Made by a program: the position numbers and the translations under genes. Positions 1 to 64,000 of a stretch of 64,000 nucleotides of DNA are shown here, in pieces (the stretch's first letter is position 1; each line of letters starts with the position of its first letter). The DNA lies in assembly GCA_029261055.1 (NCBI GenBank), contig JAJDCA010000015.1, forward strand, positions 19,998 through 83,997, written 5' to 3'. Source of the stretch: Candidatus Omnitrophota bacterium. Lineage in GTDB: Bacteria; Omnitrophota; Gorgyraeia; Zapsychrales; Zapsychraceae. The notes below the pieces were generated by a model. It had not been told where the DNA came from. It worked only from the letters and a program-made list of their open reading frames with translations, and searched no databases.

Positions 1-3000
1 CTCTTGAATAGCTTTACTTTGTTTCGTTAATGCAACAATGCGTGATTCCTTATTCTTACCGACAAACTCTACATTCTTTAACTGTTTTTCATATTCTTTA
101 ATTTTCTCTTCTAAAGGCGCTTTCGCTTGAATAATTTGTGACGGAATCGTAGTCTTTACTTCTTTCAACATATTGGCCATATCAGCTAATTTGTTTTTTA
201 ATAAAATACGGTCCTTTTCGCTTTGACTTAATTGTCCTTGAATGGCTTCCCTTTGTTTTGCCAACTCAACAATACGTGATTCTTTCCCCTTAGAGGCAAA
301 CTCTACATTCTTTAATTGTTTTTCATATCCTTTAATTTTCTTTTCTAAAGGCGCTTTCGCTTGGATAATTTGTGACGGCATCGTAGCCTTTACTTCTTTC
401 AATTCATTGGCCGTATCAGCTAACTTGTTTTTTGATAAAATACGATCCTTTTCGCTTTGACTTAATTGTCTTTGAATGGCTTCCCTTTGTTTTGCCAACT
501 CAACAATACGCAGCTCCTTCTTTTGACGAACGGAGGCTTCTTCTCGTAGTTTATTGGAATATTTCCTTATCTTTTCTTCTAAAGGACCTTTAACTGAGGC
601 TAACTGTTGAATTGAAGTTGACTCCGCTTCTTTCAATTTGGCCTCATACATTTTTATCTTCTCTTCCAAAGGCTTCTTACTTTGTATAATTCTTGCTGGA
701 ATGCTCTCTTCCGATTTTTTTAATCTTTTCTTTGTATCCGCAAGCTCCTCCTGCAATAAATTTTTGGCCTTTGTATTTTGTGCAAGCTTTTTACTAATGC
801 CGGAACTTTCTTCTTTTAATCTTTCTAACACTTCTTCTTTGGCATTAATCGAAAGTTTAGATATTTTTAAATCTGTTTCGTATTTTTTAATTTTTTCTTC
901 TAAAGGTTCTTTAGCTTTGGCAATTTGTGATGGAACAGAAGCCATCGTTTTTTTCACTGTATCGGTGGCACTGGCTAACTCTCTTTGTAATGAAGCCCTT
1001 TCTTCTTTTATTTGAGTTAACTGCTTTTGAATAGCTTCACTTTGCTTCCTTAATGCAACAATTCGTGATTCCTTATCCTGACCCACTAACTCCATATTAT
1101 TTACCCGTTTTTCATATCCTTTAATTCTTTCCTCTAAAGGTGATTTAGCTCGAATAATTTGTGATAGAACAGAGGTCTTCAACTCTTTCAAGGTATCGTT
1201 AGTGTCTGCGAGTTTGTTTTCTAAAAAAACACGATCCTTTTTACTTTGATTTAATTGCACTTGAATACTTGAGCTTTGTTCTGCCAATTCAATAATACGC
1301 TGATCTTTCTTTTCACGAACAGATGATTCGTCTTTCAATTTATTGGCATATTCCTTTATCTTTTCTTCTAACGGCATCTTAGCTTCGACCAATTGTTTGG
1401 CTGTAGCGGCCTCCGCCTCTTTTAATTTAGCTTCATAACTTCTTATCTTCTCCTCCAAAGACGCTTTGATTTTCATAATTTTTGTCGGAATACTTGCTTT
1501 TGTTTCTTTCAATGCTTTCTTCGTATCCGACAACTCTTCCTGTAATAAATCCCGTGTCTTTTCATTCTTTGCCATCTGTTTACGAATATCCGAATGCTCG
1601 CCCTTTAACTTTGCCAATTTTTCTTCTTTAGCATTAATTGAAAGCTCAGATATTTTTAAATCTGATTCATATTCTTTAATCTTTTCTTCCAAGGGCTCCT
1701 TGGCTTTGATAATTTGTAACGGAATAGCGGACTTCAGCTCTTTCAAGGTATCGTCAGTGTCTAAGAATTTATTTTCTAAGAAAATACGGTCTTGTTCAAT
1801 TTGTCTTAATTGTTTTTGAATATTTTCATTTTGTTTTGCCAAATCAACAATGCGTCGTTCCTTTTTTTCACGAATGGATGTTTCATCCTTTAATTTATTG
1901 GCATATTCCTTTATCTTTTCTTCTAACGGCATCTTAGCTTCGACTAATTGTTTAACTGTAGCGGCCTCGGCCTCTTTTAATTTAGCTTCATAACTTCTTA
2001 TCTTCTCCTCCAAAGACGCTTTAATTTGCATAATTTTTGTCGGGATACTTGCTTCTGTTTCTTTCAATGCCTTCTTCGTATCCGCCAACTCTTCCTGTAA
2101 TAAATTCCGTGTCTTTTCATTCTTTGCCATCTGTTTACGAATATCCGAATGCTCGCCCTTTAACTTTGCCAGCTTTTCTTCTTTAGCATTAATTGAAAGC
2201 TCAGATATCTTTAAATCTGATTCATATTCTTTAATCTTTTCTTCCAAGGGTTCCTTGGCTTTGGCAATTTGTGACGGAATAGCGGATTTCAGCTCTGTTA
2301 ATACACCGTTTGTATCTACGAATTTGTTTTCTAACAAAATACGGCCTTGTTCAATTTGTCGTAATTGTTTTTGAATATTTTCATTTTGTTTTGCCAAATC
2401 AACAATGCGTCGTTCCTTCCTTTCACGAATGGATGTTTCATCCTTTAATTTATTGGCATATTCTTTTACCTTTGATTCTAAAGACAACTTAACTTCAGCT
2501 AATTGCTTGCGTGCAGATGCTTCCGATTCTTTTAATTTAACCTCGTAAGCGCTTATCTTGCCTTCCAAAGGTTTTTTGTTTTGCATAATCATTGTCGGAA
2601 TACTTTCTTCTGTTTCTTTTAATTTTCTCTTTGTATCCGCCAATTCCTCCTGCAATAATCCCTGTGTCTGTGTATTTTGTGCAAGCTGCTTACGAATACT
2701 TACATTTTCCTCCTTAAACGTTGCCAACCTTTCTTCCTTAACACCACTCGAAAGCTCAGATGCGTTTAAATCTATTTCATATCTTCTAATTTTTTCCTCA
2801 AGAGGTGACTTGGCTTGCGCAATTTGTGATGGAATAGACGTTTTCAATTCTTTCACCATATCATTGGCATCTTCCAATTTATTTTCTAAAAAAATACGGT
2901 CCATTTCACTTTGATTTAGTTTCTTTTCAATGCTCTCGCTTTGTTGCGCCAACTCAACAATACTCTGCTCTTTCTCTTCACGAGAAGACACTTCGGCTTT

Positions 3001-5838
3001 CAATTCGTTCCTTGCATCCGCCAATTCCTCCTGCAACATTTCCTGTGCCTTTGTATTTTTTACAAGCTGTTCACGAACATCTAAATGAGCTTCCTTTAAG
3101 TTTTCTAACTTCTTTTCTTTAACATCAATCGAAAGCTTAGACATTCTTAAATCTGTTTCATACTTTCTAATCTTTTCTTCTAAAGATTCTTTAGCTTGGA
3201 CAATTTGTGATGGAATAGACGTCTTCAATTCTTTCAGCACATTATTCACATCTGCCAGTTTATTTTCTAAAAAAACATGGCCTTTTTCGCTTTCACTTAA
3301 CTGCTTTTGAATACTTTCGTTTTGCTGTGTTAATTCAATAATACGACGCTCTTTCTTTTCACGCGCGGATGCCTCATTCTTTAACTTATTTTCATGTTCT
3401 TTTACCTGGGCCTTTAACGGCTCCTTAGCGTCAGATACCTGCTTGATAGTCCTCGCCTCTGCTTCTTTCAATTTAGCTTCATAAAACCTTGTCTTCTCTT
3501 CCAATTGTTTACGCATTTCTCGATTATCCGCCTTAAATTTAACCAAATTCTCTTCCTTAGCCTTACGTGAAAATTCATTAACCTTTAAATTTGACTCATA
3601 ATCTTCAATTCGTTCTTCCAAAGGTTCTTTGGCCTTGGCAATCTGCACCGGAATAGATAATTTCACTTTTTCCAATATCCCGTTAGAATCAAATAATTTA
3701 TTTTTCAAAATATCATGTTCTTCTTTGACATAACTTAATTCTTTTTGAATTTTTTCATTCTGTGTTGTTAACGTAATAATACGTGACTCTTTATCCCTGT
3801 CGGTAAGCTGGATATTTTTTAGCTTTCTTTCGTATTCTTCAAGCTTTTCTTCTAAAGGCACTTTAACCTGCATAATTTGTGATGGCACAGACACCTTCAT
3901 TTCTTTCAATAAAGTGTCTGTCTCCGCCAACTTATTCTCTAAGGAATTACGGTCCTTTTGGGTTTGAGTTAATTGGCTCTGAATGCTTTCATTTTGTTTT
4001 GTCAGCTCAGAAATACGCTGCTCTTTAGAAGATTTTGTTTCTTTTAATTTAGCGTCGTGTATTTTGACTTGTTTTTCAAGTGTTTCTGCTTTCTCTTTCA
4101 AATCCGCCGCTACTTTTTCGCTTTGCTGAAATTTATTATCAAGATTTTCTTTTTCTTTTGCTAGCTCATCTAATGCTTTTTCTTTTTCTTTAAGTAACGA
4201 CTTAGTCTCACTCAACTTCTTCCCATAAGTTCGAATCTCATCCTCCAATGGTGATTTGGCTTGAGAAACTTCTTTAAGTAATGTTCTTTCCGCTTTTTTC
4301 AATTTCTTTTGTGCCGTCTCCCATTTTTCTTTAAGAGCCATTCTTGCAACATCACTTTCCTGTAATTTCAAATCAATTGTTTCGCTTTTCACCACAAGTT
4401 CTGAAATCTTTTCTTCCTTTGCCTTACGCATCGACTTTTCGAATTTTACCTCTTCTTCAAGAACACTTATCTTTTGCTCTAGCGGAACTCGCATTTCTGT
4501 AAATTGGGCCGACAGGGTGTTCTTCCTATCCATCAATTTTTCTTTCAGGGTTGCCAATTCTTCTTTTAAGATTTTTTGTTGCCGTTCGCTATCAGACAAC
4601 TGCGACAACTGCTTATCCATATTTTCTTTACTTTCACGTAAAACGGTAAGCTCCGACTCTTGCACCTTCACCAACGCTTCAGCCCTCTTCCATTTGTCTT
4701 CAAGAATAATTTTCTTCTGTTTAGCTTCATTTAATTGTTCACGGACGCTATCATTTTCTGTCTTCAACTTTTGACTCTGAATTTCTTTTTGCTGCACAGA
4801 TACCTTTGTTAACTTTAATTTATCTTTAATAACTTTAATTTCTTCTTCCAACGGAACCTTGACTCTGTTGACTTCATCGCGGAATGACGTCTCTGAATCA
4901 TTAAATTTCCCCCTCACATCTGCCAACTGACTTTCCAATAACGCATTTTTCTGTTGAGCCTTTTTTAACGCTTCATCCGTAGTCTGTTTGGCTTTATCAA
5001 AAGATTTAATACTGCCTTCATTCTCTTGAATGTCTTTTTCCGCTGATTCTAATTTCTTTGTTAAAACCCTAATTTTTGTCTCTAAGGGTAACCGCCCCTC
5101 TTTAACTTTTAGACCGACCGACCTTTTTAATTCTTTCAGCTCACTTTCAAGCAGCGCCAATTCATCATTTAGCTTCGTTTTCTTTTTTTGTAAATCGGAA
5201 ATGTCTCGTGTGGAAGATTGTTGTTTTTTTATTAAGGAATCTAATTCATTTTCTTTTTCTTGGATTATTTCTCGAGAATTATCCAAATTCTTTTCTAAAG
5301 CGAATATTTTTGCCTGAAGAGGAAGCTTAGCTTCATTGACCTTTTCAACAATATTTGTTTCGACAAAGTCAATTTTCTGTTCCAACGGAACCTTAACTTC
5401 TAATAATCTCCGCTGAAATTGGAGTTCCTTTTCTTGAAAACTTCCTCTCAATTCTTTTAATTTTTCAGATAACGACACTCTTTCCTGACGGATACCTGTA
5501 AGCTGATCCAACAACGATTTCTTCTGAAGCTCCAAGTTTTCAATGACGGTATCAGACTCAAAAGAACGGCTGTCGATATCAATCATTTTTTTATGCAGGC
5601 TAAGAACTTCTTTTTCAAGAGAATTCCTTGCCGCATCAAGATCAGCAAGTTCTTGTTGTAGCTGACCTTTATCAGCCCGTAAATTCTGGATAACAAGATT
5701 TCTTCTCTCAATTGTTGCTCTCAGAGATTCTTCGGAATCCAAATCTTTTCCCTGAGCAGAAATAATATTTATCGAAGAAATAATAATAAATGTACTAATG
5801 ATGCATCTGTAAATAAGGGGGGATGTATTAATTTTCAT
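1..5838 (-). CDS. Giant secreted coiled-coil repeat protein, N-terminal >1,945 codons. The C-terminus lies beyond the window start. Not in the supplied ORF track because it is truncated by the window edge.
   Basis: An ATG at 5838..5836 (complement) is followed by a signal-peptide-like N-terminus (MKINTSPLIYRCIISTFIIISSINIISAQG). Minus-strand codon boundaries at 150, 1377 and 1932 share the frame of the ATG at 5838 (all are multiples of 3). The translated units are E/K/L/Q-rich with a recurring (M)PLEEKIKEYE motif. The plus-strand ORFs listed in 242..5317 are low-complexity antisense artefacts. Confidence 0.75.
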   Translation of the reverse strand, partial: MKINTSPLIYRCIISTFIIISSINIISAQGKDLDSEESLRATIERRNLVIQNLRADKGQLQQELADLDAARNSLEKEVLSLHKKMIDIDSRSFESDTVIENLELQKKSLLDQLTGIRQERVSLSEKLKELRGSFQEKELQFQRRLLEVKVPLEQKIDFVETNIVEKVNEAKLPLQAKIFALEKNLDNSREIIQEKENELDSLIKKQQSSTRDISDLQKKKTKLNDELALLESELKELKRSVGLKVKEGRLPLETKIRVLTKKLESAEKDIQENEGSIKSFDKAKQTTDEALKKAQQKNALLESQLADVRGKFNDSETSFRDEVNRVKVPLEEEIKVIKDKLKLTKVSVQQKEIQSQKLKTENDSVREQLNEAKQKKIILEDKWKRAEALVKVQESELTVLRESKENMDKQLSQLSDSERQQKILKEELATLKEKLMDRKNTLSAQFTEMRVPLEQKISVLEEEVKFEKSMRKAKEEKISELVVKSETIDLKLQESDVARMALKEKWETAQKKLKKAERTLLKEVSQAKSPLEDEIRTYGKKLSETKSLLKEKEKALDELAKEKENLDNKFQQSEKVAADLKEKAETLEKQVKIHDAKLKETKSSKEQRISELTKQNESIQSQLTQTQKDRNSLENKLAETDTLLKEMKVSVPSQIMQVKVPLEEKLEEYERKLKNIQLTDRDKESRIITLTTQNEKIQKELSYVKEEHDILKNKLFDSNGILEKVKLSIPVQIAKAKEPLEERIEDYESNLKVNEFSRKAKEENLVKFKADNREMRKQLEEKTRFYEAKLKEAEARTIKQVSDAKEPLKAQVKEHENKLKNEASAREKKERRIIELTQQNESIQKQLSESEKGHVFLENKLADVNNVLKELKTSIPSQIVQAKESLEEKIRKYETDLRMSKLSIDVKEKKLENLKEAHLDVREQLVKNTKAQEMLQEELADARNELKAEVSSREEKEQSIVELAQQSESIEKKLNQSEMDRIFLENKLEDANDMVKELKTSIPSQIAQAKSPLEEKIRRYEIDLNASELSSGVKEERLATFKEENVSIRKQLAQNTQTQGLLQEELADTKRKLKETEESIPTMIMQNKKPLEGKISAYEVKLKESEASARKQLAEVKLSLESKVKEYANKLKDETSIRERKERRIVDLAKQNENIQKQLRQIEQGRILLENKFVDTNGVLTELKSAIPSQIAKAKEPLEEKIKEYESDLKISELSINAKEEKLAKLKGEHSDIRKQMAKNEKTRNLLQEELADTKKALKETEASIPTKIMQIKASLEEKIRSYEAKLKEAEAATVKQLVEAKMPLEEKIKEYANKLKDETSIREKKERRIVDLAKQNENIQKQLRQIEQDRIFLENKFLDTDDTLKELKSAIPLQIIKAKEPLEEKIKEYESDLKISELSINAKEEKLAKLKGEHSDIRKQMAKNEKTRDLLQEELSDTKKALKETKASIPTKIMKIKASLEEKIRSYEAKLKEAEAATAKQLVEAKMPLEEKIKEYANKLKDESSVREKKDQRIIELAEQSSSIQVQLNQSKKDRVFLENKLADTNDTLKELKTSVLSQIIRAKSPLEERIKGYEKRVNNMELVGQDKESRIVALRKQSEAIQKQLTQIKEERASLQRELASATDTVKKTMASVPSQIAKAKEPLEEKIKKYETDLKISKLSINAKEEVLERLKEESSGISKKLAQNTKAKNLLQEELADTKKRLKKSEESIPARIIQSKKPLEEKIKMYEAKLKEAESTSIQQLASVKGPLEEKIRKYSNKLREEASVRQKKELRIVELAKQREAIQRQLSQSEKDRILSKNKLADTANELKEVKATMPSQIIQAKAPLEKKIKGYEKQLKNVEFASKGKESRIVELAKQREAIQGQLSQSEKDRILLKNKLADMANMLKEVKTTIPSQIIQAKAPLEEKIKEYEKQLKNVEFVGKNKESRIVALTKQSKAIQE
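1322..2431 (-). repeat. Two near-identical tandem 555-bp (185-codon) coding repeats inside the giant coiled-coil gene. Degenerate copies of the same unit, and of a shorter ~237-bp sub-unit, occur throughout 1..5000.
   Basis: The MPLEEKIKEY codons recur at 1377 and 1932 (555 bp apart) with almost identical flanking sequence. 'ttctaaaggcgctttcgcttg(a/g)ataatttgtgacgg' recurs at 108 and 345. Confidence 0.8.
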
Positions 5839-6652
5839 AGGACCTTTTCTTTCTTTCTAATAATTCGACTATTTTTTTTAATTTAACTTTTAAATGAACA
5901 ATGGTTTTTTGTAATTTCTTAATTTCAACCTGACTTTTATCTTTTTTCTGAACATCCTGCAATTGTTGATTTTCATGTTTCAATAAAGAATTCTGTAATT
6001 CTAATTTTTTAATTTTTTCTTTGGCTAATTTAAAATCAAGGCTTAATTGTTCATGCTCAGCATCTAAAATCTTTTTTTCATTCAAAAGCTCTGCTAAATT
6101 ATTCGTTAGCGTAAGATAATTGCCCGATAGTTTCTGAAATTGATCAAAAGCCTGCTGCCTATTGGCAGATACCACTCCATCCGGCATAGCAGAACCCTCT
6201 TCGGAAATGCTTACGTCAAGAGTAATCCCGGAGTTTTTTTCCGAAACCTCTTGAACAAGACGACTCTTCTCTGCTTTCCTCTCTTCAGAAACTTTTCTTT
6301 TCTTTTCTTCAACCGTAAATATCTTAACCACCTGACTCCCGACTTGCAGATCCTGAAATTCCATGCGCATGGCAAATTTCCCTTTTCTCCTGGAGGGAAT
6401 CAACTTGGATATGGCACTGGACGTCTCTGCCACCTCTAAATGCGTGATAAAATGCCCCTCCTGATAAATTTCGACGATATCGCCTTTCTTAAGATCCATA
6501 CTGCTAAGATCTGTAAAGGCTATCTTGTATTTTTTGTTAACATTGATAATCTCGCCATAAACTTCTTCCTGGGCAAATACATTCCCGCTAAACCCGACAA
6601 AACAACTAAAAACGAATAGTACGACACTCACATATTTTCTTAAATTTTTCAT
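5828..6652 (-). CDS. Secreted protein with an N-terminal signal peptide, a small beta-rich domain and a C-terminal coiled coil. It sits in an operon immediately upstream of the giant coiled-coil gene.
   Basis: 274-aa ORF. The signal peptide is MKNLRKYVSVVLFVFSCFVGFSGNVFAQ. The C-terminal half is K/E/L/Q-rich heptad-like. Its stop overlaps the giant gene start by about 11 nt. Confidence 0.55.
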   Translation of the reverse strand: MKNLRKYVSVVLFVFSCFVGFSGNVFAQEEVYGEIINVNKKYKIAFTDLSSMDLKKGDIVEIYQEGHFITHLEVAETSSAISKLIPSRRKGKFAMRMEFQDLQVGSQVVKIFTVEEKKRKVSEERKAEKSRLVQEVSEKNSGITLDVSISEEGSAMPDGVVSANRQQAFDQFQKLSGNYLTLTNNLAELLNEKKILDAEHEQLSLDFKLAKEKIKKLELQNSLLKHENQQLQDVQKKDKSQVEIKKLQKTIVHLKVKLKKIVELLERKKRSYEN

Positions 6653-7734
6653 ACCGCAAGATCTCCATTATTCCTTGGATCATGATATTTTTCTTTTAAT
6701 TCTTGAATTTGTGAAGAAATTTCCATAAAGGCCTCTAGCAATTTTGAATCAAAATGCGTTCCGCCACCTTTCTGGATTTCTTCTATGGCTTCCTCACTAG
6801 ACCAGGCTTTCTTATAGGGCCGTGCACTCGTTAAGGCGTCAAAGACATCACATAAACCGCATATGCGTCCTACCAAAGGAATGGCTTCACCTTTAAGCCC
6901 CCCTGGATATCCTGTCCCATCCCATTTTTCATGATGTGTTAAAGCAATTTCTTGGGCGATTTTAAGAAATTCAGAATCACTTCCGTCCAACAATTCAGCT
7001 CCGATGGTTGTATGCGTCTTCATGATCTCCCATTCATTCTCCGTAAGTTTTCCCGGCTTTTGAAGAATACTGTCTGGAATTCCTATTTTACCAATATCAT
7101 GAAGAGGACTGGCTGTTAAAATCATTTCACACTCTTGACCGCTTAAGCCTACTTTTTTCGCAAGACATTCTGAATAATGACTCATCCGAATAATATGCAT
7201 TCCTGTTTCAGAATCACGATATTCTACAGCCCGTGCTAAACGCTGAATAACATCCACTTGTGATTCATAAAGTTTTTGTGTACGATCCTTCACTCTTTGT
7301 TCTAAAACCTTATTTTGATCTTGGATTTCATTATGCAGCATCCGAACCTCAATCATATTCTTAATCCGGATAAGAACTTCTACGCGATCGTAAGGTTTGT
7401 TAAGAAAATCTTTTGCCCCGGACTCAAGCGCACGAAACCGAACTTCCTGATTCTGCTCATCCGATATGACAATAATAGGAAGATACGTATCCCCATCAAT
7501 TTCCTTCAACTGCTCCATAATTTGAAAACCATCCAGATGGGGCATTGTCAAATCTAAAATCAACACTTCTGGTCTAATTTCTTGATAAAGCGCTTTAACC
7601 TGGCGAGGATCCGTTGTTAAGGTAATATTTGTAAAGCCATCTTTTTTTAAAATGGCTTCCAATAGACGAATGCTAATATCTTGATCGTCTACAACAAGTA
7701 TTTTGGCTTGTAAAAGTTTATCCCCATTCATCAC
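6649..7734 (-). CDS. Response regulator: CheY-like receiver plus HD-GYP c-di-GMP phosphodiesterase (RpfG-like).
   Basis: N-terminal receiver (ILVVDDQDISIRLLEAIL...LILDLTMPHLDG). C-terminal HD-GYP motifs (HDIGKIGIPDSIL, HHEKWDGTGYPGGLKGEAIP). Confidence 0.85.
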   Translation of the reverse strand: MMNGDKLLQAKILVVDDQDISIRLLEAILKKDGFTNITLTTDPRQVKALYQEIRPEVLILDLTMPHLDGFQIMEQLKEIDGDTYLPIIVISDEQNQEVRFRALESGAKDFLNKPYDRVEVLIRIKNMIEVRMLHNEIQDQNKVLEQRVKDRTQKLYESQVDVIQRLARAVEYRDSETGMHIIRMSHYSECLAKKVGLSGQECEMILTASPLHDIGKIGIPDSILQKPGKLTENEWEIMKTHTTIGAELLDGSDSEFLKIAQEIALTHHEKWDGTGYPGGLKGEAIPLVGRICGLCDVFDALTSARPYKKAWSSEEAIEEIQKGGGTHFDSKLLEAFMEISSQIQELKEKYHDPRNNGDLAV

Positions 7735-8486
7735 TTTAAAGAAAAACCCCTCATTTTTTCAAGAAATGTGTAATCTGTTGAATCACTATGGATAGGCGTT
7801 ACGGTAACATAATTATCGTTGAGATAATACGTGTCACTTTGATCATTCTTCTTTTTTCCAGGTAACTTCCCGGCCATCCAATAATATTCACGCAAATTTG
7901 GATCACGACGTTTACGAAAAGTGCCATGAATCGGCTTCAATCCCTGACGTACCATGCGAATACCTTTAATCTGAGAAGGTTTTACATGAGGCACATTCAC
8001 ATTAAGAAATGTTCCTTTAGGGATGTTTTTGTTACCGAATGACTGAACTAATTTCGCTCCGCATTTAGCGGCATAACTAAAATCTGCATCGCCAAACGTA
8101 TTTAATGATATGGCCAACGCAGGAATCCCAAGCAAAGCTCCTTCACGGGCACCGGCCACTGTTCCTGAATAAAAAACACTGCACCCTTCATTCGGCCCTA
8201 AATTAATCCCAGAAACAACCACATCCGGTTTCTTTTTGAGAAGAACACTGGTCGCAAACTTCACACAATCGGCAGGCGTTCCACTAATACCCGTCCCAAA
8301 AAAACGACCCTTACGCTTAACCCTACTATGCCAAAGCGGATGTGCCAATGTAATCCCATGGCCAACCGAACTCTTCTGCGTATCCGGAGCAACTATTGTA
8401 ATGGAACCTAACTTCTTCAATTCCAAGTACAAAGCATAAATCCCCTCTGCATAAATCCCATCATCATTCGTCAAAAGTATGTGCAT
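7731..8486 (-). CDS. surE: 5'/3'-nucleotidase SurE.
   Basis: The N-terminal MHILLTNDDGIYAEGIYAL motif and the length (251 aa) are typical of SurE. Its stop overlaps the downstream HD-GYP regulator start. Confidence 0.85.
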   Translation of the reverse strand: MHILLTNDDGIYAEGIYALYLELKKLGSITIVAPDTQKSSVGHGITLAHPLWHSRVKRKGRFFGTGISGTPADCVKFATSVLLKKKPDVVVSGINLGPNEGCSVFYSGTVAGAREGALLGIPALAISLNTFGDADFSYAAKCGAKLVQSFGNKNIPKGTFLNVNVPHVKPSQIKGIRMVRQGLKPIHGTFRKRRDPNLREYYWMAGKLPGKKKNDQSDTYYLNDNYVTVTPIHSDSTDYTFLEKMRGFSLK

Positions 8487-8531
8487 AAGGAGATACTATA
8501 TCATAATGTTATTATTGTTTCTAGCGTCTTT

Positions 8532-9374
8532 TTAAGTAGAATGCGCTTTGACTACGGTAGGCTGGGGCCGGCTTTTTTTGAGAAAAAAGACGATGGTGCT
8601 CAAATAAAGAACATAACTCACAACTTCAATCAATGATGGATTGCCGTTGTAGCCGAATAAGGCCTTAAGAAAAGAACCAATGCCTTGCTTTTCATTAAGG
8701 ATATGATTGATGTTCCAAACCGGAGCGTGGATTTCGGGGATGAGGTGAATTTCCTGAAGTTCATGAATACCGTAAGCAAGGAGACCTGCGGCAATTAAAA
8801 GTAAAAAGGCTCCACTGACACGAAAAAGTTTTCTAACAGGAACGCGTTTGCCTCCCATAAAAATAGCCGCTGCAATAAATACGGCCAATGCAAAACCTGC
8901 CAACCCTCCGACTGCGGAGACTGCATTTGAATTTCGTGCGGACATCGCGGTTAAAAATAATACTGTTTCTGCGCCTTCACGAAAAATGGCAAAAAATGGC
9001 AGACTAACAATAGCCATGTATTCGCTGTGGGTGATCGCAACTTCCATTTTAGACTCAATCGTACCCTTAATTTTTTTCGACTGACTATTCATCCAAAAAA
9101 CCATGTAGGTTAAAATACCGCACGCAATAAGCGAAATACCCCCTTCAATTAATTTTTCCGCACCTCCCTTAGCTGATTCTGTCAATGACATCAAACCTAT
9201 CCCAGCCATGATACTCACTCCAATCGCCACAAAAGAACTCACAAACACATGGATAAAATATTTTTTCTGATGCATCCTCGCTAACACTGTCAGAATAATC
9301 CCGATAACTAAACTGGCCTCGAGAGTTTCGCGAAACATAATAATAAATGTGGTAAAAATTGCGCCTGCGTCCAT
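8532..9374 (-). CDS. High-affinity iron permease, FTR1/EfeU family. The start is probably the internal Met (MDAGAIF) at 9374 rather than the track start at 9440.
   Basis: Two REXXE motifs (FRETLEAS, FREGAETVLFL) in a polytopic membrane protein. The 22 upstream codons of the track ORF lie inside an intergenic hairpin-repeat element. Confidence 0.7.
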   Translation of the reverse strand: MDAGAIFTTFIIMFRETLEASLVIGIILTVLARMHQKKYFIHVFVSSFVAIGVSIMAGIGLMSLTESAKGGAEKLIEGGISLIACGILTYMVFWMNSQSKKIKGTIESKMEVAITHSEYMAIVSLPFFAIFREGAETVLFLTAMSARNSNAVSAVGGLAGFALAVFIAAAIFMGGKRVPVRKLFRVSGAFLLLIAAGLLAYGIHELQEIHLIPEIHAPVWNINHILNEKQGIGSFLKALFGYNGNPSLIEVVSYVLYLSTIVFFLKKSRPQPTVVKAHST

Positions 9375-9384
9375 GTATTTTTCT

Positions 9385-9556
9385 CCTTGCTTTTTAAAAG
9401 AAGCAAAGTTGCAAGAAACAAGATGCAAAGAAAAAAGCAAAAATCAAAATCTTTTTTTGTTTCTTTACTTCTTACCTCTTGCCTTTTACTTCTTACTTTT
9501 CTATCTCTTAACTTTTTCTCTGCTTCTCATTTCTTTGCCTCTTACTTCTTTACTCA
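9385..9556. repeat. Purine-arm/pyrimidine-arm imperfect inverted-repeat element (AGAAGTAAGAG / CTCTTACTTCT family), copy 1.
   Basis: A purine-rich arm (aaagaagcaaagttgcaagaaacaagatgcaaagaaaaaagc...) is followed by a ~105-nt almost pure-pyrimidine tract (ctttacttcttacctcttgccttttacttcttac...). It lies between the tonB stop and the FTR1 start. Confidence 0.55.
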
Positions 9557-10143
9557 ACTAATCTAAATTCTACCGGAACGGTAATCTGTGATGAAAATGT
9601 CAAGTCGCCGGATTGCGCCGGTGAAAATTTCCAATTTTGAACCGTGCTTAATGCTGCTTCATCTAAAATTTTGTATCCCGAATTTTTTTCAATTTCAACC
9701 CGTGAAGCCATCCCATCCTTCGTAACAAACACACGTAAAATAACCACCCCTTCCCAACCACGCCGTCGGGCAACCCGCGGATACGCAGGTGCCGGATTAA
9801 TGTAATCTAAAGGTTTTGCCTCCACTTCCGCCCCTTTGGATTCATGACTTTCCACGACAATAGGCTCTACCTCCTCAACAGGCTTTTCTACCTTTTCCTC
9901 TACAGGTGGTTGATAAACTTCCGGTGAAGGTTCTATAGTCTCTTCAATGGCCACTACTTTTTCATATTCAATAACTTCTTCAATTTCCGGAACAGGTGGC
10001 TCTTCAACAAAAACCATCTCTAACGTATTCGGCGCCTGCAAAACAGCCATCTGCGGCGATGTCGGCATAAACTGCCCTGCACCTAAAACAGCTAAGTGTC
10101 CAGACAATGACAAAAATAATATCGGCATAAAAGCATCTTTCAT
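9550..10143 (-). CDS. tonB: Energy transducer TonB.
   Basis: A Pro/Glu-rich spacer (EEPPVPEIEEVIEYEKV...PVEEKVEKPVEE) and a TonB C-terminal domain (YPRVARRRGWEGVVILRVFVTKDGMASRVEIEKNSGYKILDEAALSTVQNWKFSP). Confidence 0.75.
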   Translation of the reverse strand: MKDAFMPILFLSLSGHLAVLGAGQFMPTSPQMAVLQAPNTLEMVFVEEPPVPEIEEVIEYEKVVAIEETIEPSPEVYQPPVEEKVEKPVEEVEPIVVESHESKGAEVEAKPLDYINPAPAYPRVARRRGWEGVVILRVFVTKDGMASRVEIEKNSGYKILDEAALSTVQNWKFSPAQSGDLTFSSQITVPVEFRLVE

Positions 10144-10541
10144 GGCGAATCCCTTTGGTGCACAATATTCACCTGTTGCGCTCCGGCTTGCCGGGCTACA
10201 TCCATCACCTCAACAAAATAATGATACGGCATATTTTGATCGCCACGTACATGAACAGAATTTTTGCCCGACTGCGCAAATTGCTTTTGCAAGTCTGCCT
10301 TCAGTGCTGCCATGGAAGTTTCTGTATCATTTAAAAAAAGGGCACCTTCCTGATCGATACTCACCACAATATGTTCTTGCGGAATATTGTCGTCAGCCAT
10401 CGCCTTGGGTAAATCCAACTTCATGGCTGGATTGGCAAACGTGGAGGTCAACATAAAAAACACCAAGAGCTGAAAAACAACATCAATCAACGGTGCCATA
10501 TCAATACTTAATTTAGGTTTTCGTGTACGTATGAGTTCCAT
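10140..10541 (-). CDS. exbD: Biopolymer transport protein ExbD/TolR.
   Basis: 133 aa with a single N-terminal TM segment (MAPLIDVVFQLLVFFMLTSTF) and an ExbD-type periplasmic domain. Overlaps tonB. Confidence 0.8.
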   Translation of the reverse strand: MELIRTRKPKLSIDMAPLIDVVFQLLVFFMLTSTFANPAMKLDLPKAMADDNIPQEHIVVSIDQEGALFLNDTETSMAALKADLQKQFAQSGKNSVHVRGDQNMPYHYFVEVMDVARQAGAQQVNIVHQRDSP

Positions 10542-10576
10542 ATTAGGCGTTGTCCAAGTTATTTTTGGACAATTTC

Positions 10577-11257
10577 TTATTGTGTTACGTTAATTTTCTC
10601 ATTTTCTGCTTCCGGATTAGCCGCCTTAAAATCATGCGCCGTGGGTTGTCCAAAATATTCATCTAACTCAGAAACAATGCCTTGCATACGTCGGGCAATA
10701 CGATCAGCACGACTTTCAAATCCATGGTAGGCCACCATGCACGGAATGGCTACAATCAAACCAAAAACAGTACTTAATAAAGCTTCCCATATGCCTCCAG
10801 CCAAACTTTGCACCTGCACCTGACCGGCCGATAATTCGATTTGATGAAATGCCATCACCAAACCGGCCACCGTACCCAACAATCCTAATAACGGCGCAAT
10901 ATGTGTAATCGTTGCTAAGCCCCTTAAACGACGCTCAACTTTTTCAATAGCCATAGACCCTTCACGACTCAAAACACTATCCCGAAGTTTGTGACGAAGA
11001 TGCTGCAAATAAATACCGGCAATACGCGCAACCGGATTTCGGAATTTATGACAATACCCTACAGCTTCCTCTTGTTTACCTGAACGCAATAAATTAAACA
11101 GTTTCTGACTGAACCCTGCATAATTAATGTGCAGCCGTGAAAAATAATACAGCCTTTCCATGATGATGGCCGTACCGATAACCGAGCACACAAAGAGCGG
11201 CCAACGTGTCAGTCCCGCCTTAGTAAACAAATCCGATAAATTTTGAAACCAATGCAT
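10577..11257 (-). CDS. exbB: MotA/TolQ/ExbB proton-channel protein.
   Basis: 226 aa with three TM segments, a conserved ExbB C-terminal core (LATITHIAPLLGLLGTVAGLVMAF) and exbBD-tonB gene order. Confidence 0.8.
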   Translation of the reverse strand: MHWFQNLSDLFTKAGLTRWPLFVCSVIGTAIIMERLYYFSRLHINYAGFSQKLFNLLRSGKQEEAVGYCHKFRNPVARIAGIYLQHLRHKLRDSVLSREGSMAIEKVERRLRGLATITHIAPLLGLLGTVAGLVMAFHQIELSAGQVQVQSLAGGIWEALLSTVFGLIVAIPCMVAYHGFESRADRIARRMQGIVSELDEYFGQPTAHDFKAANPEAENEKINVTQ

Positions 11258-11280
11258 TGTAACCCTCCGTTCTTAATGAT

Positions 11281-11416
11281 GCAGAGAAGTAAAGAAACAA
11301 GAAGTAGAGATAAAAACAAAAAATTAAATTCACTCTTCTACTTCTCTACTTCTTACTTCTCTGCATCTCTCCTTCTTATTTCTCTGCTTCTTGCCTCTCT
11401 ATTTCTTACTTCTTAA
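11281..11416. repeat. Purine-arm/pyrimidine-arm inverted-repeat element, copy 2, between the TonB-dependent receptor stop and the exbB start.
   Basis: gcagagaagtaaagaaacaagaagtagagataaaaac, then a loop, then tcttctacttctctacttcttacttctctgcatctctcc.... gcagagaagta (11281-11291) pairs with tacttctctgc (11356-11366). Confidence 0.55.
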
Positions 11417-13671
11417 AACACTACCTCCATCCCAAACGTCGCCGTAAACGGTTTTCCCGGTCGTGGTCCATGAGGATGGCGAGAAACGATGTATTCAAGA
11501 TCTCCCACATTATGAAGATTCGCTAGCACTTTAGCATTTTTAGTTAGATTGTAATGTCCGGACACATCCACAACAAAAAATTCATCTGTCTTGCCGAAAC
11601 GGGCATCCGGCGTGGTGCCGTCGGCTTGTAACTGTGCATCGACATTATTGGCTGTTGTAAATGTTTCAGGAACATAAGACCCATCCACAAAAACGCCCCA
11701 TTTTTCAAATTCTAATCCTGTCCCCACACTAAACTGCACTTCAGGAACATACGGGACTTTATTCCCATCCTTGCCTCCACTAAAAATTGATTCGGCATCT
11801 GTCGAATTCGAATCCCCATCAAGCTCAGCATTCGTGTAGGTTAGCGCTAAATAATAAGGGTTTTTAAACGCTTTTTCATTAGCAATCCCAAAATCATATT
11901 GAGCCTTAAATTCTAGGCCCTGGGAAACCACCTTACCAATATTTTCACTGTCACCGGTTCCACCGCCCCCGATATTATCCTTGACCAAAAGATCATCAAA
12001 GTTAGTATGAAAATACGTCAGTTCTGTACTCAAGGCATCACTCTTCTTCCATCGAAGACCAAGTTCTTTTGTTAAACTTGTTTCCTCATCTAAATCAGAT
12101 TTGGCATTATCTCTCGGCCCTGGAACAGAAAATCCTTGATGCACACCTCCAAAAGCCGATAGCTCATCGGAAAACACATATTGCAAACCTGCGCCCCCAG
12201 CAAAGGCTGTAATGTCCGAACTATCTTGCGCAGTAATAACTCCAGGCGTAACCCCTCCTGTACTGAAATCAACAAATTCGTATTGGACATGCTCATACCG
12301 AAAACCTGGCGTAAATGTCCATGCCCCCCAATCAATATTATCGCGCAGATAACTTGAAATAGAGATAGACTCTTGCCGTCGATTACCGGCTGTACCCGGC
12401 GCACTCGATGAAATCCCCGTGATCACGCCACTCGCATCTTGCGTGTAGGTATCAGTGTTTTGATCCCGTCGGACATAATCTTGATGAAAACCGAGCCCCC
12501 ATTCAATATCATGCGTAAAATCTCCAGTGGTTAAATCAAAGTTTACATTATTAAGAAGACCCCACTGGGCATACTCTCTATTATTATTACGTACATCAAA
12601 CGTGCCCGCGGCTGTACCGCGCATAACATCAAGGGCAGCTCCCCCCGAGGCTAGAACGCTTGAAAGACTACTCCCCGAAACACTTTGCAACTTAGACCAA
12701 TTACGTTGAAACTCATTGTAATAACCAGTCAATGTAACCATGGCATGTTCATTTAATTCTGTACCGTAACGCAAATAACTGCGCGATTGCCGTGTTTGAA
12801 TATTGTCAAAACGTGTAGCCGCATAACGACGATAAGGATTGTCATCAAAGTCAGATTCCGTTAACCCTAAATAGGTTTCATTAGCATCTAAGTCCGTGTA
12901 ACCAAATTTTCCTTCTACCTTCTGATACCGCAAGGTTTCCGGCGAACTTTCCCAGGAAAGCTTTAACATCGGCTCTGATTTAGTAAAACCTGTATCCCCC
13001 CCATCAGTAAAATCGGCCGTAGTATCTATTACCTTAAATCCATCATTTGACCGATAATATTCTTCTAATAAATATCCAATACGTCCAAAACTTGTATCCA
13101 TCGTATCCCCGACATAGGCATGGACCCGACCTTCTTCATTGTCACCATAAAGGCCTTTCAAATAAAATTGTTGTTTTTTGGGAATAGGCGTGGAAAGATA
13201 ATTGACCACCCCACCGGTAGTATGTGGACCATATTTAACCTGGCTGGAACCTTTTAAAACCTCAATCTTATTCATGCGTCCTGCCGTTGGTGAATAATAA
13301 GCCGAAGGTGCAGAATAAGGAGCCGGTGCCGCTGTCACACCATCCTCCATCAAAGTTACCTTTTGGCTACGCCCCACATCCACTCCACGCAAACTGATAT
13401 TAGGAAATAACCCATGACCATCTTCTTCTCTTAAATAGACACCTGGAATTTTTCGCAAAATGCGATTCACATCATCGTAACTATGTTTGCGAATATCTGA
13501 CACACTTACACTGTCACCTGATCCAGGTAACGAGGCTTCGCCTTCTTTAGATCCCAAAACGGTCACAACATTCAAGGCATAATTCTGCCGATCCTCGGCC
13601 TCGGCCATCGTTGCGACCCCCAATAAAATTACGCCTAATCCACAAGCCATTCGTAAATTTTTAAATCTCAT
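11413..13671 (-). CDS. TonB-dependent outer-membrane receptor, probably for a siderophore or metal.
   Basis: 752 aa with an N-terminal signal peptide, a plug region and a beta-barrel with a C-terminal aromatic residue (...GMEVVF). It sits downstream of a Fur-box-like palindrome and upstream of exbB-exbD-tonB. Confidence 0.85.
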   Translation of the reverse strand: MRFKNLRMACGLGVILLGVATMAEAEDRQNYALNVVTVLGSKEGEASLPGSGDSVSVSDIRKHSYDDVNRILRKIPGVYLREEDGHGLFPNISLRGVDVGRSQKVTLMEDGVTAAPAPYSAPSAYYSPTAGRMNKIEVLKGSSQVKYGPHTTGGVVNYLSTPIPKKQQFYLKGLYGDNEEGRVHAYVGDTMDTSFGRIGYLLEEYYRSNDGFKVIDTTADFTDGGDTGFTKSEPMLKLSWESSPETLRYQKVEGKFGYTDLDANETYLGLTESDFDDNPYRRYAATRFDNIQTRQSRSYLRYGTELNEHAMVTLTGYYNEFQRNWSKLQSVSGSSLSSVLASGGAALDVMRGTAAGTFDVRNNNREYAQWGLLNNVNFDLTTGDFTHDIEWGLGFHQDYVRRDQNTDTYTQDASGVITGISSSAPGTAGNRRQESISISSYLRDNIDWGAWTFTPGFRYEHVQYEFVDFSTGGVTPGVITAQDSSDITAFAGGAGLQYVFSDELSAFGGVHQGFSVPGPRDNAKSDLDEETSLTKELGLRWKKSDALSTELTYFHTNFDDLLVKDNIGGGGTGDSENIGKVVSQGLEFKAQYDFGIANEKAFKNPYYLALTYTNAELDGDSNSTDAESIFSGGKDGNKVPYVPEVQFSVGTGLEFEKWGVFVDGSYVPETFTTANNVDAQLQADGTTPDARFGKTDEFFVVDVSGHYNLTKNAKVLANLHNVGDLEYIVSRHPHGPRPGKPFTATFGMEVVF

Positions 13672-13761
13672 TTCTTTCTCCTAAAACTGTTTGATCGATT
13701 ATTTTAATTTAACCTACTAGCCCCTCATAAAACCAATTTTTTATTCTCTCTCCTTTCTAAA

Positions 13762-13923
13762 TTATTGGGCGTTGGATTCTCGATCTCGAGCCTCAGGTGT
13801 TAACTCACATAAAGGGATCACATGAATTCTTTTGCAACGGTGACATTTAAATTCAATCCCCTTAGGCGTCTTTTTTAAAAGAAGTTTTCCACATTCACAA
13901 CGTTCATCTACACATATTTCCAT
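13762..13923 (-). CDS. Small (53 aa) Com-like zinc-ribbon protein. Below the 60-aa cut-off of the ORF track.
   Basis: The translation MEICVDERCECGKLLLKKTPKGIEFKCHRCKRIHVIPLCELTPEARDRESNAQ has CxC...CxxC spacing and KLLxK/IEFKCxRCKR motifs that closely resemble the phage Mu Com zinc-ribbon family. It lies between the Fur-box palindrome and the receptor gene. Confidence 0.45.
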   Translation of the reverse strand: MEICVDERCECGKLLLKKTPKGIEFKCHRCKRIHVIPLCELTPEARDRESNAQ

Positions 13924-13998
13924 GATTAACCTTTTTCCTGAACATGAAATTCATTTTCACAATTGATTTAAAAAATTTTGCCGGATAAGCCGGCTCGT

Positions 13999-14025
13999 TG
14001 AAAATGAAAACCATTTTCATTTTCA
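13999..14025. promoter_or_regulatory. Fur-box-like 27-bp palindrome (TGAAAATGAAAAC-C-ATTTTCATTTTCA) in the promoter region of the Com-like/TonB-dependent receptor operon.
   Basis: A near-perfect 13-1-13 inverted repeat built from GAAAAT hexamers, which are one mismatch from the GATAAT Fur hexamer. A second, smaller ATGAAATTCAT palindrome lies at 13943..13960. fur is the adjacent gene. Confidence 0.5.
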
Positions 14026-14037
14026 TAGCAAAAAAAT

Positions 14038-14463
14038 TTAGTGACACCTCTTACATAAACCAAAAATTTCCAAACGATGTTTTTGCGGTTGAAACGTGTT
14101 TTCTTTGCATAATTTCTGACTCAATCGTTCAATGCTTTTGTCAAACACTTCAAAATGATGTCCACAACTTGTACAAATAAAATGAGAATGATACTCGCGA
14201 CCCACCTTACGTTCAAAACGCTTAACCCCATCATCAAAATCCACCTTCTCGGCAAGCCCGCTGGAGACAATTAACTTCATAGCACGGTAAACCGTGGTGT
14301 AACCAATTTCCGGATATTTACTTTGAACCAAATCACTCAAATCTTGCACACTTAAATGCCTTTTAGCCTTTAAAAAAGCATGTAAAATACGGTCACGTTT
14401 TACGGACCGCTTTAAGCCTTTTTCGGAAACATGATTTTGAAAAAGTGTCATTTCATCTTTCAT
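14038..14463 (-). CDS. fur: Ferric uptake regulator (Fur family).
   Basis: 141 aa with a winged-helix N-terminus and metal-site motifs HHFICTSCGHHFEV and CKRCH. Confidence 0.8.
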   Translation of the reverse strand: MKDEMTLFQNHVSEKGLKRSVKRDRILHAFLKAKRHLSVQDLSDLVQSKYPEIGYTTVYRAMKLIVSSGLAEKVDFDDGVKRFERKVGREYHSHFICTSCGHHFEVFDKSIERLSQKLCKENTFQPQKHRLEIFGLCKRCH

Positions 14464-14520
14464 TAAAATTGAACCTCGCTTCGCTCGTCAATTTTTAGTC
14501 TTCAGTCATCAGTGATTTAT

Positions 14521-14545
14521 TTCAAGAATTAATTTAATTCTTGAA
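14521..14545. promoter_or_regulatory. Perfect 25-bp palindrome (TTCAAGAATTAAT-T-TTAATTCTTGAA) in the divergent fur / cvpA-like intergenic region.
   Basis: Seen directly. The first 12 nt are the reverse complement of the last 12. Confidence 0.3.
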
Positions 14546-14618
14546 CATCTGAATAATTAATGCGATACTACCATTCGTTATTTTTTTTGTCAATAATAAA
14601 TTCAAAATAAGTTTTCCT

Positions 14619-15371
14619 ATGCCTTATTTAAACACAAATACCGATATCATTGTTGCCGTAGCCTTTGGAATTTTCTTTTTATGCGGCTGGATGAAAGGTT
14701 TTTTACGCTCCCTTGCCGGCCCTCTCTCCCTTGTTGTCGGCTCTCTTGCAGGAATAGCCTACTACCGACAAACACAAAATATCGCCTTAGCTCTAACCAT
14801 CTCGACCGTCGGGCCATTCTTTCTGAATTTTGCCCTTTCCTTCTTTTTAAAAACCTGGCGTAAAACAATTAACAAAGATCAAGACCTCTCTCTGATCAGC
14901 CATATCCTGGGAGGATGCTTCACGACACTTTGGAGTGGAACAATATTTATTTTGTTTTTTATTCTTCTCACGCTCATCCCTGGACAACTATCTTGGTTAA
15001 AAAATATTCAAAACGACATCCACAATTCTGCCATCTACAACTTGATCAATACATTGAGTGAAGACCGTTTATCCTCGGCTCATGTAAGTATTGAAAACAT
15101 AACAGAGTTGGCCAAAAATCCGTCAAAATTTGAAGAGTTCGCTGATGCAGAGAAATTTGACGAACTGATGGACAACCCCACTTTTAGTGATCTTTTTTCC
15201 GATGAAGAAACCCTTCAACAAATTGAAAATAAAAATATTTCAGAATTATTAACTAATCCAAAAATGCAAAGCCTCCTCGAGGATAAAAACCTCCTCCAAA
15301 AAATCATGGAATTCCAACAAGATATTATTAAAAAAGGTTTCAAATCTAACCTTCAATCTAACATAGAATAA
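14619..15371 (+). CDS. CvpA-like membrane protein with an acidic C-terminal extension.
   Basis: An N-terminal [37 protein letters not shown] segment resembles CvpA. Four predicted TM segments precede a D/E-rich tail. Confidence 0.4.
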
Positions 15372-15402
15372 ATCTTGCCAAAATGAATATGTTTATGTTA
15401 CC

Positions 15403-17136
15403 ATGTGTCCTCTTATGAAAGCCAAATCGAAAAAAATACTCAACGGTGGTCAAGCGCTTATTCAATGTTTAGAATCTCTAGGCGTTGAATATATTTTCGG
15501 TCTCTCCGGAGGCGCGGCGATCCCTATCTTTGATGCCCTTGTCGGATCAAAAATCAAACTCATTTTAGTTCGCCACGAACAAGGTGCCACGCATATGGCT
15601 GACGGCTATGCCCGTGCCACAGGAAAGCCTGGTGTAGCTTTAGTAACCAGCGGCCCCGGCGCAACCAATACGGTCACCGGCATCATGACGGCCCATATGG
15701 ATTCCGTCCCCATAATTGTTCTAACCGGGCAAACCATTACCAGCATGCTTGGTAAAGATGCCTTTCAAGAAGCCGATATTTTTGGCATAAGCATGCCTGT
15801 GGTCAAACACAGCTATTTAGTCAAAGACTCCAACGCCATTCCTCGTATTACTAGAGAAGCTTTTCATATCGCCAGTACCGGTCGACCTGGACCAGTACTC
15901 ATTGATTTACCAAAAGACATCACGTCCGCACCCTGCACATCATCGCTGAATCCTCCGATGGATATCAAAGGTTACTCTGTGCCTGAAGCGGTTAATAAAA
16001 AAGATATCCGTGAATTTGCCAAGATGTTTAAAGGTTCTAAAAAACCTCTTCTTCTCATTGGACATGGCGCGATTATTTCTAAAGCAAGCAAAGCAGTCCG
16101 CGAACTGGCCCTGAAACTCAATGCCCCGGTTATTAACACCTTATTAGGGAAAGGCGCTTTTCCGGAAACACATCCGTTCTCTTTAGGTATGATCGGGATG
16201 CATGGAACCGCTTATTCCAACAAAGCCCTTATTAATTGTGATTTAATTTGCTCCATCGGCTGCCGTTGGGATGACCGAATTAACGGGAATAATGATGAAT
16301 TTTGCATCGGTGCTAAAAAACTTCATATTGATATCGATCCTGCAGAAATAGGAAAAGTAGTCCAGCCTGACGCAAGCCTCATTGGAGAAGCCAAACAAAT
16401 TGTTGAAGAATTAGTTCGCATGGTTAAACCTTTAGATACAGAAGACTGGCTGAAAGAAATCACTTATTACAAAACCGAATTTCCTCTACACTATGACAAT
16501 ACAAAAGGCCTTACACCACAATTTTTGATTGATGAACTCTACAACATCACCAAAGGTAAAGCGATTGTTTCCACAGACGTTGGCCAACACCAAATGTGGG
16601 CGGCTCAATTTTACAAAACAGACTACCCTGACCAATGGCTTTCCTCTGGCGGTGCAGGAACCATGGGTTTTGGATTTCCGGCAGCTATCGGGGCACAGTT
16701 TGGCAAACCAAAAGATACTGTTGTCGCTATTGTAGGCGATGGTGGTTTTCAAATGACACTCCCGGAACTAGCCACGGCTTTTATCCACAAACTTCCAGTG
16801 AAAGTTTTGATTCTCGACAATAAATATCTTGGTATGGTACGTCAATGGCAGGAACTTTTTTTTGACAATCGTCTTTCCGGTGTAGATTTAGAAGGTAACC
16901 CTGATTTCGTTAAACTGGCAGAAGCCTACGGCATTAAAGGCATCCATATCGATAAAGTAGCCGATGTACGTAAAAAATTGACTGAGGCCATGAAACATAA
17001 AGGGCCTGTGGTTATTCATGCAGAAATTATTAAAGAAGACAATGTTTTCCCTATGGTCCCAGCAGGTAAATCAGCGTATCACATGATTATCGAAGCCCCG
17101 ACAGAAAAACTGGAAAAACCAACAGGAAGCACTTAG
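15403..17136 (+). CDS. ilvB: Acetolactate synthase large subunit (biosynthetic type).
   Basis: 577 aa. TPP-binding motif [20 protein letters not shown] and a FAD-domain GxGxxG motif. Followed by the small subunit gene. Confidence 0.9.
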
Positions 17137-17148
17137 AAATCATAAAAG

Positions 17149-17646
17149 ATGACTAACAAAAACATCCATACAATCAGCCTTCTTGTAGCCAATAAACCCG
17201 GCGTCCTTGTGCGTGTAGCGCTTGTTTTTGCGCGCCGTGGGTTTAACATTGACGCCTTGGTTGTTTCGCCTGCGACTGATCCACGGTACTCCCGCATGAC
17301 CATTACGGCTCAGGGAGATCCAAATACACTGGATCAGATCATCAAACAAGTTTCTAAACTTATTGATGTTTTACATGCCAGCGAACATACCGGAATAAAT
17401 GCTGTGCACAAAGAGCTTACCCTCATCAAAGTTAAAAGCACACCTGTAAGCAAACCTATTCTGTCTAAACTTGCCAAGAAATTTCAAGCCAAAGTGATTG
17501 ATACAGACGAAAAGACTGTCATCATCGAACACACCGGTACCACAGAGCAGATTGATGAAATCGAATCTCTGCTGAAAAAACATACGGTGATTGAAATGGT
17601 CCGTTCTGGTAAGTTGGTAATGGCTAAAGGGCAGGAATCTACTTAA
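17149..17646 (+). CDS. ilvN: Acetolactate synthase small (regulatory) subunit.
   Basis: 165 aa with an N-terminal ACT domain (HTISLLVANKPGVLVRVALVFARRGFNIDALVV). Immediately downstream of ilvB. Confidence 0.85.
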   Translation: MTNKNIHTISLLVANKPGVLVRVALVFARRGFNIDALVVSPATDPRYSRMTITAQGDPNTLDQIIKQVSKLIDVLHASEHTGINAVHKELTLIKVKSTPVSKPILSKLAKKFQAKVIDTDEKTVIIEHTGTTEQIDEIESLLKKHTVIEMVRSGKLVMAKGQEST

Positions 17647-17664
17647 TCTTCAGTAATCAGTAAT

Positions 17665-18072
17665 CTACTTCAAATTACAAGGTAAAATTTTAGGTATTTC
17701 TTTTGGAGGGAGAATTATTTCTGCAATCTCTATGCCCACTTCATTGTGTTCCACAGAAATAATTTGGCAGCGGTCTGAGTCAATACCTTCATCTTCCACA
17801 CCTAAATATTGGGCAATAGCAGCTCTTAAAGCATCCCATTCTAAATAAAGAATAAATTTTGATTCTTCATTATCAATCTTAAGACCCTGACAAATCGTAC
17901 CATACGTTAAATCTAAAATTTCTTCTAAAGATTTTCCGCAGCAATAGGAAGAAAGCCCCGTTTCTCCATTAATTTCTCTTCCACACGTAATCTTGGCATA
18001 TTCAAACGAAACGAATTTCTCATTATGATCTAATTGCATACTAAAACTTGATGAACTATCTTCACACGGCAT
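17665..18072 (-). CDS. Hypothetical Cys-containing protein of 135 aa.
   Basis: ORF only. No recognisable motif. Confidence 0.3.
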   Translation of the reverse strand: MPCEDSSSSFSMQLDHNEKFVSFEYAKITCGREINGETGLSSYCCGKSLEEILDLTYGTICQGLKIDNEESKFILYLEWDALRAAIAQYLGVEDEGIDSDRCQIISVEHNEVGIEIAEIILPPKEIPKILPCNLK

Positions 18073-18089
18073 CGCACAAACTTCTTTCG

Positions 18090-20183
18090 TTAACTTCTTC
18101 CTCTAATCCAAACCACAAGTCCACTTAAAGCGATTAGAATAGGCATGATGCAAAGAAGTATAATTACATTACGCTTCTGCAGACTTGTCAAATCAAGAGG
18201 CTGCACTTCCAACTTCTGACGACCCACAAAAATTTTGTAATCCAATTCCGAAACCCAACTGACAACATTCAACGCCATCTGCGCATTACTGTAATGATTG
18301 ATAAAAACATTCGTCATAAAATCGGCATCGGTAAACACAGCCAGACGTGTATCGCTTGTTTTTTTCTCTAATTCACCCCGCGGTTCCCACATTACAAAGG
18401 CAATCGGCACCGGACCAGCTCTATCTACCCCTTCGTCAAATTTTACCTGAAGCGTTCGATTAGTCTCCCCCCAACTCTGCTCTTTCGAAGCTGTCAAAAC
18501 AATTGGGGCCAATTTAATCGTCTTTCGCCTATTGCCGACAATCGAAATCGAACGTGGACGCACATAAAATGTGTAATCCAAATCACGAACAATAGCCTTA
18601 TGGGACAAATAATTTCGCGTTGCCGGACTCCCCACATCATCACCCGCATGACTCACTAAATCGACAACAATATCATTGGCAATACGAATACCCCATGCAT
18701 TAAGAATATTATTCAAAGAAGGATTTTTATTTTTTTCTTCTTCTGTCAAAAGCTTATCCGCGGTGGTCACAAGTGTATGCTCAACAAGAAATACCGCATC
18801 TCCCCCTTGGTTTAAATATTCATTAATTATCTTTTCTTCTTCTAAGGTGAAATGATTCTGCGCACCAGCTACCATCAACACATCACAATCCTCAGGAATC
18901 TTACCTGTAATCCCCAACATGAGCTTATGCGGAGTCATATTATTAGCCAAAAGTAATTCGGCTAATATGGATAAACCTTTTTCTCCTTCATCGGAAAAAT
19001 TAAATTCCCCATGACCCGTCAGGAAATAAATCTGCTGCGCCTTCTGTGTCACTCTTAAAATAGCATTTGTTAATTCTTCTTCTGAAAGCGGATTTTCTGT
19101 AAAATCGACTTCTTTCTGCTTCCCTCCTGATTGAACAAAAACCTTTTTTTCATTACTACTTATGACTTGCCCAAACTGGGATGCATAGCCTAACTGCACA
19201 AGAGGATCAACAATTTCTGTAACAATCCGACCATTCGAAAATCTTTCATAGGCCTTCAATAAATCCTCAATATATTTTGGCGGCAAACCGACATAAAATG
19301 CTGTTAAACGCACATCCTGTTTCAAAGATTGCGTAACGTCCTTTGTATGTGCATCAAGTGTATGCTGTTTTAATAAGGTAAAATCAATTTTCCGATCATG
19401 CTTATGGACAAAATAATTACCTCCTGCCATCAACAGACATAAAAAAATAAAACCAATTCCTTTAACAATATATTTATGCCGAAACCTATTTTCAATACTT
19501 ATGCAGGCTAAAATAATACAAAATAAAATACCACTCAAATAATAGACCACATCAGAGGTCGCAATAAATCCCACAAAAAAACTTTCCGAATGCGGCATAG
19601 TGCTAACTGCACGAATGACATTTTCCGCAAAACCTTCAAAATATTGAATAAAACTCATGGCAAAATACAACATAAATATCACAGCGTACGAGCTAATAGC
19701 GGCCACAATTTGACTACACGTACACGACGAAATCAAAATACCGATAGCTAAAAACAAACTCCCTTCAAGCCAAATACCTAAATATCCGAAAAATATCGTA
19801 AGCCTATCAGGAGCACCAAAATATTCCACAATGCCATAATAAGGAAAGGTTAAAATAATGATCAGCGTAAAGAAGGCCAAACTTCCTAAATATTTACCCA
19901 TCACAATGGCTGTATTAGACGTAGGACTGGTCATAAGAAACTCAATAGTTCCCGTAGCCCGTTCTTCAGCCAGCACCTTCATCGTCAACAACGGCACCAA
20001 AAAGACAAACATAAATTCCATGACCAAAAAGACATCCCGCAAATTAGCCTCTTGATTTTGATCAATGATCATAAAAAAGAAAATATTGAAAACGGAAGCT
20101 GTGATGATCAGAACAAGGTACGCCATCGGAGATTTGAAATACCCGGCAAGTTCTTTTTTAGCAATGGCAATAATTTTATTCAT
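18090..20183 (-). CDS. ABC-2 type permease fused to a GldG-like periplasmic auxiliary domain.
   Basis: An N-terminal 6-TM ABC-2 permease, a large extracytoplasmic GldG-like region, and a C-terminal TM anchor. Overlaps the upstream ABC ATPase gene by 8 nt. Confidence 0.6.
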   Translation of the reverse strand: MNKIIAIAKKELAGYFKSPMAYLVLIITASVFNIFFFMIIDQNQEANLRDVFLVMEFMFVFLVPLLTMKVLAEERATGTIEFLMTSPTSNTAIVMGKYLGSLAFFTLIIILTFPYYGIVEYFGAPDRLTIFFGYLGIWLEGSLFLAIGILISSCTCSQIVAAISSYAVIFMLYFAMSFIQYFEGFAENVIRAVSTMPHSESFFVGFIATSDVVYYLSGILFCIILACISIENRFRHKYIVKGIGFIFLCLLMAGGNYFVHKHDRKIDFTLLKQHTLDAHTKDVTQSLKQDVRLTAFYVGLPPKYIEDLLKAYERFSNGRIVTEIVDPLVQLGYASQFGQVISSNEKKVFVQSGGKQKEVDFTENPLSEEELTNAILRVTQKAQQIYFLTGHGEFNFSDEGEKGLSILAELLLANNMTPHKLMLGITGKIPEDCDVLMVAGAQNHFTLEEEKIINEYLNQGGDAVFLVEHTLVTTADKLLTEEEKNKNPSLNNILNAWGIRIANDIVVDLVSHAGDDVGSPATRNYLSHKAIVRDLDYTFYVRPRSISIVGNRRKTIKLAPIVLTASKEQSWGETNRTLQVKFDEGVDRAGPVPIAFVMWEPRGELEKKTSDTRLAVFTDADFMTNVFINHYSNAQMALNVVSWVSELDYKIFVGRQKLEVQPLDLTSLQKRNVIILLCIMPILIALSGLVVWIRGRS

Positions 20184-20967
20184 AATTCTCTACCCCATGC
20201 TGCTTCAGAAAAAATTGCTCCAAACTTCCTTCTTCTAAAATATGTGCAAGCGAATCATCAACAATAATTTCGCCGGCTTTAATAATCAAAACCCGGTGCG
20301 CGACCTGTTCAATTTCTGAAAGAATATGGGTACTTAAGATGACGGTTCTTTGGTTTTCAAAATTTTTAATAAGCTTGCGAACTTGAAGCACTTGGATAGG
20401 ATCCAAACCATTGGTGGGTTCATCTAAAATCAATATTTCCGGATCATGTATAATCGCCTGAGCTATTCCAACCCTTTGTTGATACCCTTTTGAAAGCTGC
20501 GCAATGGGTCTCTTTTGCACAGAAAAAAGATCACATTCTTCCAAAACTCTATCGATCTGAACAGTGTGCTGTTTGCGTGGCACATCTTTTAATTCGGCGG
20601 AAAATTTTAAATACTCTTTAACACTTATATTAGAATAGAGCGGTGGTGTTTCTGGCAAATAGCCTATTTTCTTACGTACCAATAAAGAATTATTGGCCAC
20701 ATTTGCCCCCCCAATATGAACCTCCCCGGATGTAGCTAAAAAATACGTGGTTAAAATACGCATCAAGGTTGTTTTACCGGCCCCATTCTGCCCTAAAAAG
20801 CCAACAATCTCCCCTTTTTTAATTTCAAATGAGACGTCATTGAGGGCTTGATATTTCCCAAAATATTTTGATATATTACATGCTTGAATCATGACGACAA
20901 TGATAACGCTTTCTCGAAAATGAGGCAACAGAAAAGATTTTAAGAAAATCTTTTCAAAAATTGGCAA
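20176..20967 (-). CDS. ABC transporter ATP-binding protein (GldA-like). The start is probably at MIQACNISKY near 20892.
   Basis: Walker A (GQNGAGKTT), ABC signature (LSKGYQQRV) and Walker B (ILILDEPTNGLD). Confidence 0.85.
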   Translation of the reverse strand: MPIFEKIFLKSFLLPHFRESVIIVVMIQACNISKYFGKYQALNDVSFEIKKGEIVGFLGQNGAGKTTLMRILTTYFLATSGEVHIGGANVANNSLLVRKKIGYLPETPPLYSNISVKEYLKFSAELKDVPRKQHTVQIDRVLEECDLFSVQKRPIAQLSKGYQQRVGIAQAIIHDPEILILDEPTNGLDPIQVLQVRKLIKNFENQRTVILSTHILSEIEQVAHRVLIIKAGEIIVDDSLAHILEEGSLEQFFLKQHGVENYE

Positions 20968-21145
20968 TTAGACCAAAAATATTTTATACTTGAAATGTAG
21001 AGTTACGCTATATTGAATCTCTACGGAATTTGACAATTTGAGAAAAAGGTAAACTGCTCGTAAGAGTAGGACACAAAACTAGAGGGTCCCAATTGAATCA
21101 ATGGGATAGCCAGTTGCCGCATTAATCGCGTAAAAACTTTGTGAA

Positions 21146-21177
21146 CCTATTCTACGACAGTGGAATAGGTTTTTTTA
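21146..21177 (+). terminator. Intrinsic-terminator-like hairpin with a T-run (cctattc-N10-gaatagg-TTTTTTT) inside the 326-bp leader upstream of the first fibre-like gene.
   Basis: A 7-bp GC-containing stem is followed by 7 T on the plus strand. No plus-strand CDS lies upstream, so this suggests an sRNA or an attenuator. Confidence 0.45.
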
Positions 21178-21293
21178 ATGAGCGCATAAGTTATGGAACA
21201 TGTTTGGTGACATAACTTATTTGCGCGAATTAACCCTGCGAAGCTCAACGCGAAAGCAATTGAGCGAAGCAGGGTAAATACTAGGAGACCAAA

Positions 21294-22859
21294 ATGAAAA
21301 AAATATTTTATTCACTCACATTTATATTAACGCTGTCATTTGCTATAACAGCACAAGCTGAACAGCTTCAGCTTACAACCTACTATCCTGCTCCTTATGG
21401 AGCATACGACAAGCTACTTCTGGTTCCACGCACCCCTTTGAGCGGTAGCTGCCAGACAGGTACGCTTTATATGGAAGACATAGGTAATGGCGATGGAGAA
21501 ATAAGACTTTGTGATAAAGGAATCTGGGCTCCTATTTCAGGCCATTGGAAGCAAGAAAACGATGATATCTTTTTAGTCGATACAGCAACAAACCCTGATT
21601 TATTTGTAGGTATTGGAACCACTAATCCAGGTGCTCGCCTTTCGGTACAAGGCTACGGGAACAGCGCAACAACAGCCAGTCTCAATATGACAAACAGTGA
21701 TGGAAACAGCATACTGTATGCCAGAGATGACAGAAATGTCGGCATTGGAACAACCAACCCTTCAGCGAATTTAGATATTAATAACAATGGCGACCTTACA
21801 GGGGATCCTCTTGGCAGTAATTTATGGTTTCGCCTTTCCGGTGGATCCACCATTGATCACGGACGTATTTGGGCTCAATATTCCAACACTCAAGCTCCTA
21901 TTCTCGTTATGGAAGATGATGACGACCCTTCACGCATTCAATTTCAACAGGTAGGTACAGGCACAGAGTCAACGCCAGAGTTTGTCAGCTGGGTCGGTAT
22001 GGGGAAAAAGAATTCCAGTGACATTGCCCTTATGGGAGGAAAAGTCGGTATCGGTACCACTGACCCTTTAAGTAATCTGCACATCAAAGCGCCTTCGCCA
22101 TCTATAATTTTAGAAAGAGAAGATAATGCCCAAGCAGCTGCTCTAGCATTTTTTCCTAATGGGGCTATTTCCCCTACAAACATGTATTGGGCCATGGGGC
22201 TCAATCTAAATAGTAACCATTTTGTTATCGCTAATGATAGCAACACATCCTTTCCTAACAACATAAGATTTACCATTAAAGATGACGGTAAAGTCGCTAT
22301 GGGAGGAAATCATATTCCCCAAACTGATCTGCATATAAAGGGAAATGGTGTGCTTAGATTAGAAGATACTAGCGTAGCAATAGACTTCATAAATGAGAAT
22401 TCTGGTGACGATAATTTTAGTATTGCTTCTTGGGGCGGAAGTAAAGATATGCTCAGATTTCGATCTAACAAAGATGGAACTTGGGACGATATTGTCCAGT
22501 TTGAAAGTGATGGCGATGTATGGGTCGAAGATGATGTAACGGCCGATGAATACAAAACACATTCTGACGTTCGCCTTAAAAAAAATATCCTACCACTGAC
22601 AGACGCGCTCTCACGTGTGACACAGCTCCGTGGTGTTAACTACCAATGGAGAGATACCGATAAAGATCAAGGAAAAATTCAAATGGGTCTCATCGCTCAG
22701 GAAGTAGAAGAAGTATTTCCTGAAGTCGTTTCAACTGACGAAGACGGATTCAAATCTGTAGCCTATAGTAAACTTGTTGCTGCTTTGATCGAAGCTGTTA
22801 AAGAATTAAAAGCAGAAAATGATGATCTTAAATTGAGGATTGAGAAAATAGAAAAATAA
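21294..22859 (+). CDS. Secreted fibre/adhesin-like protein with IGTTxP-type repeats and a C-terminal S74 intramolecular-chaperone auto-processing domain (phage tail-spike type).
   Basis: Signal peptide MKKIFYSLTFILTLSFAITAQA. Repeated (V/I)GIGTT(N/D)P motifs. The C-terminal ~125 aa (HSDVRLKKNILPL...GLIAQEVEEVFPEVV...LIEAVKELKAENDDLKL) match the conserved core of the peptidase S74 chaperone domain, spanning roughly 22485..22856. Confidence 0.65.
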   Translation: MKKIFYSLTFILTLSFAITAQAEQLQLTTYYPAPYGAYDKLLLVPRTPLSGSCQTGTLYMEDIGNGDGEIRLCDKGIWAPISGHWKQENDDIFLVDTATNPDLFVGIGTTNPGARLSVQGYGNSATTASLNMTNSDGNSILYARDDRNVGIGTTNPSANLDINNNGDLTGDPLGSNLWFRLSGGSTIDHGRIWAQYSNTQAPILVMEDDDDPSRIQFQQVGTGTESTPEFVSWVGMGKKNSSDIALMGGKVGIGTTDPLSNLHIKAPSPSIILEREDNAQAAALAFFPNGAISPTNMYWAMGLNLNSNHFVIANDSNTSFPNNIRFTIKDDGKVAMGGNHIPQTDLHIKGNGVLRLEDTSVAIDFINENSGDDNFSIASWGGSKDMLRFRSNKDGTWDDIVQFESDGDVWVEDDVTADEYKTHSDVRLKKNILPLTDALSRVTQLRGVNYQWRDTDKDQGKIQMGLIAQEVEEVFPEVVSTDEDGFKSVAYSKLVAALIEAVKELKAENDDLKLRIEKIEK

Positions 22860-22886
22860 TAAATACTTTATAATAAAGGATATCTC

Positions 22887-24023
22887 ATGAAAAAAATATG
22901 TTATGTATTTATACTTACCCTGCTAACAGGATTCTCTCAAGCAGCCGTTGCTGAACAGCTTCAACTCACAACGTATTACCCTGCCCCTTATGGAGCCTAC
23001 GACAAACTCATTCTGGTTCCACGTACCCCTTTGAGCGGTAGCTGCCAAACAGGGACACTTTACATGGAAGATGTTGGGAATGGCGATGGGGAAATGCGAC
23101 TCTGTGATAAAGGAATTTGGGCTCCTATGACAGGACAATGGATTCAAAAAAAGGATGATGTCTTTTTAATTGATACCGAAACAAACCCTGATTTATTTGT
23201 AGGTATCGGAACAACTGACCCAAGTGCCCGCCTTTCGGTAGAAGGTTACGGAAATAATGCGACAACAACTAGCCTTAATGTAACAAATGGTGATGGATCA
23301 AGCATACTTTATGCCAGAGATGATGGCAATATTGGTATCGGAACAACATCCCCCGAATCAGCATTACACGTAAAAGGTGGTGGCGATATATACACAGAAG
23401 GATGGAGTTCTGGAATAAATTTCATCAGTAGTCAACCAGCTACTGTCTCTACCTTTGCCATCAAAACTCACGTACCGGATGGAGACCAACTGCGCATCCG
23501 AAGCAATCCAAATAGATTGAACGGGGCATCCTGGCGTGACCTTGTTAGCATTACAGGCAGCGGCAATGTCGGTATCGGAACAACAAACCCTCAGTCATCA
23601 TTACAAATAGGCGGTGGTATCCAGTTTAATGCTAATGCGGATTGGCGGAATGTAGAACCTGATGTCCATTTCGACTCTAGCGCTTCTATTGCTGCCGGTT
23701 ATAGTTTGTATAACATTATCAATGGAAATAACACTGCCCCAAATTCCGTATTTATCATTGGAACAAACAGCCTAACCACGGGCGGGGCTAATTATAGAGA
23801 ACTCATGCGTGTTAAAACAAACGGTAATGTCGGTATCGGAACAAAATATCCGACACAAAAACTACACATCAACAGCGTCATGCGGTTGGAGCCTAGAAAT
23901 AACAAACCTTTTAATTGTAATAAAAATGAAATAGGTTCTATTTACTACAAAAAGAATAAAGAATTGCGTTTATGTACTAGAGACGGTAGCGACTATAAAT
24001 GGAGAAAACTTAAACTTGATTAA
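22887..24023 (+). CDS. Paralogous secreted fibre-like protein. It has the same N-terminal ~150 aa but lacks the S74 domain and has a Cys-motif C-terminal tip.
   Basis: Its N-terminus is about 80% identical to that of the previous gene (AEQLQLTTYYPAPYGAYDKL(L/I)LVPRTPLSGSCQTGTLYMED). The C-terminus, ...NCNKNEIGSIYYKKNKELRLCTRDGSDYKW, repeats the N-terminal C-x-LY-x-RLC-x-G-x-W motif. Confidence 0.55.
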   Translation: MKKICYVFILTLLTGFSQAAVAEQLQLTTYYPAPYGAYDKLILVPRTPLSGSCQTGTLYMEDVGNGDGEMRLCDKGIWAPMTGQWIQKKDDVFLIDTETNPDLFVGIGTTDPSARLSVEGYGNNATTTSLNVTNGDGSSILYARDDGNIGIGTTSPESALHVKGGGDIYTEGWSSGINFISSQPATVSTFAIKTHVPDGDQLRIRSNPNRLNGASWRDLVSITGSGNVGIGTTNPQSSLQIGGGIQFNANADWRNVEPDVHFDSSASIAAGYSLYNIINGNNTAPNSVFIIGTNSLTTGGANYRELMRVKTNGNVGIGTKYPTQKLHINSVMRLEPRNNKPFNCNKNEIGSIYYKKNKELRLCTRDGSDYKWRKLKLD

Positions 24024-24053
24024 GAGTTGTCCAAGTTATTTTTGGACAATCTC

Positions 24054-24470
24054 TTAAATTAACCCGGGGATAAGCCCCTTAATAGCCTTTTTGAGATAAT
24101 CTCTTTCATAAACATCCTGATCAATTACTTTATCATTCCACACCACAATATCTAAATCCATCGTCCGTGGACCATATTTTTTTTCTCCATGCTTTCGCCC
24201 TAATTGTGATTCAATTATTTTGAGGGCGTCATTTAAAGCATCCAATTCAAATTCGGTTTCTAATAAAACAGCACCGTTGAGAAAATCTGGTTGATCTTGA
24301 AAAGGACCTACGGGGTGGGTTTTTATAAAACGGGATTCGGCGAGGACATGAAACTCTTTAGAAAGAATTTCTCTGGCTCTGGGGATATTGCACTCCGGTT
24401 CAATGTTCGAACCAAGGCCAACCACAACTCTATTCACCGCTACTGACCTCCACCGAAACAGAATCAGCAA
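24054..24470 (-). CDS. folK: 2-amino-4-hydroxy-6-hydroxymethyldihydropteridine pyrophosphokinase (HPPK).
   Basis: VVGLGSNIEP and KYGPRTMDLDIVVWND motifs. Confidence 0.8.
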   Translation of the reverse strand: MLILFRWRSVAVNRVVVGLGSNIEPECNIPRAREILSKEFHVLAESRFIKTHPVGPFQDQPDFLNGAVLLETEFELDALNDALKIIESQLGRKHGEKKYGPRTMDLDIVVWNDKVIDQDVYERDYLKKAIKGLIPGLI

Positions 24471-24780
24471 AGCGTAAAGCTTGAGGTTTGTCTACACGAA
24501 CAGTGGCTTGTTTAACAAGAGGGCTTTCCGTTGCAATCTTTAAAATTTGATCCGCCAACTTCTCTAAAAGAAAAAATGCCGAAGCCTCAACTTTTTTAAT
24601 AATCTTTTTTGTAATCGCCTTGTAATCCACCGTATCTTTTATATCATCGCTGGCCGCTGCTTTGGTTGCATCATAATCGATGGTTACATTGATCACCACA
24701 TCTTGCTTGGCATCACGTTCCCAGTCATGAATGCCGATGATCGCACGAAGTTTTAAATTTGTAATACGTATTTTTGCCAT
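24430..24780 (-). CDS. folB: Dihydroneopterin aldolase.
   Basis: 116 aa. MAKIRITNLKLRAIIGIHDWERDAKQDVVINVTIDYD is a typical FolB N-terminus. Confidence 0.8.
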   Translation of the reverse strand: MAKIRITNLKLRAIIGIHDWERDAKQDVVINVTIDYDATKAAASDDIKDTVDYKAITKKIIKKVEASAFFLLEKLADQILKIATESPLVKQATVRVDKPQALRFADSVSVEVSSGE

Positions 24781-25499
24781 TATATTAAATGCTCCCCTCC
24801 ATCAACAAAAATTACTTGTCCCGTCACATAATCATTTTCTAGAAAAAATTGAATCGCCTGCGTAACATGTTTTGTTTGTCCTTTTTTACGCAAAGGAATA
24901 CGTTTAGCTAAACGTTCCAAATAATCATTCTTCTGACCAGACGGCGGTAAAATCAATCCCGGCGCAACAGCATTGACACGAATCTGCGGCGCTAAAGCCA
25001 CGGCGGCCTGTTGTGTCATAGCATGCAAGGCCTTTTTAGATAAAAGATACGTATTGTACTGCGTCTGGTTTTTAGTAATATTCGTATCTAAAATATTAAT
25101 AACCTGTCCCTTTTTGCAGCGATGTACAAATGCGTTTGTTAAAATGCATGGTGCCTTAAAGTTGACAGCAAAATGTTGATCGAGACTCTGCGTCTCGTCG
25201 ACCCTTAAACTAGATTTCTCAAAAATCGAGGCATTGTTAATCAAAACATTTACCCTTTTCATTTTCTTAACAACACTTTCAACAAGCGCCCCTGATTGTT
25301 CTTCTACGGCAAAATCACTTTGAAAAATCTGACAAACCCCGCCTTTATTTTGAATGTATTGCGCTGTTTTTTCAGCCTCTCGTTTGGAGTGATTATACTG
25401 AAGCGCTATGGCGTAGCCGGATGAGGCTAAATCAAGACATATGGCTTTACCTATGCGTTTGGCTCCGCCTGTAACTAAAGCTGTCCCTCTAGAAATCAC
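24780..25499 (-). CDS. Short-chain dehydrogenase/reductase. Context suggests a pteridine reductase of the FolM/PTR1/PruA type.
   Basis: Rossmann fold TGGAKRIGKAI, an SDR catalytic YxxxK, and a position between folE and folB-folK. Confidence 0.55.
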   Translation of the reverse strand: MISRGTALVTGGAKRIGKAICLDLASSGYAIALQYNHSKREAEKTAQYIQNKGGVCQIFQSDFAVEEQSGALVESVVKKMKRVNVLINNASIFEKSSLRVDETQSLDQHFAVNFKAPCILTNAFVHRCKKGQVINILDTNITKNQTQYNTYLLSKKALHAMTQQAAVALAPQIRVNAVAPGLILPPSGQKNDYLERLAKRIPLRKKGQTKHVTQAIQFFLENDYVTGQVIFVDGGEHLI

Positions 25500-25547
25500 G
25501 CCAAAACCTCATATTAGCGGATGGCCCAAAGGGATAATTTTGCGTTC

Positions 25548-26087
25548 TCATCGAATTAAACTCAAAAACTCAGACCGTGTAGAATTTTCTCTGCGGAAGG
25601 CGCCAAGCATGCAGGATGTTTTCATACTAGAATTTTGTTTCTCAACACCGCGCATCATCATGCACAAATGTTTGGCTTCAATAACCACACCTACCCCTTT
25701 GGCTCCAGTCTGCTCCATCAATGTCTCGGCAATTTGTTTGGTGAGATTTTCCTGAACCTGAAGCCGTCGGCCAAAAACATCTACAATGCGTGCTACTTTG
25801 GATAGACCAATAATTTTCCCATTAGGTAAATACCCGACGTGACATTTTCCAAAAAATGGCAACAGATGATGCTCACATAAAGAATACAGTTCTATATCTT
25901 TCACAATAATCAGCTCATCGTTATCGGAATCAAAAATCGCATTATTAACAACCTTTTGTACATCTTCTCTGTATCCATTGGTCAAATATTCAAAGGCCTT
26001 GGCCGCACGCTTTGGTGTATCTTTTAGTCCATCACGGTCCACATCTTCACCGATAGATTGAATAAGATTTTTATAAAATTTTTCCAC
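25548..26087 (-). CDS. folE: GTP cyclohydrolase I.
   Basis: [46 protein letters not shown] is the FolE signature. Confidence 0.9.
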
Positions 26088-27266
26088 TTAGATTGTACCT
26101 TTCTCAAATATTTCTTTCATAGCCTGAGCAACAATAGGATTAAATTGTGTTCCGGATTTATTTTCAATTTCTTCCATAGCAATTTCTTTTTTTAAACCCT
26201 TACGATACGGCCTGTCAGATGTCATGGCATCAAACGTATCCGCCACAGAAATAATCGCGGCTGATATGGGAATACCTGCGCCTTGTAGTGCTTCAGGGTA
26301 ACCGGCTCCATCAAAACTTTCGTGATGATACTTAATACCATCCAAACATTCTTTAGGCAATGAAAGAGGTTTAACAATTTCTACCCCTTTGATCGTGTGT
26401 TGCTTCATAATAATATACTCATCATTGGTGAGTTTACCACGTTTATTTAATATCACCTCGGGAACGCCTATTTTTCCAATATCATGTAAAAGGCCGGCAA
26501 TATATAAATTTTCAAAAAATCCTTTCTCAAACTCAGCAGAACCATTGACGACCATTTGATGCGCAATGTCCACGGCATATTTTGTTACACGCGCGGTATG
26601 CCCATGCGTGTAGGCATCCTTTGCCTCAATGGTTGAACCTAAAACAACAATGGTTTGAATAAAAAGTTCATGATTACGATCCGCCTCTTTTTTTAAACTA
26701 TCAAAAAGCTGGGCATTACGAATGGCCATAGCAGCATCTGACGCCAAAGCACTAAAAAAATCTAATTCATCTTGTTCAAAACTTGTCTCATCAAATTTCT
26801 CGCCTAATAAAAGAACCACCAAAAGATCGCCATGATAATACGCAGGAACACAGGCAACCGAATTAAGCGTTTGCATTTGTTTCTCGACCTTATGCAAAAG
26901 ATCTTTTGTTCCGTTACCATTCTCGATCACACTTTCTTTCCAAATCAAGCGATGGATATCTTGTGAGACAAGGGCACTGCGGTCGAGCGTAAGACATTTA
27001 AATTCTTTTTCTCTGAAAACTTTTATTATGGGACTTTTTTTATCAAAGCGGGTAAAACCAGATGGGATTTTGTGACCTGTTTCTCCTCGAGAAATATCTA
27101 AAAAGTAGGCGTCTTCATTGGGATCAAAAAGAATCATCGCCGCATGCCGAAGCCCCAGCTTACGTACGATCATACGAACAATAAGCTTAATAAGCAGCTT
27201 CGGGTCATGAATCATAATCATGCCTTTGCTGGCAGTCTCAAGCTCTTTCTTATAATCAATCTTCAT
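26088..27266 (-). CDS. GAF-domain sensor fused to an HD-GYP c-di-GMP phosphodiesterase.
   Basis: The N-terminal ~200 aa are GAF-like. The C-terminus carries HDIGKIGVPEVIL and HHESFDGAGYPEAL motifs. The stop abuts the folE start. Confidence 0.8.
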   Translation of the reverse strand: MKIDYKKELETASKGMIMIHDPKLLIKLIVRMIVRKLGLRHAAMILFDPNEDAYFLDISRGETGHKIPSGFTRFDKKSPIIKVFREKEFKCLTLDRSALVSQDIHRLIWKESVIENGNGTKDLLHKVEKQMQTLNSVACVPAYYHGDLLVVLLLGEKFDETSFEQDELDFFSALASDAAMAIRNAQLFDSLKKEADRNHELFIQTIVVLGSTIEAKDAYTHGHTARVTKYAVDIAHQMVVNGSAEFEKGFFENLYIAGLLHDIGKIGVPEVILNKRGKLTNDEYIIMKQHTIKGVEIVKPLSLPKECLDGIKYHHESFDGAGYPEALQGAGIPISAAIISVADTFDAMTSDRPYRKGLKKEIAMEEIENKSGTQFNPIVAQAMKEIFEKGTI

Positions 27267-27269
27267 GCT

Positions 27270-27668
27270 TTATTTAATCTTCAACTCAGCCATCACAATT
27301 TCTTCTAACTCTTCTAAAATTAACGGCTTGTGAACGTATCCTTTAATGCCCCAACTGTTAGCTTCACTCACCACTTCCTCTTCTTCATTACCCGTCACCA
27401 TAATGACGGCCACGTCATTTTTATTTTCTCTGAGCTTTTTCAACACATCAAGCCCTGACATTGTGCCCATGTTAACATCCAAAAGAACCAAATCCGGATT
27501 TTCCTGGTCGATAAGCCTTAAGGCATCCTCCCCATTTCCAGCAGAAAAAACATCAATATCACGTTTACTAAAAAAATTCTTAGCAAATTCACGTGTATCT
27601 ACTTCATCTTCAACAATTAAAAGCTTCGGCATTTTCCCCTCCTTCTTACGCATTTTCTGCACCAACAA
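27270..27668 (-). CDS. Single-domain CheY-like response regulator.
   Basis: LLIVEDEVDTREFAKNFF...LVLLDVNMGTMSGLDVLKKL is a receiver domain. Confidence 0.8.
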   Translation of the reverse strand: MLVQKMRKKEGKMPKLLIVEDEVDTREFAKNFFSKRDIDVFSAGNGEDALRLIDQENPDLVLLDVNMGTMSGLDVLKKLRENKNDVAVIMVTGNEEEEVVSEANSWGIKGYVHKPLILEELEEIVMAELKIK

Positions 27669-27780
27669 AAGGTATTCTACCTCGAGGCCTAAAAATATAC
27701 AACAGTAAGTGCGATTTTCTTTGGAGGAAAAAGTTTAATAGACTTTACTTCGATATAATCGAAGATTTGGAGCTGCTCAC

Positions 27781-28128
27781 TTAAAACTGCATACCCAGCT
27801 TAATACCGGCTTCGGTGGATTCATTTTCAGGTTCAAGGCCGGTAACGACGTATACAGAGGATAAGGCTGTAGAAAGTTCAGAATCGTCAATATGCCAAAA
27901 ACGAATAAAGGCCTCTATTGACCAATTAAACTGATCTCCTAAACGGACGAGCTCAATAGCTCCTCGAGCACCATAACCTTCATTTTGAGTATTCTCAAGA
28001 TCCGGAAATAAACTTGAAGCATCGGAGAGGTGCCTGCTTTTTTTCTTATTCAATTCATTTTGTGAGAAACGGTACGTTTTATTTGTATATCGCTTTTTTC
28101 CTGTGGGTGTATTTATTTTATTGTGCAT
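27781..28128 (-). pseudogene. Probable C-terminal remnant of an outer-membrane beta-barrel protein.
   Basis: It ends ...AGIKLGMQF, a beta-barrel terminal signature with a C-terminal Phe. There is no signal peptide. It is a short ORF at the low-GC edge of the Rhs island. Confidence 0.3.
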
Positions 28129-28244
28129 TGAAAATCATTGGGGTGGCTAACGCGTCTAATTTTTTGATAACTGATATTTTCTCGCATAACTCGGCAGGAT
28201 ACTCTTTTTCTGAGGATGGATTTGTTTTGTCAGTTATTGGGGAT

Positions 28245-28853
28245 TCATGGGTTGGATACACTGTCTGTATTTTTAAAATTAAATTGACTAATATTGACTT
28301 TATTTGATAAGTTTTTATCAATATTCTTTTTTCTTAATTTAATGTTAACCGCAGAGTCTGTTAAATCCTTATAATTCGGATGCTCAGGCCCTTCTAATAG
28401 ATGTTTTCGACTATTATTCTTGTCCTCATCAAAATATCGATTGTTTTTTATTAAAATATCCTCAGTCGAAGTGTTTAGAAGACTGTCATTCAAAGATAAA
28501 CGATTAGGGGTATATATTTTCAACCAACACAAATAAACTATAAGAATCAATATAAGTGGAAAAGCCAAATAATTTCGTCTATATAAAAAAACTGCAATAA
28601 TCAATAACCAAAATCCCATAATAATTGGAATTACAAAAGAAAGTTTGTATTCTATGTCTGCAATCCTTGATATATCATCATTGAAATAACTTTCGCTGAC
28701 TAACTGATTTACATAATTATTTATAATTTTTTCTTTATGAAAAACAATGTATAACCCCTTATACATCATTATCAAAGCCCCACATAAAAAAAGGACGGTT
28801 AAAATGATAAATATTTTTTTTACTTTTAGATTTTTATCTCTTTCAATTATCAT
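28245..28853 (-). CDS. Small very AT-rich membrane protein. Candidate immunity protein for the orphan Rhs C-terminal toxin.
   Basis: 202 aa with 3-4 TM helices. It lies 86 bp downstream of the orphan toxin ORF and is strikingly lower in GC than its neighbours. Confidence 0.4.
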   Translation of the reverse strand: MIIERDKNLKVKKIFIILTVLFLCGALIMMYKGLYIVFHKEKIINNYVNQLVSESYFNDDISRIADIEYKLSFVIPIIMGFWLLIIAVFLYRRNYLAFPLILILIVYLCWLKIYTPNRLSLNDSLLNTSTEDILIKNNRYFDEDKNNSRKHLLEGPEHPNYKDLTDSAVNIKLRKKNIDKNLSNKVNISQFNFKNTDSVSNP

Positions 28854-28939
28854 TGCTTATTCCTTTTTACTTAAACCTTCTTCTGATGTTTAAAACTCCA
28901 AGGCTCAAAAAATCGATGCGATAATTTAATAGCATAACT

Positions 28940-30382
28940 TTATTGACCATAAATATAGTTTGTAGTGTTGGTAATATCCTCAAAAAATCCTAATATATTC
29001 ATCCTATTTACTATTGTAGGATCATGGTGGATAATATTAATTTGTCTATAAGACTTAGGAACTATTACATTTACTGTTAAAACATTTCTATTGACTATTG
29101 AAACATGAGTATCTCCTGGTTCTCCAGTAAGATGATCCATAAAATAAAACTCTCTTGTAAATGTTTCAGTTTTTAAATATGGAACAATTTGTTCTGTCAT
29201 CTCAGGAAATCTAAAATTGATCTGTTCCGCTAATATACCATCAACTTCCTTCCCATTCAATCTCACATAAGCATCAACTTTAGACACAAATTCCTCTGGA
29301 TTATTTGAACTATTTGCAGACTGAAGAATCTCTGTTCTTCCAACTTTGCCTTCTTTAGCAGCTTTAGCAAGACGAGCAGATTCTATTTTGTTTGCAGCTG
29401 CTTGGATCCCTGTTACAGCCAAATACCCTGCCGCTGCAAAAATAGCTCCTTGCCCAGCACCAGCACCAAAACTTCCTCCCGTTAATACAGAACCGACACC
29501 TCCTGCAACAGCCCCACTCGCCGCTGCTCCAATAAATCCTCCAAGTGAGCCTCCGACTAAATCTCCTATACCGGCACCAATACTTGCTGTTAATATGCCT
29601 ATACCTGCAGATTTTGCAAAATCACCCCAACTCCCATCATACAGCATTGTATTGTAAGCCGCGCTAGCTATAGCACCCAAAACCGGATTAATAAACGATA
29701 ATGTAATACCTATAACGACACCTTTGTACTTATCAGGAACAAAAGGTAATAATATTTTACCAGCAATTTTAAAGAGCTTCTTCCAAAACCCAAAACCATC
29801 GGGGTCAATATTATTTACAGGGTTATTTCCTGCGTAGTGATATCTATTGAACGTAATTGAACTAGTAGAATTCTGTACTGTAGGGTCAGCCGTAATAAAT
29901 CTACCAAGAGACGGATCATAATACCTCGCCCCATAGTAATAGAGCCCCGTCTCTTCATCCAATGGTTTGCCGGTGAAATAGTAGTTGGCGACTGACTCAC
30001 ATGAGGGATCGTCAATTGGGCAGTATTTATCTTGTTTTGAATACCCCCCGAATGGCTTGTATTCGTAGACTTCCCTCTTAGCGCCTGTATCATCCGTTAA
30101 GACATTCGTTCCACCGAGGTGGTCGTTGTGATAATAAAGGATCTTATCACCTGACACTGAGGCAATACGTGTACCGCCAAAGAAAATATAATTCGTCGAG
30201 CGACCGTTGGTTTCTTCGTACAAGGAACCGACATAAATTGTTTCAGTAACCGTCGTACTACTGGAACTGGTACTCCCGCTATCAAAGAACATTTTATTAT
30301 GGACCAAATACCCACCCGCGAAATAATTGTGATGTTGGTCGACTTCGATATTATACACACGCACAGCAGGCTGTTGATACAT
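28940..30382 (-). CDS. Orphan Rhs C-terminal cassette: the last ~15 residues of a Hint domain, then the Rhs core end (DPDGF), a glycine-zipper segment and a unique ~130-aa C-terminal toxin tip.
   Basis: AVRVYNIEVDQHHNYFAGGYLVHNK...YYHNDHLGGTNVLTDD...YYGARYYDPSLGRFITADP...NNIDPDGF is homologous to the corresponding segment of the 2,903-aa Rhs protein at about 75% nucleotide identity. The C-terminal 130 aa are unrelated. Confidence 0.75.
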   Translation of the reverse strand: MYQQPAVRVYNIEVDQHHNYFAGGYLVHNKMFFDSGSTSSSSTTVTETIYVGSLYEETNGRSTNYIFFGGTRIASVSGDKILYYHNDHLGGTNVLTDDTGAKREVYEYKPFGGYSKQDKYCPIDDPSCESVANYYFTGKPLDEETGLYYYGARYYDPSLGRFITADPTVQNSTSSITFNRYHYAGNNPVNNIDPDGFGFWKKLFKIAGKILLPFVPDKYKGVVIGITLSFINPVLGAIASAAYNTMLYDGSWGDFAKSAGIGILTASIGAGIGDLVGGSLGGFIGAAASGAVAGGVGSVLTGGSFGAGAGQGAIFAAAGYLAVTGIQAAANKIESARLAKAAKEGKVGRTEILQSANSSNNPEEFVSKVDAYVRLNGKEVDGILAEQINFRFPEMTEQIVPYLKTETFTREFYFMDHLTGEPGDTHVSIVNRNVLTVNVIVPKSYRQINIIHHDPTIVNRMNILGFFEDITNTTNYIYGQ

Positions 30383-30467
30383 CTAAACCTTTACCTTGTT
30401 CAATTTCAACTTCTCGTAATTTAATGATGATTTCTTCCGGCTTGTACCTTTTTCCCATTTTTAACCC
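30383..30467 (-). mobile_element. Remnant of an IS3-family OrfA N-terminus, out of frame and fused to the start of the orphan Rhs cassette.
   Basis: The minus-strand translation MGKRYKPEEIIIKLREVEIEQGKGL resembles an IS3/IS911-type OrfA start. It abuts the exact point where homology to the main Rhs gene begins. Confidence 0.4.
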
Positions 30468-30835
30468 CTTTCTGTTGCCTCATTCTATCACAAAAAGTGG
30501 ATCAACTTCTGGGGGGTGGGTCAGGGCCTCGTTTAGACACGGGACTATCATTAATTATATTTAAAACAATTTTCTTCTGATTCTTAATCAAGAATAATCC
30601 TAATACAAAAAATACTAAAAATAAAAATATATGTTTCATAATTAAACGCGTAACACTTACTTATCATAATATACATTATGATAAGTCAATTCTTTGACAA
30701 CCAATATTATCGTATTTTTAAATTAGTCAGGTGGGAATTCACATTACCAAATTCTCATTATAACGAAAAAAGTGTATCTTAACCTTTTCCAAAATACAGT
30801 CTTAATTCGGTAATGGGACTTTTTTGGGGATAATT

Positions 30836-31336
30836 CTACACACCTTTAATTTGGCTTCCATTACGATCAGAATTAAACGCGTAACATTTAGCAAAAGAAC
30901 GTGTAATTAAAAATAACGAAAAACCAAATATCAGCACTTCAAAATAAGGTATATACTGCATTGATGAAGTATCAATAATATGAACGTTGCTTTCCCTTAG
31001 ATTTGCAGGAATTTCAGGGAGAAGGAAATAATTAATCCAAAAGATAACGACACTCCAAATTGAAAAAATTAACTTCAAAATTAAGGCCCATTTTAGTACA
31101 AGTGAACTCCAGGTTCGGCTAAAGAGCAAACCCATTCCACCAAGAATAAAGAGCATTGGAATTATCGCGGAATAAATAATACTCGCCATTTGAAAATTCC
31201 ATCCATGCAAATTAATAAGACTTTTTAAATTTGAAAAAATAAAAATTAAAGAATGATAATTTTCTTTGAATTGGACAACGCCATAGAGTAACGCTAACAT
31301 GGAAAAAATTTTTATTAATTTTATTTTTTTAACCAT
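30836..31336 (-). CDS. Small multi-TM membrane protein. Candidate immunity protein for the main Rhs C-terminal toxin.
   Basis: 166 aa with 4 TM segments. Its start is 10 bp downstream of the Rhs stop. AT-rich. Confidence 0.45.
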   Translation of the reverse strand: MVKKIKLIKIFSMLALLYGVVQFKENYHSLIFIFSNLKSLINLHGWNFQMASIIYSAIIPMLFILGGMGLLFSRTWSSLVLKWALILKLIFSIWSVVIFWINYFLLPEIPANLRESNVHIIDTSSMQYIPYFEVLIFGFSLFLITRSFAKCYAFNSDRNGSQIKGV

Positions 31337-31345
31337 AAAGACTCC

Positions 31346-34300
31346 TTATCTCTGCAACACACGCCCTCCTAGAAGACGCCCTTCAGTTATCGGAGATGTT
31401 CGCTGTGAAATATTTCCATTTCTAAAATTTGTTTGCTGAATCCATGCTGATCCTACATCTAATTCATTCCATGTCCTAGTAAAACTTTTTGTATTACCAA
31501 AATATGTTTTAAAATGGCCATTTTGTCTATATGTAGTTTCTCTGTGGTATTCTGCACGATATATTCCAGCGCTCAATGATGTTAATCCGGGGGCTTGAAT
31601 TGTCCCAACATTTTTCCAATTTCCGACTTTAACTGTTTGAATGTGAGAATCTCCAACCCAACTGCCGATGACATTATAAAATTTATGTACAATCAATTCA
31701 TATTTTTTATTCAAATACCCTCCAGGATGAAATGAATCATTTGCAACAAATCCTATGGCGGCTGATACACCACCTAATTTTGCTCCGTCTCCAAAATTAC
31801 CTCCGGTTACTGAGGAAAGGCTTCCACCGATAACGGCCCCTACAATCGAACGACGAGCAAAATTTCCTGAAAATTGAGAAAAAGTATCATTAGTCGTTGT
31901 TTGTAGAAATGGTATCCTTTGCCCGGCTAATTGCGCAACCCCTGCACTCACTCCGCCTATTAAGGCGCTTATTCCTGGGTCGCCACCTAAAATTGTTGTA
32001 TTAATCCCTCCTGATATTGCGCCGCCTATCGTATGCGCAGAAATCTGGGCTGAGCCACTTAATCCTAAATCACCTATGCCTCCAAATATCAACCCACTTA
32101 TAGCTCCCGTTAGAAATCCATCTCCTATATCCCCACCTGTTGCCGCAGCTGTGGCGCCTCCAATGAGAGATCCAAAGAATGCACTTTTAAATAAACCCGC
32201 AAAAAAACTAAAGAGTGCAAAGTTTCCACTGGGATCAACCAAATTAATCGGATTATTATGGACGTAAGTATACCTATTAAATGTTTGTGGATTTTCAGGA
32301 TACGGCACAATTGTATCTGACGTTATAAATCTTCCAATAGATGGATCGTAATAGCGGGCTCCGTAGTAATATAACCCTGCTTCATCGTCGAAGGGTTTCC
32401 CGGTAAAATAGTACAACGCTGTTTCCTGATCATTACCATATTTTTCATGTGTGGCAAAACCACCGTATGGTAGGTACTCGATGAGTTCCTTCTTAGTTCC
32501 TGTATCATCTGTGAGAATATTGGTGCCGCCTAAATGGTCGGAGTGGTAGTATAAAACTTTGTTCCAGGAAACAGAGGCAATTCTTGTATCACCAAGAAAG
32601 ATGTATTGGATTGGACGATTATTGGTTTCCTCGTACATCGTTCCGATATAGATGGTTTCGGTCGTTGTGCTTGTGTCATTTGAAGTCATGTTAAAGAATG
32701 ACATTTTGTTGTGGACAAGATACCCACCGGCAAAGTAGTTGTGATGCTGGTCGACTTCGATGTTATATACCCTTACCGCGGATTGTGTGGTAATTTTTTC
32801 GATTTTTTCAATACTCGCATCCGTTAGATCTAGGCTCAGAAGTTTATCTTCAACAGATAGCTTGCCAATTTCACGCCATTCTCCTTGTGAATAGAATTGG
32901 TGATTGTCCGTCACACGTAAAGTATCATTAATGATTAAATATTCATCAGCAAATTCTCCATTAAAGAAATTCGTCACTGTTGATATAACCTTCTCTCCTG
33001 TACGCTCATTAAAACTCATAACAGCATCACCGATTTGTATCTCTTCAATCGATTTTGTACGCCCATCCGCCATCAAAACAGGTGTTCCTGCTAGAAAACA
33101 CGTGTTATTTCCTGATGGTGTTCCATGCCCGACACCATTTTCAAATGTTACTTTCTTCGTACGTCCTCCATCACCATCATATTTATATTGGGCAATAAGC
33201 ACCCCTGCCTTTTTTACTTCTGTCAGAAGGTTTCCAATATCATAGGTATAATTGATACTGACACCATTTTTAATCTTTGCTGTCATATTACCGTTGGCAT
33301 CATAGGTATAGATCTCGGTGGTGGCACCATCCGTCCGCGATGTCACTGCATGCGGGCCAGCACTGTTTTGACCGTAGGTATATGTAAACCCATCTTTCTG
33401 AATAATATTCCCGATGGTATCATAGGAATACGTCTTGGTGCCGTACGCTTCCCCTACGGCTTGCGTCAAACGACTTAAGGCGTCGTATTGGAAATTTTGT
33501 GTGGCCGTATGGATATTATCAACAATAGACCCCACATTACCCACTGCATCATAAGTATATGAAAAATCTTGTAAAACGCTATTATCTGTACTACTTGTTT
33601 TTACTTGTAGTAACCGTAAATTTAATGGATCGTAGGTATTGCTGGTTATGACACCATTGCCATATTCAATTTGTGTGATCTGCCCATTAACATTATATTT
33701 TATATTTCTTACAAATGAAGTTGATGCAATAGTTCCTGCCACTACATCAATATTTACTACAGCCACATTACTATCTAATTTTCCATCGTTTACCTTAAAA
33801 ATAAAATTATCTTTACCAAGATAATCTACATTTGGTGTATACATTAATTCGGGCGCTGTTCCTGATATTTTGCCATTCGTTGGGAATGTTACAATACTAT
33901 ATGTTAATACATCGTTATCTGCATCATTGCCAGTTAATGTAATAGGTAAAGTACCATTCATATTAATGGTTAAACTGCTTTGATCATTAGCGACTGGAGG
34001 CTCATTGGTTTGAGGTGGACTTACTAATTGAATTATGTCAGAAATTTCACTGGAGCTTAGAGCATCATTGTATACACGCACATCGTCAATACTGCCTTTA
34101 AAATAAATTCCATTACGTCTACCATTAAAAATATCTGCTTCTGAACCATCGCCAATATAGCCATACCGAGTTACGCCGTTCCCAAGTTTCACATTAGTGC
34201 TATAAGCATCACTTTGACTGTCTAGTACACCATCAACATAAATCTTTTTATCATTAACTTGACTAGCATCAAACACCCCGCACACATGATGCCATTGGCC

Positions 34301-37300
34301 GTCATCGACTCGGACGGAACTCGCCATATCATGAATCGCACTTCCCTCACCTCGTGTATCCCAAGAGATTTTACCGATATCTTCTGGTGCATTATGAAAG
34401 TTAATCCCCAATGACCAATACTCACTTCGATCATAATCTACTATTGTTTGTCGTGAAGAAGAACTTGTATTGATCCACGCACAGGTTGTTATTTTATTAA
34501 TTTCCCCAGCAACATTGTAACTTAGATTATTTATCGCTACATAATCGTTCGTGCCATCAAAATCTAATCCATTATTAATTTTTCCAGAAACCCAAGCAGC
34601 ATTCGTCATATTAAACAACGTGCCATTATTTCCATTTCCTGTTGCATCATTAGCATTATTCCCACTTGTTTCATCAAAATTCCAATGACCTATGAATGTA
34701 TTAATTGATGTAGTTGTTAATACATCTAATCTGATTTTTACTACATTACTATCTGCCGTGCCATCATTCACCTTAAATGTAAAACTGTCTGCTCCTACAT
34801 AATTCAAATTTGAACTATATATTAAATTTGGAGCTACTCCTGATAAACTTCCATTCGTTGGTTGAGTTATTACAACATACGTTAATGTATCTCCATCTGC
34901 ATCACCACCTGTTAGTGTTATAGCTAAATCTGTGCCTTGATTGGTTGTCAATCCATTCTGACTATTTGCCGTTGGCGCTGTATTATCTGGTGACACTATT
35001 TTAAAGCTCACCGCTGTTTCTGATTTAAAAGAATCGTTAAAAAGTATTCTCACTTCGTAATCCCCGGGAGGTAATCCAGAGTCAAATGCAATTCTCCCAT
35101 TGATAATTCCTGTGGTGCCGGTTTTTGTTCCATCTGTATAATACCATCCCAAGTTACTAGTATTCGCTGATCCAGCAGAAAACAACCCTATCCAGTCACT
35201 TGAATTCGCTAAAGCATTAAAAAAAGTCACTGTGATGGCCTCATTAGGGGCATATGTAGTTTTATTGATAAAAAGTAATGGCGGGTTTGCTCCAACGATA
35301 AAAGATTCTTTTGATTCTACTTCAAAAGAATTATTAGAAAACATTCTTGTCTCATATACACCATCAACGTTTAATCCATTATTAATTTTCGTAGAAACCT
35401 GATCAGTATTCGTCATATTAAACAACGTACCATTATTCCCATTTCCTGTCGTATCGGCAGCATTGTTCCCACTTGTTTCATCGATTTGTCTCTGAGCAAT
35501 GTAATCCTCTATGCTAGAAGGTGGTATGATATTATCACTAGGCCCAAAAGATGGAATATATCCAGGTGCAGCATTGAAAATATTACGATTTACAATGCGA
35601 AGATTATCCATACTCCCATTTAAATTTTCATAACTACCTCCATGAGGCCCTTCCCCAATGTAAAGCCCTCCCATATAATTAAACGTATTTTCAGTCTGCC
35701 GATACCCCGTCTGTTTACCATCTAAATAAAGTCCATATTTATCCCCCACTTTAACTAAAGCTACATGATGCCATTCATTATCAGTAATTTTGCCACCTTG
35801 TACGGAAATAATACGGTTAAAATTTATTTCTGCAGAAAATTCTAATTTATCGCGGTGCCCCAATTGCCATTCATTTGAACTATTAGATTTATGAACCACA
35901 TAATAATTTGGACTTACAAGGTCTCTATGCTTAACCCAGAGGTCAATGGTCCAGTCTTGAATGGGTGATGCAACAATATCCCAGTCAGGACTATCATCAA
36001 TGTGTAGAAAAGTTTTACTATTAAATGAAAGGCTAGTGCCTGAGAATTTTCCATCTGTAAAATCTAATTCTGGATTCTTATGCGGTATTATTGTGTGCCT
36101 CTTAGATGTATCCGTAAGCGCTGCGTCTATATTTTGCCCATCAAAAAGTAAAAGCAATTTTGTTTCTGGAAACAAAGGAACGGGTGGAGGTTGCGGGGTA
36201 GCATTTCTTTGATTCGAAGTTGGACCATCCACTTGCCCATTATATGCGGAAACCACAAAATAATACGTTGTCCCATTATTTACTTCAGCAACAACAAAAT
36301 TCGTTGTATTCCCAACATCGATTATATTTATCTTATTATTCTCAGAAGTTCCGTATTTAATTTTATAGCCTTCTGCATTATTGACACTGGTCCAACCCAA
36401 GCTTATATTTTTATCCCTACCAACAGAAACATTCAATGTTGGTGCATCTAAAACTATTGTGTTTACTTCATTTGAATTTTGACTTTCTGTTTGAATATCA
36501 TACGCTATAACTACAAAATAGTACGTAAGTCCGCCACTTAACCCAGTAACATTAAAGCTATGGACATTACCTACATCAATTATTTTTATATAACTTCCTT
36601 TGGAGGTTCCGTATTTAATTTTATAGCCTTCTGCATTATCGACACTGGTCCAATCTAAGCTAACGCCCTGATTTTCTACAACTACGGTATTCAAAACTGG
36701 AGGATCTATTATAGGTGGTGCTGGTATGATTTGTTGATTAGAAATTTCTACTACCTGTCCCGCAGCATTATATCCATAATACATATTTTTTGTATTTGGA
36801 TACTGTATTTTTACAATCGAATTTAGTGCATCATAATCTCGTTGGACATTATAAGCCTGATTATTAATTTTTTTTATTGATTGAATTTCTCTCCCCAAAG
36901 GATCATATATAAACTGAACATCACCTTTAGTATAATCGGCTTGTGTTAACTTTCCTTTTGAATGAGACACAGATGCATCATCATAGGTATAATTAACATC
37001 CAGATCTCCTCCATCCGTCTTATTTACAAGGCGATTTAAAGCATCGTAGGTAAATGTAATCTTTTGTCCTTTGGCGTCCATTTGTTCAATAAGGTTGCCG
37101 TTAAGATCATACTCGTACGTCCAAATCCCCATGTCTGGATCATCCATTTTTATTTTACGCCCAAGTTTGTCATATGTAATGTTGGTCGTATTACCCTGTT
37201 GATCTTGTGTTTGGATTAAATTACCAGAGATATCATAGGTATACTGTGTGGTCGCATAGAGAGTAAAAGGTTCCATGGGATAAAAATTTGAATCACGCCC

Positions 37301-43683: not shown

Positions 43684-45969
43684 ATGTGGATGAAATGGGT
43701 TCCTTGGCGATTTATTATTCAGAATGCGGCGAGGAAGAATGGGTTTTTGGATCCGGTAGAGGTGTTTACGCGGTTGGAACGGTTTGCGCAGCCGTCGGAG
43801 GTTGCGGCCCCTATTCAATTGCTTCGGTCTGGCGTTGTTTTGCATGCGCGGGGTTTGGTCAATAGTCAGGCGATTCAGCATAATCTGGATTGGGTGTGGC
43901 CGTATTGGGTGGAACGTCAATTTAATCCGGAAGATAGTTCTTTTATTCCACGTGCTTTCTCGATTACGCATATTAATTTAACGCACCGAAATTGGACGGC
44001 CGTGGGTTTGCCGGATTGTGATGAGCTTCCTATTGTAGACCCACGTGGTTTGGTAACACCTTTTTTTGATGGGTGGTCGATTGATTGTTGGATGGTTGAT
44101 GAGGAGCGCAAGTATCTTCTTCCATCGCGCCTTGCTTCTGTGACGCAAAGTATTGATTTTAACAATGAAGTTATTGTGACAACAGATGCGAGGGCAGAAG
44201 GTAAACAGCTCACTTCAAAAGTTTCGGTTATCGGGGATGTGGTGGCGCCGGTTTGTCAAATCCAAATCGAAGGGACGAGTCAATCTAAACGAGGTTGGAT
44301 TGTTGTGGCGCTTAGGCCGTACAATCCTGAAGGGGTGAGTTTTATCCATGACGTCGAATTACTTTCGAATCATCGAGGCTGGAGAGTTAATGATAAACAA
44401 AATGTGAATTTTGATGTTATTCCAGATAAGCATGTTTTTTCTGATTATTTGCAAGGCGACGTGTTTAGTCATCTTTCTGAATCAGATGATCGTACGAAAA
44501 TACGATGTAAGGTGGGGCTAGCTACAGCAGCCGCACAATTTGAACTTTCGCCGAATAAATCCCGCAACATTACGCTCGCCATTCCTTTGAAGGGAAAACA
44601 GAATGTGGCCATCAAACAACAAACTTCCATTGAGAGTTGGGATGCAAGTTTGCAGGATGCCTGCCAGTTAAGTATTCCAGACGACAAAATTAAGTTTCTC
44701 TATGATGTTGCAGTAAGAACACTCGTCTTGCATTCTCCCGATGAAGTTTATCCCGGCCCGTACACGTACAAACGGTTTTGGTTTCGTGATGCGGCGTTCA
44801 TATTACATGCGATGTTGTGCATGGGGCTTAAAGATCGTGTCCGACGTGTGATGGATTTTTTTCCCTCCAAGCAGACGCTCAAAGGATACTTTCTTTCGCA
44901 AGAAGGTGAATGGGATTCTAACGGTGAAGCCTTGTGGATTATGGAAAAGTATTGTCGTATGACGGGTAACCCTCTTCCTGAATTTTGGCACAAGGCGGTT
45001 GATTTGGGTGGACGATGGATTATGCACAAACGATTGAAAGGACATCACAATACGCTTTGTGCAGGATTGTTTCCGCCGGGATTTAGTGCCGAACATTTAG
45101 GACCGAATGATTATTATTATTGGGATGATTTCTGGGGTGTGGCTGGTTTGAAGGCAGCGGGTTATTTAACAGAAACATTAGGTCATAAAAGCCGAGCGCA
45201 ATATTTTTGGGGTGAGGCCAAGCATTTTATGGATGACATTGAACAAAGCTTGTTTAAGGTAGTCGAACGCTTGGAACAATCCATCATACCGGCGTCACCT
45301 TATCGACGTATGGATGCCGGGGCCATTGGTTCAATCGTTGTCGATTATCCGCTTAAGTTGTGGCCAGCAAAGGATGCGCGGCTTACAAACACAATGGATT
45401 TTCTCCTGCAACATTGTTGTGTGAAGGGCGGATTCTTCCAGGACATGACGCATTCGGGGATTAATCCGTATTTGACATTACACATGGCGCAGGTGTTATT
45501 ACGCAGTGGAGACAATCGGTATTTTGATTTGATGCAGACCGTTGCTAAATTGGCATCCTCCACTGGCCAATGGCCCGAGGCGATTCATCCGATTACGTTG
45601 GGTGGATGCATGGGGGATGGGCAGCATGTCTGGGCGGCCGCGGAATGGATATTGATGATACGAAATTGCTTTGTGCGTGAGGAGGAGAATAGATTGATTC
45701 TGGGCTCAGGTGTTCCCAAAGTGTGGATCGGTCCAGGCAAGACAATTTCTTTCGGTCCTGTGCACACTGATTTTGGAACGTTGAATATGACAATTAAAAA
45801 GAGTGACGATGATGTCAATGTATGTTGGGAAGGGGAGTGGTTGAAGGAAGAACCGACAATTGAAGTGGCATTGCCGGGGTTTAGCAAGATCGTTGCGCAA
45901 CCCGGAACAACAAGGCTTGCGGTGAAGAAACAAGAAGCAGAGGTGCAAGAAGTAAGAGACAAGATGTAG
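43684..45969 (+). CDS. Six-hairpin glycosidase, GH15 (glucoamylase/trehalase)-like, with an N-terminal beta-sandwich domain.
   Basis: GPYTYKRFWFRDAAFILHAM resembles the GH15 YxYxWxRDAA motif. GEWDSNGEALW also fits. There is a strong RBS (aaggaggtcactATG). Confidence 0.5.
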   Translation: MWMKWVPWRFIIQNAARKNGFLDPVEVFTRLERFAQPSEVAAPIQLLRSGVVLHARGLVNSQAIQHNLDWVWPYWVERQFNPEDSSFIPRAFSITHINLTHRNWTAVGLPDCDELPIVDPRGLVTPFFDGWSIDCWMVDEERKYLLPSRLASVTQSIDFNNEVIVTTDARAEGKQLTSKVSVIGDVVAPVCQIQIEGTSQSKRGWIVVALRPYNPEGVSFIHDVELLSNHRGWRVNDKQNVNFDVIPDKHVFSDYLQGDVFSHLSESDDRTKIRCKVGLATAAAQFELSPNKSRNITLAIPLKGKQNVAIKQQTSIESWDASLQDACQLSIPDDKIKFLYDVAVRTLVLHSPDEVYPGPYTYKRFWFRDAAFILHAMLCMGLKDRVRRVMDFFPSKQTLKGYFLSQEGEWDSNGEALWIMEKYCRMTGNPLPEFWHKAVDLGGRWIMHKRLKGHHNTLCAGLFPPGFSAEHLGPNDYYYWDDFWGVAGLKAAGYLTETLGHKSRAQYFWGEAKHFMDDIEQSLFKVVERLEQSIIPASPYRRMDAGAIGSIVVDYPLKLWPAKDARLTNTMDFLLQHCCVKGGFFQDMTHSGINPYLTLHMAQVLLRSGDNRYFDLMQTVAKLASSTGQWPEAIHPITLGGCMGDGQHVWAAAEWILMIRNCFVREEENRLILGSGVPKVWIGPGKTISFGPVHTDFGTLNMTIKKSDDDVNVCWEGEWLKEEPTIEVALPGFSKIVAQPGTTRLAVKKQEAEVQEVRDKM

Positions 45970-46166
45970 AGAAGTAAGAGGTAGAGAGGCAAGAAGTAAA
46001 GAGATAAGAAGCAAAGAAGTAAGAGATAGAGGAGCAGAGAAGTAGAGAAGTGAGTAATTAAAAAATATGAATAATTTTCTATTTTGTTTTTTGCATCTTA
46101 CTTCTCTATTTCTCTACATCTTGCTTCTCAACTCTGCCTCTTGTTTCTTACATCTCTACTTCTCTT
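45945..46166. repeat. Purine-arm/pyrimidine-arm inverted-repeat element, copy 3 (~220 bp). It overlaps the last codons of the GH15-like gene.
   Basis: gaagcagaggtgcaagaagtaagagacaagatgtagagaagtaagaggtagagaggcaagaagtaaagagataagaag..., then a loop (aaaaaatatgaataattttctattttg), then ...catcttacttctctatttctctacatcttgcttctcaactctgcctcttgtttcttacatctctacttctctt. Confidence 0.6.
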
Positions 46167-46182
46167 AACAAGGCGGTGAAGA

Positions 46183-49100
46183 ATGAAAATTCTCATGATG
46201 ACCAACACATACACACCCATTGTCGGGGGGGTTGAGGCATCTATTCAGTCTCTGACGAGGCAACTCAAAGAAAAGGGACATGAGGTGGTGATTGTGGCGC
46301 CGTGTTTTGAAGCTATGCCTGAGCAGGAAGAGGGTGTTGTGCGTATTCCTGCGATTCAGAAATTTAATCATACCGATTTTTCGGTGAATTTGCCTATTCC
46401 GGGTTTATTAGAAAAATTGATGTTTGATTTTAAACCGGATATTGTGCATAGCCATCATCCATTTTTGATTGGCGACATGGCATTACGGTTAAGTGGTCAG
46501 TATGGCATACCGCTTATTTTTACGTATCACACGATGTATGAAGAATACATTCATTATCTTCCCTTTCAAAATAATATGATTCGGCGTTTTGTGATTGAAC
46601 TTTCAGCCGGTTATGCCAATCTTGCCGACCAGGTGATTGTTCCTACAAGAAGTGTGAGAGATATTTTGCATGCGCGTGGTGTGGATACGCCGATAGACAT
46701 TATTCCGACGGGGATTGATGTTAAGAAATTTTCTCAAGGGAAAGGTACGGCTATGCGTCAAAGTTTTAACATTCCGCGTGAGGCCTTTGTGATCGGACAT
46801 GTCGGGCGTTTAGCCCCTGAAAAGAATTTGGAATTTCTGGCTCATGCTGTAACAGAATTTTTAAAAGAAGATCAGAATGCTCATTTTTTACTCGTTGGTA
46901 AAGGGCCCTGCGAAAAAGTTGTTCAAGAAATATTTCATGCAAAAGGTATGGATGCGCGGATACATTGTAGCGGCGTTTTAAGGGATGCGGCGTTGGCGAA
47001 TGCGTATCATGTCATGGATATTTTTGCATTTACGTCTCAGACGGAAACACAAGGGCTTGTTTTGGCTGAGGCATTGGCTGCAGGTATTCCGGTTGTGGCG
47101 CTTGATGCCCCGGGTGTGCGGGATATTGTGAAAGATACTATTAATGGACGGATTATTCATGGGCAGGAGCGTGACACATTTGTGTCAACACTCATGGAAT
47201 GCCGGCAAAAATCTTCGACTGATTTTCAGGAAATGAAAAAAAATGCACAAAAAAGTATTCAGCATTTTTCCTGCGAAGAGACGGCACGGAATATTTTTAA
47301 AGTTTATGGCCAGGCAAAATTACAGAAAAAGAAAAGGCGTGAAATAGACAACAGCCTTTGGCAGATGACGATGCAGCGTATTAAGACGGAATGGAGTATG
47401 GTTAAGAATTTAGCTGACGCTTCAGAAGCGGCTTACAGCGAGACGGCGTTTGATATTAAAACGCCACGCCATGCCCCTCAAAATAATTGGATGTTACGAT
47501 TACGACGTTGGCTCAACACACATGAATGGTCGGCTCGGATTTTGAAGCTGTCGCAATCTACGGGGACAGAATCCAAGCCTGGGTTAATTATGATTCAGAT
47601 TGATGGTTTTTCAAAAACACAGTTTGAAAATGCATTAAAAAATAAAGAAATGCCGTTTTGTCAGGGGTTATTACATAAACAGCGATACAAAATTTATCCT
47701 TTTTTTACCGGCATGCCATCGACGACACCTTCTGTTCAAGGAGAGTTGTTTTATGGCGTTAAACAAATTGTGCCGGCGTTTTCGTATTTTGATCAACGTG
47801 CCCAGAAAGTTTTTACAATGTTTGATGGCGATGATGCGACGGAAATTGAACGGCGGCTGAAAGAACGTGGAGGGCCGGGATTACTCGAAGGGGGGAGTTC
47901 GTATTCGAATGTGTATGCCGGAGGCGCCAAAGAAGCACATTTTTGTGCCATATCCTTGGGTTTGGATAAAATTTGGAAGGATGTTAATCCTTTAAGTATC
48001 ATTCTTTTAGCCCTAACACATTTTGTGACACTCATACGTATTATTCTGCTGGTCAGTCTGGAGATGGTATTGGCGACGATGGATTTTATTTTTGGATTGA
48101 TTGACGGGGAAAATTTTCGAAAGGAATTTAAGTTCGTCTCAACGCGGGGGTTGATTTGTATTTTGTTGCGCGAATTGATTACGCTTGGCTCCAAGATTGA
48201 TATTGCGCGGGGTTTGCCTATTATTCATTTAAATTTTTTAGGGTACGATGAGCAGGCTCATCGAAGAGGGCCATCATCTAAGTTTGCCCATTGGGCGTTG
48301 AAAGGGATTGATTTATCCATTGCGGATATTTACAAAAATGCTCTGCAGTCAACGCGTCGGAATTATGATGTTTGGATTTATTCTGATCATGGACAGGAGG
48401 ATACATCTTCGTACATGATTGAGCATGGGATGTACGTATTTGAGGCGATCGAGAAACTTTATCGTCAGATGTACGGAATCTCATCTGAAAAGGGGTCGGT
48501 GCATACCGATTTTAGGGGGCACAACGGCTTAGCCGGGAAGCGCCGTGCTCAAACAACGACTCACGACGTTCGTCTAAACTGCGCGCGGCACTCCCCGGCT
48601 AAGCCGTTTAACGTGCCCCCTAAAATTGGTAGGCACCAAGGAGGATGCTCCAGTTTTCGAGAATGGCAGGAGCCACCGCAGCGGGGAATTCAATTTTCTC
48701 GTGCACGTTATTTAGGGAAGAGGTTTATTCAAAATGTTTTTACGTCGGAAAAAGTATTGGACCATGATGATATTAAAGTGACAGCGATTGGGCCGACCGG
48801 GAATATTTATTTAACCAAGGAATTGAATGAAGATGAAAATTTTTTGTTTGCCCGTAAACTTGTGCGGACATTAAAAATTCCTTTGGTATTTTTAAGGGAA
48901 GGACCTGGGAAAGTGCGCGCATTTAATAAACATGGTGAGTTTATTTTACCGGATCAGGCCAAAGAGGTTTTGGGGGAAGATCATCCTTATTTGAAAGAAG
49001 TCACGCAGGATTTGATTGCGGTGTGTCATCATGCCAGTGCAGGGACTTTTACATTTTCCGGTTGGCGGCCGCATAAAAAACCGGTTAGTTTTCCTATTGA

Positions 49101-50037
49101 AAATGGGGCGCATGCCGGGCCGGGGATTCGGGAGACGAATGCCTTTGCACTTATGCCGTCGGATATTGTGGCATTGCCATCAACGAGGGCGTATCTTCGT
49201 ACCATGGATTTGCGTGAATATGCCTTACAATTTTTGGGGAGGACAGCGCCAGAGAAAATTGATGCAGAAGTTTACATTTCTAAGAAAACAAACACAACTA
49301 AGAAAATACGGATTATGACCTACAATGTGCATAATTGTCAGGGGATGGATGGCAAAACGTCGCCTGAACGTATTGCGCGTGTGATTGCACGGCATGAACC
49401 GGATATTGTGGCTTTGCAAGAGTTGGATGTGAAGCGTCACCGGACAGGAGGTATTGATCAGCCGCATTTGATTGCGAAGCATTTAAAAATGATTTACCAT
49501 TTTCATCCTAATATTTGCATAGAAGAAGGGCTTTATGGCAATGCGATTTTAAGCCGTTATCCCATGAAGTTGATTTATGCTAGCCGTCTGCCCATATTAC
49601 CGGGACGCCCTGATTTAGAATTTCGTGGGGCTATTTGGGCGACTGTTGATGTGGAAGGAACAAGGGTTCAGATTTTTAACACACATTTGGGCCTACGGCC
49701 AAAAGAACAGTTACGACAAGCAGAGGCATTAGTCGGGGAAGATTGGCTGACACACTCAGCTTGTGATGGGCCAGTTATCCTTTGTGGTGATTTTAATGCC
49801 TTGCCTGGATCGTCCGTGGTACGCCGTATTACAGAAACTCTTCGTGATGCGCAGGTTGAACTAGATAATCATCGTCCTCATCCAACCTGGTTTAGCCCTT
49901 ACCCGCTAGGCCGCATCGATCATATCTTTATCAACCCGCAAATAGAAGTTACCCGAGCCCACGTCTCCAAGACCGCATTAGACAAAACCGCCTCCGACCA
50001 TCTGCCCTTGGTGGTGGATGTGATGGTTAAAAATTAA
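46183..50037 (+). CDS. Tri-domain protein: a GT4 glycosyltransferase, an alkaline-phosphatase-superfamily NPP-type phosphodiesterase, and an endonuclease/exonuclease/phosphatase (EEP) domain.
   Basis: GT4 N-terminus (MKILMMTNTYTPIVGGVEA... and the E-x7-E motif QTETQGLVLAEALAAG). A middle NPP-like region (IQIDGFSKTQFENAL...YPFFTGMPSTTPSVQGELFYG...HLNFLGYDEQAHRRGP...YSDHGQ). A C-terminal EEP (IMTYNVHNCQGMDGKTSPERIARVIARHEPDIVALQELD...CGDFNALPGS...DHIF). Confidence 0.7.
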   Translation: MKILMMTNTYTPIVGGVEASIQSLTRQLKEKGHEVVIVAPCFEAMPEQEEGVVRIPAIQKFNHTDFSVNLPIPGLLEKLMFDFKPDIVHSHHPFLIGDMALRLSGQYGIPLIFTYHTMYEEYIHYLPFQNNMIRRFVIELSAGYANLADQVIVPTRSVRDILHARGVDTPIDIIPTGIDVKKFSQGKGTAMRQSFNIPREAFVIGHVGRLAPEKNLEFLAHAVTEFLKEDQNAHFLLVGKGPCEKVVQEIFHAKGMDARIHCSGVLRDAALANAYHVMDIFAFTSQTETQGLVLAEALAAGIPVVALDAPGVRDIVKDTINGRIIHGQERDTFVSTLMECRQKSSTDFQEMKKNAQKSIQHFSCEETARNIFKVYGQAKLQKKKRREIDNSLWQMTMQRIKTEWSMVKNLADASEAAYSETAFDIKTPRHAPQNNWMLRLRRWLNTHEWSARILKLSQSTGTESKPGLIMIQIDGFSKTQFENALKNKEMPFCQGLLHKQRYKIYPFFTGMPSTTPSVQGELFYGVKQIVPAFSYFDQRAQKVFTMFDGDDATEIERRLKERGGPGLLEGGSSYSNVYAGGAKEAHFCAISLGLDKIWKDVNPLSIILLALTHFVTLIRIILLVSLEMVLATMDFIFGLIDGENFRKEFKFVSTRGLICILLRELITLGSKIDIARGLPIIHLNFLGYDEQAHRRGPSSKFAHWALKGIDLSIADIYKNALQSTRRNYDVWIYSDHGQEDTSSYMIEHGMYVFEAIEKLYRQMYGISSEKGSVHTDFRGHNGLAGKRRAQTTTHDVRLNCARHSPAKPFNVPPKIGRHQGGCSSFREWQEPPQRGIQFSRARYLGKRFIQNVFTSEKVLDHDDIKVTAIGPTGNIYLTKELNEDENFLFARKLVRTLKIPLVFLREGPGKVRAFNKHGEFILPDQAKEVLGEDHPYLKEVTQDLIAVCHHASAGTFTFSGWRPHKKPVSFPIENGAHAGPGIRETNAFALMPSDIVALPSTRAYLRTMDLREYALQFLGRTAPEKIDAEVYISKKTNTTKKIRIMTYNVHNCQGMDGKTSPERIARVIARHEPDIVALQELDVKRHRTGGIDQPHLIAKHLKMIYHFHPNICIEEGLYGNAILSRYPMKLIYASRLPILPGRPDLEFRGAIWATVDVEGTRVQIFNTHLGLRPKEQLRQAEALVGEDWLTHSACDGPVILCGDFNALPGSSVVRRITETLRDAQVELDNHRPHPTWFSPYPLGRIDHIFINPQIEVTRAHVSKTALDKTASDHLPLVVDVMVKN

Positions 50038-50085
50038 TTTCTTTTTATTCCTTTTTTTTGATTAACGTTTTACAATAGTGGACAC

Positions 50086-50469
50086 ATGAGCAAAATTAAT
50101 TTTACAGTCGAAGAAAAAGAAAATTTGTACATCTTGCGGATGCGGGGGGATATTACGACGGAGAGTTTGCCTGAATACCGTCAAGTGGTGGATGATTTGA
50201 TGAAGGATTTGGATGTGCAAAATAAAAAAGATCTCAGCTTTATTGTAGATTATGACGGTGTGGGTGAGGTGGATAGTGCGGCTGTGGCAAATATTTTGGA
50301 GCGTTTAACAAACGCGGTCAGGACTGATCACAGGGTTGTGTTTATTAATGTTCCTGAGAAATTTAGTAATTTAGTCGATATTCTTCAAGTCGGTGATTCG
50401 ATAAAGATTTACGATTCGGAGCAACAAGCTATTGAGGAACTAAGGAAGATAGGAGAAGCAGAGAAGTAA
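50086..50469 (+). CDS. STAS-domain anti-sigma-factor antagonist (SpoIIAA-like).
   Basis: 127 aa with a STAS fold pattern (LYILRMRGDITTESLPEYRQVVDD...VVFINVPEKFSNLVDILQVGDSIKIY). Confidence 0.7.
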   Translation: MSKINFTVEEKENLYILRMRGDITTESLPEYRQVVDDLMKDLDVQNKKDLSFIVDYDGVGEVDSAAVANILERLTNAVRTDHRVVFINVPEKFSNLVDILQVGDSIKIYDSEQQAIEELRKIGEAEK

Positions 50470-50665
50470 GAAACAAGAAGTAGAGAAGTAAGATTCAAGA
50501 AGCAGAAAATTAGAGAGGAAAAACACAAGAAGCAAAGCGGAAAGAATCAGAGAATCAGAGAAGTAGAGAATTCAAAAAATTCAATAGCGGATGGCTAAAG
50601 TTTTCCGAATGCATTCTTTTTTGCTTTTTCTCTACATCTTGTTTCTTACATCTATGCTTCTTTTA
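50446..50665. repeat. Purine-arm/pyrimidine-arm inverted-repeat element, copy 4. It overlaps the STAS gene 3' end.
   Basis: aggagaagcagagaagtaagaaacaagaagtagagaagtaagattcaagaagcagaaaattagagagg..., then a loop, then ttttgctttttctctacatcttgtttcttacatctatgcttctttt. Confidence 0.55.
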
Positions 50666-50679
50666 ATAAGGGAGATAAT

Positions 50680-51747
50680 ATGAATACAGAATCAAAAAAA
50701 TTTTTATGCAACCTTTTGGCGCAATGTGGACCTTCGGGATTTGAGGAAACGGCGCAAGCGGTGTGGGTGAAACGAACGAAGCAATTTTCCGACAAGGTGA
50801 CGCGGGATGTGCATGGGAATGCTGTGGGTATTCTTAATCCTAAAGCGCCGTTTAAAGTGATGCTCGCTGGGCATTGTGATGAAATAGGGTTTATTGTATC
50901 ACATATTTCTAATGACGGTTATTTGCATATTATTCCAATCGGTGGCATTGATACCGGTGTTCTTCCTGGGTCACAAGTTAAAGTTCAAACGGAAAAGGGA
51001 TGGATTGATGGCGTAATTGGAAAAAAAGCTATTCATTTGATGGAAGTGGAAGAACGTCGAAAAGTTTTGCCGATGAAGGAATTGTGGGTGGATATCGGAG
51101 CCAAAGACCGGGATGATGCCTTAAAGGTTACCAAGGTGGGTGATCCGATTTCTTACGCGCCGAATTATCTTGAATTACGGAATAATATTTTTTCTTCTAA
51201 GGGCTGTGACAATAAGATGGGGGCCTTTGTCGTCTCTGAAGTGCAGAAGATTTTAAGTCAAAAGAAATCCAAATTAAAGGTTGGGGTGTATTCAGTCTCT
51301 ACTGTGCAAGAAGAAGTAGGTTTGCGTGGGGCAACGACGAGCGCTTTTGGCATTGATCCACAGGCGGCCATTGCGGTGGATGTTGGTTTTTCATCGGACA
51401 CGCCGGGGATTGATAAGCGTCTTGTTGGGGAAGTTTCTTTAGGCAAAGGGCCCATTTTGCATTGTGGTCCGCAAATCAATCGTGTATTGGGTAAATTATT
51501 AGAGACGGTTGCTAAAAAGAAGAAAATTCCTTGCCAAATGTCTTCGCTGGGACGGCCGGGAGGCACAGACACAGCCGCTATTCAGATTACGCGTGCAGGA
51601 GTCGCTACAGCCTTAATTAGTATTCCTAATCGTTACATGCATACAATGGTGGAAACGTGTTCAACGGACGATTTAGTCGCAGCATCGAATCTTATTGCTG
51701 AGACTATTTTAAATATTACCCCAAAAACAGATTTTGTTCCAAAATAA
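50680..51747 (+). CDS. M42-family aminopeptidase (FrvX/glutamyl aminopeptidase-like).
   Basis: HCDEIGF and GCDNKMGAF metal-ligand motifs. 355 aa. Confidence 0.8.
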   Translation: MNTESKKFLCNLLAQCGPSGFEETAQAVWVKRTKQFSDKVTRDVHGNAVGILNPKAPFKVMLAGHCDEIGFIVSHISNDGYLHIIPIGGIDTGVLPGSQVKVQTEKGWIDGVIGKKAIHLMEVEERRKVLPMKELWVDIGAKDRDDALKVTKVGDPISYAPNYLELRNNIFSSKGCDNKMGAFVVSEVQKILSQKKSKLKVGVYSVSTVQEEVGLRGATTSAFGIDPQAAIAVDVGFSSDTPGIDKRLVGEVSLGKGPILHCGPQINRVLGKLLETVAKKKKIPCQMSSLGRPGGTDTAAIQITRAGVATALISIPNRYMHTMVETCSTDDLVAASNLIAETILNITPKTDFVPK

Positions 51748-52019
51748 TGAAACAAGAAGAAATTAGCTGGGACAGTTCAGCAGAAGAAAATTTTAAACAA
51801 TTGATTGCCAAAATGCCGGTGTTTGTACGCGGCATGGCCGAGAAGGCCGTCGCTAAAAAGGCAGAAGATATCACTCTACAAGATAACCGTTCGGTTGTGG
51901 GAGAAAAAGATTTTATTGACGCTCTTTTTTCGGAAACACCTTTTGGTTTTCACGGCCTCATGAAAAGCGACCTAAACGAACTCGGCATTAATTACACCCA
52001 ATACGGTCATCCGGAGTAA
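51747..52019 (+). CDS. Small PCP_red-domain-like protein.
   Basis: SWDSSAEENFKQLIAKMPVFVRGMAEKAVAKKA resembles the W..EAE..L..IPFFVR pattern of the protochlorophyllide-reductase C-terminal domain family. Confidence 0.4.
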   Translation: MKQEEISWDSSAEENFKQLIAKMPVFVRGMAEKAVAKKAEDITLQDNRSVVGEKDFIDALFSETPFGFHGLMKSDLNELGINYTQYGHPE

Positions 52020-52021
52020 AT

Positions 52022-52417
52022 ATGAAAATAAAAATATTAATTATTTGTTTATTAGCAGCGGGGGCCGGTTGTGCGTCTTCGTTAACGAAAGAAATTGAAT
52101 CTGTTTCGGCGCAGTACGCAACGATTGCTTTTGAGGATGGCATTGGTTTGAAAGAGGCTAAGCTTATTGCGCAGCAAGAATTGATCAAACAAAAATTAGT
52201 AGACATTTACGATCTTTCCTTGCCGCAGATAGCTAGGAATGTTTCAACCTTGCCAAACTATCATAATTATTGGTTTATTTCTTTTAAGGAAAGAAAGCCG
52301 GATAGTATTGAGTTCATATTTATGTGTATTATCGACAAGAAAAATGGCCGTGTAAAATTTTCCAATGACTATCCTCCGAGTAAACAGTGGATTTTGGAAG
52401 CTGCTTTGCTTGGTTAG
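52022..52417 (+). CDS. Lipoprotein of unknown function.
   Basis: The signal peptide has a lipobox (LLAAGAGC-A). Confidence 0.5.
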   Translation: MKIKILIICLLAAGAGCASSLTKEIESVSAQYATIAFEDGIGLKEAKLIAQQELIKQKLVDIYDLSLPQIARNVSTLPNYHNYWFISFKERKPDSIEFIFMCIIDKKNGRVKFSNDYPPSKQWILEAALLG

Positions 52418-52446
52418 AAATCGTGTTTATTTCTCTGTTATTTTAG

Positions 52447-52474
52447 TTGACGAAATCGAAAAAATAGTTAATAC
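52447..52474 (+). promoter_or_regulatory. Sigma70-like promoter candidate for cspA (TTGACG, 16 nt, TAATAC), giving a ~120-nt leader.
   Basis: Seen in sequence. Long 5' leaders are typical of cspA genes. Confidence 0.35.
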
Positions 52475-52600
52475 TTACTAACGAGTAAATGAGGAGAAGA
52501 GATCTTAGGCCGTAAAGTAAAAGTTTTTATTTTGCGTTGTTTTAGTATTTTCTGTCTGTCATTATTTACTCAAGCTCATGTTGAAAGGAGGTAGTAAATA

Positions 52601-52801
52601 ATGGCAAAAGGAACAGTAAAGTGGTTTAGCAACCAAAAAGGTTATGGTTTCATCACTCCAGAAGACGGTAAAGATGTATTTGTGCATCACAGCGAAATTC
52701 AGGGTGAAGGTTACAAAACTTTAGAAGAGGGCCAGGCAGTAGAGTTTGAAATTACTGATGGACCTAAAGGTGAACAAGCTAAAAATGTTGTTAAAGCCTA
52801 A
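52601..52801 (+). CDS. cspA: Cold-shock protein, CspA family.
   Basis: [33 protein letters not shown] contains the RNP1 and RNP2 motifs. Strong RBS (aaggaggtagtaaataATG). Confidence 0.9.
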
Positions 52802-52856
52802 TGCGCGTAAAGGTAGATATTTGACTCTATCCTAAAACAACACATAACACATCTAA

Positions 52857-52891
52857 AAGAGGTAATGGTGTAAATCATTACCTCTTTTTTT
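52857..52891 (+). terminator. Rho-independent terminator of cspA.
   Basis: An 11-bp perfect stem (aagaggtaatg / cattacctctt), an 8-nt loop, then TTTTTTT. Confidence 0.8.
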
Positions 52892-52904
52892 ACCGAAAGA
52901 ATTC

Positions 52905-53732
52905 ATGTTTGAACATATTGTGTTAGGTATTATTCAAGGTATTGTAGAATGGCTTCCGATAAGTTCGGAAGGCATGATTGTTTTGGTGAAAACAAATTTT
53001 TTTCCTAGTGAAGACAATTTTGCCACGATCATTCATCAAGCGTTATTTCTCCACCTTGGAACATTTTTTGCCGCTTTAGTTTATTTTAATAAAGACGTAG
53101 CCATTCTTATCAAGGCATTATTTCAGTTTAAATCCCAATCCAAAGACACACAGAATCTTTTAATTTTTTTACTTTGGAGTACGATCATAAGTGGTTTGTT
53201 GGGAATTGTTTTATTGAAAATATTTAGTCATTTCTTTGAGCAGTTTAGTTCAGCAGGCAAAGGTATTACGGCTTTGGTAGGATGTCTTCTCTTTATTACG
53301 GCCTATTTAGAAATTAAGGCTTTGGGGAAAAATAAAGTGATTAAGGCCAGCGCCGGTACAAGTTCGTATCGCAATATGAGTGATTTAAAGATCATAGATG
53401 GTATTATTTTGGGTATTGTTCAAGGATGTGCCGCATTACCCGGCCTTTCCAGATCAGGACTGACGGTTTCAGCCCTTTTATTAAGGAAGTTTGACAAAGC
53501 TTACGCGCTTAAACTCAGCTTTTTGATGAGTTTACCGATTGTTTTGGCTGGAAATATTATCCTCAACTTCAATAACCTTCAATGGTCCTTAAATGCATTT
53601 GTGGGACTATTTTTTGCTTTTGCATTTGGTTTGGCCACCATCCACTTACTTCTTAGACTCGCCCAGAAAATTAATTTCGGTTATTTTTTAATTTTCTTAG
53701 GTGCCCTCACAATAATTTCGGTTTTTATTTAA
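52905..53732 (+). CDS. uppP: Undecaprenyl-diphosphate phosphatase.
   Basis: The VEWLPISSEGM and SRSGLTVSALLL motifs are characteristic of UppP/BacA. 8 TM segments. Confidence 0.85.
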   Translation: MFEHIVLGIIQGIVEWLPISSEGMIVLVKTNFFPSEDNFATIIHQALFLHLGTFFAALVYFNKDVAILIKALFQFKSQSKDTQNLLIFLLWSTIISGLLGIVLLKIFSHFFEQFSSAGKGITALVGCLLFITAYLEIKALGKNKVIKASAGTSSYRNMSDLKIIDGIILGIVQGCAALPGLSRSGLTVSALLLRKFDKAYALKLSFLMSLPIVLAGNIILNFNNLQWSLNAFVGLFFAFAFGLATIHLLLRLAQKINFGYFLIFLGALTIISVFI

Positions 53733-53858
53733 AAATTTAATTCTTTTTGATCCATAGCGGCGGATTAAATATCTTGATAAATTTTTTATGCTATGATAGT
53801 TTGTATTTTAAGGGTGTTAGAATTCGTAATTTAAAATATTTAACAAGGAGGTAAGTTT

Positions 53859-54716
53859 ATGGAGACAACAGAGATACAAGAAACCATTAATAAGTTGATT
53901 GATGTTGGCGTGCCGTTTTTATTAAACCTTGTTGCTGCTATTGTTATCTACGTTGTTGGTAAGTGGGTGGCGGGAATACTTTCTAATGCCATAGCCAAAT
54001 TTATGAAAAAGGGGAAGGTGGATGACGCTTTAACGGGGTTTACAAAGAATATTGTTTATGCCATTATTTTGATTTTTACGGTTATTGCGGCCATTGGGAA
54101 AATAGGGGTTCAAACCACATCTTTTATTGCCCTTTTAGGTGCGGCTGGTTTGGCTGTGGGTATGGCGTTGCAGGGAACATTGTCTAATTTTGCAGCCGGC
54201 GTTATGTTAATTTTATTTAAGCCTTTTAAAGTCGGTGATTTTATTGAAGGCGGCGGATCAATGGGGACTGTTAAAGAAATTCAGATATTCAATACGATCC
54301 TTGCTTCACCGGATAACAGGAAAATTATTCTTCCTAATTCAAAAGTATCCGGGGATACGATTACAAATTTTTCAGCTATTGGTGAGAGAAGAATTGATTT
54401 AGTTTTTGGTGTTTCATACAGTGATGATTTAAAACAGGCAAAATCTATTCTTCAAAAACTTGTGGATTCCGATAGCCGCATACTGAAAGATCCGGAACCG
54501 GTGATCGCGGTTTCAGAATTGGGTGATAGCTGTGTGAGTATCGTTTGTCGGCCGTGGGTTAAGCCTGCAGATTATTGGGGTGTGTATTTTGACCTTACAG
54601 AAAAAGGGAAGCTTGCTTTAGAAGAAGGCGGATGCTCAATTCCTTTTCCTCAAAGAGATATTCATGTTTTTCAGGAAGCAGGACAATCTCAAGAAGCGGT
54701 AGCAGGAACTGTTTAA
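53859..54716 (+). CDS. mscS: Small-conductance mechanosensitive channel (MscS family).
   Basis: Three TM segments, then PFKVGDFIEGGGSMGTVKEIQIFNTILASPDNRKIILPNSKV, the MscS beta-domain signature. Confidence 0.8.
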   Translation: METTEIQETINKLIDVGVPFLLNLVAAIVIYVVGKWVAGILSNAIAKFMKKGKVDDALTGFTKNIVYAIILIFTVIAAIGKIGVQTTSFIALLGAAGLAVGMALQGTLSNFAAGVMLILFKPFKVGDFIEGGGSMGTVKEIQIFNTILASPDNRKIILPNSKVSGDTITNFSAIGERRIDLVFGVSYSDDLKQAKSILQKLVDSDSRILKDPEPVIAVSELGDSCVSIVCRPWVKPADYWGVYFDLTEKGKLALEEGGCSIPFPQRDIHVFQEAGQSQEAVAGTV

Positions 54717-54722
54717 ACAGCT

Positions 54723-54785
54723 CTCAGTCGTCAGATGCCAGGTTTCAGTGAAAATAAAACACTGATGACTGACAGTTGACGACTG
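54723..54785 (+). terminator. Long nested hairpin downstream of mscS (cagtcgtca ... tgacgactg, with an inner tcagtg/cactga pair). It has no U-run, so it is a possible terminator or RNA-stability element.
   Basis: Inverted repeats seen directly. Confidence 0.3.
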
Positions 54786-54816
54786 CTGGCTAACATTGAA
54801 ATTTTGATACAATGTT

Positions 54817-56190
54817 ATGCGAAAAATTAATTCTTTATCTTCCTCCCCGACATCTGCGAATCTGTTTGAAGGAACTGTATGTGCACAACTTTTTAAGGAG
54901 TCTCCTTTAAGTCATCGCATGCGGCCGCAGACGCTGGATGAATATGTCGGGCAGCGCCATGTTTTAGGTGAAGATAAATTGTTAACCCGCGCAATTCAAG
55001 CAGATCGCATTACGTCTTTAATTATTTATGGCCCTCCCGGCGTTGGTAAAACAACCCTCGCTCAGTGCATCAGTGCAAAAACGCAAGCCGCGTTTGAATG
55101 CATTAACGCGGTTTCTTCCAATGTAGAAGAGATGCGTAAAATTCTTGCGGCTGCAGCTAATCGTCGATTAACATGTCAGAAAAAAACGATCCTTTTTATT
55201 GACGAAATTCATCGTTTTAATAAGGCACAGCAAGATATTTTGATGCCGGATTTAGAAGAAGGAAACATTATTCTTGTCGGCGCCACGGTATTTAATCCAT
55301 TTTTTTCTTTGATTGGACCATTATTATCCCGATCATTGGTGTTTGAATTGAATCCTCTCACGCAGGAAGATATTTTAAAAATTTTAAATAATGCCTTGGA
55401 GGATCAAGAAAAGGGGTTAGGGGCGTTCTCGATACAAGCGGATGAGGGGGCCTTAAATTTTATTGCGGATGTTTGTGATGGTGATGCGCGTAAAGCCTTG
55501 AATGCTTTGGAAGTCGGGTGCTTAACAACGCCAAAAGATAAGCAAGGGAAGGTTGTTTTTAATTTAGATGTCGCGCAAGAATCCATCCAAAAGAAACAAG
55601 TGAATTATGATAAAAAAGGGGATGCGCATTATGATACAGCCTCGGCCTTTATCAAATCGATGCGTGGTTCTGATCCTGATGCGGCGCTGTATTGGATGGC
55701 TAAAATGATTTATGCGGGAGAAGATCCTCGGTTTATTGCACGACGCATTTGTATCTGTGCAGCAGAAGACGTGGGTAATGCCGATCCACAAGCCCTTGTA
55801 CTGGCGAATTCTGCGTTTCAAGTTTCCGAGTTTATTGGGATGCCTGAGGCACGCATTCCTTTGGCGCAGGCCGCTATTTATGTGGCGTGTGCACCCAAGT
55901 CGAATGCCTCGTATTTAGGGATTGACAAAGCCATTGATGCCGTGAAGAATAAGCGCGTCCAGGAAGTACCCGTGTATCTTAAAGATTCTTCTTATCGCGG
56001 AGCCAAGAAAATGGGCCACGGTCAAGGCTACAAATATGCGCATAATTATCAAGGGCATTATGTTGATCAAGAATACATCTCTGTGAAAGAAACTTTTTAT
56101 GAACCGACAGATATGGGTTATGAACAGAAAATAAAAGCAAGACTTGGTCAAAAGAAGCAAGAGGTAAAGAGGCAAGAAACAGAGAAGTAA
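54817..56190 (+). CDS. rarA: Replication-associated recombination protein A (AAA+ ATPase).
   Basis: Walker A GPPGVGKTTLA, Walker B ILFIDEIHRFN, and a MgsA C-terminal domain. Confidence 0.85.
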   Translation: MRKINSLSSSPTSANLFEGTVCAQLFKESPLSHRMRPQTLDEYVGQRHVLGEDKLLTRAIQADRITSLIIYGPPGVGKTTLAQCISAKTQAAFECINAVSSNVEEMRKILAAAANRRLTCQKKTILFIDEIHRFNKAQQDILMPDLEEGNIILVGATVFNPFFSLIGPLLSRSLVFELNPLTQEDILKILNNALEDQEKGLGAFSIQADEGALNFIADVCDGDARKALNALEVGCLTTPKDKQGKVVFNLDVAQESIQKKQVNYDKKGDAHYDTASAFIKSMRGSDPDAALYWMAKMIYAGEDPRFIARRICICAAEDVGNADPQALVLANSAFQVSEFIGMPEARIPLAQAAIYVACAPKSNASYLGIDKAIDAVKNKRVQEVPVYLKDSSYRGAKKMGHGQGYKYAHNYQGHYVDQEYISVKETFYEPTDMGYEQKIKARLGQKKQEVKRQETEK

Positions 56191-56240
56191 AGATTTGTTT
56201 TATTTCTGCCTCTTGTTTCTGTGTTTCTGTGCTTCTTTAA
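56141..56240. repeat. Purine-arm/pyrimidine-arm inverted-repeat element, copy 5. Compact at ~100 bp. It supplies the last ~15 codons of rarA.
   Basis: aagaagcaagaggtaaagaggcaagaaacagagaagtaaag, then a loop (atttgttttatt), then tctgcctcttgtttctgtgtttctgtgcttcttt. Confidence 0.55.
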
Positions 56241-56252
56241 AAAAGGAATATC

Positions 56253-56717
56253 ATGAAACTCAATGAAGAAATCATTACATTTCTTAAAAGTAAAGATGTT
56301 GTTCTTGTCTCAACCTTAGATGAAAAAGGGCGTATCCATTGCGCGGTGAAAGGCATTGTGGAGGTATTGAAGTCTGGTAAAATTTTTATTATTGATCTTT
56401 TTTCCGGACAGACATTAAAAAATATACGAAAGAATCCAAATGTAAGTATTGCCGCCACAGATGAAGTTCGGTTTAAAGGCTATACGTTGCAGGGGAAAGC
56501 TATCATTGTGCCTAAGTGGCAAATTCATCAGGACTTTATTAATAAGTGGGAAACGCATGTGATCCAAAAAGTTTCCGACCGCATTTCTAGAAGCGTGCAT
56601 TCAGGAAAAAAAGGAATGCAGCACTACGAACTCAGTCTTCCCGACAATCCCAAACATATCATTGATATTCAAGTTGAGAACATCATCGACCTTTCTCCAA
56701 GAGTAAAGAAAAAATAG
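56253..56717 (+). CDS. Pyridoxamine 5'-phosphate oxidase-like FMN-binding split-barrel protein.
   Basis: 154 aa. The N-terminus, IITFLKSKDVVLVSTLDEKGRIHCAVKGIVEV, matches the PNPOx-like family pattern. Confidence 0.5.
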   Translation: MKLNEEIITFLKSKDVVLVSTLDEKGRIHCAVKGIVEVLKSGKIFIIDLFSGQTLKNIRKNPNVSIAATDEVRFKGYTLQGKAIIVPKWQIHQDFINKWETHVIQKVSDRISRSVHSGKKGMQHYELSLPDNPKHIIDIQVENIIDLSPRVKKK

Positions 56718-56774
56718 TAAAAAATAGTGACAGACACCTTTTTTAAAAAGATCATCAAAAAAAGGTGTCTGTCA

Positions 56775-58814
56775 CTATTTTTTTTGCCTTGGAAATTTAA
56801 AGCAGGGAAGAAGCGTAGAGTAACTATCGGTCCATGGTCTAAATTTTACAATATCTTTTTCAGAAATTGTCTGCCATTTTCCTTCTGTAAGTAATTTTAC
56901 AAATTGATTTTTATCCCACGTAATAGCGATCCAATCGGAACGAAAAATACCGCTAATGTAGTCGATATCTTTTTTGTAGGCGACAAAGGCGCCGGATTCC
57001 ATGGCTGTTTTAAGGAGAGGGTAGCGTAAATCAAGGTAACGATTGGTAACATGAAATACAATAATACCATCAGGTAGAATTTGTTGTCGATAAGTTGATA
57101 GGGCTTCTGTCGTTAATAAATGGACAGGAACAGAATCGCCACTAAAGGCATCCACTACGAGGAGATTGTAATTTTGTTTGTCCATTTTTTCTAAAGAGAG
57201 CCGAGCATCACCGTAGAAGTGTTTGACGGATGCTCTGGATTTATTTAAAAATGTAAAATATTTTTTTGTGATAGCGTGTACATCCGGGTCAAGTTCAAAG
57301 AAGTCCATATGTTGATCTTTTTCCGGGTAGACCGCTAAGGCACCTGTGCCTAATCCAATGATCCCTATTTTTTTTAGACTTTTGTCTCTGATGAGAATTT
57401 CTGCCGTCGGGGACTTGGGGTTGTAATAAACAAGAGGGATAAAACTTCTTTGTTCTTCCAAAAATTGCCCGCCGTGAATCGTTGAACCGTGTAATAAAAA
57501 TCTGACTTTGGGTTGTTCAATAACTTTTGTAATGCCGTAATAATTTCGATGGCTGAATATGTATTTTTCTTTAGAAAATGTAGATTCTAGAATAGGTAGA
57601 AGAAGAATAATCATCAGTATGCTGGCCGTGACGGCGCCGCGTATTTTCCATTTTTTCATGTCTTCAATTTGCCAGGCTAGGCTGATGAGAAAAAATCCAA
57701 GAAAATATTCCAGATAGGAAGAAGAAATAAGCGGTACAAGCCATGTAGCCGTGATGCCGCCTACAAAACTTCCCAGGGAGCTGATGAAATAAAAAAATGT
57801 TAGTTTTTGATGATCAACCGGTCGCGTTGTGTGAAGACGGTTTTGACAAAACATACATAACATAAAGGTTAATAAGAGAAGGATGCAAGCTGAGATGGGC
57901 ACCGGAATAATTCTTTGAAGCATGACGAAATAAAAGACAATACCGAGGGTCATAATCACAGGGATTTGGTTCACGATCCAACGTGGACACCAGGGGTTTT
58001 TTTTGAAGTTTAAGACAAATGTAAGGAGATAAATCGCTAAGGGTAGCATCCAAAATAATGGCATGGGAGCGATTTCTGATGTGATCACATTGGTTACCGA
58101 TAAGAATATAAAAACGCCGGCGGCACTGTAGAGGAGCCATTGCCAAAGGATCGTTTTATTAATCGTTGTATTAAGATTGTGTGATGATGTTTCTTTTGGT
58201 TGGACACGAATCCATTTAAAAGCGGCAAAGTGAAGCGCAATGAAAATAAGGTAACTGATGCGCCAGATTTTTTGCTGGATATGCAAGTCCCAAACCATTT
58301 CAAAAACAAAAGGATATGTGAGTAGTGCCGCGAAAGATCCCAAATTTGAGACAGCAAACAAGGTGTAGGGGTTTTTTCGTTCTGGTAAGTGAGACTCGGC
58401 TAACCACGCTTGCCAGATGATGCTAATCGTAGAGAGTACAAAAAACGCCGGCCCAATCGTTAGCAATAATTTCCAGAAAACTTCAATGACCATGGGTAAA
58501 TTTGATGAAGGGTAACGTAAAGCTAAAGAGTGGCCTGGAAAAAAAAGAAGAGGGAGAAGAATAAAGCCAAGATGAAACTTTCGATACCGTTCTATTCCGA
58601 GCCATTGCACAACACAATGCGCATACAAATACCCTAACAGCAGGGCTGCCTGAAAAAATACAATACACGCCCCCCAAACAAGATAACTCCCACCAAAGTT
58701 AGGAAGAAAAATTTTTCCAATGATCAGTTCAATTTGAAATAAGAGAAAGGCCGATAAGAACGTAATAAATCGAATAAGCCAAATGGGATTCATCATTGAT
58801 AATATTAGGGGCAT
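56775..58814 (-). CDS. Polytopic membrane protein fused to a C-terminal spermidine-synthase-like (aminopropyltransferase/methyltransferase-fold) domain.
   Basis: About 12 N-terminal TM segments. The C-terminus carries IGIIGLGTGALAV...LLVVDAFSGDSVPVHLLTTEA. Confidence 0.55.
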   Translation of the reverse strand: MPLILSMMNPIWLIRFITFLSAFLLFQIELIIGKIFLPNFGGSYLVWGACIVFFQAALLLGYLYAHCVVQWLGIERYRKFHLGFILLPLLFFPGHSLALRYPSSNLPMVIEVFWKLLLTIGPAFFVLSTISIIWQAWLAESHLPERKNPYTLFAVSNLGSFAALLTYPFVFEMVWDLHIQQKIWRISYLIFIALHFAAFKWIRVQPKETSSHNLNTTINKTILWQWLLYSAAGVFIFLSVTNVITSEIAPMPLFWMLPLAIYLLTFVLNFKKNPWCPRWIVNQIPVIMTLGIVFYFVMLQRIIPVPISACILLLLTFMLCMFCQNRLHTTRPVDHQKLTFFYFISSLGSFVGGITATWLVPLISSSYLEYFLGFFLISLAWQIEDMKKWKIRGAVTASILMIILLLPILESTFSKEKYIFSHRNYYGITKVIEQPKVRFLLHGSTIHGGQFLEEQRSFIPLVYYNPKSPTAEILIRDKSLKKIGIIGLGTGALAVYPEKDQHMDFFELDPDVHAITKKYFTFLNKSRASVKHFYGDARLSLEKMDKQNYNLLVVDAFSGDSVPVHLLTTEALSTYRQQILPDGIIVFHVTNRYLDLRYPLLKTAMESGAFVAYKKDIDYISGIFRSDWIAITWDKNQFVKLLTEGKWQTISEKDIVKFRPWTDSYSTLLPCFKFPRQKK

Positions 58815-58866
58815 GATAAATCATGCCCGTACGGGGGTGATTGTAGGGGCATGATTTATCATGCCC
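58809..58866. promoter_or_regulatory. Two copies of a 20-bp self-complementary site (GGGCATGAT-AA-ATCATGCCC) 37 bp apart. The first overlaps the start codon of the spermidine-synthase-like gene.
   Basis: ggggcatgataaatcatgccc at 58808..58828 and ggggcatgatttatcatgccc at 58846..58866. Each is a palindrome. Confidence 0.4.
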
Positions 58867-59198
58867 TTTAAATTATTAAAATACCATAATATCGCAAAAA
58901 AATATGGATGTCACCCATTTTTTCAACCATTTTAAATTAATTCTATCATTATGCAACGCATATAGTTACAATTATTTCAGGATTTTTCTTGTTTTTAAAG
59001 AATTGTAATTGTTTGGCCTCTATGAACTTATGATTTTTTCGATAAATTTGTTTTTTCTTGATAAATATGTTATTTTTTGATTAGGTGCAAAAGAAAGCGG
59101 TTTTTTGCATTGAAAATCTTTAAAACCACGCCAATAATCCCGCCTACCAGCAGGCAGGCACGCCACGGATTGGTGAAATTTCATAAAGTTAAGTGTAG

Positions 59199-59246
59199 AG
59201 ACGTAGCATTGCTACGTCTAATTAAAGACGTAGAATCGCTACGTCT
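59199..59246. promoter_or_regulatory. Twin 21-bp palindromic operator-like sites (AGACGTAGC-N3-GCTACGTCT) 27 bp apart, 20-70 bp upstream of the giant gene start.
   Basis: agacgtagcattgctacgtct at 59199..59219 (perfect 9-3-9). agacgtagaatcgctacgtct at 59226..59246 (8/9). The RBS ggaga lies 7 nt before the ATG at 59267. Confidence 0.45.
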
Positions 59247-59266
59247 CTATAAATTGGAGAAAAAAA

Positions 59267-62200
59267 TGAATATTTTCATCAAAAAACAACGTTTTTGTTT
59301 GGTTTACAGGGTTTTATCCGCATTTATTGCCGTGGCCTTCTTAACTACCACCATTGTTCCGGCTGGATACGCGCAAATGGTGACCATGTCGGCGCCATCC
59401 ATCTTGAATTTACCGACACCCGGCACCATGGTGACCATGAGCGAGGGCTTTCATCCTCCATTGATTCGGGGTTTGAGGATCGACCCGGAGAATCCGCTTA
59501 AATTTAACTTTATTGTAGAAACCGGCGATACCCCTTTGCAAGGTACAGCTTTGCAGCAGGAAGGCGAGAAGCTGATTAAATATTTTCTCGCTGCGCTAAC
59601 GGTACCGGAAGAAGATATGTGGGTCAACTTGAGTCCGTATGAAGCTGACCGTATCATCCCCGAAGGTTTGGGCGATACGGAAATGGGTCGGGATTTGTTG
59701 GCTCAGGATTATATTTTGAAGCAGTTAAGCGCCTCGATGATGTATCCGGAAGATGAATTGGGAGAAGAGTTTTGGGAACGTGTGTATACACGCGCTCAGG
59801 AAGAGTTCGGCACCACGGATTTGCCGATGAATACCTTTAACAAGATCTGGATTGTGCCGTCTAAAGCTGAAGTTTATGAGCACGAAGAATCTGCCAGCGC
59901 GTATGTGGTGGGGAATCATCTGAAAGTCATGCTGGAAGAAGATTATGTGGCATTGCAGGAAAATGCAGGTGTAGAGCATTACGGCTTAGATTCTTTGGGC
60001 GATAATGCCGAACAAGTCGTCAGCGGCGTATCATCAGCCGTTATCCGTGAAGTATTGATCCCTGAAATAGAAAAAGAAGTCAATACAGGCGAACATTTTG
60101 CTAATTTGCGTCAAATATTTCATTCCATGATTCTAGCCGAGTGGTACAAACAAAACCTCCGTCAAAGTCTTTTAGGGCAAGTCTACGTCGATCAAAACAA
60201 AACCAAAGGCGTAGACACGACAGACAAACACGTAAATCAGAAAATCTACGAACAGTACATCGAATCCTTCAAAAAAGGCGTGTACGACTACATTAGAGAA
60301 GACTACGACCCTACCACCCAACAAATCATCCCGCGTAAATATTTCTCGGGTGGGTTTGTAATGAAAGCCATGCTGGCTGAAGTAGCTGAGATAAGCGCGG
60401 AAAATTTAGACGATAGCCAATTGTCTATTCTGGGAGCTAATGAGTTTAAGCGTTACGATTTTGCCGCTATGGTGGAAGAGGCAACAGGGCCTGTTATCGA
60501 TGCGGCCCGGTTGGCAACTCCGATTCAAGCCCAGAACCTGGACAAAGCGCAAAAAGCAGGGGCGTCAGTGGCTAATTTTCTTAGGGAGATTAAGGATGAT
60601 CAAGAGATGTGGACACTTTATGCCAAGCCGGAATTTCTGAAGGACATGAATGAGGTGTTTGTGTTATTGTCTGAGGGGGGCCAAGAAAAGGTAGCTGTGA
60701 ATGCGGCTATTGCGCAGACATTACGGTATATTAAACGTTTAATGGATTCATCGAGCAGAATAAACGAATTTTTGGCGCCCAATGTTATTGTGCCGATTAT
60801 TAAGGCTGTGGCCGAAAAGACCAATCTTAGCGGGGAGAAAATCAATCTGGAAACATATTCCTTAGTCATCAATAATGCATTAGATCAATTTAACCGGATT
60901 CTATTCAAGGATTTTGAAGAAGAGGCTGCTTTGGAATTAGTGAAAAATACGTCCAAAATAAGCAAAGGTGTTGTTACCGCAATTAAAAAAAATTTGACGC
61001 GGGATGAAATTTTTGAGGGAGTTAATTTAGTTTTGAAGCAGCATATTTTTAATGTCACCCAGGGAAAAGAATTTAAAGCAACGACATTATTTGCCGATTT
61101 AAAATTAGCCGGTATGACAGAAGAGGAAATTCTGGAAAATTACAGGTTTATTAAGGATGCTGTTCCACTTCAGTCGCAGGAGGAGGTTTACGCAATAACG
61201 ATGGAGTTTATTGAAAAATTTTTAAATGAAACATTTCCTTCCGGCAATGAGGCCCTGGGTAGTGTAGAGCAGAATCGGAGTAGTAGAAAAGACACATTTT
61301 TATTGATTGTCAAACTTGTGGAAAATGAAGTGTTAGTGGCAACGGATAGTCCGGGATGGGAGATTTTAAGCAAGACCCCTTTAGGGATAACATCGGTGAA
61401 CGGATTGATCAATACATTTTTGAACAGACTCGACCTAACCAAGGATGTCAACAAGAAACAGTATGTAACGACAGATTTTATTAAAGATATACATGCGGTG
61501 ATAAGTGAATCGTCAACCGTCGGCCACGTTATGGCCCCTGCGGACCGTAATTTATTGATTCAAGTGTTTATTCCAACAGTGCTGACGCATCTGGCGGAAT
61601 TTCTCAATAAATCCGACATTCCGGAAAAGTTTTTAACCCGGGAGTTTACGATACCTGTTATCAAGGCGATCGCCCAAAAGAAAGATTCTCAGAACAAGAG
61701 TCTTTTACTCAACACTGAGTCGCCGTTATTGAAGTCTGTATTAGACGAACTGGGGCGGGGAGTCAAAGATTTTAAGTCGGAGGGTGATGTGTCAGCTTTG
61801 AATAATGAAATGGCAGCTATTCACAATATGATTATTTCTGAAATTGAAAATCATGTGCCGTCAAACACGTATTCTTTTGATATTCTCAAAAATTTTCAAG
61901 TAGAAATAGGCCAGATGATCAACTTTAAAACAACAGCTGTGTGGAGGCAAATACAGGCTGGAATGAGCGAAACTGACATTAGTGAGCATTATTGGAACAT
62001 AGTAAAGGTCCTTAGAACATTACCTACCCCGAAAGAGGGAGAAAAAACAACCTTCCCGTTTATTTTAAATTTCCTTGACAAAAGAATAGGACAGGTTGAA
62101 TCACTGGCGAATCCTGATACACAGAAAAAAGTTGCCTTTGAGTTTATTGACTCATTTTTGCAAAATAACGGGCTGCGCACGCAGGATGATTCTGCTGGAT

Positions 62201-64000
62201 GGACAACAATAGAAGACTCTGCTCAGTTAGCCAGTATGAGTATCAGCGACATAGATCAAGCAGAGTTGGTTGAGACGGCTAAGAAGATGAAGCGGAATGG
62301 TGGCGATGCTTATGAGATGGCGAAGTTAGATTTGGCAGAGCTGGTGGGGACGATAGTTTATAATTTTATAGAAAGTATCAAGAATGATAAGTTGATGTTT
62401 TTGGTTTATGGTAATGGAACACTGAGGAAGGGAATGAATGAAGTGGCTAAGGTATTGTCAGACGGAGGAATGGAAAAGGATGAGGTTGGTAAAGTTATTA
62501 CAACGGCATTAATGGATCTTGAAACATTGTTGGAATCTAAGAACAGGATATATGAATTGGCAATGCCTGATTTTATTTTGCCGATTATTAAGGCTGTTGT
62601 TAATAAGAAAAAAGCGAATGGAAATCTATTTGATTTTAATGCTTATCAAGGTGCCGTGGAAGATATATTTGATGATTTGAAGGGTTCTTTGTTTATTTCT
62701 TTGAAAAGGGATATTGTTCAGGAAATCGGGAAAAAATCACTAATAATTCGGGATGATATTATTGAGAAAATTAATGAAAGTGAGTCGATAAAGGGCATTA
62801 CCGATGAGGGTGTTTTTGATTTTGATCGGTATTTATTTGAAGTGACTGAAGGAGAAAAGCTTAAAAAAGATGCAATGTTTGGAGACTTGGTAGAAGCCGG
62901 TATGGTAGAAGAGGAAATTATGGATGGGTTCAGACGTATTTTTGGTGTTTCTTCAAAAAATGTGAATAAGCTTTCATCAGTCCAGAGGGAAATAACAACG
63001 ATTTGGTCTGTTATAGAGTTTATGAAGAAAGTATTTGAGGGTCCTGAAACACGAAATGGATTTGATAGCAATTCTATGTATAAAAAAAATACATTCTCCT
63101 TGATTGTCGAGCTTATCGAAAAAGGCCATCTGGATTATACTAATAGTAAAGGATGGAATATCTTGGAAAATAGTATTAAGGATTTGCCATCAGTGACAAG
63201 TTTGATTAGTGATTTTCTAAAGAAAATTGACAGAAATAATGCGTCTATTGAGGATGAGTATGTAACATCAGATTTTATTTTTAAAATACATCAAGTGATT
63301 CAGAAAATGCAGATTGAGACGCGTGAGGTTGAAAGTAGATTTGTTGTAAACGTTATTCGTGGAGAAAAGCATTCTGCTATTGAGAAAACCTTGAATCAGG
63401 TAGCCGAATTCTTGAATACCCCAGGAATTCCGGGGAATTTTCTGAAAAGGGATTTTATTATGCCTATTGTCAATGCCATCGCCAGTAAAGTAGGTGAAGA
63501 TGGAGATAGCCTGTTAAATAACGAATCTCCGAATGAGATATTGCCAAAAGTGTTTGAGAGCCTCTTGGATCAATTTGGAAAACTAAAAAATGAGGATAAG
63601 GTAAACGTATTAAATGCGAACGTGAAATTTATTCGTAGTGATATTTTGAAAGACATTGATAACCTTACTTTAGGGAATTTAGAAGAAAGTTTTTCTTGGA
63701 TAGCATTGAATACTCTTAAAGCAGAGATTAATGCTTTGGTGACATTTGAAAAGAGCCTGTTATGGGATCTATTAAAAGATAATATGAAAGAAAATGAAAT
63801 TAGGGAAACTTCTTGGGAGATACTAAGAACTCTTAGAACATTACCTGGAAAGAGAAATAAAACAACGTTCCAATCTATTTCAGAATTTCTTTGGGATGAG
63901 ATTGGAGCTGCCGAGGGTTTTGGCGGACAAGCCGTAAAGACAGCCTTTTTAAGTATTAAACAAGAGCTGGAAGCCGGAGGTCTGAGTACGACGAAGACGG
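59267..64000 (+). CDS. Giant repeat-containing protein, N-terminal >1,570 codons. It continues beyond the window end.
   Basis: ATG at 59267 with an RBS. The N-terminus (MNIFIKKQRFCLVYRVLSAFIAVAFLTTTIVPAGYAQ) is signal-peptide/TM-like. Internal divergent repeats include NVIVPIIKAVAEK / DFILPIIKAVVNKKKA / DFIMPIVNAIASKVGED / FTIPVIKAIAQKKDS, DLKLAGMTEEEILENYRFI / DLVEAGMVEEEIMDGFRRI, and LRTLPTPKEGEKTTFPFILNFLDKRIGQ / LRTLPGKRNKTTFQSISEFLWDEIG. The frame is open to position 64000. Confidence 0.7.

Follow-up and report, generated by a model that had tools for sequence, protein, structure and literature searches.

A single family of long imperfect palindromes occupies exactly five gene junctions in the window, the whole stretch of 64,000 nt of Omnitrophota DNA that was analysed, and each of the five elements (E1 to E5, delimited from the sequence, gene calls and Pfam matches) lies between co-directional genes. 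That these loci are true homologues, copies of one family, is well supported. The reading we favour, at a probability of about 0.55, is a dispersed family of imperfect palindromes that would be transcribed as intercistronic RNA hairpins with a role in processing or stability. The elements appear to be spacers that are transcribed within operons and not terminators, and the mRNA stabiliser role raised in a preliminary description of this DNA is plausible and belongs to the favoured reading.

All five elements follow the layout given in that description, confirmed here by the sequence, with a purine arm, an A/T-rich apex and a complementary pyrimidine arm in that order. The purine arm is an array of degenerate units of 7-8 nt, (R)AGARGYA, and this shorter unit replaced the 11-nt repeat unit reported earlier when the arms were parsed. 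Units such as AGAAGTA, GAGAAGTA, AGAGGCA and AGAAACA occur, 7- and 8-nt units alternate, and the parse is clear but degenerate; Tandem Repeats Finder reported periods of 8, 15 and 22 in the arms with 62-88% matches. The second arm starts at the apex with a T-rich stretch, TTTTTTGYTTTT, and contains the conserved stretch ...TCTTGTTTCT...TGCTTCTTTTAA. Element length varies about 2.5-fold (100-250 bp) and the arms are unequal, the one adjoining the upstream gene being longer in five of five. Each copy makes up nearly the whole spacer, starting at the upstream stop codon or ahead of it and ending a few bases 5' of the downstream Shine-Dalgarno sequence, and in all window copies the Shine-Dalgarno sequence and ATG of the downstream gene are found 5-20 nt 3' of the second arm.

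The five loci lie essentially where the preliminary description had placed them. E1 (9385..9556, minus strand; sense-strand purine arm 9448-9556, pyrimidine arm 9385-9447, from the sequence and unit parse) separates a TonB-C gene (9550..10143, minus) from an FTR1 permease gene starting at 9374 (minus), both assigned by Pfam. E2 (11263..11416, minus strand) has its sense purine arm at 11329-11416, an A/T-rich apex at about 11319-11328 and a pyrimidine arm at about 11277-11318 with ATTTTTTGTTTTTATCT at its inner end; it lies between genes for a TonB-dependent receptor (11413..13671, minus) and ExbB (10577..11257, minus). E3 (45925..46169, plus strand), the locus on which the preliminary description was centred, consists of a purine arm (45925-46057), an A/T-rich loop (46058-46074) and a pyrimidine arm (46075-46169), and stands between a conserved Omnitrophota gene encoding 761 amino acids (43684..45969) and a GT4/EEP fusion gene (46183..50037), both on the plus strand. 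In E4 (50446..50667, plus strand) the purine arm (50446-50572) and pyrimidine arm (50613-50667) are joined by a long loop (50573-50612) containing small internal hairpins, and the neighbours are a STAS gene (50086..50469) and an M42 peptidase gene (50680..51747), also on the plus strand. E5, the most compact copy (56146..56241, plus strand; purine arm 56146-56192, pyrimidine arm 56197-56241), follows rarA/mgsA (54817..56190) and precedes a PNPOx-like gene (56253..56717), again on the plus strand. The only second assembly compared, a Logan assembly (L119) of run SRR15505515, the same sequencing run as the source, is 100% identical over E3-E5; since it was assembled independently, those copies are not one assembler's artefact.

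The copies share the order of their units and are not mere low complexity. The five loci account for the main long stretches in the 64 kb in which purines or pyrimidines make up at least 85%, with a few shorter ones elsewhere (e.g. 58519-58579 and 6264-6310). The motif AGAAGTAARAG, with one mismatch allowed, has 18 matches in the window where 3.5 +/- 1.95 would be expected, a count attained in none of 100 shuffles, and 11 of the matches fall inside the five loci; a three-unit pattern matches only within four of them, all but E1. Arm alignment scores exceed those of unit-order shuffles (z up to 10; p <= 0.01 for 29 of 66 arm pairs), and the 3' modules of the copies align at 67% mean column identity. 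The covariance model R1 recovered five copies in the window at 74-128 bits (E1 109.4 on the minus strand, E2 128.3, E3 81.6, E4 74 and E5 101.9), including E3 and E4, which were outside its training set. There was no sixth copy in the window, the next match scoring 19.9 bits (E = 0.12). A profile made from the window copies alone found a related copy in another genome (L099) at 26.8 bits (E = 3e-6), while generic heptamer arrays scored at most 18 bits. The unit order is conserved between copies and between genomes, which argues for descent from a common sequence and against independent local slippage. The single family proposed in the preliminary description is thus upheld, and the copies are related by more than composition.

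An Rfam search of the window gave no gathering-level match on the elements, its sole such match being a c-di-GMP-I riboswitch elsewhere, and a permissive search added only sub-threshold plant miRNA-precursor hairpins. Literature searches for the repeat strings and for repeats of Omnitrophota returned nothing relevant.

Every copy folds into a long hairpin, with z = -3.0 to -7.1 against dinucleotide shuffles (E2 z = -7.1; E3 -83.8 kcal/mol, z = -5.5; E4 -67.1 kcal/mol, z = -6.7; E5 z = -3.2). The arms are inverted repeats along their whole length, and the outer arms of E4 match at 31 of 34 positions. Folding is more stable for the sense than for the antisense transcript in five of five window copies and in eight of ten overall (mean 6.4 kcal/mol; for E1, -44.0 against -26.9 kcal/mol). 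This advantage arises because each stem holds 3-14 G-U pairs, and it could stem from a general G>C skew of coding strands. The 3-15 G-T oppositions within the stems pair in RNA and not in DNA, which counts against action at the DNA level, whether as cruciforms or as protein-binding arrays serving nucleoid organisation, replication or recombination. Periodic 7-8 bp arrays, an A/T-rich centre and the strict segregation of purines and pyrimidines between strands would suit such a role; all window copies nevertheless lie between co-directional genes, and relatives carry unrelated units at the same junction (see below), which argues against a sequence-specific binder. We regard a DNA-level function as very improbable. 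A triplex or H-DNA structure (PMC4666352) was also considered and set aside, as the tracts are inverted rather than mirror repeats and are interrupted by a pyrimidine every 7-8 nt.

Two other indications were discarded. Duplex energies and alignment scores showed that arms pair about equally well with the arms of other copies as with their own; arm-specific co-evolution is thus not evident in the window, and the hairpin potential is generic to the family. That the purine arm comes first along transcription in five of five copies was dropped as evidence of orientation, because an inverted repeat that reads purine then pyrimidine does so on both strands and says nothing of gene direction. The real asymmetries of the elements are arm length and the folding of sense over antisense.

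The preliminary description had called the elements terminator-like, and this was not supported. A terminator scan found no hairpin-plus-T-run consensus on any of the five; the stems are rich in A-U and G-U pairs and no 3' tail has more than 3-4 T. A promoter scan found no consensus promoter on the elements and none between an element and the next gene, whose start lies 5-20 nt past the stem. Nor do the elements appear to mark the ends of transcription units. The 760-aa/GT4-EEP gene pair, interrupted in the window by E3 with a spacer of 213 nt, has orthologues in three relatives (L122, L123 and L124) with spacers of only 11, 15 and 1 nt, and homologous copies in GC-rich Omnitrophota lie inside rny-ymdB (L099) and carA-carB (L130, L149 and L247, the last with its contig broken inside the copy). 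Terminators, possibly bidirectional or leaky, that end the upstream unit are accordingly an unlikely reading, despite the long hairpins directly after stop codons, the CTTCTTT(T)AA ends of E1, E4 and E5, and similar heptamer hairpins in other phyla that are followed by real T-runs (L072, L082). The arrangement of purine array then pyrimidine array, preferred 32 to 2, also resembles the A-rich 5' and U-rich 3' flanks of a terminator.

The copies in other Omnitrophota lie at junctions different from those of the window, so that the elements are not genome-specific as had been supposed; the 3' module of E2 shares 17 identical bases with the L099 copy. A comparison of the carA-carB junction in L149 and L130 bears on constraint. 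The carA sequences of the two lineages differ at 172 of 1137 sites (15%; 32.6% at third codon positions), and the element between carA and carB differs at 2 of 147 (1.4%; Fisher p = 7e-8 against carA) with no indel. On this one lineage pair, conservation of the element exceeds that of carA about 10-fold and that of the third codon positions of carA 24-fold, which recent transfer or gene conversion could also explain. The two substitutions are both transitions and preserve pairing, A-U becoming G-U and G-U becoming G-C. They are pair-preserving rather than compensatory, since the two variable positions are unpaired with each other in the predicted structure and each change keeps its own pair via wobble.

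The same junction has other hairpins in other relatives, a hairpin of GTGAC-type units in L249 (z = -4.9) and an AAAGGTT-type hairpin in L248 (z = -2.3), and a further genome (L063) has three junction hairpins with three different unit types. Seven nearer relatives yielded no copy in a total of 113 kb, from which it follows that the element is dispensable at these junctions.

Three of the five elements supply the last 5-14 codons of the upstream gene, and translation reads the three C-terminal tails exactly as the preliminary description gave them. In E3, positions 45928..45969 (plus strand) encode the tail KQEAEVQEVRDKM and the stop codon; in E4, positions 50452-50469 (plus strand) encode GEAEK and the stop; and the purine arm of E5 encodes the RarA tail GQKKQEVKRQETEK with its stop codon. 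That these codons were donated by the repeat was likewise borne out by orthologues. In RarA, Pfam places the end of the MgsA_C domain at residue 444 of 457, and the L099 orthologue, 70% identical, ends ...IKQRLIKGKRGNG and has neither the tail nor an element after the gene. Homologues of the 761-aa protein end variably, 0-20 residues past the conserved ...PGxxSVxLK position (...xVxxK).

Direct repeats flank some of the copies. E3 lies between two copies of GCGGTGAAGAA, the left (45919..45929, plus strand) within the C-terminal codons of the upstream gene and the right (46173..46183, plus strand) now making up the Shine-Dalgarno region, which continues into the ATG at 46183. Both are preceded by ACAAGGC; the match is exact over 11 nt (0 of 300 shuffles were as good) and extends further with a 3-nt indel. 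The flanks of E4, TAAGGAAGATA (50441-50451) and TAAGGGAGATA (50667-50677), match at 10 of 11 positions (shuffle p = 0.01). E2 has a repeat of 7 nt (p = 0.12), and no flanking duplication was found at E1 or E5; three of the five copies (E1, E2 and E5) therefore have no convincing duplication, and the flank repeats differ in length from copy to copy. The window's sole insertion sequence, an IS3-type element at 40.3-41.8 kb with an rve_3 integrase, has 38-nt ends unrelated to the elements, and no Y1 transposase gene was found in the window. The earlier REP/MITE-like label thus stands in part: inverted arms and duplication-like flanks at two of five copies agree with it, while the variable-length heptamer/octamer arrays and the unrelated ends of the sole insertion sequence do not.

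These observations bear on whether the elements are DNA of a selfish or neutral kind, tolerated at junctions as a repeat that spreads like a MITE or by slippage, with tails and hairpins as side effects of no use to the cell. The flanks of E3 and E4 that resemble target duplications, arms interchangeable between copies, lengths of 100-250 bp, degenerate 7-8 nt arrays typical of slippage and the absence of copies in the 113 kb of seven relatives all agree with this. So does the over-representation of heptameric repeats in many bacteria, for which polymerase slippage is proposed in passages of PMC4679880 and PMC4692102 that cite Mrazek et al. 2007. Against it, a neutral repeat would be expected to be less conserved than synonymous sites, whereas the carA-carB copy is conserved about tenfold better than carA itself; both changes seen there keep pairing, relatives carry hairpins of other kinds at that junction, the flank repeats vary in length, and the only transposase of the window has unrelated ends. 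We consider neutral or selfish DNA possible but doubtful as the explanation.

Another use of the hairpin would be in translation, bringing stop and start codons together for re-initiation over a long spacer, or letting the purine arm mask a C/U-rich tract, a potential Rho/S1 site, until the upstream gene is translated. The stop codon lies at or inside the first arm and the next Shine-Dalgarno sequence and ATG 5-20 nt past the second in all copies, no Shine-Dalgarno sequence is evident for L149 carB downstream of the stem, the purine arm is never shorter than the pyrimidine arm, and the pyrimidine array is made second, 32 to 2. This reasoning is purely geometric, however, and the geometry is not constant: the stop codon is at the base of the stem in E1 and E2, close to the apex in E5, and 20-45 nt into the stem in E4 and E3, so that no single fixed arrangement with respect to translation exists. 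The downstream genes of the window, moreover, carry their own Shine-Dalgarno sequences outside the stem. Control of translation seems to us improbable as the role.

For the favoured role in processing or stability, we infer co-transcription, processing and stability effects alike, and the following sequence of events is proposed. The element would be transcribed within a polycistronic mRNA and would act as RNA, folding into a stem of 35-90 bp rich in A-U and G-U pairs; the G-U pairs of the sense strand and the strong conservation lend indirect support to this. This stem would most likely be an intercistronic processing or stability element, either a barrier to 3'-to-5' exonucleases or a substrate of a double-strand-specific RNase, or both, and may let neighbouring cistrons differ in expression level and in the fate of their mRNA, an effect described for REP, ERIC and Correia elements. 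Arms would change in length as the 7-8 nt units slip and duplicate internally. A new copy would appear at a junction together with a duplicate of at least 11 target bases, so that the C-terminus of the upstream gene and the ribosome-binding site of the downstream one would both be spared, and an array running into the upstream frame would leave a short K/E/Q-rich tail and a stop codon as a by-product.

The nearest known counterparts are the ERIC/IRU elements of enterobacteria and the Correia/NEMIS elements of Neisseria, which are dispersed imperfect palindromes of about 100-150 bp, transcribed, intergenic and often inside operons. They fold in mRNA and affect its processing or stability, Correia elements being cut by RNase III, and their copy number and presence vary between related genomes. 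The elements of the window are likewise dispersed imperfect palindromes of at least about 100 bp between co-directional genes or inside operons, a likeness of functional class and not of homology. They have no sequence relationship to either, their host phylum is Omnitrophota, and they differ in having arms made of degenerate 7-8 nt arrays with complete segregation of purines and pyrimidines, in a 2.5-fold range of length, and in showing no fixed TA-type target duplication, IHF site or promoter.

REP/BIME sequences, GC-rich palindromes of 20-40 nt with a GTAG-type head, are mobilised by RAYT transposases and can stabilise upstream mRNA within operons, as at malE-malF. The elements are also intergenic palindromes, but their stems are 35-90 bp and A/T-rich, and the window has no Y1 transposase gene. 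With MITEs they share inverted arm pairs, 11-nt flanking repeats at two copies, and presence or absence at orthologous sites; they differ in that the flank repeats are inconsistent (clear at two of five, with an indel at E3) and no autonomous partner is present in the window. Rickettsia palindromic elements (RPE) are palindromic repeats that contribute coding sequence, being inserted in frame inside genes. Those of the window also give coding sequence to their host genes, but they extend only the 3' end of the upstream gene, by 5-14 codons, with the stop codon within the repeat.

Heptameric arrays, finally, are described in PMC4692102 and PMC4679880, citing Mrazek et al. 2007, as STRR of heterocystous cyanobacteria, GGGAATC of Xanthomonas and TAACTGA of Beggiatoaceae, and PMC4692102 describes some of them as inverted pairs able to form stem-loops. 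Like such LSSR/STRR, the arrays of the window have intergenic 7-nt units near start and stop codons, variable length and a patchy distribution. Unlike them, they are not simple arrays: the units are degenerate (62-88% matches, mixed 7/8 nt) and keep the same order from copy to copy and from genome to genome. Local slippage would leave the unit shared but not the order of its variants; here order is shared, with z up to 10, and models built on some copies transfer to others, also across genomes.

Omnitrophota are uncultured and, to our knowledge, almost nothing is known of how they control gene expression. A searchable family of intercistronic hairpins would aid annotation of their genomes, accounts for odd K/E/Q-rich C-terminal tails and mis-called stop codons, and gives a concrete handle on post-transcriptional control within their operons. 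The family also bridges heptameric simple-sequence repeats and dispersed palindromic elements, usually treated apart, and is a case of a non-coding repeat conserved far better than the adjoining gene. Since the kind of element is familiar and its function inferred, the result is solid but not surprising.

A broader and much more tentative idea is that Omnitrophota keep a selected hairpin in many operon junctions, renewed by slippage of 7-8 nt units, with its structure kept and its sequence replaceable wholesale, as with the AGAAGCA-, AAAGGTT- or GTGAC-type units at carA-carB. Such a hairpin might set the ratio of cistrons or aid re-initiation; the AGAAGYA family would then be one successful, mobile lineage of this system, and the 32-to-2 order might express a rule of co-transcriptional folding, for example that a C/U-rich tract is never exposed to Rho.

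Among the matches listed in a genome scan with the three-unit pattern, most were chance hits or simple arrays in other phyla, with L099 and L063 also found, and perfect (AAGAAGY)n arrays, often as inverted pairs, occurred in many phyla. A sense bias of 37 to 12 is weak, since it depends on crude ORF calls and includes second arms; pyrimidine arrays without stop codons create false ORFs, so gene orientation around metagenome matches is unreliable. In a metagenome scan with a family-specific pattern, 3 of the 120 loci listed passed the profile, and a covariance model applied to the metagenome loci matched many looser purine/pyrimidine heptamer hairpins.

All five loci are present as the preliminary description had them, each made of a purine arm of degenerate 7-8 nt units, (R)AGARGYA, an A/T-rich apex and a complementary pyrimidine arm. 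They lie at 9385..9556 (E1) and 11263..11416 (E2) on the minus strand and at 45925..46169 (E3), 50446..50667 (E4) and 56146..56241 (E5) on the plus strand, and are the main long stretches of at least 85% purine or pyrimidine in the window, a few shorter ones occurring elsewhere. The seed motif is about 5-fold over-represented in the window (18 matches against 3.5 ± 1.95 expected; 0 of 100 shuffles reached 18), and matches to a three-unit pattern were confined to four of the five loci, with none in E1. Parsed on the purine strand, the arms are arrays of units with YA ends, such as AGAAGTA, GAGAAGTA, AGAGGCA and AGAAACA, in agreement with the periods of 8, 15 and 22 found by Tandem Repeats Finder at 62-88% matches. 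On folding, every copy gives a long hairpin (z from -3.0 to -7.1). Run SRR15505515, assembled independently in Logan, has the same sequence as the window across 43364-58833, so E3 to E5 did not arise as an error of a single assembler.

Across the window copies, a purine and a pyrimidine arm pair with similar strength whichever copies the two come from, which gave the first impression of independent repeat arrays. This was overturned when arm alignment scores were compared with unit-order shuffles within arms, showing an excess of up to z = 10 and p ≤ 0.01 in 29 of 66 pairs. The second arms can be aligned over about 60 nt (consensus ATTTTTTGYTTTTATCTYTGCCTCTTGTTTCT-TACATCT-TGCTTCTTTTAA), and a profile trained only on the window copies matched an element in Omnitrophota UBA10147 (L099; 26.8 bits, E = 3e-6), whereas simple heptamer arrays from other phyla scored at most 18 bits. 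A covariance model of the family, R1, found exactly five copies in the window and scored E3 and E4, both outside its training set, at 81.6 and 74 bits. The copies thus belong to one family, as had been proposed, and are not unrelated low-complexity tracts; their identity and homology are well supported, as are the placement and conservation described below.

Co-directional genes, annotated with Pfam, flank all five copies: TonB-C and FTR1 (E1), a TonB-dependent receptor and ExbB (E2), a 761-aa conserved protein and a GT4/EEP fusion (E3), STAS and an M42 peptidase (E4), and RarA and a PNPOx-like protein (E5). The organism belongs to Omnitrophota, the phylum from which all the homologues of the M42, 761-aa and rarA genes come. 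In the direction of transcription, an element begins at the upstream stop codon or 5-14 codons ahead of it and stops 5-20 nt short of the next ATG, leaving the Shine-Dalgarno sequence outside the stem. Elements occupy 5 of the approximately 20 co-directional spacers of at least 40 nt in the window. That the purine arm comes first was dropped as evidence of orientation, because a purine-then-pyrimidine inverted repeat reads identically on both strands and is uninformative on gene direction. The longer arm is next to the upstream gene in all five window copies, and sense RNA folds better than antisense, through G-U pairs, in all five and in 8/10 overall. Among the matches listed (121 loci, many phyla), AGAAGYA-type arrays with a partner no more than 100 nt away had the purine array first in 32 cases and the pyrimidine array first in 2; such inverted pairs occur there in Prevotella, Bacteroides, Clostridia, Vicinamibacterales, Nitrospinota, Calditrichota and others.

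The elements had been called terminator-like, which the data do not bear out: consensus terminator and promoter scans gave no match on any of the five, and E3 splits a gene pair that is tightly spaced elsewhere. L122, L123 and L124, loci from other genomes, have the orthologous 760-aa/GT4-EEP pair in synteny, with spacers of 11, 15 and 1 nt respectively; the window spacer of the same pair is 213 nt and wholly E3. The 761-aa protein (with its partner at 43684-50037) has no Pfam domain, is widespread in Omnitrophota, is fused to GtrA in some and is always followed by a GT4 glycosyltransferase-phosphodiesterase-EEP fusion of about 1,250 aa; the two look like a conserved two-gene module.

The proposed REP/MITE-like nature is upheld in part. 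On either side of E3 stands the same 11-nt sequence, GCGGTGAAGAA, as an exact direct repeat with ACAAGGC ahead of both copies; the left copy encodes the genuine upstream C-terminus and the right one forms the ribosome-binding region for the downstream gene. E4 has a similar flanking repeat (10/11 match), but no convincing direct repeat was seen at the flanks of E1, E2 or E5, and the hairpins are unrelated to the 38-nt inverted ends (40304-40341 and 41781-41818) of an IS3-type element with an rve_3 integrase at 40.3-41.8 kb. This IS3-type element, together with roughly 1 kb that holds no long ORF, adjoins a region (~40000-43700) where gene orientation switches from minus to plus and GC skew changes sign, with a cumulative minimum near 40 kb. 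It may be an origin of replication or no more than a local inversion.

The donation of C-terminal codons was borne out. In the 457-residue RarA, the Pfam domain stops at residue 444, and the 70% identical RarA orthologue of L099 ends ...IKQRLIKGKRGNG, without the element. Homologues of the 761-aa protein have variable ends, within a few residues of where the E3 purine arm starts. From these comparisons, the tails are by-products that come about where the array extends into the reading frame.

Seven relatives, with M42 or 761-aa proteins 61-80% identical to those of the window, yielded no copy in 113 kb of sequence. Homologous copies do occur at different junctions in Omnitrophota that are GC-rich (52-56%): RNase Y-ymdB in L099, and carA-carB in L130, L149 and L247. 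The family is accordingly not genome-specific as first thought. A protein recorded under the name Candidatus Omnitrophica has exactly the sequence of the L130 CarA. The L247 metagenome contig ends within its element, which suggests that the repeat breaks assemblies. Perfect (AAGAAGY)n arrays are common in other phyla, frequently as inverted pairs; since our scans selected for that motif, we do not claim that this heptamer is special. Several different heptamer arrays adjoin or grade into each other in L007, L009, L072 and L103 (GTGACAA to GTAATAA to GTAAGAA in L072), a pattern suggestive of units that mutate step by step and expand anew.

The carA-element-carB arrangement is common to two lineages, L149 and L130, whose carA genes differ at 172 of 1137 aligned positions (15.1%; 8.0%, 4.3% and 32.6% by codon position). 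Their 147-nt elements differ at 2 (1.4%; Fisher p = 7e-8), and both changes are transitions that keep predicted pairs (A-U to G-U and G-U to G-C). This conservation, seen in a single lineage pair, argues more strongly than any other result that the cell does more than tolerate the element. Similarity is lost 13 nt into carB (L149 1824 onward), so one of the two loci is rearranged or chimeric.

The preliminary description was thus right in its observation and partly so in its interpretation. We consider it somewhat better than even (about 0.55) that these are a dispersed, transcribed family of intercistronic hairpins with heptamer/octamer-array arms, which would affect how the mRNA is processed or how stable it is, with the short C-terminal tails as a side effect; both this function and the mode of spread are what we infer. 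ERIC, Correia and REP elements are the closest functional analogues, and no Rfam family matched the elements. Two papers (PMC4692102, PMC4679880, citing Mrazek et al. 2007) describe long heptameric simple-sequence repeats from Xanthomonas, Nostoc, Calothrix and Beggiatoaceae, some of them arranged as inverted pairs, with function unknown and polymerase slippage proposed as their origin. Our literature search found no description of such repeats in Omnitrophota and no occurrence of the repeat strings.

Other unit types occupy Omnitrophota junctions as well. The carA-carB junction that holds the AGAAGCA-type element in L130 and L149 carries hairpins of unrelated units in L249 (1878-1968; CarA 87% identical; GTGACNN heptamers, -40.6 kcal/mol, z = -4.9) and, more weakly, in L248 (4108-4256; CarA 88% identical; AAAGGTT-type, z = -2.3). 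The L249 hairpin doubles as coding sequence of the CarA tail, and Omnitrophota CarA C-termini are variable and K/E/Q/H-rich. L063 has three junction hairpins in succession, each of a different unit type, including AAAAGTA (5040-5178) and GTTATCT (6488-6614). Together these point to short-unit hairpins at gene junctions as a general Omnitrophota habit.

Elsewhere in the window, a c-di-GMP-I riboswitch (21038-21121, plus strand), scoring 66.5 bits against a gathering score of 35, precedes a 521-aa ORF (21294..22859) with a Peptidase_S74 (endosialidase chaperone) domain. Two very large genes extend past the window ends: the one at 1-5838 (minus strand) encodes over 1,950 aa of a coiled-coil protein and has internal tandem repeats of 234 and 381 nt, and the one at 59270-64000 (plus strand) is an ORF exceeding 1,580 aa. 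YD/RHS-like repeats abound in the 2,903-aa protein translated from 31346-40057 (minus strand), which also has an intein-like segment (CFLAGT...VHN) close to its toxin-like C-terminal end.

Follow-up and report, generated by a model that had tools for sequence, protein, structure and literature searches.

Two neighbouring genes in the window, the 64,000-nucleotide stretch of an Omnitrophota genome analysed here, are the fused form of a conserved three- or four-gene cassette, whose usual first member is a small polytopic membrane protein. The upstream gene encodes a GH15-like protein, and the downstream gene a protein joining a GT4 glycosyltransferase, an NPP-like domain and an endonuclease/exonuclease/phosphatase (EEP) domain. 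Our tentative proposal, to which we give somewhat less than an even chance, is that the cassette swaps the phosphate head groups of membrane lipids for sugars, converting phospholipid through diacylglycerol into glycosyl-diacylglycerol. No cassette member appears to have been characterised so far.

Cassette organisation and distribution

A scan of one representative genome per species returned at least 588 confirmed cassette matches, of which 80 loci were fetched and examined. These loci span about 10 phyla and include the cultured Congregibacter and Rheinheimera. The genes are collinear: a DedA, GtrA or Sm_multidrug_ex membrane protein, the GH15-like protein, the GT4 and the NPP-like+EEP protein. 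Across the 80 loci, the order and strand of the last three were constant, with overlaps mostly of 4 nt; the NPP-like and EEP domains were fused in every case, and no further conserved neighbour was found. Counterparts of the window's gene pair were adjacent in about 60 of the 80 loci, usually overlapping by 4 nt, which upholds the view, first taken from the sequence alone, that the two genes work as a functional pair. A split operon checked gene by gene (L011) reads DedA, GH15-like (55% identity), GT4 (46%) and NPP-like+EEP. Fusion of the GT4 to NPP-like+EEP is a lineage-specific joining confined to some Omnitrophota and Planctomycetota; in most phyla the genes are separate yet adjacent.

Three unrelated small polytopic membrane proteins share the first position interchangeably: DedA/VTT (about 31 loci), Sm_multidrug_ex and GtrA, the last joined to the GH15-like protein. 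Relatives of both DedA and GtrA have been linked to translocation of lipid or polyprenyl-phosphate. No flippase-type gene lies upstream of the pair in this window.

The cassette also occurs in reduced or rearranged forms. Sumerlaeota and Nitrospinota loci carry the GT4 and NPP-like+EEP genes with no GH15-like gene within 5-7 kb. In L007, an orthologous GT4 (50-52% identity) is fused to an alpha/beta-hydrolase and flanked by PlsC-type acyltransferases and an acyl-ACP-synthetase-like protein. NPP-like+EEP stands without any GT4, and without a nearby GH15-like gene, in L009 and L010; its overlapping neighbour in L010 has a weak match to CDP-alcohol phosphatidyltransferase. In a planctomycete, the fused gene is followed downstream by a gene for PLD and one for a stand-alone EEP, and stress genes (HSP20, Usp, HtrA) flank the gene in some loci.

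Within the window, the two genes are separated by 213 nt, as against the 4-nt overlap at most other loci. This gap is occupied by a hairpin repeat element (Table 1) with a predicted RNA fold of -83.8 kcal/mol (z=-5.3) and relatives at four other intergenic sites in the window; it is an insertion peculiar to this genome, outside the enzyme system. An integrase and a toxin-antitoxin pair lie directly upstream.

Table 1. Features of the two genes and the gap between them (positions in the window; residues of the encoded protein)
Feature	Position	Strand	Basis
GH15-like six-hairpin protein, 761 aa	43684..45969	+	Open reading frame
W366-F-R368-D369-A370 motif, first inner-helix loop of barrel	44779..44793	+	Invariant, 49-sequence alignment
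Imperfect long hairpin repeat element between both genes	45935..46170	.	Inverted repeats; RNA fold
GT4/NPP-like/EEP fused protein, 1,284 aa	46183..50037	+	Open reading frame
GT4 (GT-B, retaining) glycosyltransferase domain, aa 1-380	46183..47322	+	Pfam PF13439, PF00534, PF13692
Linker with conserved W...EW helix, aa ~381-454	47323..47544	+	BLASTP alignments, AF2 helices
NPP/PhnA-type alkaline-phosphatase-superfamily domain, aa ~455-1030	47545..49272	+	AF2, Foldseek, invariant residues
Predicted metal ligand D474	47602-47604	+	
Predicted nucleophile T515	47725-47727	+	
Hydrophobic helical hairpin in NPP-like domain, aa 600-676	47980..48210	+	Kyte-Doolittle, AF2
Predicted metal ligand D689	48247-48249	+	
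Predicted metal ligand H693	48259-48261	+	
Predicted metal ligands D735-H736	48385-48390	+	
Low-confidence, poorly conserved loop in NPP-like domain, aa ~771-833	48493..48681	+	pLDDT, alignment
Predicted metal ligand H977	49111-49113	+	
EEP domain, aa 1041-1284	49303..50034	+	PF03372, PF23226, motifs

Domains of the fused protein

Database searches for the tri-domain architecture recovered more than 120 homologous protein clusters from independent assemblies (1,200-1,290 aa, 42-63% identity). Because these clusters share the same three domains, a frameshift artefact is excluded; an ORF-continuity test across loci likewise supports a single unbroken frame. Pfam placed GT4 matches at aa 5-380 (PF13439, 1.7e-38; PF00534, 1.1e-27; also PF13692), an EEP match at aa 1045-1273 (PF03372, 1.1e-27) and a short Phosphodiest match above threshold at aa 683-752 (PF01663, 26.2 bits against a cut-off of 23), together with a weak match to PF20706, 'GT4 in conflict systems' (5e-8).

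The sequence-only reading, whose open reading frames we recovered at identical coordinates, is confirmed in its observation and partly supported in its interpretation as a whole. Its three-domain call is borne out by Pfam, AlphaFold (AF2) models with Foldseek, and the homologous clusters. Its quoted motifs are all present in the translations: E288-E296 (E-x7-E), IQIDGF (D474), FTGMPSTTPS (T515), GYDEQAHRRGP (D689, H693) and YSDHGQ (D735, H736) in the fused protein, and WFRDAAF (aa 366-372) in its partner. The fusion is not the product of a frameshift, the middle domain does carry alkaline-phosphatase (AP)-superfamily catalytic residues, the mid-protein hydrophobic stretch is real, and the fusion, then not known as a described architecture, has no characterised example in the literature that we could find.

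The GT4 domain carries GRLAPEKN (aa 208) besides the E-x7-E motif. In the window protein, alpha-monoglucosyl-diacylglycerol synthase (Mgs, NF049988) heads the NCBIfam matches of this domain with an end-to-end alignment of 189.5 bits (cut-off 400), followed by GlcNAc-phosphatidylglycerol synthase, also end-to-end. In 10 cassette GT4s from other phyla, Mgs came first every time and GlcNAc-phosphatidylglycerol synthase second or third, at scores of 133-190 bits for cassette GT4s against an equivalog cut-off of 400. PimA was a further strong match, and soluble-acceptor families (MshA, BshA, sucrose-phosphate synthase) were also significant; lipid glycosyltransferase families outscored them in 11 of 11 GT4s tested. 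The linker helix that follows is kept at the C-terminus of stand-alone GT4 orthologues, where BLASTP alignments run through it (L008, L007, L011); AF2 models its helices with low-to-moderate confidence.

The NPP-like domain (AF2 model pLDDT 83.6) has phosphonoacetate hydrolase as its top Foldseek match in the PDB (1ei6, 9e-11), alongside Xanthomonas NPP, ENPP1/3/6/7 and autotaxin at probability 1.0. The NPP/PhnA branch thus matched takes in the lipid phosphodiesterases ENPP6, ENPP7 and autotaxin. D474, T515, D689, H693, D735, H736 and H977 are invariant in a 64-sequence alignment, and profile alignment equates D474, D689, H693, D735 and H736 with D54, D210, H214, D257 and H258 of Xanthomonas NPP. 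With AP-superfamily ligands and Thr nucleophile complete, the domain is predicted to be catalytically competent; the NPP-specific Asn was not located in it. The loop at aa ~771-833 (model residues 371-433) has pLDDT below 50 and variable alignment columns.

Between the nucleophile and the D-x3-H motif, this domain holds a hydrophobic hairpin, modelled as two long helices (pLDDT ~93-96). Its stretch at aa 600-641 peaks at a Kyte-Doolittle value of 2.59 over 19 residues, and the protein has no second such segment except a weak buried GT4 helix. Hydrophobicity was kept in all 36 family members tested (19-residue maximum 1.69-2.61, mean 2.2) while the sequence varied. We propose that the hairpin is a monotopic or re-entrant membrane anchor, or a lipid-binding lid; it could also be a buried lid instead of an anchor. 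A single membrane pass is impossible, since it would split one folded domain.

The EEP domain has complete, near-invariant catalytic motifs (YNVH 1047, LQE 1078, NTHL 1166, GDFN 1202, RIDH 1244, SDHLP 1271) and a second Pfam match, PF23226 (PGAP2IP-type, 2.6e-13). Its best NCBIfam, PRK05421 'endonuclease/exonuclease/phosphatase family protein' (50 bits against a cut-off of 144), is presumably the model covering E. coli YbhP. The closest stand-alone relatives (46-49% identity) are encoded on rhizobial megaplasmids, in clusters with phospholipase D and a flippase-like UPF0104/lysyl-PG-synthase-domain protein.

The GH15-like protein

The 761-aa protein had been likened to GH15 or trehalase-type six-hairpin enzymes. 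The six-hairpin fold stands; the likeness to GH15 is one of fold only, and the protein failed every sequence test for that family. No Pfam match was obtained, a GH15 sequence gave no alignment in profile comparison, and the best NCBIfam, the GH15-type TIGR01577, was sub-threshold (E=1.1e-5, 24 bits against a cut-off of 821). The AF2 model (pLDDT 82.8) shows a beta-sandwich (aa ~130-300), an (alpha/alpha)6 barrel (aa ~315-665) and a C-terminal beta domain (aa ~665-750), preceded by a highly conserved, Trp-rich region of low model confidence (aa 1-110); no hydrophobic segment is present. Its best PDB matches come from GH15, namely dextran dextrinase, glucodextranase and glucoamylase (9ju0, 1ug9, 1lf6; E~2e-14, ~11% identity), with GH94 and GH65 phosphorylases scoring almost level.

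The WFRDA motif resembles the W-x-R-D substrate-binding motif of GH15, and further barrel-loop acidic residues (E409, D411, E470, D544, E632, D645) are invariant in the 49-sequence alignment; judging from motifs, E470 and E632 are a putative acid/base pair. The family comprises 3,263 clusters at 50% identity, for which Pfam and NCBIfam hold no model, and is the best-conserved cassette component (51-64% identity across phyla).

Proposed lipid head-group remodelling and its alternatives

We infer the lipid substrates, step order and step chemistry of the proposed pathway as follows. A self-contained cassette would act at the cytoplasmic face of the inner membrane, where the hairpin would keep the NPP-like domain at the membrane. 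This domain would cut the glycerophospholipid phosphodiester via Thr515 and a two-metal site, and the attached EEP could supply a second phospholipase C-type activity or a finishing phosphatase, so that together they strip the phospho-head group to leave diacylglycerol. The GT4 would then add sugar from a nucleotide sugar, its fusion channelling diacylglycerol straight from cleavage to glycosylation. The cytoplasmic GH15-like protein may afterwards modify the sugar head group by trimming, transglycosylation or reversal, and DedA, GtrA or Sm_multidrug_ex, where present, may move lipid product or substrate across the membrane.

We favour lipids over a soluble sugar phosphate because the best GT4 families are lipid glycosyltransferases, the hairpin is conserved, putative flippases interchange at the first position, and the nearest stand-alone EEPs sit in phospholipase D and flippase-like clusters. 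The acyltransferase surroundings of the L007 GT4, and NPP-like+EEP without GT4, in L010 overlapping the phosphatidyltransferase-like gene, argue the same way. Against this model, it does not convincingly explain the GH15-like protein, whose structural relatives have soluble glucans and disaccharides as substrates; two phosphoesterase domains exceed the needs of a single phospholipase C step; and the GT4 and EEP family matches all fall far under equivalog cut-offs. The significant soluble-acceptor GT4 matches, the missing flippase-type gene upstream in this window, the NPP-specific Asn that was not located and the buried-lid reading of the hairpin also weigh against it.

Of the substrates originally suggested, the glycolipid head group thus gains and the soluble compatible solute loses ground. 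In the soluble scheme, modelled on sucrose-phosphate, trehalose-phosphate and glucosylglycerol-phosphate synthase/phosphatase pairs, the GT4 would couple a nucleotide sugar to a phosphorylated acceptor, one of the fused phosphoesterases would dephosphorylate it, and the GH15-like enzyme would break down the resulting stress-protective solute. The soluble-acceptor GT4 matches, the neighbouring stress genes and the small-molecule hydrolase heading the NPP-like matches fit, as do the GH15-like protein's structural relatives glucoamylase, 2-O-alpha-glucosylglycerol phosphorylase, kojibiose phosphorylase and 9lb6, an entry described as trehalose 6-phosphate phosphatase. We nevertheless judge it quite unlikely: the lipid-type GT4 ranking, NPP-like+EEP occurring alone (L009, L010), the hairpin, and interchangeable membrane proteins, one fused to GH15-like, run counter to sucrose-phosphate logic, one phosphate would face two phosphoesterases, the alpha/beta-hydrolase and acyltransferase variant is left unexplained, and the HAD-type phosphatase of known fusions is absent. 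Very unlikely, in our estimate, is lipid-primed glucan or lipoglycan synthesis. Here a glucosyl-lipid primer from the GT4 would be lengthened or cyclised through transglycosylation by the GH15-like protein, phospho-substituents would be put on or taken off by NPP-like+EEP, and export of the product would fall to the membrane protein. Dextran dextrinase, a transglucosidase and the top structural match, and cyclic glucan synthase, with its (alpha/alpha)6 and GH94 domains, serve as models; cyclic beta-1,2-glucan synthase is among the matches, the GH15-like and GT4 genes are the tightest-coupled pair (4-nt overlaps), and strong GH15-like conservation suits a central catalytic role. However, Sumerlaeota and Nitrospinota loci lack a GH15-like gene within 5-7 kb, which makes that step dispensable, polymer-export machinery (Wzx/Wzy, ABC, synthase-type) is not conserved beside the cassette, and no catalytic residues could be assigned in the GH15-like protein.

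A transferase role for the NPP-like domain, likened to LtaS, EptA, OpgB and GPI ethanolamine-phosphate transferases, is unlikely but gives all four enzymes a task. Phosphoethanolamine or phosphoglycerol would pass from phospholipid onto Thr and then sugar, the GT4 would glycosylate phospholipid or diacylglycerol, EEP and GH15-like would edit, and the membrane protein would flip a decorated glyco(phospho)lipid or lipid-anchored glycan, loosely GPI-like. AP-superfamily head-group transferases use the same Thr nucleophile and two-metal chemistry, PF01663 presumably also matches the GPI ethanolamine-phosphate transferases of eukaryotes, and PIG-A belongs to GT4; the PGAP2IP/CWH43-type EEP match, the GlcNAc-phosphatidylglycerol synthase and PimA matches and the flippase-type partners agree. 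Yet known bacterial transferases are sulfatase-type (PF00884) periplasmic proteins with multi-span N-terminal membrane domains, none appears among the best 50 structural matches, a set made up of NPP and PhnA hydrolases, and NPP-like+EEP without nearby GT4 or GH15-like genes is unexpected for a dedicated decorating enzyme. Most improbable is nucleotide or nucleic-acid processing, with a nucleotide pyrophosphatase and a nuclease or nucleotide phosphatase acting on UDP or nucleotide sugars of the GT4 reaction or forming part of an inter-genomic conflict system. The Pfam names, PF20706 and the upstream integrase and toxin-antitoxin pair point that way, but PADLOC defence models matched neither protein, flanks vary from genome to genome with mobile genes near the pair in this window only, it would be futile for a glycosyltransferase to carry a cytoplasmic nucleotide-sugar pyrophosphatase, and the hairpin and flippase partners go unexplained.

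The proposed head-group remodelling has a known counterpart in marine bacteria, where PlcP, a phospholipase C, and Agt, a GT4, turn phospholipids into glycosyl-diacylglycerols (PMC4796936). PlcP-Agt has a phosphate-starvation trigger, whereas a similar trigger is unsupported for the cassette, since a scan upstream of 20 loci revealed no Pho-box-like sequence. The cassette may perform an analogous conversion with different folds.

Conservation of the gene cassette across genomes

Gene neighbourhoods were the turning point of our analysis, leading us to read the GH15-like gene and its fused neighbour as part of a larger cassette. This cassette comprises a membrane protein (DedA, GtrA or Sm_multidrug_ex), a GH15-like protein, a GT4 glycosyltransferase and an NPP-like domain (nucleotide pyrophosphatase/phosphodiesterase branch of the alkaline phosphatase, AP, superfamily) followed by an endonuclease/exonuclease/phosphatase (EEP) domain. 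Both window ORFs lie exactly where the sequence-only reading had placed them, and all the motifs that it quoted occur in their translations.

A search of ~5.8 billion non-redundant proteins with the fused protein recovered more than 120 clusters of 1,200–1,290 aa, sharing 42–63% identity over their full length and an identical three-domain composition. These clusters derive from Omnitrophota and Planctomycetota assemblies, the closest relative of the window lying in an Omnitrophota MAG, and a few relatives of ~990 aa lack the EEP domain. Because so many full-length clusters share all three domains, the protein does not reflect two genes split by an unnoticed frameshift; these independent homologues and an ORF-continuity test rule out frameshift or mis-assembly, so that the proposed three-domain architecture stands.

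A search with the middle domain (2,778 matches) revealed that a protein of ~800 aa carrying NPP-like and EEP domains but no GT4 is the dominant architecture in nature, with matches in Desulfobacterota, Elusimicrobia, Pseudomonadota and other groups. In Omnitrophota, the GH15-like gene is directly upstream of the fused gene, separated from it by 11 nt or overlapping it by 4 nt. A Pseudomonadota MAG (L011) carries an operon of DedA/VTT, GH15-like, GT4 and NPP-like+EEP genes with 4-nt overlaps, its GH15-like and GT4 proteins being 55% and 46% identical to those of the window.

Scanning one genome per species in GTDB r232 with an NPP-like+EEP alignment yielded at least 588 confirmed matches, and all components were mapped in 80 of these loci, spanning ~10 phyla. 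In ~60 of the 80, the GH15-like, GT4, NPP-like and EEP parts follow one another in this order on a single strand; these loci come from Omnitrophota, Planctomycetota, Desulfobacterota, Gamma- and Alphaproteobacteria, Nitrospirota and Lentisphaerota. The carriers available in culture are Congregibacter variabilis IMCC43200, Rheinheimera pacifica and R. hassiensis. The NPP-like and EEP domains are fused to each other in every mapped locus (80/80). GT4 joins them in 11, all labelled Omnitrophota or Planctomycetota, and forms a separate abutting gene in ~62. DedA precedes the GH15-like gene in ~31 loci, with a fused GtrA domain or Sm_multidrug_ex elsewhere.

Partial forms also occur. Sumerlaeota and Nitrospinota loci contain GT4 and NPP-like+EEP with no GH15-like gene, and two loci (L009 and L010) have NPP-like+EEP alone; in L010 it overlaps a gene that weakly matches CDP-alcohol phosphatidyltransferase. 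All-against-all ORF clustering of 81 loci revealed no further conserved neighbours beyond the cassette genes and spurious antisense ORFs. Collectively, we regard the cassette as almost certainly a conserved functional unit.

A variant cassette in an Omnitrophota MAG (L007, GCA_026387175.1) has acyl-chain-handling enzymes in place of NPP-like+EEP. Its genes encode, in order, a GH1 protein, a GtrA–GH15-like fusion, a PP-binding+PlsC acyltransferase, a GT4+alpha/beta-hydrolase fusion and an AMP-binding+PP-binding+acyltransferase protein. Complete DedA–GH15-like–GT4–NPP-like+EEP cassettes were also observed in two loci titled 'Halobacteria archaeon' (L062 and L090) and in P0226; those on Halobacteria-binned contigs are 42–60% identical to bacterial ones and could represent mis-binning or inter-domain transfer.

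Databases name the cassette proteins 'hypothetical protein', 'glycosyltransferase' or 'endonuclease/exonuclease/phosphatase family protein'. Our full-text literature search found no description of the cassette or the fusion, and a paper on the lipocone superfamily in which Omnitrophota are mentioned deals with other proteins.

Domain composition and catalytic residues of the cassette proteins

Per-domain HMM and structure searches supported the three assignments made for the fused protein by the sequence-only reading, namely GT4, an NPP-branch AP fold and EEP. Each domain belongs to its own superfamily and displays all the testable features that define it; the scores of all three fall short of the cut-offs set for characterised families.

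The GT4 region (aa 5–380) matches PF13439 (1.7e-38; 132.8 bits, gathering cut-off 28.5) and PF00534 (1.1e-27; 97.1 bits, cut-off 26.4). Its C-terminal Rossmann domain contains E288-x7-E296 and, at aa 208, GRLAPEKN as the phosphate-binding motif G-R-x-x-x-E-K-G/N, and the columns of both motifs are nearly invariant in the 64-sequence alignment. The best curated family for the window protein and for 10 cassette GT4s from other phyla is alpha-monoglucosyl-diacylglycerol synthase (Mgs, NF049988), with GlcNAc-phosphatidylglycerol synthase (NF053787) second or third for all 11. Both models align end-to-end and outscore MshA and other soluble-acceptor GT4s. The cassette GT4 shares with these two families the GT-B fold and the E-x7-E and GRLAPEKN-type motifs, whereas its scores of 133–190 bits (against Mgs, 189.5 for the window and 133–161 for the 10 orthologues) lie far below their equivalog cut-offs of 400 and 480 bits. 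Unlike them, it bears a conserved C-terminal helix, to which the window protein adds 900 aa of phosphoesterase domains. An orthologous GT4 (50–52% identity, >410 aa) stands alone in another compared locus, L008; that of the L007 variant, fused to the alpha/beta-hydrolase, is 50% identical to the window GT4 and adjoins PlsC-type acyltransferases and an acyl-ACP-synthetase-like protein.

For the middle domain, we aligned aa 401–1040 with 63 homologues and found D474, T515, D689, H693, D735, H736, E973 and H977 to be invariant. The AlphaFold model (mean pLDDT 83.6) matched phosphonoacetate hydrolase, Xanthomonas NPP, ENPP1/3/5/6/7 and autotaxin with a Foldseek probability of 1.0 at ~11% identity; E-values for 1ei6, 7mw8, 5egh, 5tcd and autotaxin ranged from 9e-11 to 1e-7, and TM-scores to target for matches of the NPP/PhnA branch were 0.57–0.62. 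A profile of this domain alone aligned to Xanthomonas NPP (E≈0.002), placing D474 on D54, D689/H693 on D210/H214 and D735/H736 on D257/H258. The catalytic residues of the AP superfamily are present: the Thr nucleophile and six metal ligands of the NPP/PhnA branch are conserved, five of the seven aligning with Xanthomonas NPP, while T515 as nucleophile and H977 as last metal ligand are putative assignments from position and invariance. The NPP-specific Asn, whose contact with the phosphoryl group being transferred sets diesterases apart from monoesterases, was not located.

The domain therefore shares its core fold with the NPP/PhnA branch (Xanthomonas NPP, ENPP6, ENPP7, autotaxin, PhnA), several members of which cleave lipid phosphodiesters; ENPP7, for example, is the alkaline sphingomyelinase. 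It differs from them in its low sequence identity, a Pfam match confined to 70 residues (aa 683–752; type I phosphodiesterase/nucleotide pyrophosphatase, PF01663, 26.2 bits, gathering score 23) and the lack of any NCBIfam match. It is also cytoplasmic, without a signal peptide, is always followed by EEP, and contains two inserts, a hydrophobic helical hairpin of 75 residues and a disordered loop of 60.

The hairpin, modelled with high confidence, lies between the nucleophile and the D-x3-H motif and includes the sole strongly hydrophobic stretch of the fused protein (aa 600–641). Its sequence varies, but the maximum 19-residue hydropathy stays at 1.69–2.61 in all 36 relatives tested. Because crossing the membrane once would cut a single folded domain in two, the hairpin has to act as a re-entrant or monotopic anchor, or else as a hydrophobic lid.

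The EEP domain (aa 1045–1273) matches PF03372 (1.1e-27; 97.6 bits, cut-off 24.5) as well as the PGAP2IP-type PF23226, and it has the catalytic motifs YNVH, LQE, NTHL, GDFN, RIDH and SDHLP, all nearly invariant. The best NCBIfam match is the PRK05421 model, named just 'endonuclease/exonuclease/phosphatase family protein'; the cut-off of that family (NF003842, 144 bits) is missed, with 50 bits and the C-terminal 90 residues aligned. We take this model to cover E. coli YbhP, for which we know of no function.

The closest stand-alone EEP relatives (46–49% identity) are encoded on Sinorhizobium and Rhizobium megaplasmids (L092 and L093), where they adjoin a phospholipase D (PLD) gene and a UPF0104/lysylphosphatidylglycerol-synthase-domain gene, the latter for a putative lipid translocase. 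In the search for plasmid carriage, plasmids yielded stand-alone EEP relatives only, and NPP-like+EEP on none. In a planctomycete, the fused gene is followed downstream by genes for PLD and a stand-alone EEP. The rhizobial clusters resemble the ybhP-clsB-ybhN operon of enterobacteria, in which YbhN has been proposed to translocate phospholipids (bioRxiv 10.1101/2022.03.11.483950). Both there and in the cassette, EEP is associated with phospholipid enzymes and a flippase-like protein; in the cassette, however, EEP is the C-terminal domain of a larger protein and its partner is NPP-like rather than PLD.

The GH15-like protein shares with GH15 its fold only. Its AlphaFold model (pLDDT 82.8) comprises a low-confidence yet highly conserved 110-residue N-terminus, a beta-sandwich, an (alpha/alpha)6 barrel and a C-terminal beta domain. 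The best solved Foldseek matches are GH15 dextran dextrinase (9ju0), glucodextranase (1ug9) and bacterial glucoamylase (1lf6), with E-values of ~2e-14 to 6e-14 and TM-scores to target of up to 0.61. Phosphorylases of GH94 (cellobiose, chitobiose) and GH65 score nearly as high, and all these matches are at 9–12% identity, so that the fold does not assign a GH family.

Membership of GH15 was rejected at the sequence level, where Pfam (PF00723), NCBIfam (TIGR01577, TIGR01535), profile-to-PDB and hhalign comparisons failed or stayed far below threshold. The protein has no Pfam match and scores 24.2 bits against TIGR01577 (cut-off 820.7); the family profile reached 1lf6 alone among PDB sequences, at E=0.88, and hhalign gave no alignment to a hand-entered Aspergillus glucoamylase sequence. 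Ten distant members likewise gave nothing informative in Pfam, GH families included; one of them showed weak sub-threshold TPR_19 and GtaA six-hairpin matches. The resemblance to GH15 noted from the sequence thus holds for the beta-sandwich and barrel and fails in every sequence-level comparison.

At 50% identity, the GH15-like family comprises 3,263 clusters (765 below 1e-30), and it is unusually well conserved (51–64% identity across phyla). Invariant residues (W366-x-R368-D369, E409/D411, E470, R541/R542/D544, E632 and D645) concentrate in six loops preceding the inner barrel helices; E470 and E632 (SAEH, WPEA) are a possible acid/base pair, judging from loop position and motif resemblance. 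The N-terminal beta-sandwich and barrel are common to GH15 (clan GH-L), GH65 and GH94, and the W-x-R-D motif and conserved acidic residues before the inner helices recall GH15. In contrast to all three, the protein is cytoplasmic, has a unique conserved 110-residue N-terminus and is fused to GtrA in many genomes, about one third of the homologues among the matches listed carrying an N-terminal GtrA domain.

Regulation and genomic surroundings

Phosphate-starvation control, as in the PlcP-Agt lipid-remodelling system, was not supported: no Pho box (CTGTCAT-N4-CTGTCAT-like, ≥12/14) was found upstream of 20 loci, the best site matching 11/14 in one of them, a weak negative given that the loci are mostly proteobacterial and the consensus differs between taxa. 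Heat-shock, sigma-54 and sigma-E promoters were likewise set aside, with one weak sigma-32-like match in 53 loci. Genes for HSP20 small heat-shock proteins, of which L004 has as many as six, and for DnaJ, Usp and HtrA/DegP-type proteases recur beside the fused or NPP-like+EEP gene in four loci (L004, L005, L009 and L043). The presence of HSP20, Usp and HtrA neighbours in unrelated genomes hints at stress-linked expression.

In the window, a ParDE pair and an integrase occupy the region upstream of the GH15-like gene, where other genomes encode DedA, GtrA or Sm_multidrug_ex. An intergenic long-hairpin repeat lies between the GH15-like and fused genes, supplying the last few codons of the former and standing in place of the 4-nt overlap seen in other genomes; it folds at −83.8 kcal/mol (z=−5.3). 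Copies of this family consist of a purine-rich arm of AGAAGTAAGAG/AGAGAAGTAGAG-like units and then a pyrimidine-rich complement, ending just before the ribosome-binding site of the next gene. With up to three mismatches allowed, the 18-mer TCTCTACATCTTGYTTCT has 16 occurrences, every one of them at a gene end, whereas the expected number is 0.13.

Elsewhere, the window contains a c-di-GMP-I riboswitch and a giant protein of polymorphic-toxin-type architecture, which combines RHS repeats, TcdB middle/N, FG-GAP, laminin-G, Big_9/cadherin-like and fn3 domains with a C-terminal pretoxin-HINT. Its first 6,000 nt stand apart in composition, and no ORF of ≥150 aa is listed before 5828.

Coordinates of features in the window and in compared loci
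Location	Coordinates	Strand	Feature
Window	1-6000		G+C ~0.35, below the rest; AT skew −0.26 to −0.33, strongly negative against the rest
Window	21038-21121	+	c-di-GMP-I riboswitch (RF01051, 66.5 bits, E=8e-11), upstream of the 521-aa ORF
Window	21294-22859		521-aa ORF; only Pfam match a C-terminal Peptidase_S74 intramolecular-chaperone domain
Window	31346-40057	-	Giant protein, 2,903 aa
Window	40337-41617	-	rve_3 integrase
Window	42711-43013	-	ParE toxin
Window	43010-43276	-	Probable ParD antitoxin, 88 aa, overlaps ParE
Window	43684-45969	+	GH15-like ORF, 761 aa, co-directional with the fused gene
Window	45935-46170		Intergenic long-hairpin repeat
Window	46183-50037	+	Fused GT4/NPP-like/EEP ORF, 1,284 aa
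Window	~9414-9550, 11293-11413, 50469-50650, 56153-56220		Related copies of the repeat
L007	6694-16952		Variant cassette
L092 (S. meliloti megaplasmid)	4448-7744		Stand-alone EEP cluster
L093 (R. etli p42f)	4504-7777		Stand-alone EEP cluster

Proposed function and relation to known systems

We consider a lipid-directed function of the cassette moderately probable, because several features converge on it: the best curated match of GT4 is Mgs, with GlcNAc-phosphatidylglycerol synthase second or third; relatives retain the hydrophobic hairpin of the NPP-like domain; small polytopic membrane proteins of three unrelated kinds swap at the first position; one cassette variant has an alpha/beta-hydrolase and acyltransferases; NPP-like+EEP can occur alone; and EEP has PRK05421 as its best curated match, its closest stand-alone relatives sitting in PLD+UPF0104 clusters that parallel ybhP-clsB-ybhN, and a PLD gene following the fused gene in a planctomycete. 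Two of the three first-position membrane-protein families have been implicated in translocating lipids or lipid-linked sugars.

For the cassette mechanism as a whole, we infer that NPP-like+EEP would strip the phospho-head group from a glycerophospholipid, and that GT4 would glycosylate the resulting diacylglycerol. Processing of the sugar head group would fall to the GH15-like protein and translocation of a lipid to the membrane protein, and the fusion in the window would channel diacylglycerol between active sites. The specific route from phospholipid through diacylglycerol to glycolipid is a more tentative proposal, whose chances we place somewhat below even. The lipid model leaves unexplained its best-conserved component, the GH15-like protein, and the need for two phosphoesterases.

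Several rival functions compete with this model. NPP-like+EEP might transfer a phospho-head group onto a glycolipid, or the cassette might serve lipid-primed glucan synthesis. A third rival is a soluble glycoside phosphate. The sequence-only reading had proposed a phosphorylated glycoside, such as a compatible solute or a glycolipid head group, made and turned over by the GH15-like and fused proteins, by analogy with sucrose-phosphate synthase/phosphatase fusions. That analogy holds in that a glycosyltransferase and a phosphoesterase share one polypeptide. It breaks down in that those fusions use HAD-type phosphatases and soluble substrates, whereas no HAD domain was found in the fused protein or the conserved cassette, whose phosphoesterases are of NPP and EEP type and are accompanied by a hydrophobic insert and membrane-protein partners. 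Nucleotide processing or defence is a further rival, to which the Pfam names of the NPP-like and EEP domains might point; the defence reading is without support from PADLOC, which returned no match to an anti-phage system.

A more far-reaching reading, which we consider unlikely, is that the cassette represents an unrecognised, widespread pathway to a new class of bacterial membrane glycolipids. One possible product would be a glycosylated phospholipid or diacylglycerol whose sugar is trimmed and then decorated with a phospho-head group from another phospholipid. This would loosely parallel the early steps of GPI-anchor synthesis, with a GT4, an AP-superfamily phospho-head-group transferase and a PGAP2IP-type EEP. 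If so, the GH15-like protein would be the first of a new family of glycoside hydrolases or transglycosidases acting on lipid-bound sugars, and DedA, GtrA and Sm_multidrug_ex would be dedicated flippases of the product.

The fusion in the window acts as a Rosetta stone: by physically tying a lipid-type glycosyltransferase to two phosphoesterases, it suggests, for four protein families, a definite function that can be put to the test. One of these is without a model in either Pfam or NCBIfam, Pfam recognises another over only 70 residues, and two are annotated generically, as 'glycosyltransferase' and 'endonuclease/exonuclease/phosphatase family protein'. Through the cassette, the cargo of particular DedA and GtrA proteins also becomes open to genetic study, and its cultured carriers make experiments feasible.

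Remodelling of phospholipid into glycolipid head groups is a major adaptation in oceans and in pathogens, known mainly from PlcP-Agt. In SAR11, Roseobacter and other marine bacteria, this pair couples a phospholipase C-type step yielding diacylglycerol to a GT4 that forms glycosyl-diacylglycerol (PMC4796936). The logic proposed for the cassette is the same, with head-group stripping and an adjacent GT4 encoded by neighbouring genes. The enzymes differ, however: PlcP is a metallophosphoesterase of calcineurin-like fold, a domain for which Pfam found no match in the fused protein, whereas the cassette uses an NPP-type AP-superfamily domain and an EEP domain, always fused to each other. Beyond the PlcP-Agt pair, the cassette includes a GH15-like protein and a flippase-type membrane protein, and in Omnitrophota and Planctomycetota its GT4 is fused to the phosphoesterases. 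Because its domains fit their superfamilies and miss the cut-offs of characterised families, and our literature search found no description of the cassette or the fusion, we class the cassette, apparently an uncharacterised enzyme set distinct from PlcP-Agt, with systems for lipid head-group replacement and glycolipid synthesis, with a modest chance that it makes a new lipid class.

Follow-up and report, generated by a model that had tools for sequence, protein, structure and literature searches.

Twin palindromes ahead of the gene for a large Omnitrophota repeat protein: a probable head-to-head pair of GTAG-tagged REPs

Closest described repeats and proteins

GTAG-tagged REPs (Di Nocera, De Gregorio and Rocco 2013, PMC3733652) and REPINs (Bertels and Rainey 2011, PMC3116915) are the closest described counterparts of the palindromes found in the window, the whole 64-kb stretch of Omnitrophota DNA that was analyzed. 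GTAG-REPs have been reported in Cyanobacteria and in the PVC superphylum; their head-to-head (HH) and tail-to-tail (TT) dimers can fold as one large stem-loop, and ORF annotations that read through REPs are a noted artefact (PMC3733652). The elements described here share with this class a 9-13-bp stem, a 3-nt loop and a terminal GTAG, are extragenic and multi-copy in other genomes, and occur as singletons and as close dimers with the tags outside (HH) or inside (TT) the pair; the start artefact is present as well, both in P0001, the database version of the giant protein, and in the ORF at 56775-58814. They differ in that the window holds four units per 64 kb, all in one intergenic region and with no RAYT seen, in that they lie upstream of starts between divergent genes, and in that one sequence is common to very different GC classes.

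The protein encoded beside the palindromes is from the same phylum as the Omnitrophota giants (the 'Archaeovorins' of West-Roberts et al. 2023, bioRxiv 10.1101/2023.11.21.568195; catalogue 10.64898/2026.06.07.730766) and like them has an N-terminal signal peptide or TM segment; the domain set of its relatives overlaps that listed in the giants and predicted to be extracellular, and "extracellular" glycolytic domains in these giants were noted earlier and left unexplained (10.1101/2023.11.21.568195; 10.64898/2026.06.07.730766). It is 2,456 aa long compared to at least 30,000 for the giants; by Pfam and NCBIfam it lacks the domains by which giant classes are defined (SecA-like, C39 and dockerin), and a term search of 10.1101/2023.11.21.568195 and 10.64898/2026.06.07.730766 returned no mention of the N-domain and C-motif that bracket its family. 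The plan of a signal peptide, a variable cargo and a short conserved C-terminal element that ends hydrophobic also recalls the T9SS CTD, PEP-CTERM and LPXTG signals, the Pfam and NCBIfam models of which have no match on P0001 or P0002. Most of the C-motif is predicted to form coil, unlike the β-sandwich of the T9SS CTD, and in contrast to such sorting signals the tail of the giant protein is acidic rather than basic and a large conserved N-domain is also present; the likeness is considered to be a resemblance only, not membership.

Palindromes between two divergent genes

The intergenic region contains the following features.

56775-58814, minus strand: neighboring gene similar to a fused MFS/spermidine synthase, divergent from the giant gene; its first listed ATG lies inside a REP
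58809-58866, no strand assigned: second REP dimer, tail-to-tail, GGGCATGATAAATCATGCCC and its exact reverse complement around an 18-nt spacer, tags inside
59048-59138, plus strand: candidate promoters upstream of the first REP dimer, two predicted matches
59162-59174, plus strand: leader motif GCCACGGATTGGT, shared with L080 (the closest relative's locus) and found as GCCACGG in 14 of 79 family leaders
59195-59250, plus strand: head-to-head dimer of a GTAG-tagged REP, made up of GTAG (59195-59198), unit 1, the spacer AATTAA, unit 2 and CTAT (59247-59250)
59256-59259, plus strand: Shine-Dalgarno GGAG, 5 nt past the hairpin, with 6 nt separating it from the ATG; kept in L080

The sequence-only reading of this DNA had described two nearly identical palindromes, 27 bp from center to center, just upstream of the giant gene, and this much stands: unit 1 is AGACGTAGC-ATT-GCTACGTCT at 59199-59219 and unit 2 is AGACGTAGA-ATC-GCTACGTCT at 59226-59246, each of 21 bp, with none expected by chance in a control of 100 shuffles. 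That both would fit a single consensus does not hold, as unit 2 has 8-bp arms around a 5-nt center and is not a perfect match. Unit 1 has a stem of 9-10 bp and a loop of 1-3 nt, and both units agree with the short stem-loop of GTAG-REPs (stem of 5-13 bp, loop of 2-20 nt); with its tags the full palindrome reads GTAG-AGACGTAGC-ATT-GCTACGTCT-CTAC. The CTAT that closes the dimer is one mismatch from CTAC, and both tags lie outside the pair. Read directly, unit 2 is two mismatches from unit 1, and read inverted it is three; the reading of it as an inverted copy was rejected, either orientation being possible. As a single strand the dimer folds into one hairpin of ~25 bp at -35.3 kcal/mol, compared to -23.8 for two separate hairpins, a gain of 11.5; the fold of the leader has a z-score of -5.8, and Rfam returned sub-threshold noise only at the palindrome site.

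The second dimer lies in the same intergenic region, 330 bp away, and is of a different sequence. It is a perfect 20-bp inverted repeat and is unambiguously inverted, with the tags GTAC at 58829-58832 and GTAG at 58843-58846; no copy of it (GGGCATGAT..) was found among the family loci examined or on plasmids. It is located 12 nt upstream of an ATGATG (58796-58791) of the minus-strand gene, and because the first listed ATG of that gene is inside the REP, translation probably begins at 58796 or 58793. Both intergenic dimers are 12-19 nt from a start codon.

The exact palindrome of the first dimer is not unique to this locus; at least 120 metagenome contigs, with GC contents from 30% to 60%, contain it, with several copies per assembly (at least 12 different JAESGE01 contigs among the 80 matches listed). 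Copies are intergenic on plasmids of Nostoc, Trichormus and Brasilonema (Nostocales) and flank the right end of the Scytonema ShCAST; searching the literature by sequence returned nothing beyond incidental matches to the primers and flanks of ShCAST. The sites are extragenic in 119 of 127 cases (94%); 3' ends lie a median of 57 nt away and 5' ends a median of 177 nt, and convergent settings (31) outnumber divergent ones (9). HIP1-rich (cyanobacterial) contigs fall in the 36-46% GC class and HIP1-poor contigs in the high-GC and low-GC classes. The copies have a consensus of (T)GTAG-core-CTAC(A), with GTAG in all three GC classes, on one side only in the high-GC class. Outward-tagged dimers with spacers of 0-2 nt recur at L158, L164 and L198. 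If true, the occurrence of a near-identical GTAG-REP in Omnitrophota, cyanobacteria, soil bacteria of high GC and a Bacteroidota-like contig would mean that it has either spread recently from phylum to phylum or is recognized by a conserved host factor.

In this genome the element does not look like a high-copy repeat, given four REP units in the 64-kb window, all of them in one intergenic region. Within Omnitrophota there is no other copy in about 596 kb of DNA except the orthologous site in L080, and no REP copy in 530 kb of other loci of the phylum, L080 again excepted. Carriage by phage was rejected, with one match in 2.9 million viral contigs, as was the presence of a RAYT between the paired sites of L120 and L172, which enclose ORFs for a Fur-like regulator and a pentapeptide-repeat protein. 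No Y1_Tnp match was found in the giant ORF or in the 32 ORFs listed at 150 aa or longer in the window; RAYTs are usually single-copy, and 64 kb could easily lack one. The sole transposase found is an rve_3 integrase at 40337-41617.

Two candidate promoters precede the dimer: TTGTTT-17-(TGT)TATTTT at 59048-59076, which resembles the family TTG-17-TATACT (a profile of 36 sites), and TTGAAA-17-AATAAT at 59110-59138. A candidate upstream of the palindromes matches at 10 of 12 positions; inside the palindromes a weaker, sigma-70-like TTGCTA-16-TAGAAT matches at nine of 12. With the better candidates upstream, the palindromes would be in the 5' UTR. Conservation of the dimer rests on a single relative, L080 (n=1 orthologous leader), in which it occupies the equivalent place, its separation from the Shine-Dalgarno unchanged, and forms a stem of 16 bp, two of them G-U pairs; unit 1 is identical at 19 of 21 positions, and unit 2 has diverged yet still pairs with unit 1. 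The dimer is absent from the other 78 of 79 family loci examined, and the twin palindromes as a family-wide promoter feature were rejected on this basis. The leader of the paralog P0005 seemingly keeps GCCACGG..TTT and lacks the ~90 nt that hold the dimer.

Mobile repeat, operator or RNA element

The twin palindromes are best read as two GTAG-tagged REP units placed head-to-head, REPs being small mobile repeats, in the 5' leader of the giant gene; the match to the class is by described features, and is made because the distribution in other genomes, the GTAG tags and the dimers fit the published class. The account preferred for the locus as a whole (probability roughly 0.65) is that of two separate things, an exported repeat protein of Omnitrophota and a REP dimer lodged in its 5' leader. 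The leader is probably transcribed from an upstream promoter, in which case the dimer would form one RNA hairpin of ~25 bp ending 5 nt before the ribosome-binding site, which would be left free. Such a duplex would be long enough to serve as an RNase III substrate or a 5' stabilizer; given the hairpin length, any effect on expression would be expected through mRNA processing or stability, not through repressor binding. The dimer may also be neutral. Against the REP reading stand the low copy number in this lineage, the lack of a RAYT among the listed ORFs of 150 aa or more in the window, the placement close to two divergent start codons and the weaker promoter-like match inside the palindromes.

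It was previously suggested that the palindromes are two operators at which a dedicated dimeric repressor or activator binds cooperatively over the promoter, placing the giant gene under tight control. Both sites do have near-perfect dyad symmetry, the 9/12 promoter-like match lies inside them, and the identity of unit 1 in L080 is high; even so, this is considered very unlikely, as many unrelated organisms carry the palindrome dispersed through their extragenic DNA, mostly close to 3' ends, and the search for further copies that was to define a regulon recovered no regulon, only these dispersed copies. The palindrome has no other copy in the window or in the 530 kb of other Omnitrophota loci, the promoters of 78 other family members are without it (L080 alone of 79 relatives conserves it), stronger promoter candidates lie upstream, and no regulator gene is adjacent to the locus. 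A spacing of 27 bp, ~2.6 helical turns, would put two bound dimers on about opposite faces of the helix, an arrangement ill suited to cooperative binding. In L080, unit 2 has diverged while keeping its pairing with unit 1, the units bear the GTAG tag that defines REPs (PMC3733652), and a second, different REP dimer is found nearby. A further explanation, a local 27-bp tandem duplication of a chance palindrome unrelated to mobile repeats, accounts for the output of Tandem Repeats Finder (period 27, 2.0 copies, 82% matches) and for the two positions at which unit 2, read as a direct copy, differs from unit 1. It is scarcely credible: a 25-nt identity, GTAGAGACGTAGCATTGCTACGTCT, between the window and the repeat of at least 120 other contigs makes chance impossible and contradicts tandem duplication, and the outer GTAG/CTAT tags fit the plan of a REP dimer (PMC3733652).

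A REP dimer that has been co-opted as a gene-specific RNA element is considered unlikely. Selection would keep the hairpin as an RNase III site, a stabilizer or a protein-binding site that sets the translation or half-life of the very long mRNA, and the second dimer would act likewise for the divergent gene. REPs do not typically lie between divergent genes at only 12-19 nt from either start codon, and this placement, taken with the retention in L080, could mean that the hairpins were co-opted for regulation: the L080 substitutions leave a 16-bp stem with G-U pairs at an unchanged Shine-Dalgarno distance, conservation is higher across the hairpin than in the rest of the leader nearby, and the fold z-scores are -5.8 and -4.1. 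A single relative provides no covariation statistics, descent by itself is enough to preserve pairing in palindromic repeats, the dimer is missing from 78 other family genes, and transcription of the leader is a prediction only.

More generally, perfect twin palindromes before a gene can be mobile REP dimers and not operators.

The giant protein and its family

The ORF is the gene for a 2,456-residue protein, predicted to be exported, of a very large unnamed family of Omnitrophota. From the ATG at 59266 to base 64000 on the plus strand, translation gives 1,578 open codons; the earlier description of an open frame to the end of the window holds, while its start at 59267 was one base off, and the frame from 59267 was rejected for its many stops. 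The database protein P0001 is 100% identical across all 1,578 aa and continues past the window, such that a protein of more than 1,570 aa cut only by the window edge is borne out and the ORF is not interrupted shortly beyond it. The annotated length of P0001 is 2,519 aa; its start is 63 codons too far upstream, reading through the palindromes, and since homologs start at MNIFIKKQ the full length is 2,456 aa. Palindromes of this kind can therefore mislead gene callers. The features of the protein in the window are as follows.

59266-59373, plus strand: predicted Sec-type signal peptide, aa 1-36, ending AGYA/Q, with A36 and Q37 invariant and an AF2 helix at 3-30; the cleavage is a prediction
59374-60354, plus strand: conserved Omnitrophota N-domain, aa 37-363, ~330 aa, ending PRKYFSGG
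60631-64000, plus strand: repeat units R1 (60631-61500), R2 (61501-62415), R3 (62416-63300) and R4 (63301 onward, cut by the window)

The N-terminus, earlier called signal- or TM-like, has a basic n-region, a hydrophobic helix and the invariant A36-Q37, as in a Sec signal peptide; export of the protein would follow from these features of its sequence. The N-domain has 55-81% identity to thousands of proteins, and an alignment with 25 relatives (58-81% identity) has 83 invariant columns across the signal peptide and N-domain. It is found in 8,311 clusters, N-terminal in every case and so far in Omnitrophota only, and the giant protein is the top match of the family profile. The AF2 model of the N-domain is α/β with a pLDDT of 63 (moderate confidence), and no match was found in PDB, by fold or by sequence, or in Pfam and NCBIfam; no domain had been recognized in the giant protein before, and Pfam and NCBIfam searches agree.

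At the other end, a C-motif of ~65 aa, GGI(N/D)LN..L.LQIKRDG.GVPLP...Q....M.I.GF.P.I.N..PV.LP.LLG, followed by an acidic tail, is present in the last 64-135 aa of 103 of 120 relatives; in P0001 it lies 93 aa from the end, outside the window, and its model is mostly coil with a pTM of 0.28. Between the same two ends, relatives bear glycolytic enzymes, receiver domains or HEAT repeats; the domains that they have in common with the giants are phosphoglucomutase, glucose-6-P isomerase, aldolase, PPDK, receiver, radical SAM, HEAT and GT. The family is defined by two constant ends, the signal peptide with the N-domain and the C-motif, around a freely exchangeable middle, and the constant ends may act as handles for export, anchoring or docking.

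It is tentatively proposed, and considered doubtful at present, that the N-domain and C-motif mark an undescribed phylum-wide system of Omnitrophota in which more than 8,000 proteins are sent across the cytoplasmic membrane and anchored or joined via their common ends. The proteins of this putative system include complete glycolytic and sugar-nucleotide enzymes, signaling domains and repeat scaffolds such as the giant protein; if true, ultra-small bacteria with a predatory or epibiotic life would have an array of enzymes outside the cytoplasm. The family is of interest for its size (more than 8,000 clusters), its restriction to Omnitrophota so far, without a relative in Pfam, NCBIfam or PDB, and the normally cytoplasmic enzymes that its constant ends bracket; the plan of signal peptide, N-domain, cargo and C-motif would provide a testable handle on the "extracellular" glycolytic domains of Omnitrophota giants.

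The middle of the giant protein consists of five divergent repeats of ~300 aa and a unique region of ~400 aa, a composition that suggests a scaffold and not a carrier of enzymes; the protein has a likely role in the cell envelope or on the surface. The repeats are probably helical; a profile of the repeat unit has no Pfam or PDB relative, the best E of about 0.01 being to designed helical repeats. Self-alignment, as had been recommended, defines five units of ~290-305 aa, with R1-R4 arranged as an (A-B)(A'-B') super-repeat of ~600 aa (pair z-scores of 54 for R1~R3, 48 for R2~R4 and 20 for R1~R2, with R5 at 8-11). The families of divergent internal repeats noted earlier are recovered inside these units: P(I/V)(I/V)(K/N/E)A.. 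occurs five times, and AGMxE(E/T)(E/D)I and (K/H)TTF three times each.

Paired palindromes of the intergenic region

The 451-bp intergenic region upstream of the giant open reading frame (ORF) contains two different pairs of palindromes, and these probably belong to a known kind of mobile palindromic repeat (REP), present as two dimers. The features of the region are:

58809-58866, second REP dimer: perfect 20-bp inverted repeat GGGCATGATAAATCATGCCC / GGGCATGATTTATCATGCCC, 18-nt spacer, GTAC/GTAG inside
59048-59076, candidate promoter, family-like TTGTTT-17-(TGT)TATTTT, upstream of the GCCACGG motif and first dimer
59110-59138, candidate promoter, best consensus match (TTGAAA-17-AATAAT, 10/12), upstream of the GCCACGG motif and first dimer
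59162-59174, GCCACGG leader motif, also in the upstream regions of protein-family loci L003, L004, L010, L023, L024, L028, L031, L045, L047, L058, L066 and L080
59199-59219, palindrome unit 1, AGACGTAGC-ATT-GCTACGTCT
59226-59246, palindrome unit 2, AGACGTAGA-ATC-GCTACGTCT

The twin palindromes of the first pair lie 27 bp centre to centre, as the sequence-only reading had described, in the layout GTAG-unit-AATTAA-unit-CTAT with the tags outside (HH dimer); the second pair consists of GGGCATGATAAATCATGCCC at 58809 and, at 58847, its exact reverse complement, and reads unit-GTAC-10 nt-GTAG-unit with the tags inside (TT dimer). The GTAG-tagged REP superfamily, reported in Cyanobacteria and the PVC superphylum, is defined by a short hairpin, a GTAG tag and extragenic multi-copy occurrence as singletons or close dimers; its dimers are split into those with tags outside and those with tags inside, and the partners may fold apart or jointly into a single large stem-loop (Di Nocera et al., PMC3733652). 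The palindromes of the window share the hairpin, the tag and the HH/TT dimer plan of this class; the extragenic multi-copy spread is seen in other organisms.

The window holds no further copy of the twin palindrome, and none is expected by chance; a census found 28 perfect palindromes against about 10 in shuffles, and no other palindrome of the window carries the GTAG tag. No gene for a RAYT, the Y1/HUH transposase linked to REPs, was found among the larger ORFs of the window, and Rfam returned nothing at the palindrome site. The second dimer is 12 nt upstream of ATGATG (58796-58791), where a divergent gene of MFS/spermidine-synthase-like type probably starts; the ORF as listed has its first ATG within the dimer. 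Elsewhere in the window, a 23-nt palindrome, TTGTCCAAGTTATTTTTGGACAA, is identical at 10550-10572 and 24027-24049, 4-5 nt past the stop codons of two unrelated genes (ExbB-like, 10577-11257, minus strand; ORF 22887-24023, plus strand), and may be a terminator common to both or a further small repeat.

Distribution of the repeat

Public metagenome contigs were searched for AGACGTAGCNTTGYTACGTCT, the check that the sequence-only reading had proposed, and the element is present in at least 120 contigs of 30 to 60% G+C, with many copies in several assemblies (at least 12 different JAESGE01 contigs among the 80 matches listed). The extended consensus is (T)GTAG-AGACGTAGC-ATT-GCTACGTCT-CTAC(A); a high-GC class retains GTAG on one side only, and its centre is often TTT. 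The cyanobacterial HIP1 octamer occurs about 100 times above expectation in palindrome-bearing contigs of 36-46% GC, an excess not seen in the 29 high-GC and 15 low-GC contigs; as the GC classes differ in HIP1 content, the repeat is carried by several phyla. In a low-GC example the palindrome flanks a Fur-like gene adjoining relA/spoT; BLAST against plasmids gave hits in Nostoc, Trichormus variabilis and Brasilonema, in stretches between genes that carry no annotation, and the only literature match by sequence is the genomic DNA that natively flanks the right end of the Scytonema hofmannii CAST.

The sites are extragenic in 119 of 127 cases, with a median distance of 57 nt to gene 3' ends versus 177 nt to 5' ends, and convergent settings (31) outnumber divergent ones (9). 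A partner lies within 45 nt at only 8 of the 127 sites; outward-tagged dimers with 0-2-nt spacers occur in contigs L158, L164 and L198. Fusion of the AGACGTAGC..GCTACGTCT unit to a sister unit, GAGACGTTGCA(n)TGCAACGTCTC, is frequent in high-GC contigs (e.g. L091, L158, L164, L198) and produces GTAG-unit-unit'-TAC heterodimers. In other metagenome variants nothing but the outer GTAGAGACG...CGTCTCTAC stem is shared, e.g. ..TTCCGCCGGAA.. and ..TAAAATTTTA.., as if the top of the stem were exchangeable. Across about 596 kb of Omnitrophota DNA (the window and 80 loci), the palindrome family has two sites, the present one and the corresponding position in L080, the contig that carries P0002, the closest relative; it is absent upstream in the other 78 protein-family loci examined.

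The leader of the giant gene and the operator reading

The palindromes had been read as twin operators of a private dimeric regulator covering the -35/-10 region. A promoter-like match does lie within them (TTGCTA-16-TAGAAT, 9/12), but better candidates lie upstream, which would place the first dimer within the 5' UTR. The 27-bp spacing is about 2.6 helical turns and would set two dimeric proteins on roughly opposite helix faces. The operator reading is left unsupported, since the palindromes probably belong to the GTAG-tagged REP class. That both dimers have been co-opted for an RNA-level role is unlikely; room for it is left by their position, 12-19 nt ahead of the start codons of both divergent genes, which is unusual for REPs, and by retention in one relative. 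As a single strand, the first dimer folds into one hairpin of about 25 bp (-35.3 versus -23.8 kcal/mol for two small ones; pair probability of the long form about 1.0); 5 nt separate its end at 59250 from GGAG (59256-59259), which leaves the ribosome-binding site free.

The L080 leader has in common with that of the window the motif GCCACGGATTGGT and the GGAG ribosome-binding site; it also has GTAG and a unit 1 identical at 19 of 21 positions, unit 2 has diverged, and the dimer folds into a stem of 16 bp, two of them G-U pairs (-26.1 versus -18.2 kcal/mol). The annotation of a paralogue, P0005, is over-extended ("RQPRHGLVEF-INIGGN-M"), which suggests that its leader retains a GCCACGG..TTT segment without the approximately 90 nt that hold the dimer in the window, a weak hint that the dimer region is an insertion. 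The typical family promoter is TTG-17-TATACT(T) (36 sites); (C)GCCACGG(A/T) is found downstream of such promoters in 14 of 79 family leaders, on the plus strand only and 25-250 nt upstream of the start (8-fold enriched), and may be a family-specific leader signal.

The giant protein and its family

The earlier account of the gene itself is correct with small corrections. The plus-strand ORF is open for 1,578 codons to the window end, though its ATG is at 59266, one base before the 59267 first given; the database protein P0001 is 100% identical over all 1,578 aa and then runs on to a stop. The annotated start of P0001 is 63 codons too far 5', the palindromes being translated there as "...RDVALLRLIKDVESLRLY..."; as all homologues share a MNIFIKKQ-type start, the true length is 2,456 aa.

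The protein family, which is large, has no name and shows an odd architecture, is the most valuable lead. Over the first 363 aa, thousands of proteins match with 55-81% identity, and the profile of the N-domain (about 330 aa) matches 8,311 clusters, built at 50% identity, with E <= 1e-3, of which 6,598 have E <= 1e-30; among the 150 best matches listed it is always N-terminal, in proteins of 420-5,312 aa. A genome scan confirmed at least 560 loci, the best 79 of which include as many as five from one genome, and its taxon-naming record titles are all Omnitrophota or, for some MAGs, "Planctomycetales". The signal-like N-terminus noticed earlier looks like a Sec signal peptide, with A36-Q37 invariant. 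The AF2 model of the N-domain is alpha/beta with moderate confidence (pLDDT 63, pTM 0.59), and searches of the PDB gave no Foldseek match (best E = 0.1) and no sequence match.

A C-terminal motif of about 65 aa, GGI(N/D)LN..L.LQIKRDG.GVPLP...Q....M.I.GF.P.I.N..PV.LP.LLG, is followed by an acidic tail in 103 of the 120 best relatives, and lies 93 aa from the end of P0001. When the motif is modelled by itself, coil prevails (pTM 0.28) and one stretch, near RDGRGVPLP, is confident, a picture that suits a docking or sorting peptide more than a globular domain. Tandem arrangements of family genes are seen: on L080 (1-696 and 856-5577) the gene that precedes P0002 ends in the same motif (...VTRDPMDVKT), loci L015 and L030 are 5.7 kb apart on one contig, and several contigs carry 5-6 members (contig 321631: P0005, P0007, P0012, P0032, P0055, P0088). 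An ORF of the window carries the motif:

41876-42682, plus strand, 268-aa ORF with the C-motif only and no N-domain; motif at 42431-42679, 42% identical to that of P0001

It adjoins an rve_3 integrase/transposase gene (40337-41617, minus strand) and is probably left over from a family member that was broken up by an IS.

Between these ends the middle varies. Relatives carry phosphoglycerate kinase, UDP-glucose pyrophosphorylase, glucose-6-P isomerase, phosphoglucomutase, PPDK, hexokinase, enolase, GAPDH or aldolase, and also receiver, GGDEF, HEAT, metallophosphatase, radical SAM and other domains. The internal repeats first seen in the giant protein resolve into five divergent units of about 290-305 aa, (R1 R2)(R3 R4)...R5 (R1~R3 z=54, R2~R4 z=48, R1~R2 z=20), and a unique region of about 400 aa, of which P0002 has two copies, its modules being ordered differently. 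As the sequence-only reading had it, no domain is recognised: against Pfam and the PDB the repeat unit gave nothing past a resemblance to designed helical repeats at the level of composition. In papers about the giant proteins of Omnitrophota, term searches found notes of glycolytic domains with a predicted extracellular location, and no description of the N-domain/C-motif bracket.

The other giant gene of the window (31346-40057, minus strand, 2,903 aa) encodes an RHS/YD-repeat toxin-type protein with TcdB_toxin_midN, FG-GAP, Laminin_G_3, Big_9 and pretoxin-HINT domains, and has no relation to this family. ORF 21294-22859, whose product has a Peptidase_S74 (endosialidase chaperone) domain, is preceded by a c-di-GMP-I riboswitch aptamer (21038-21121, plus strand; Rfam RF01051, 66.5 bits, E = 8e-11).
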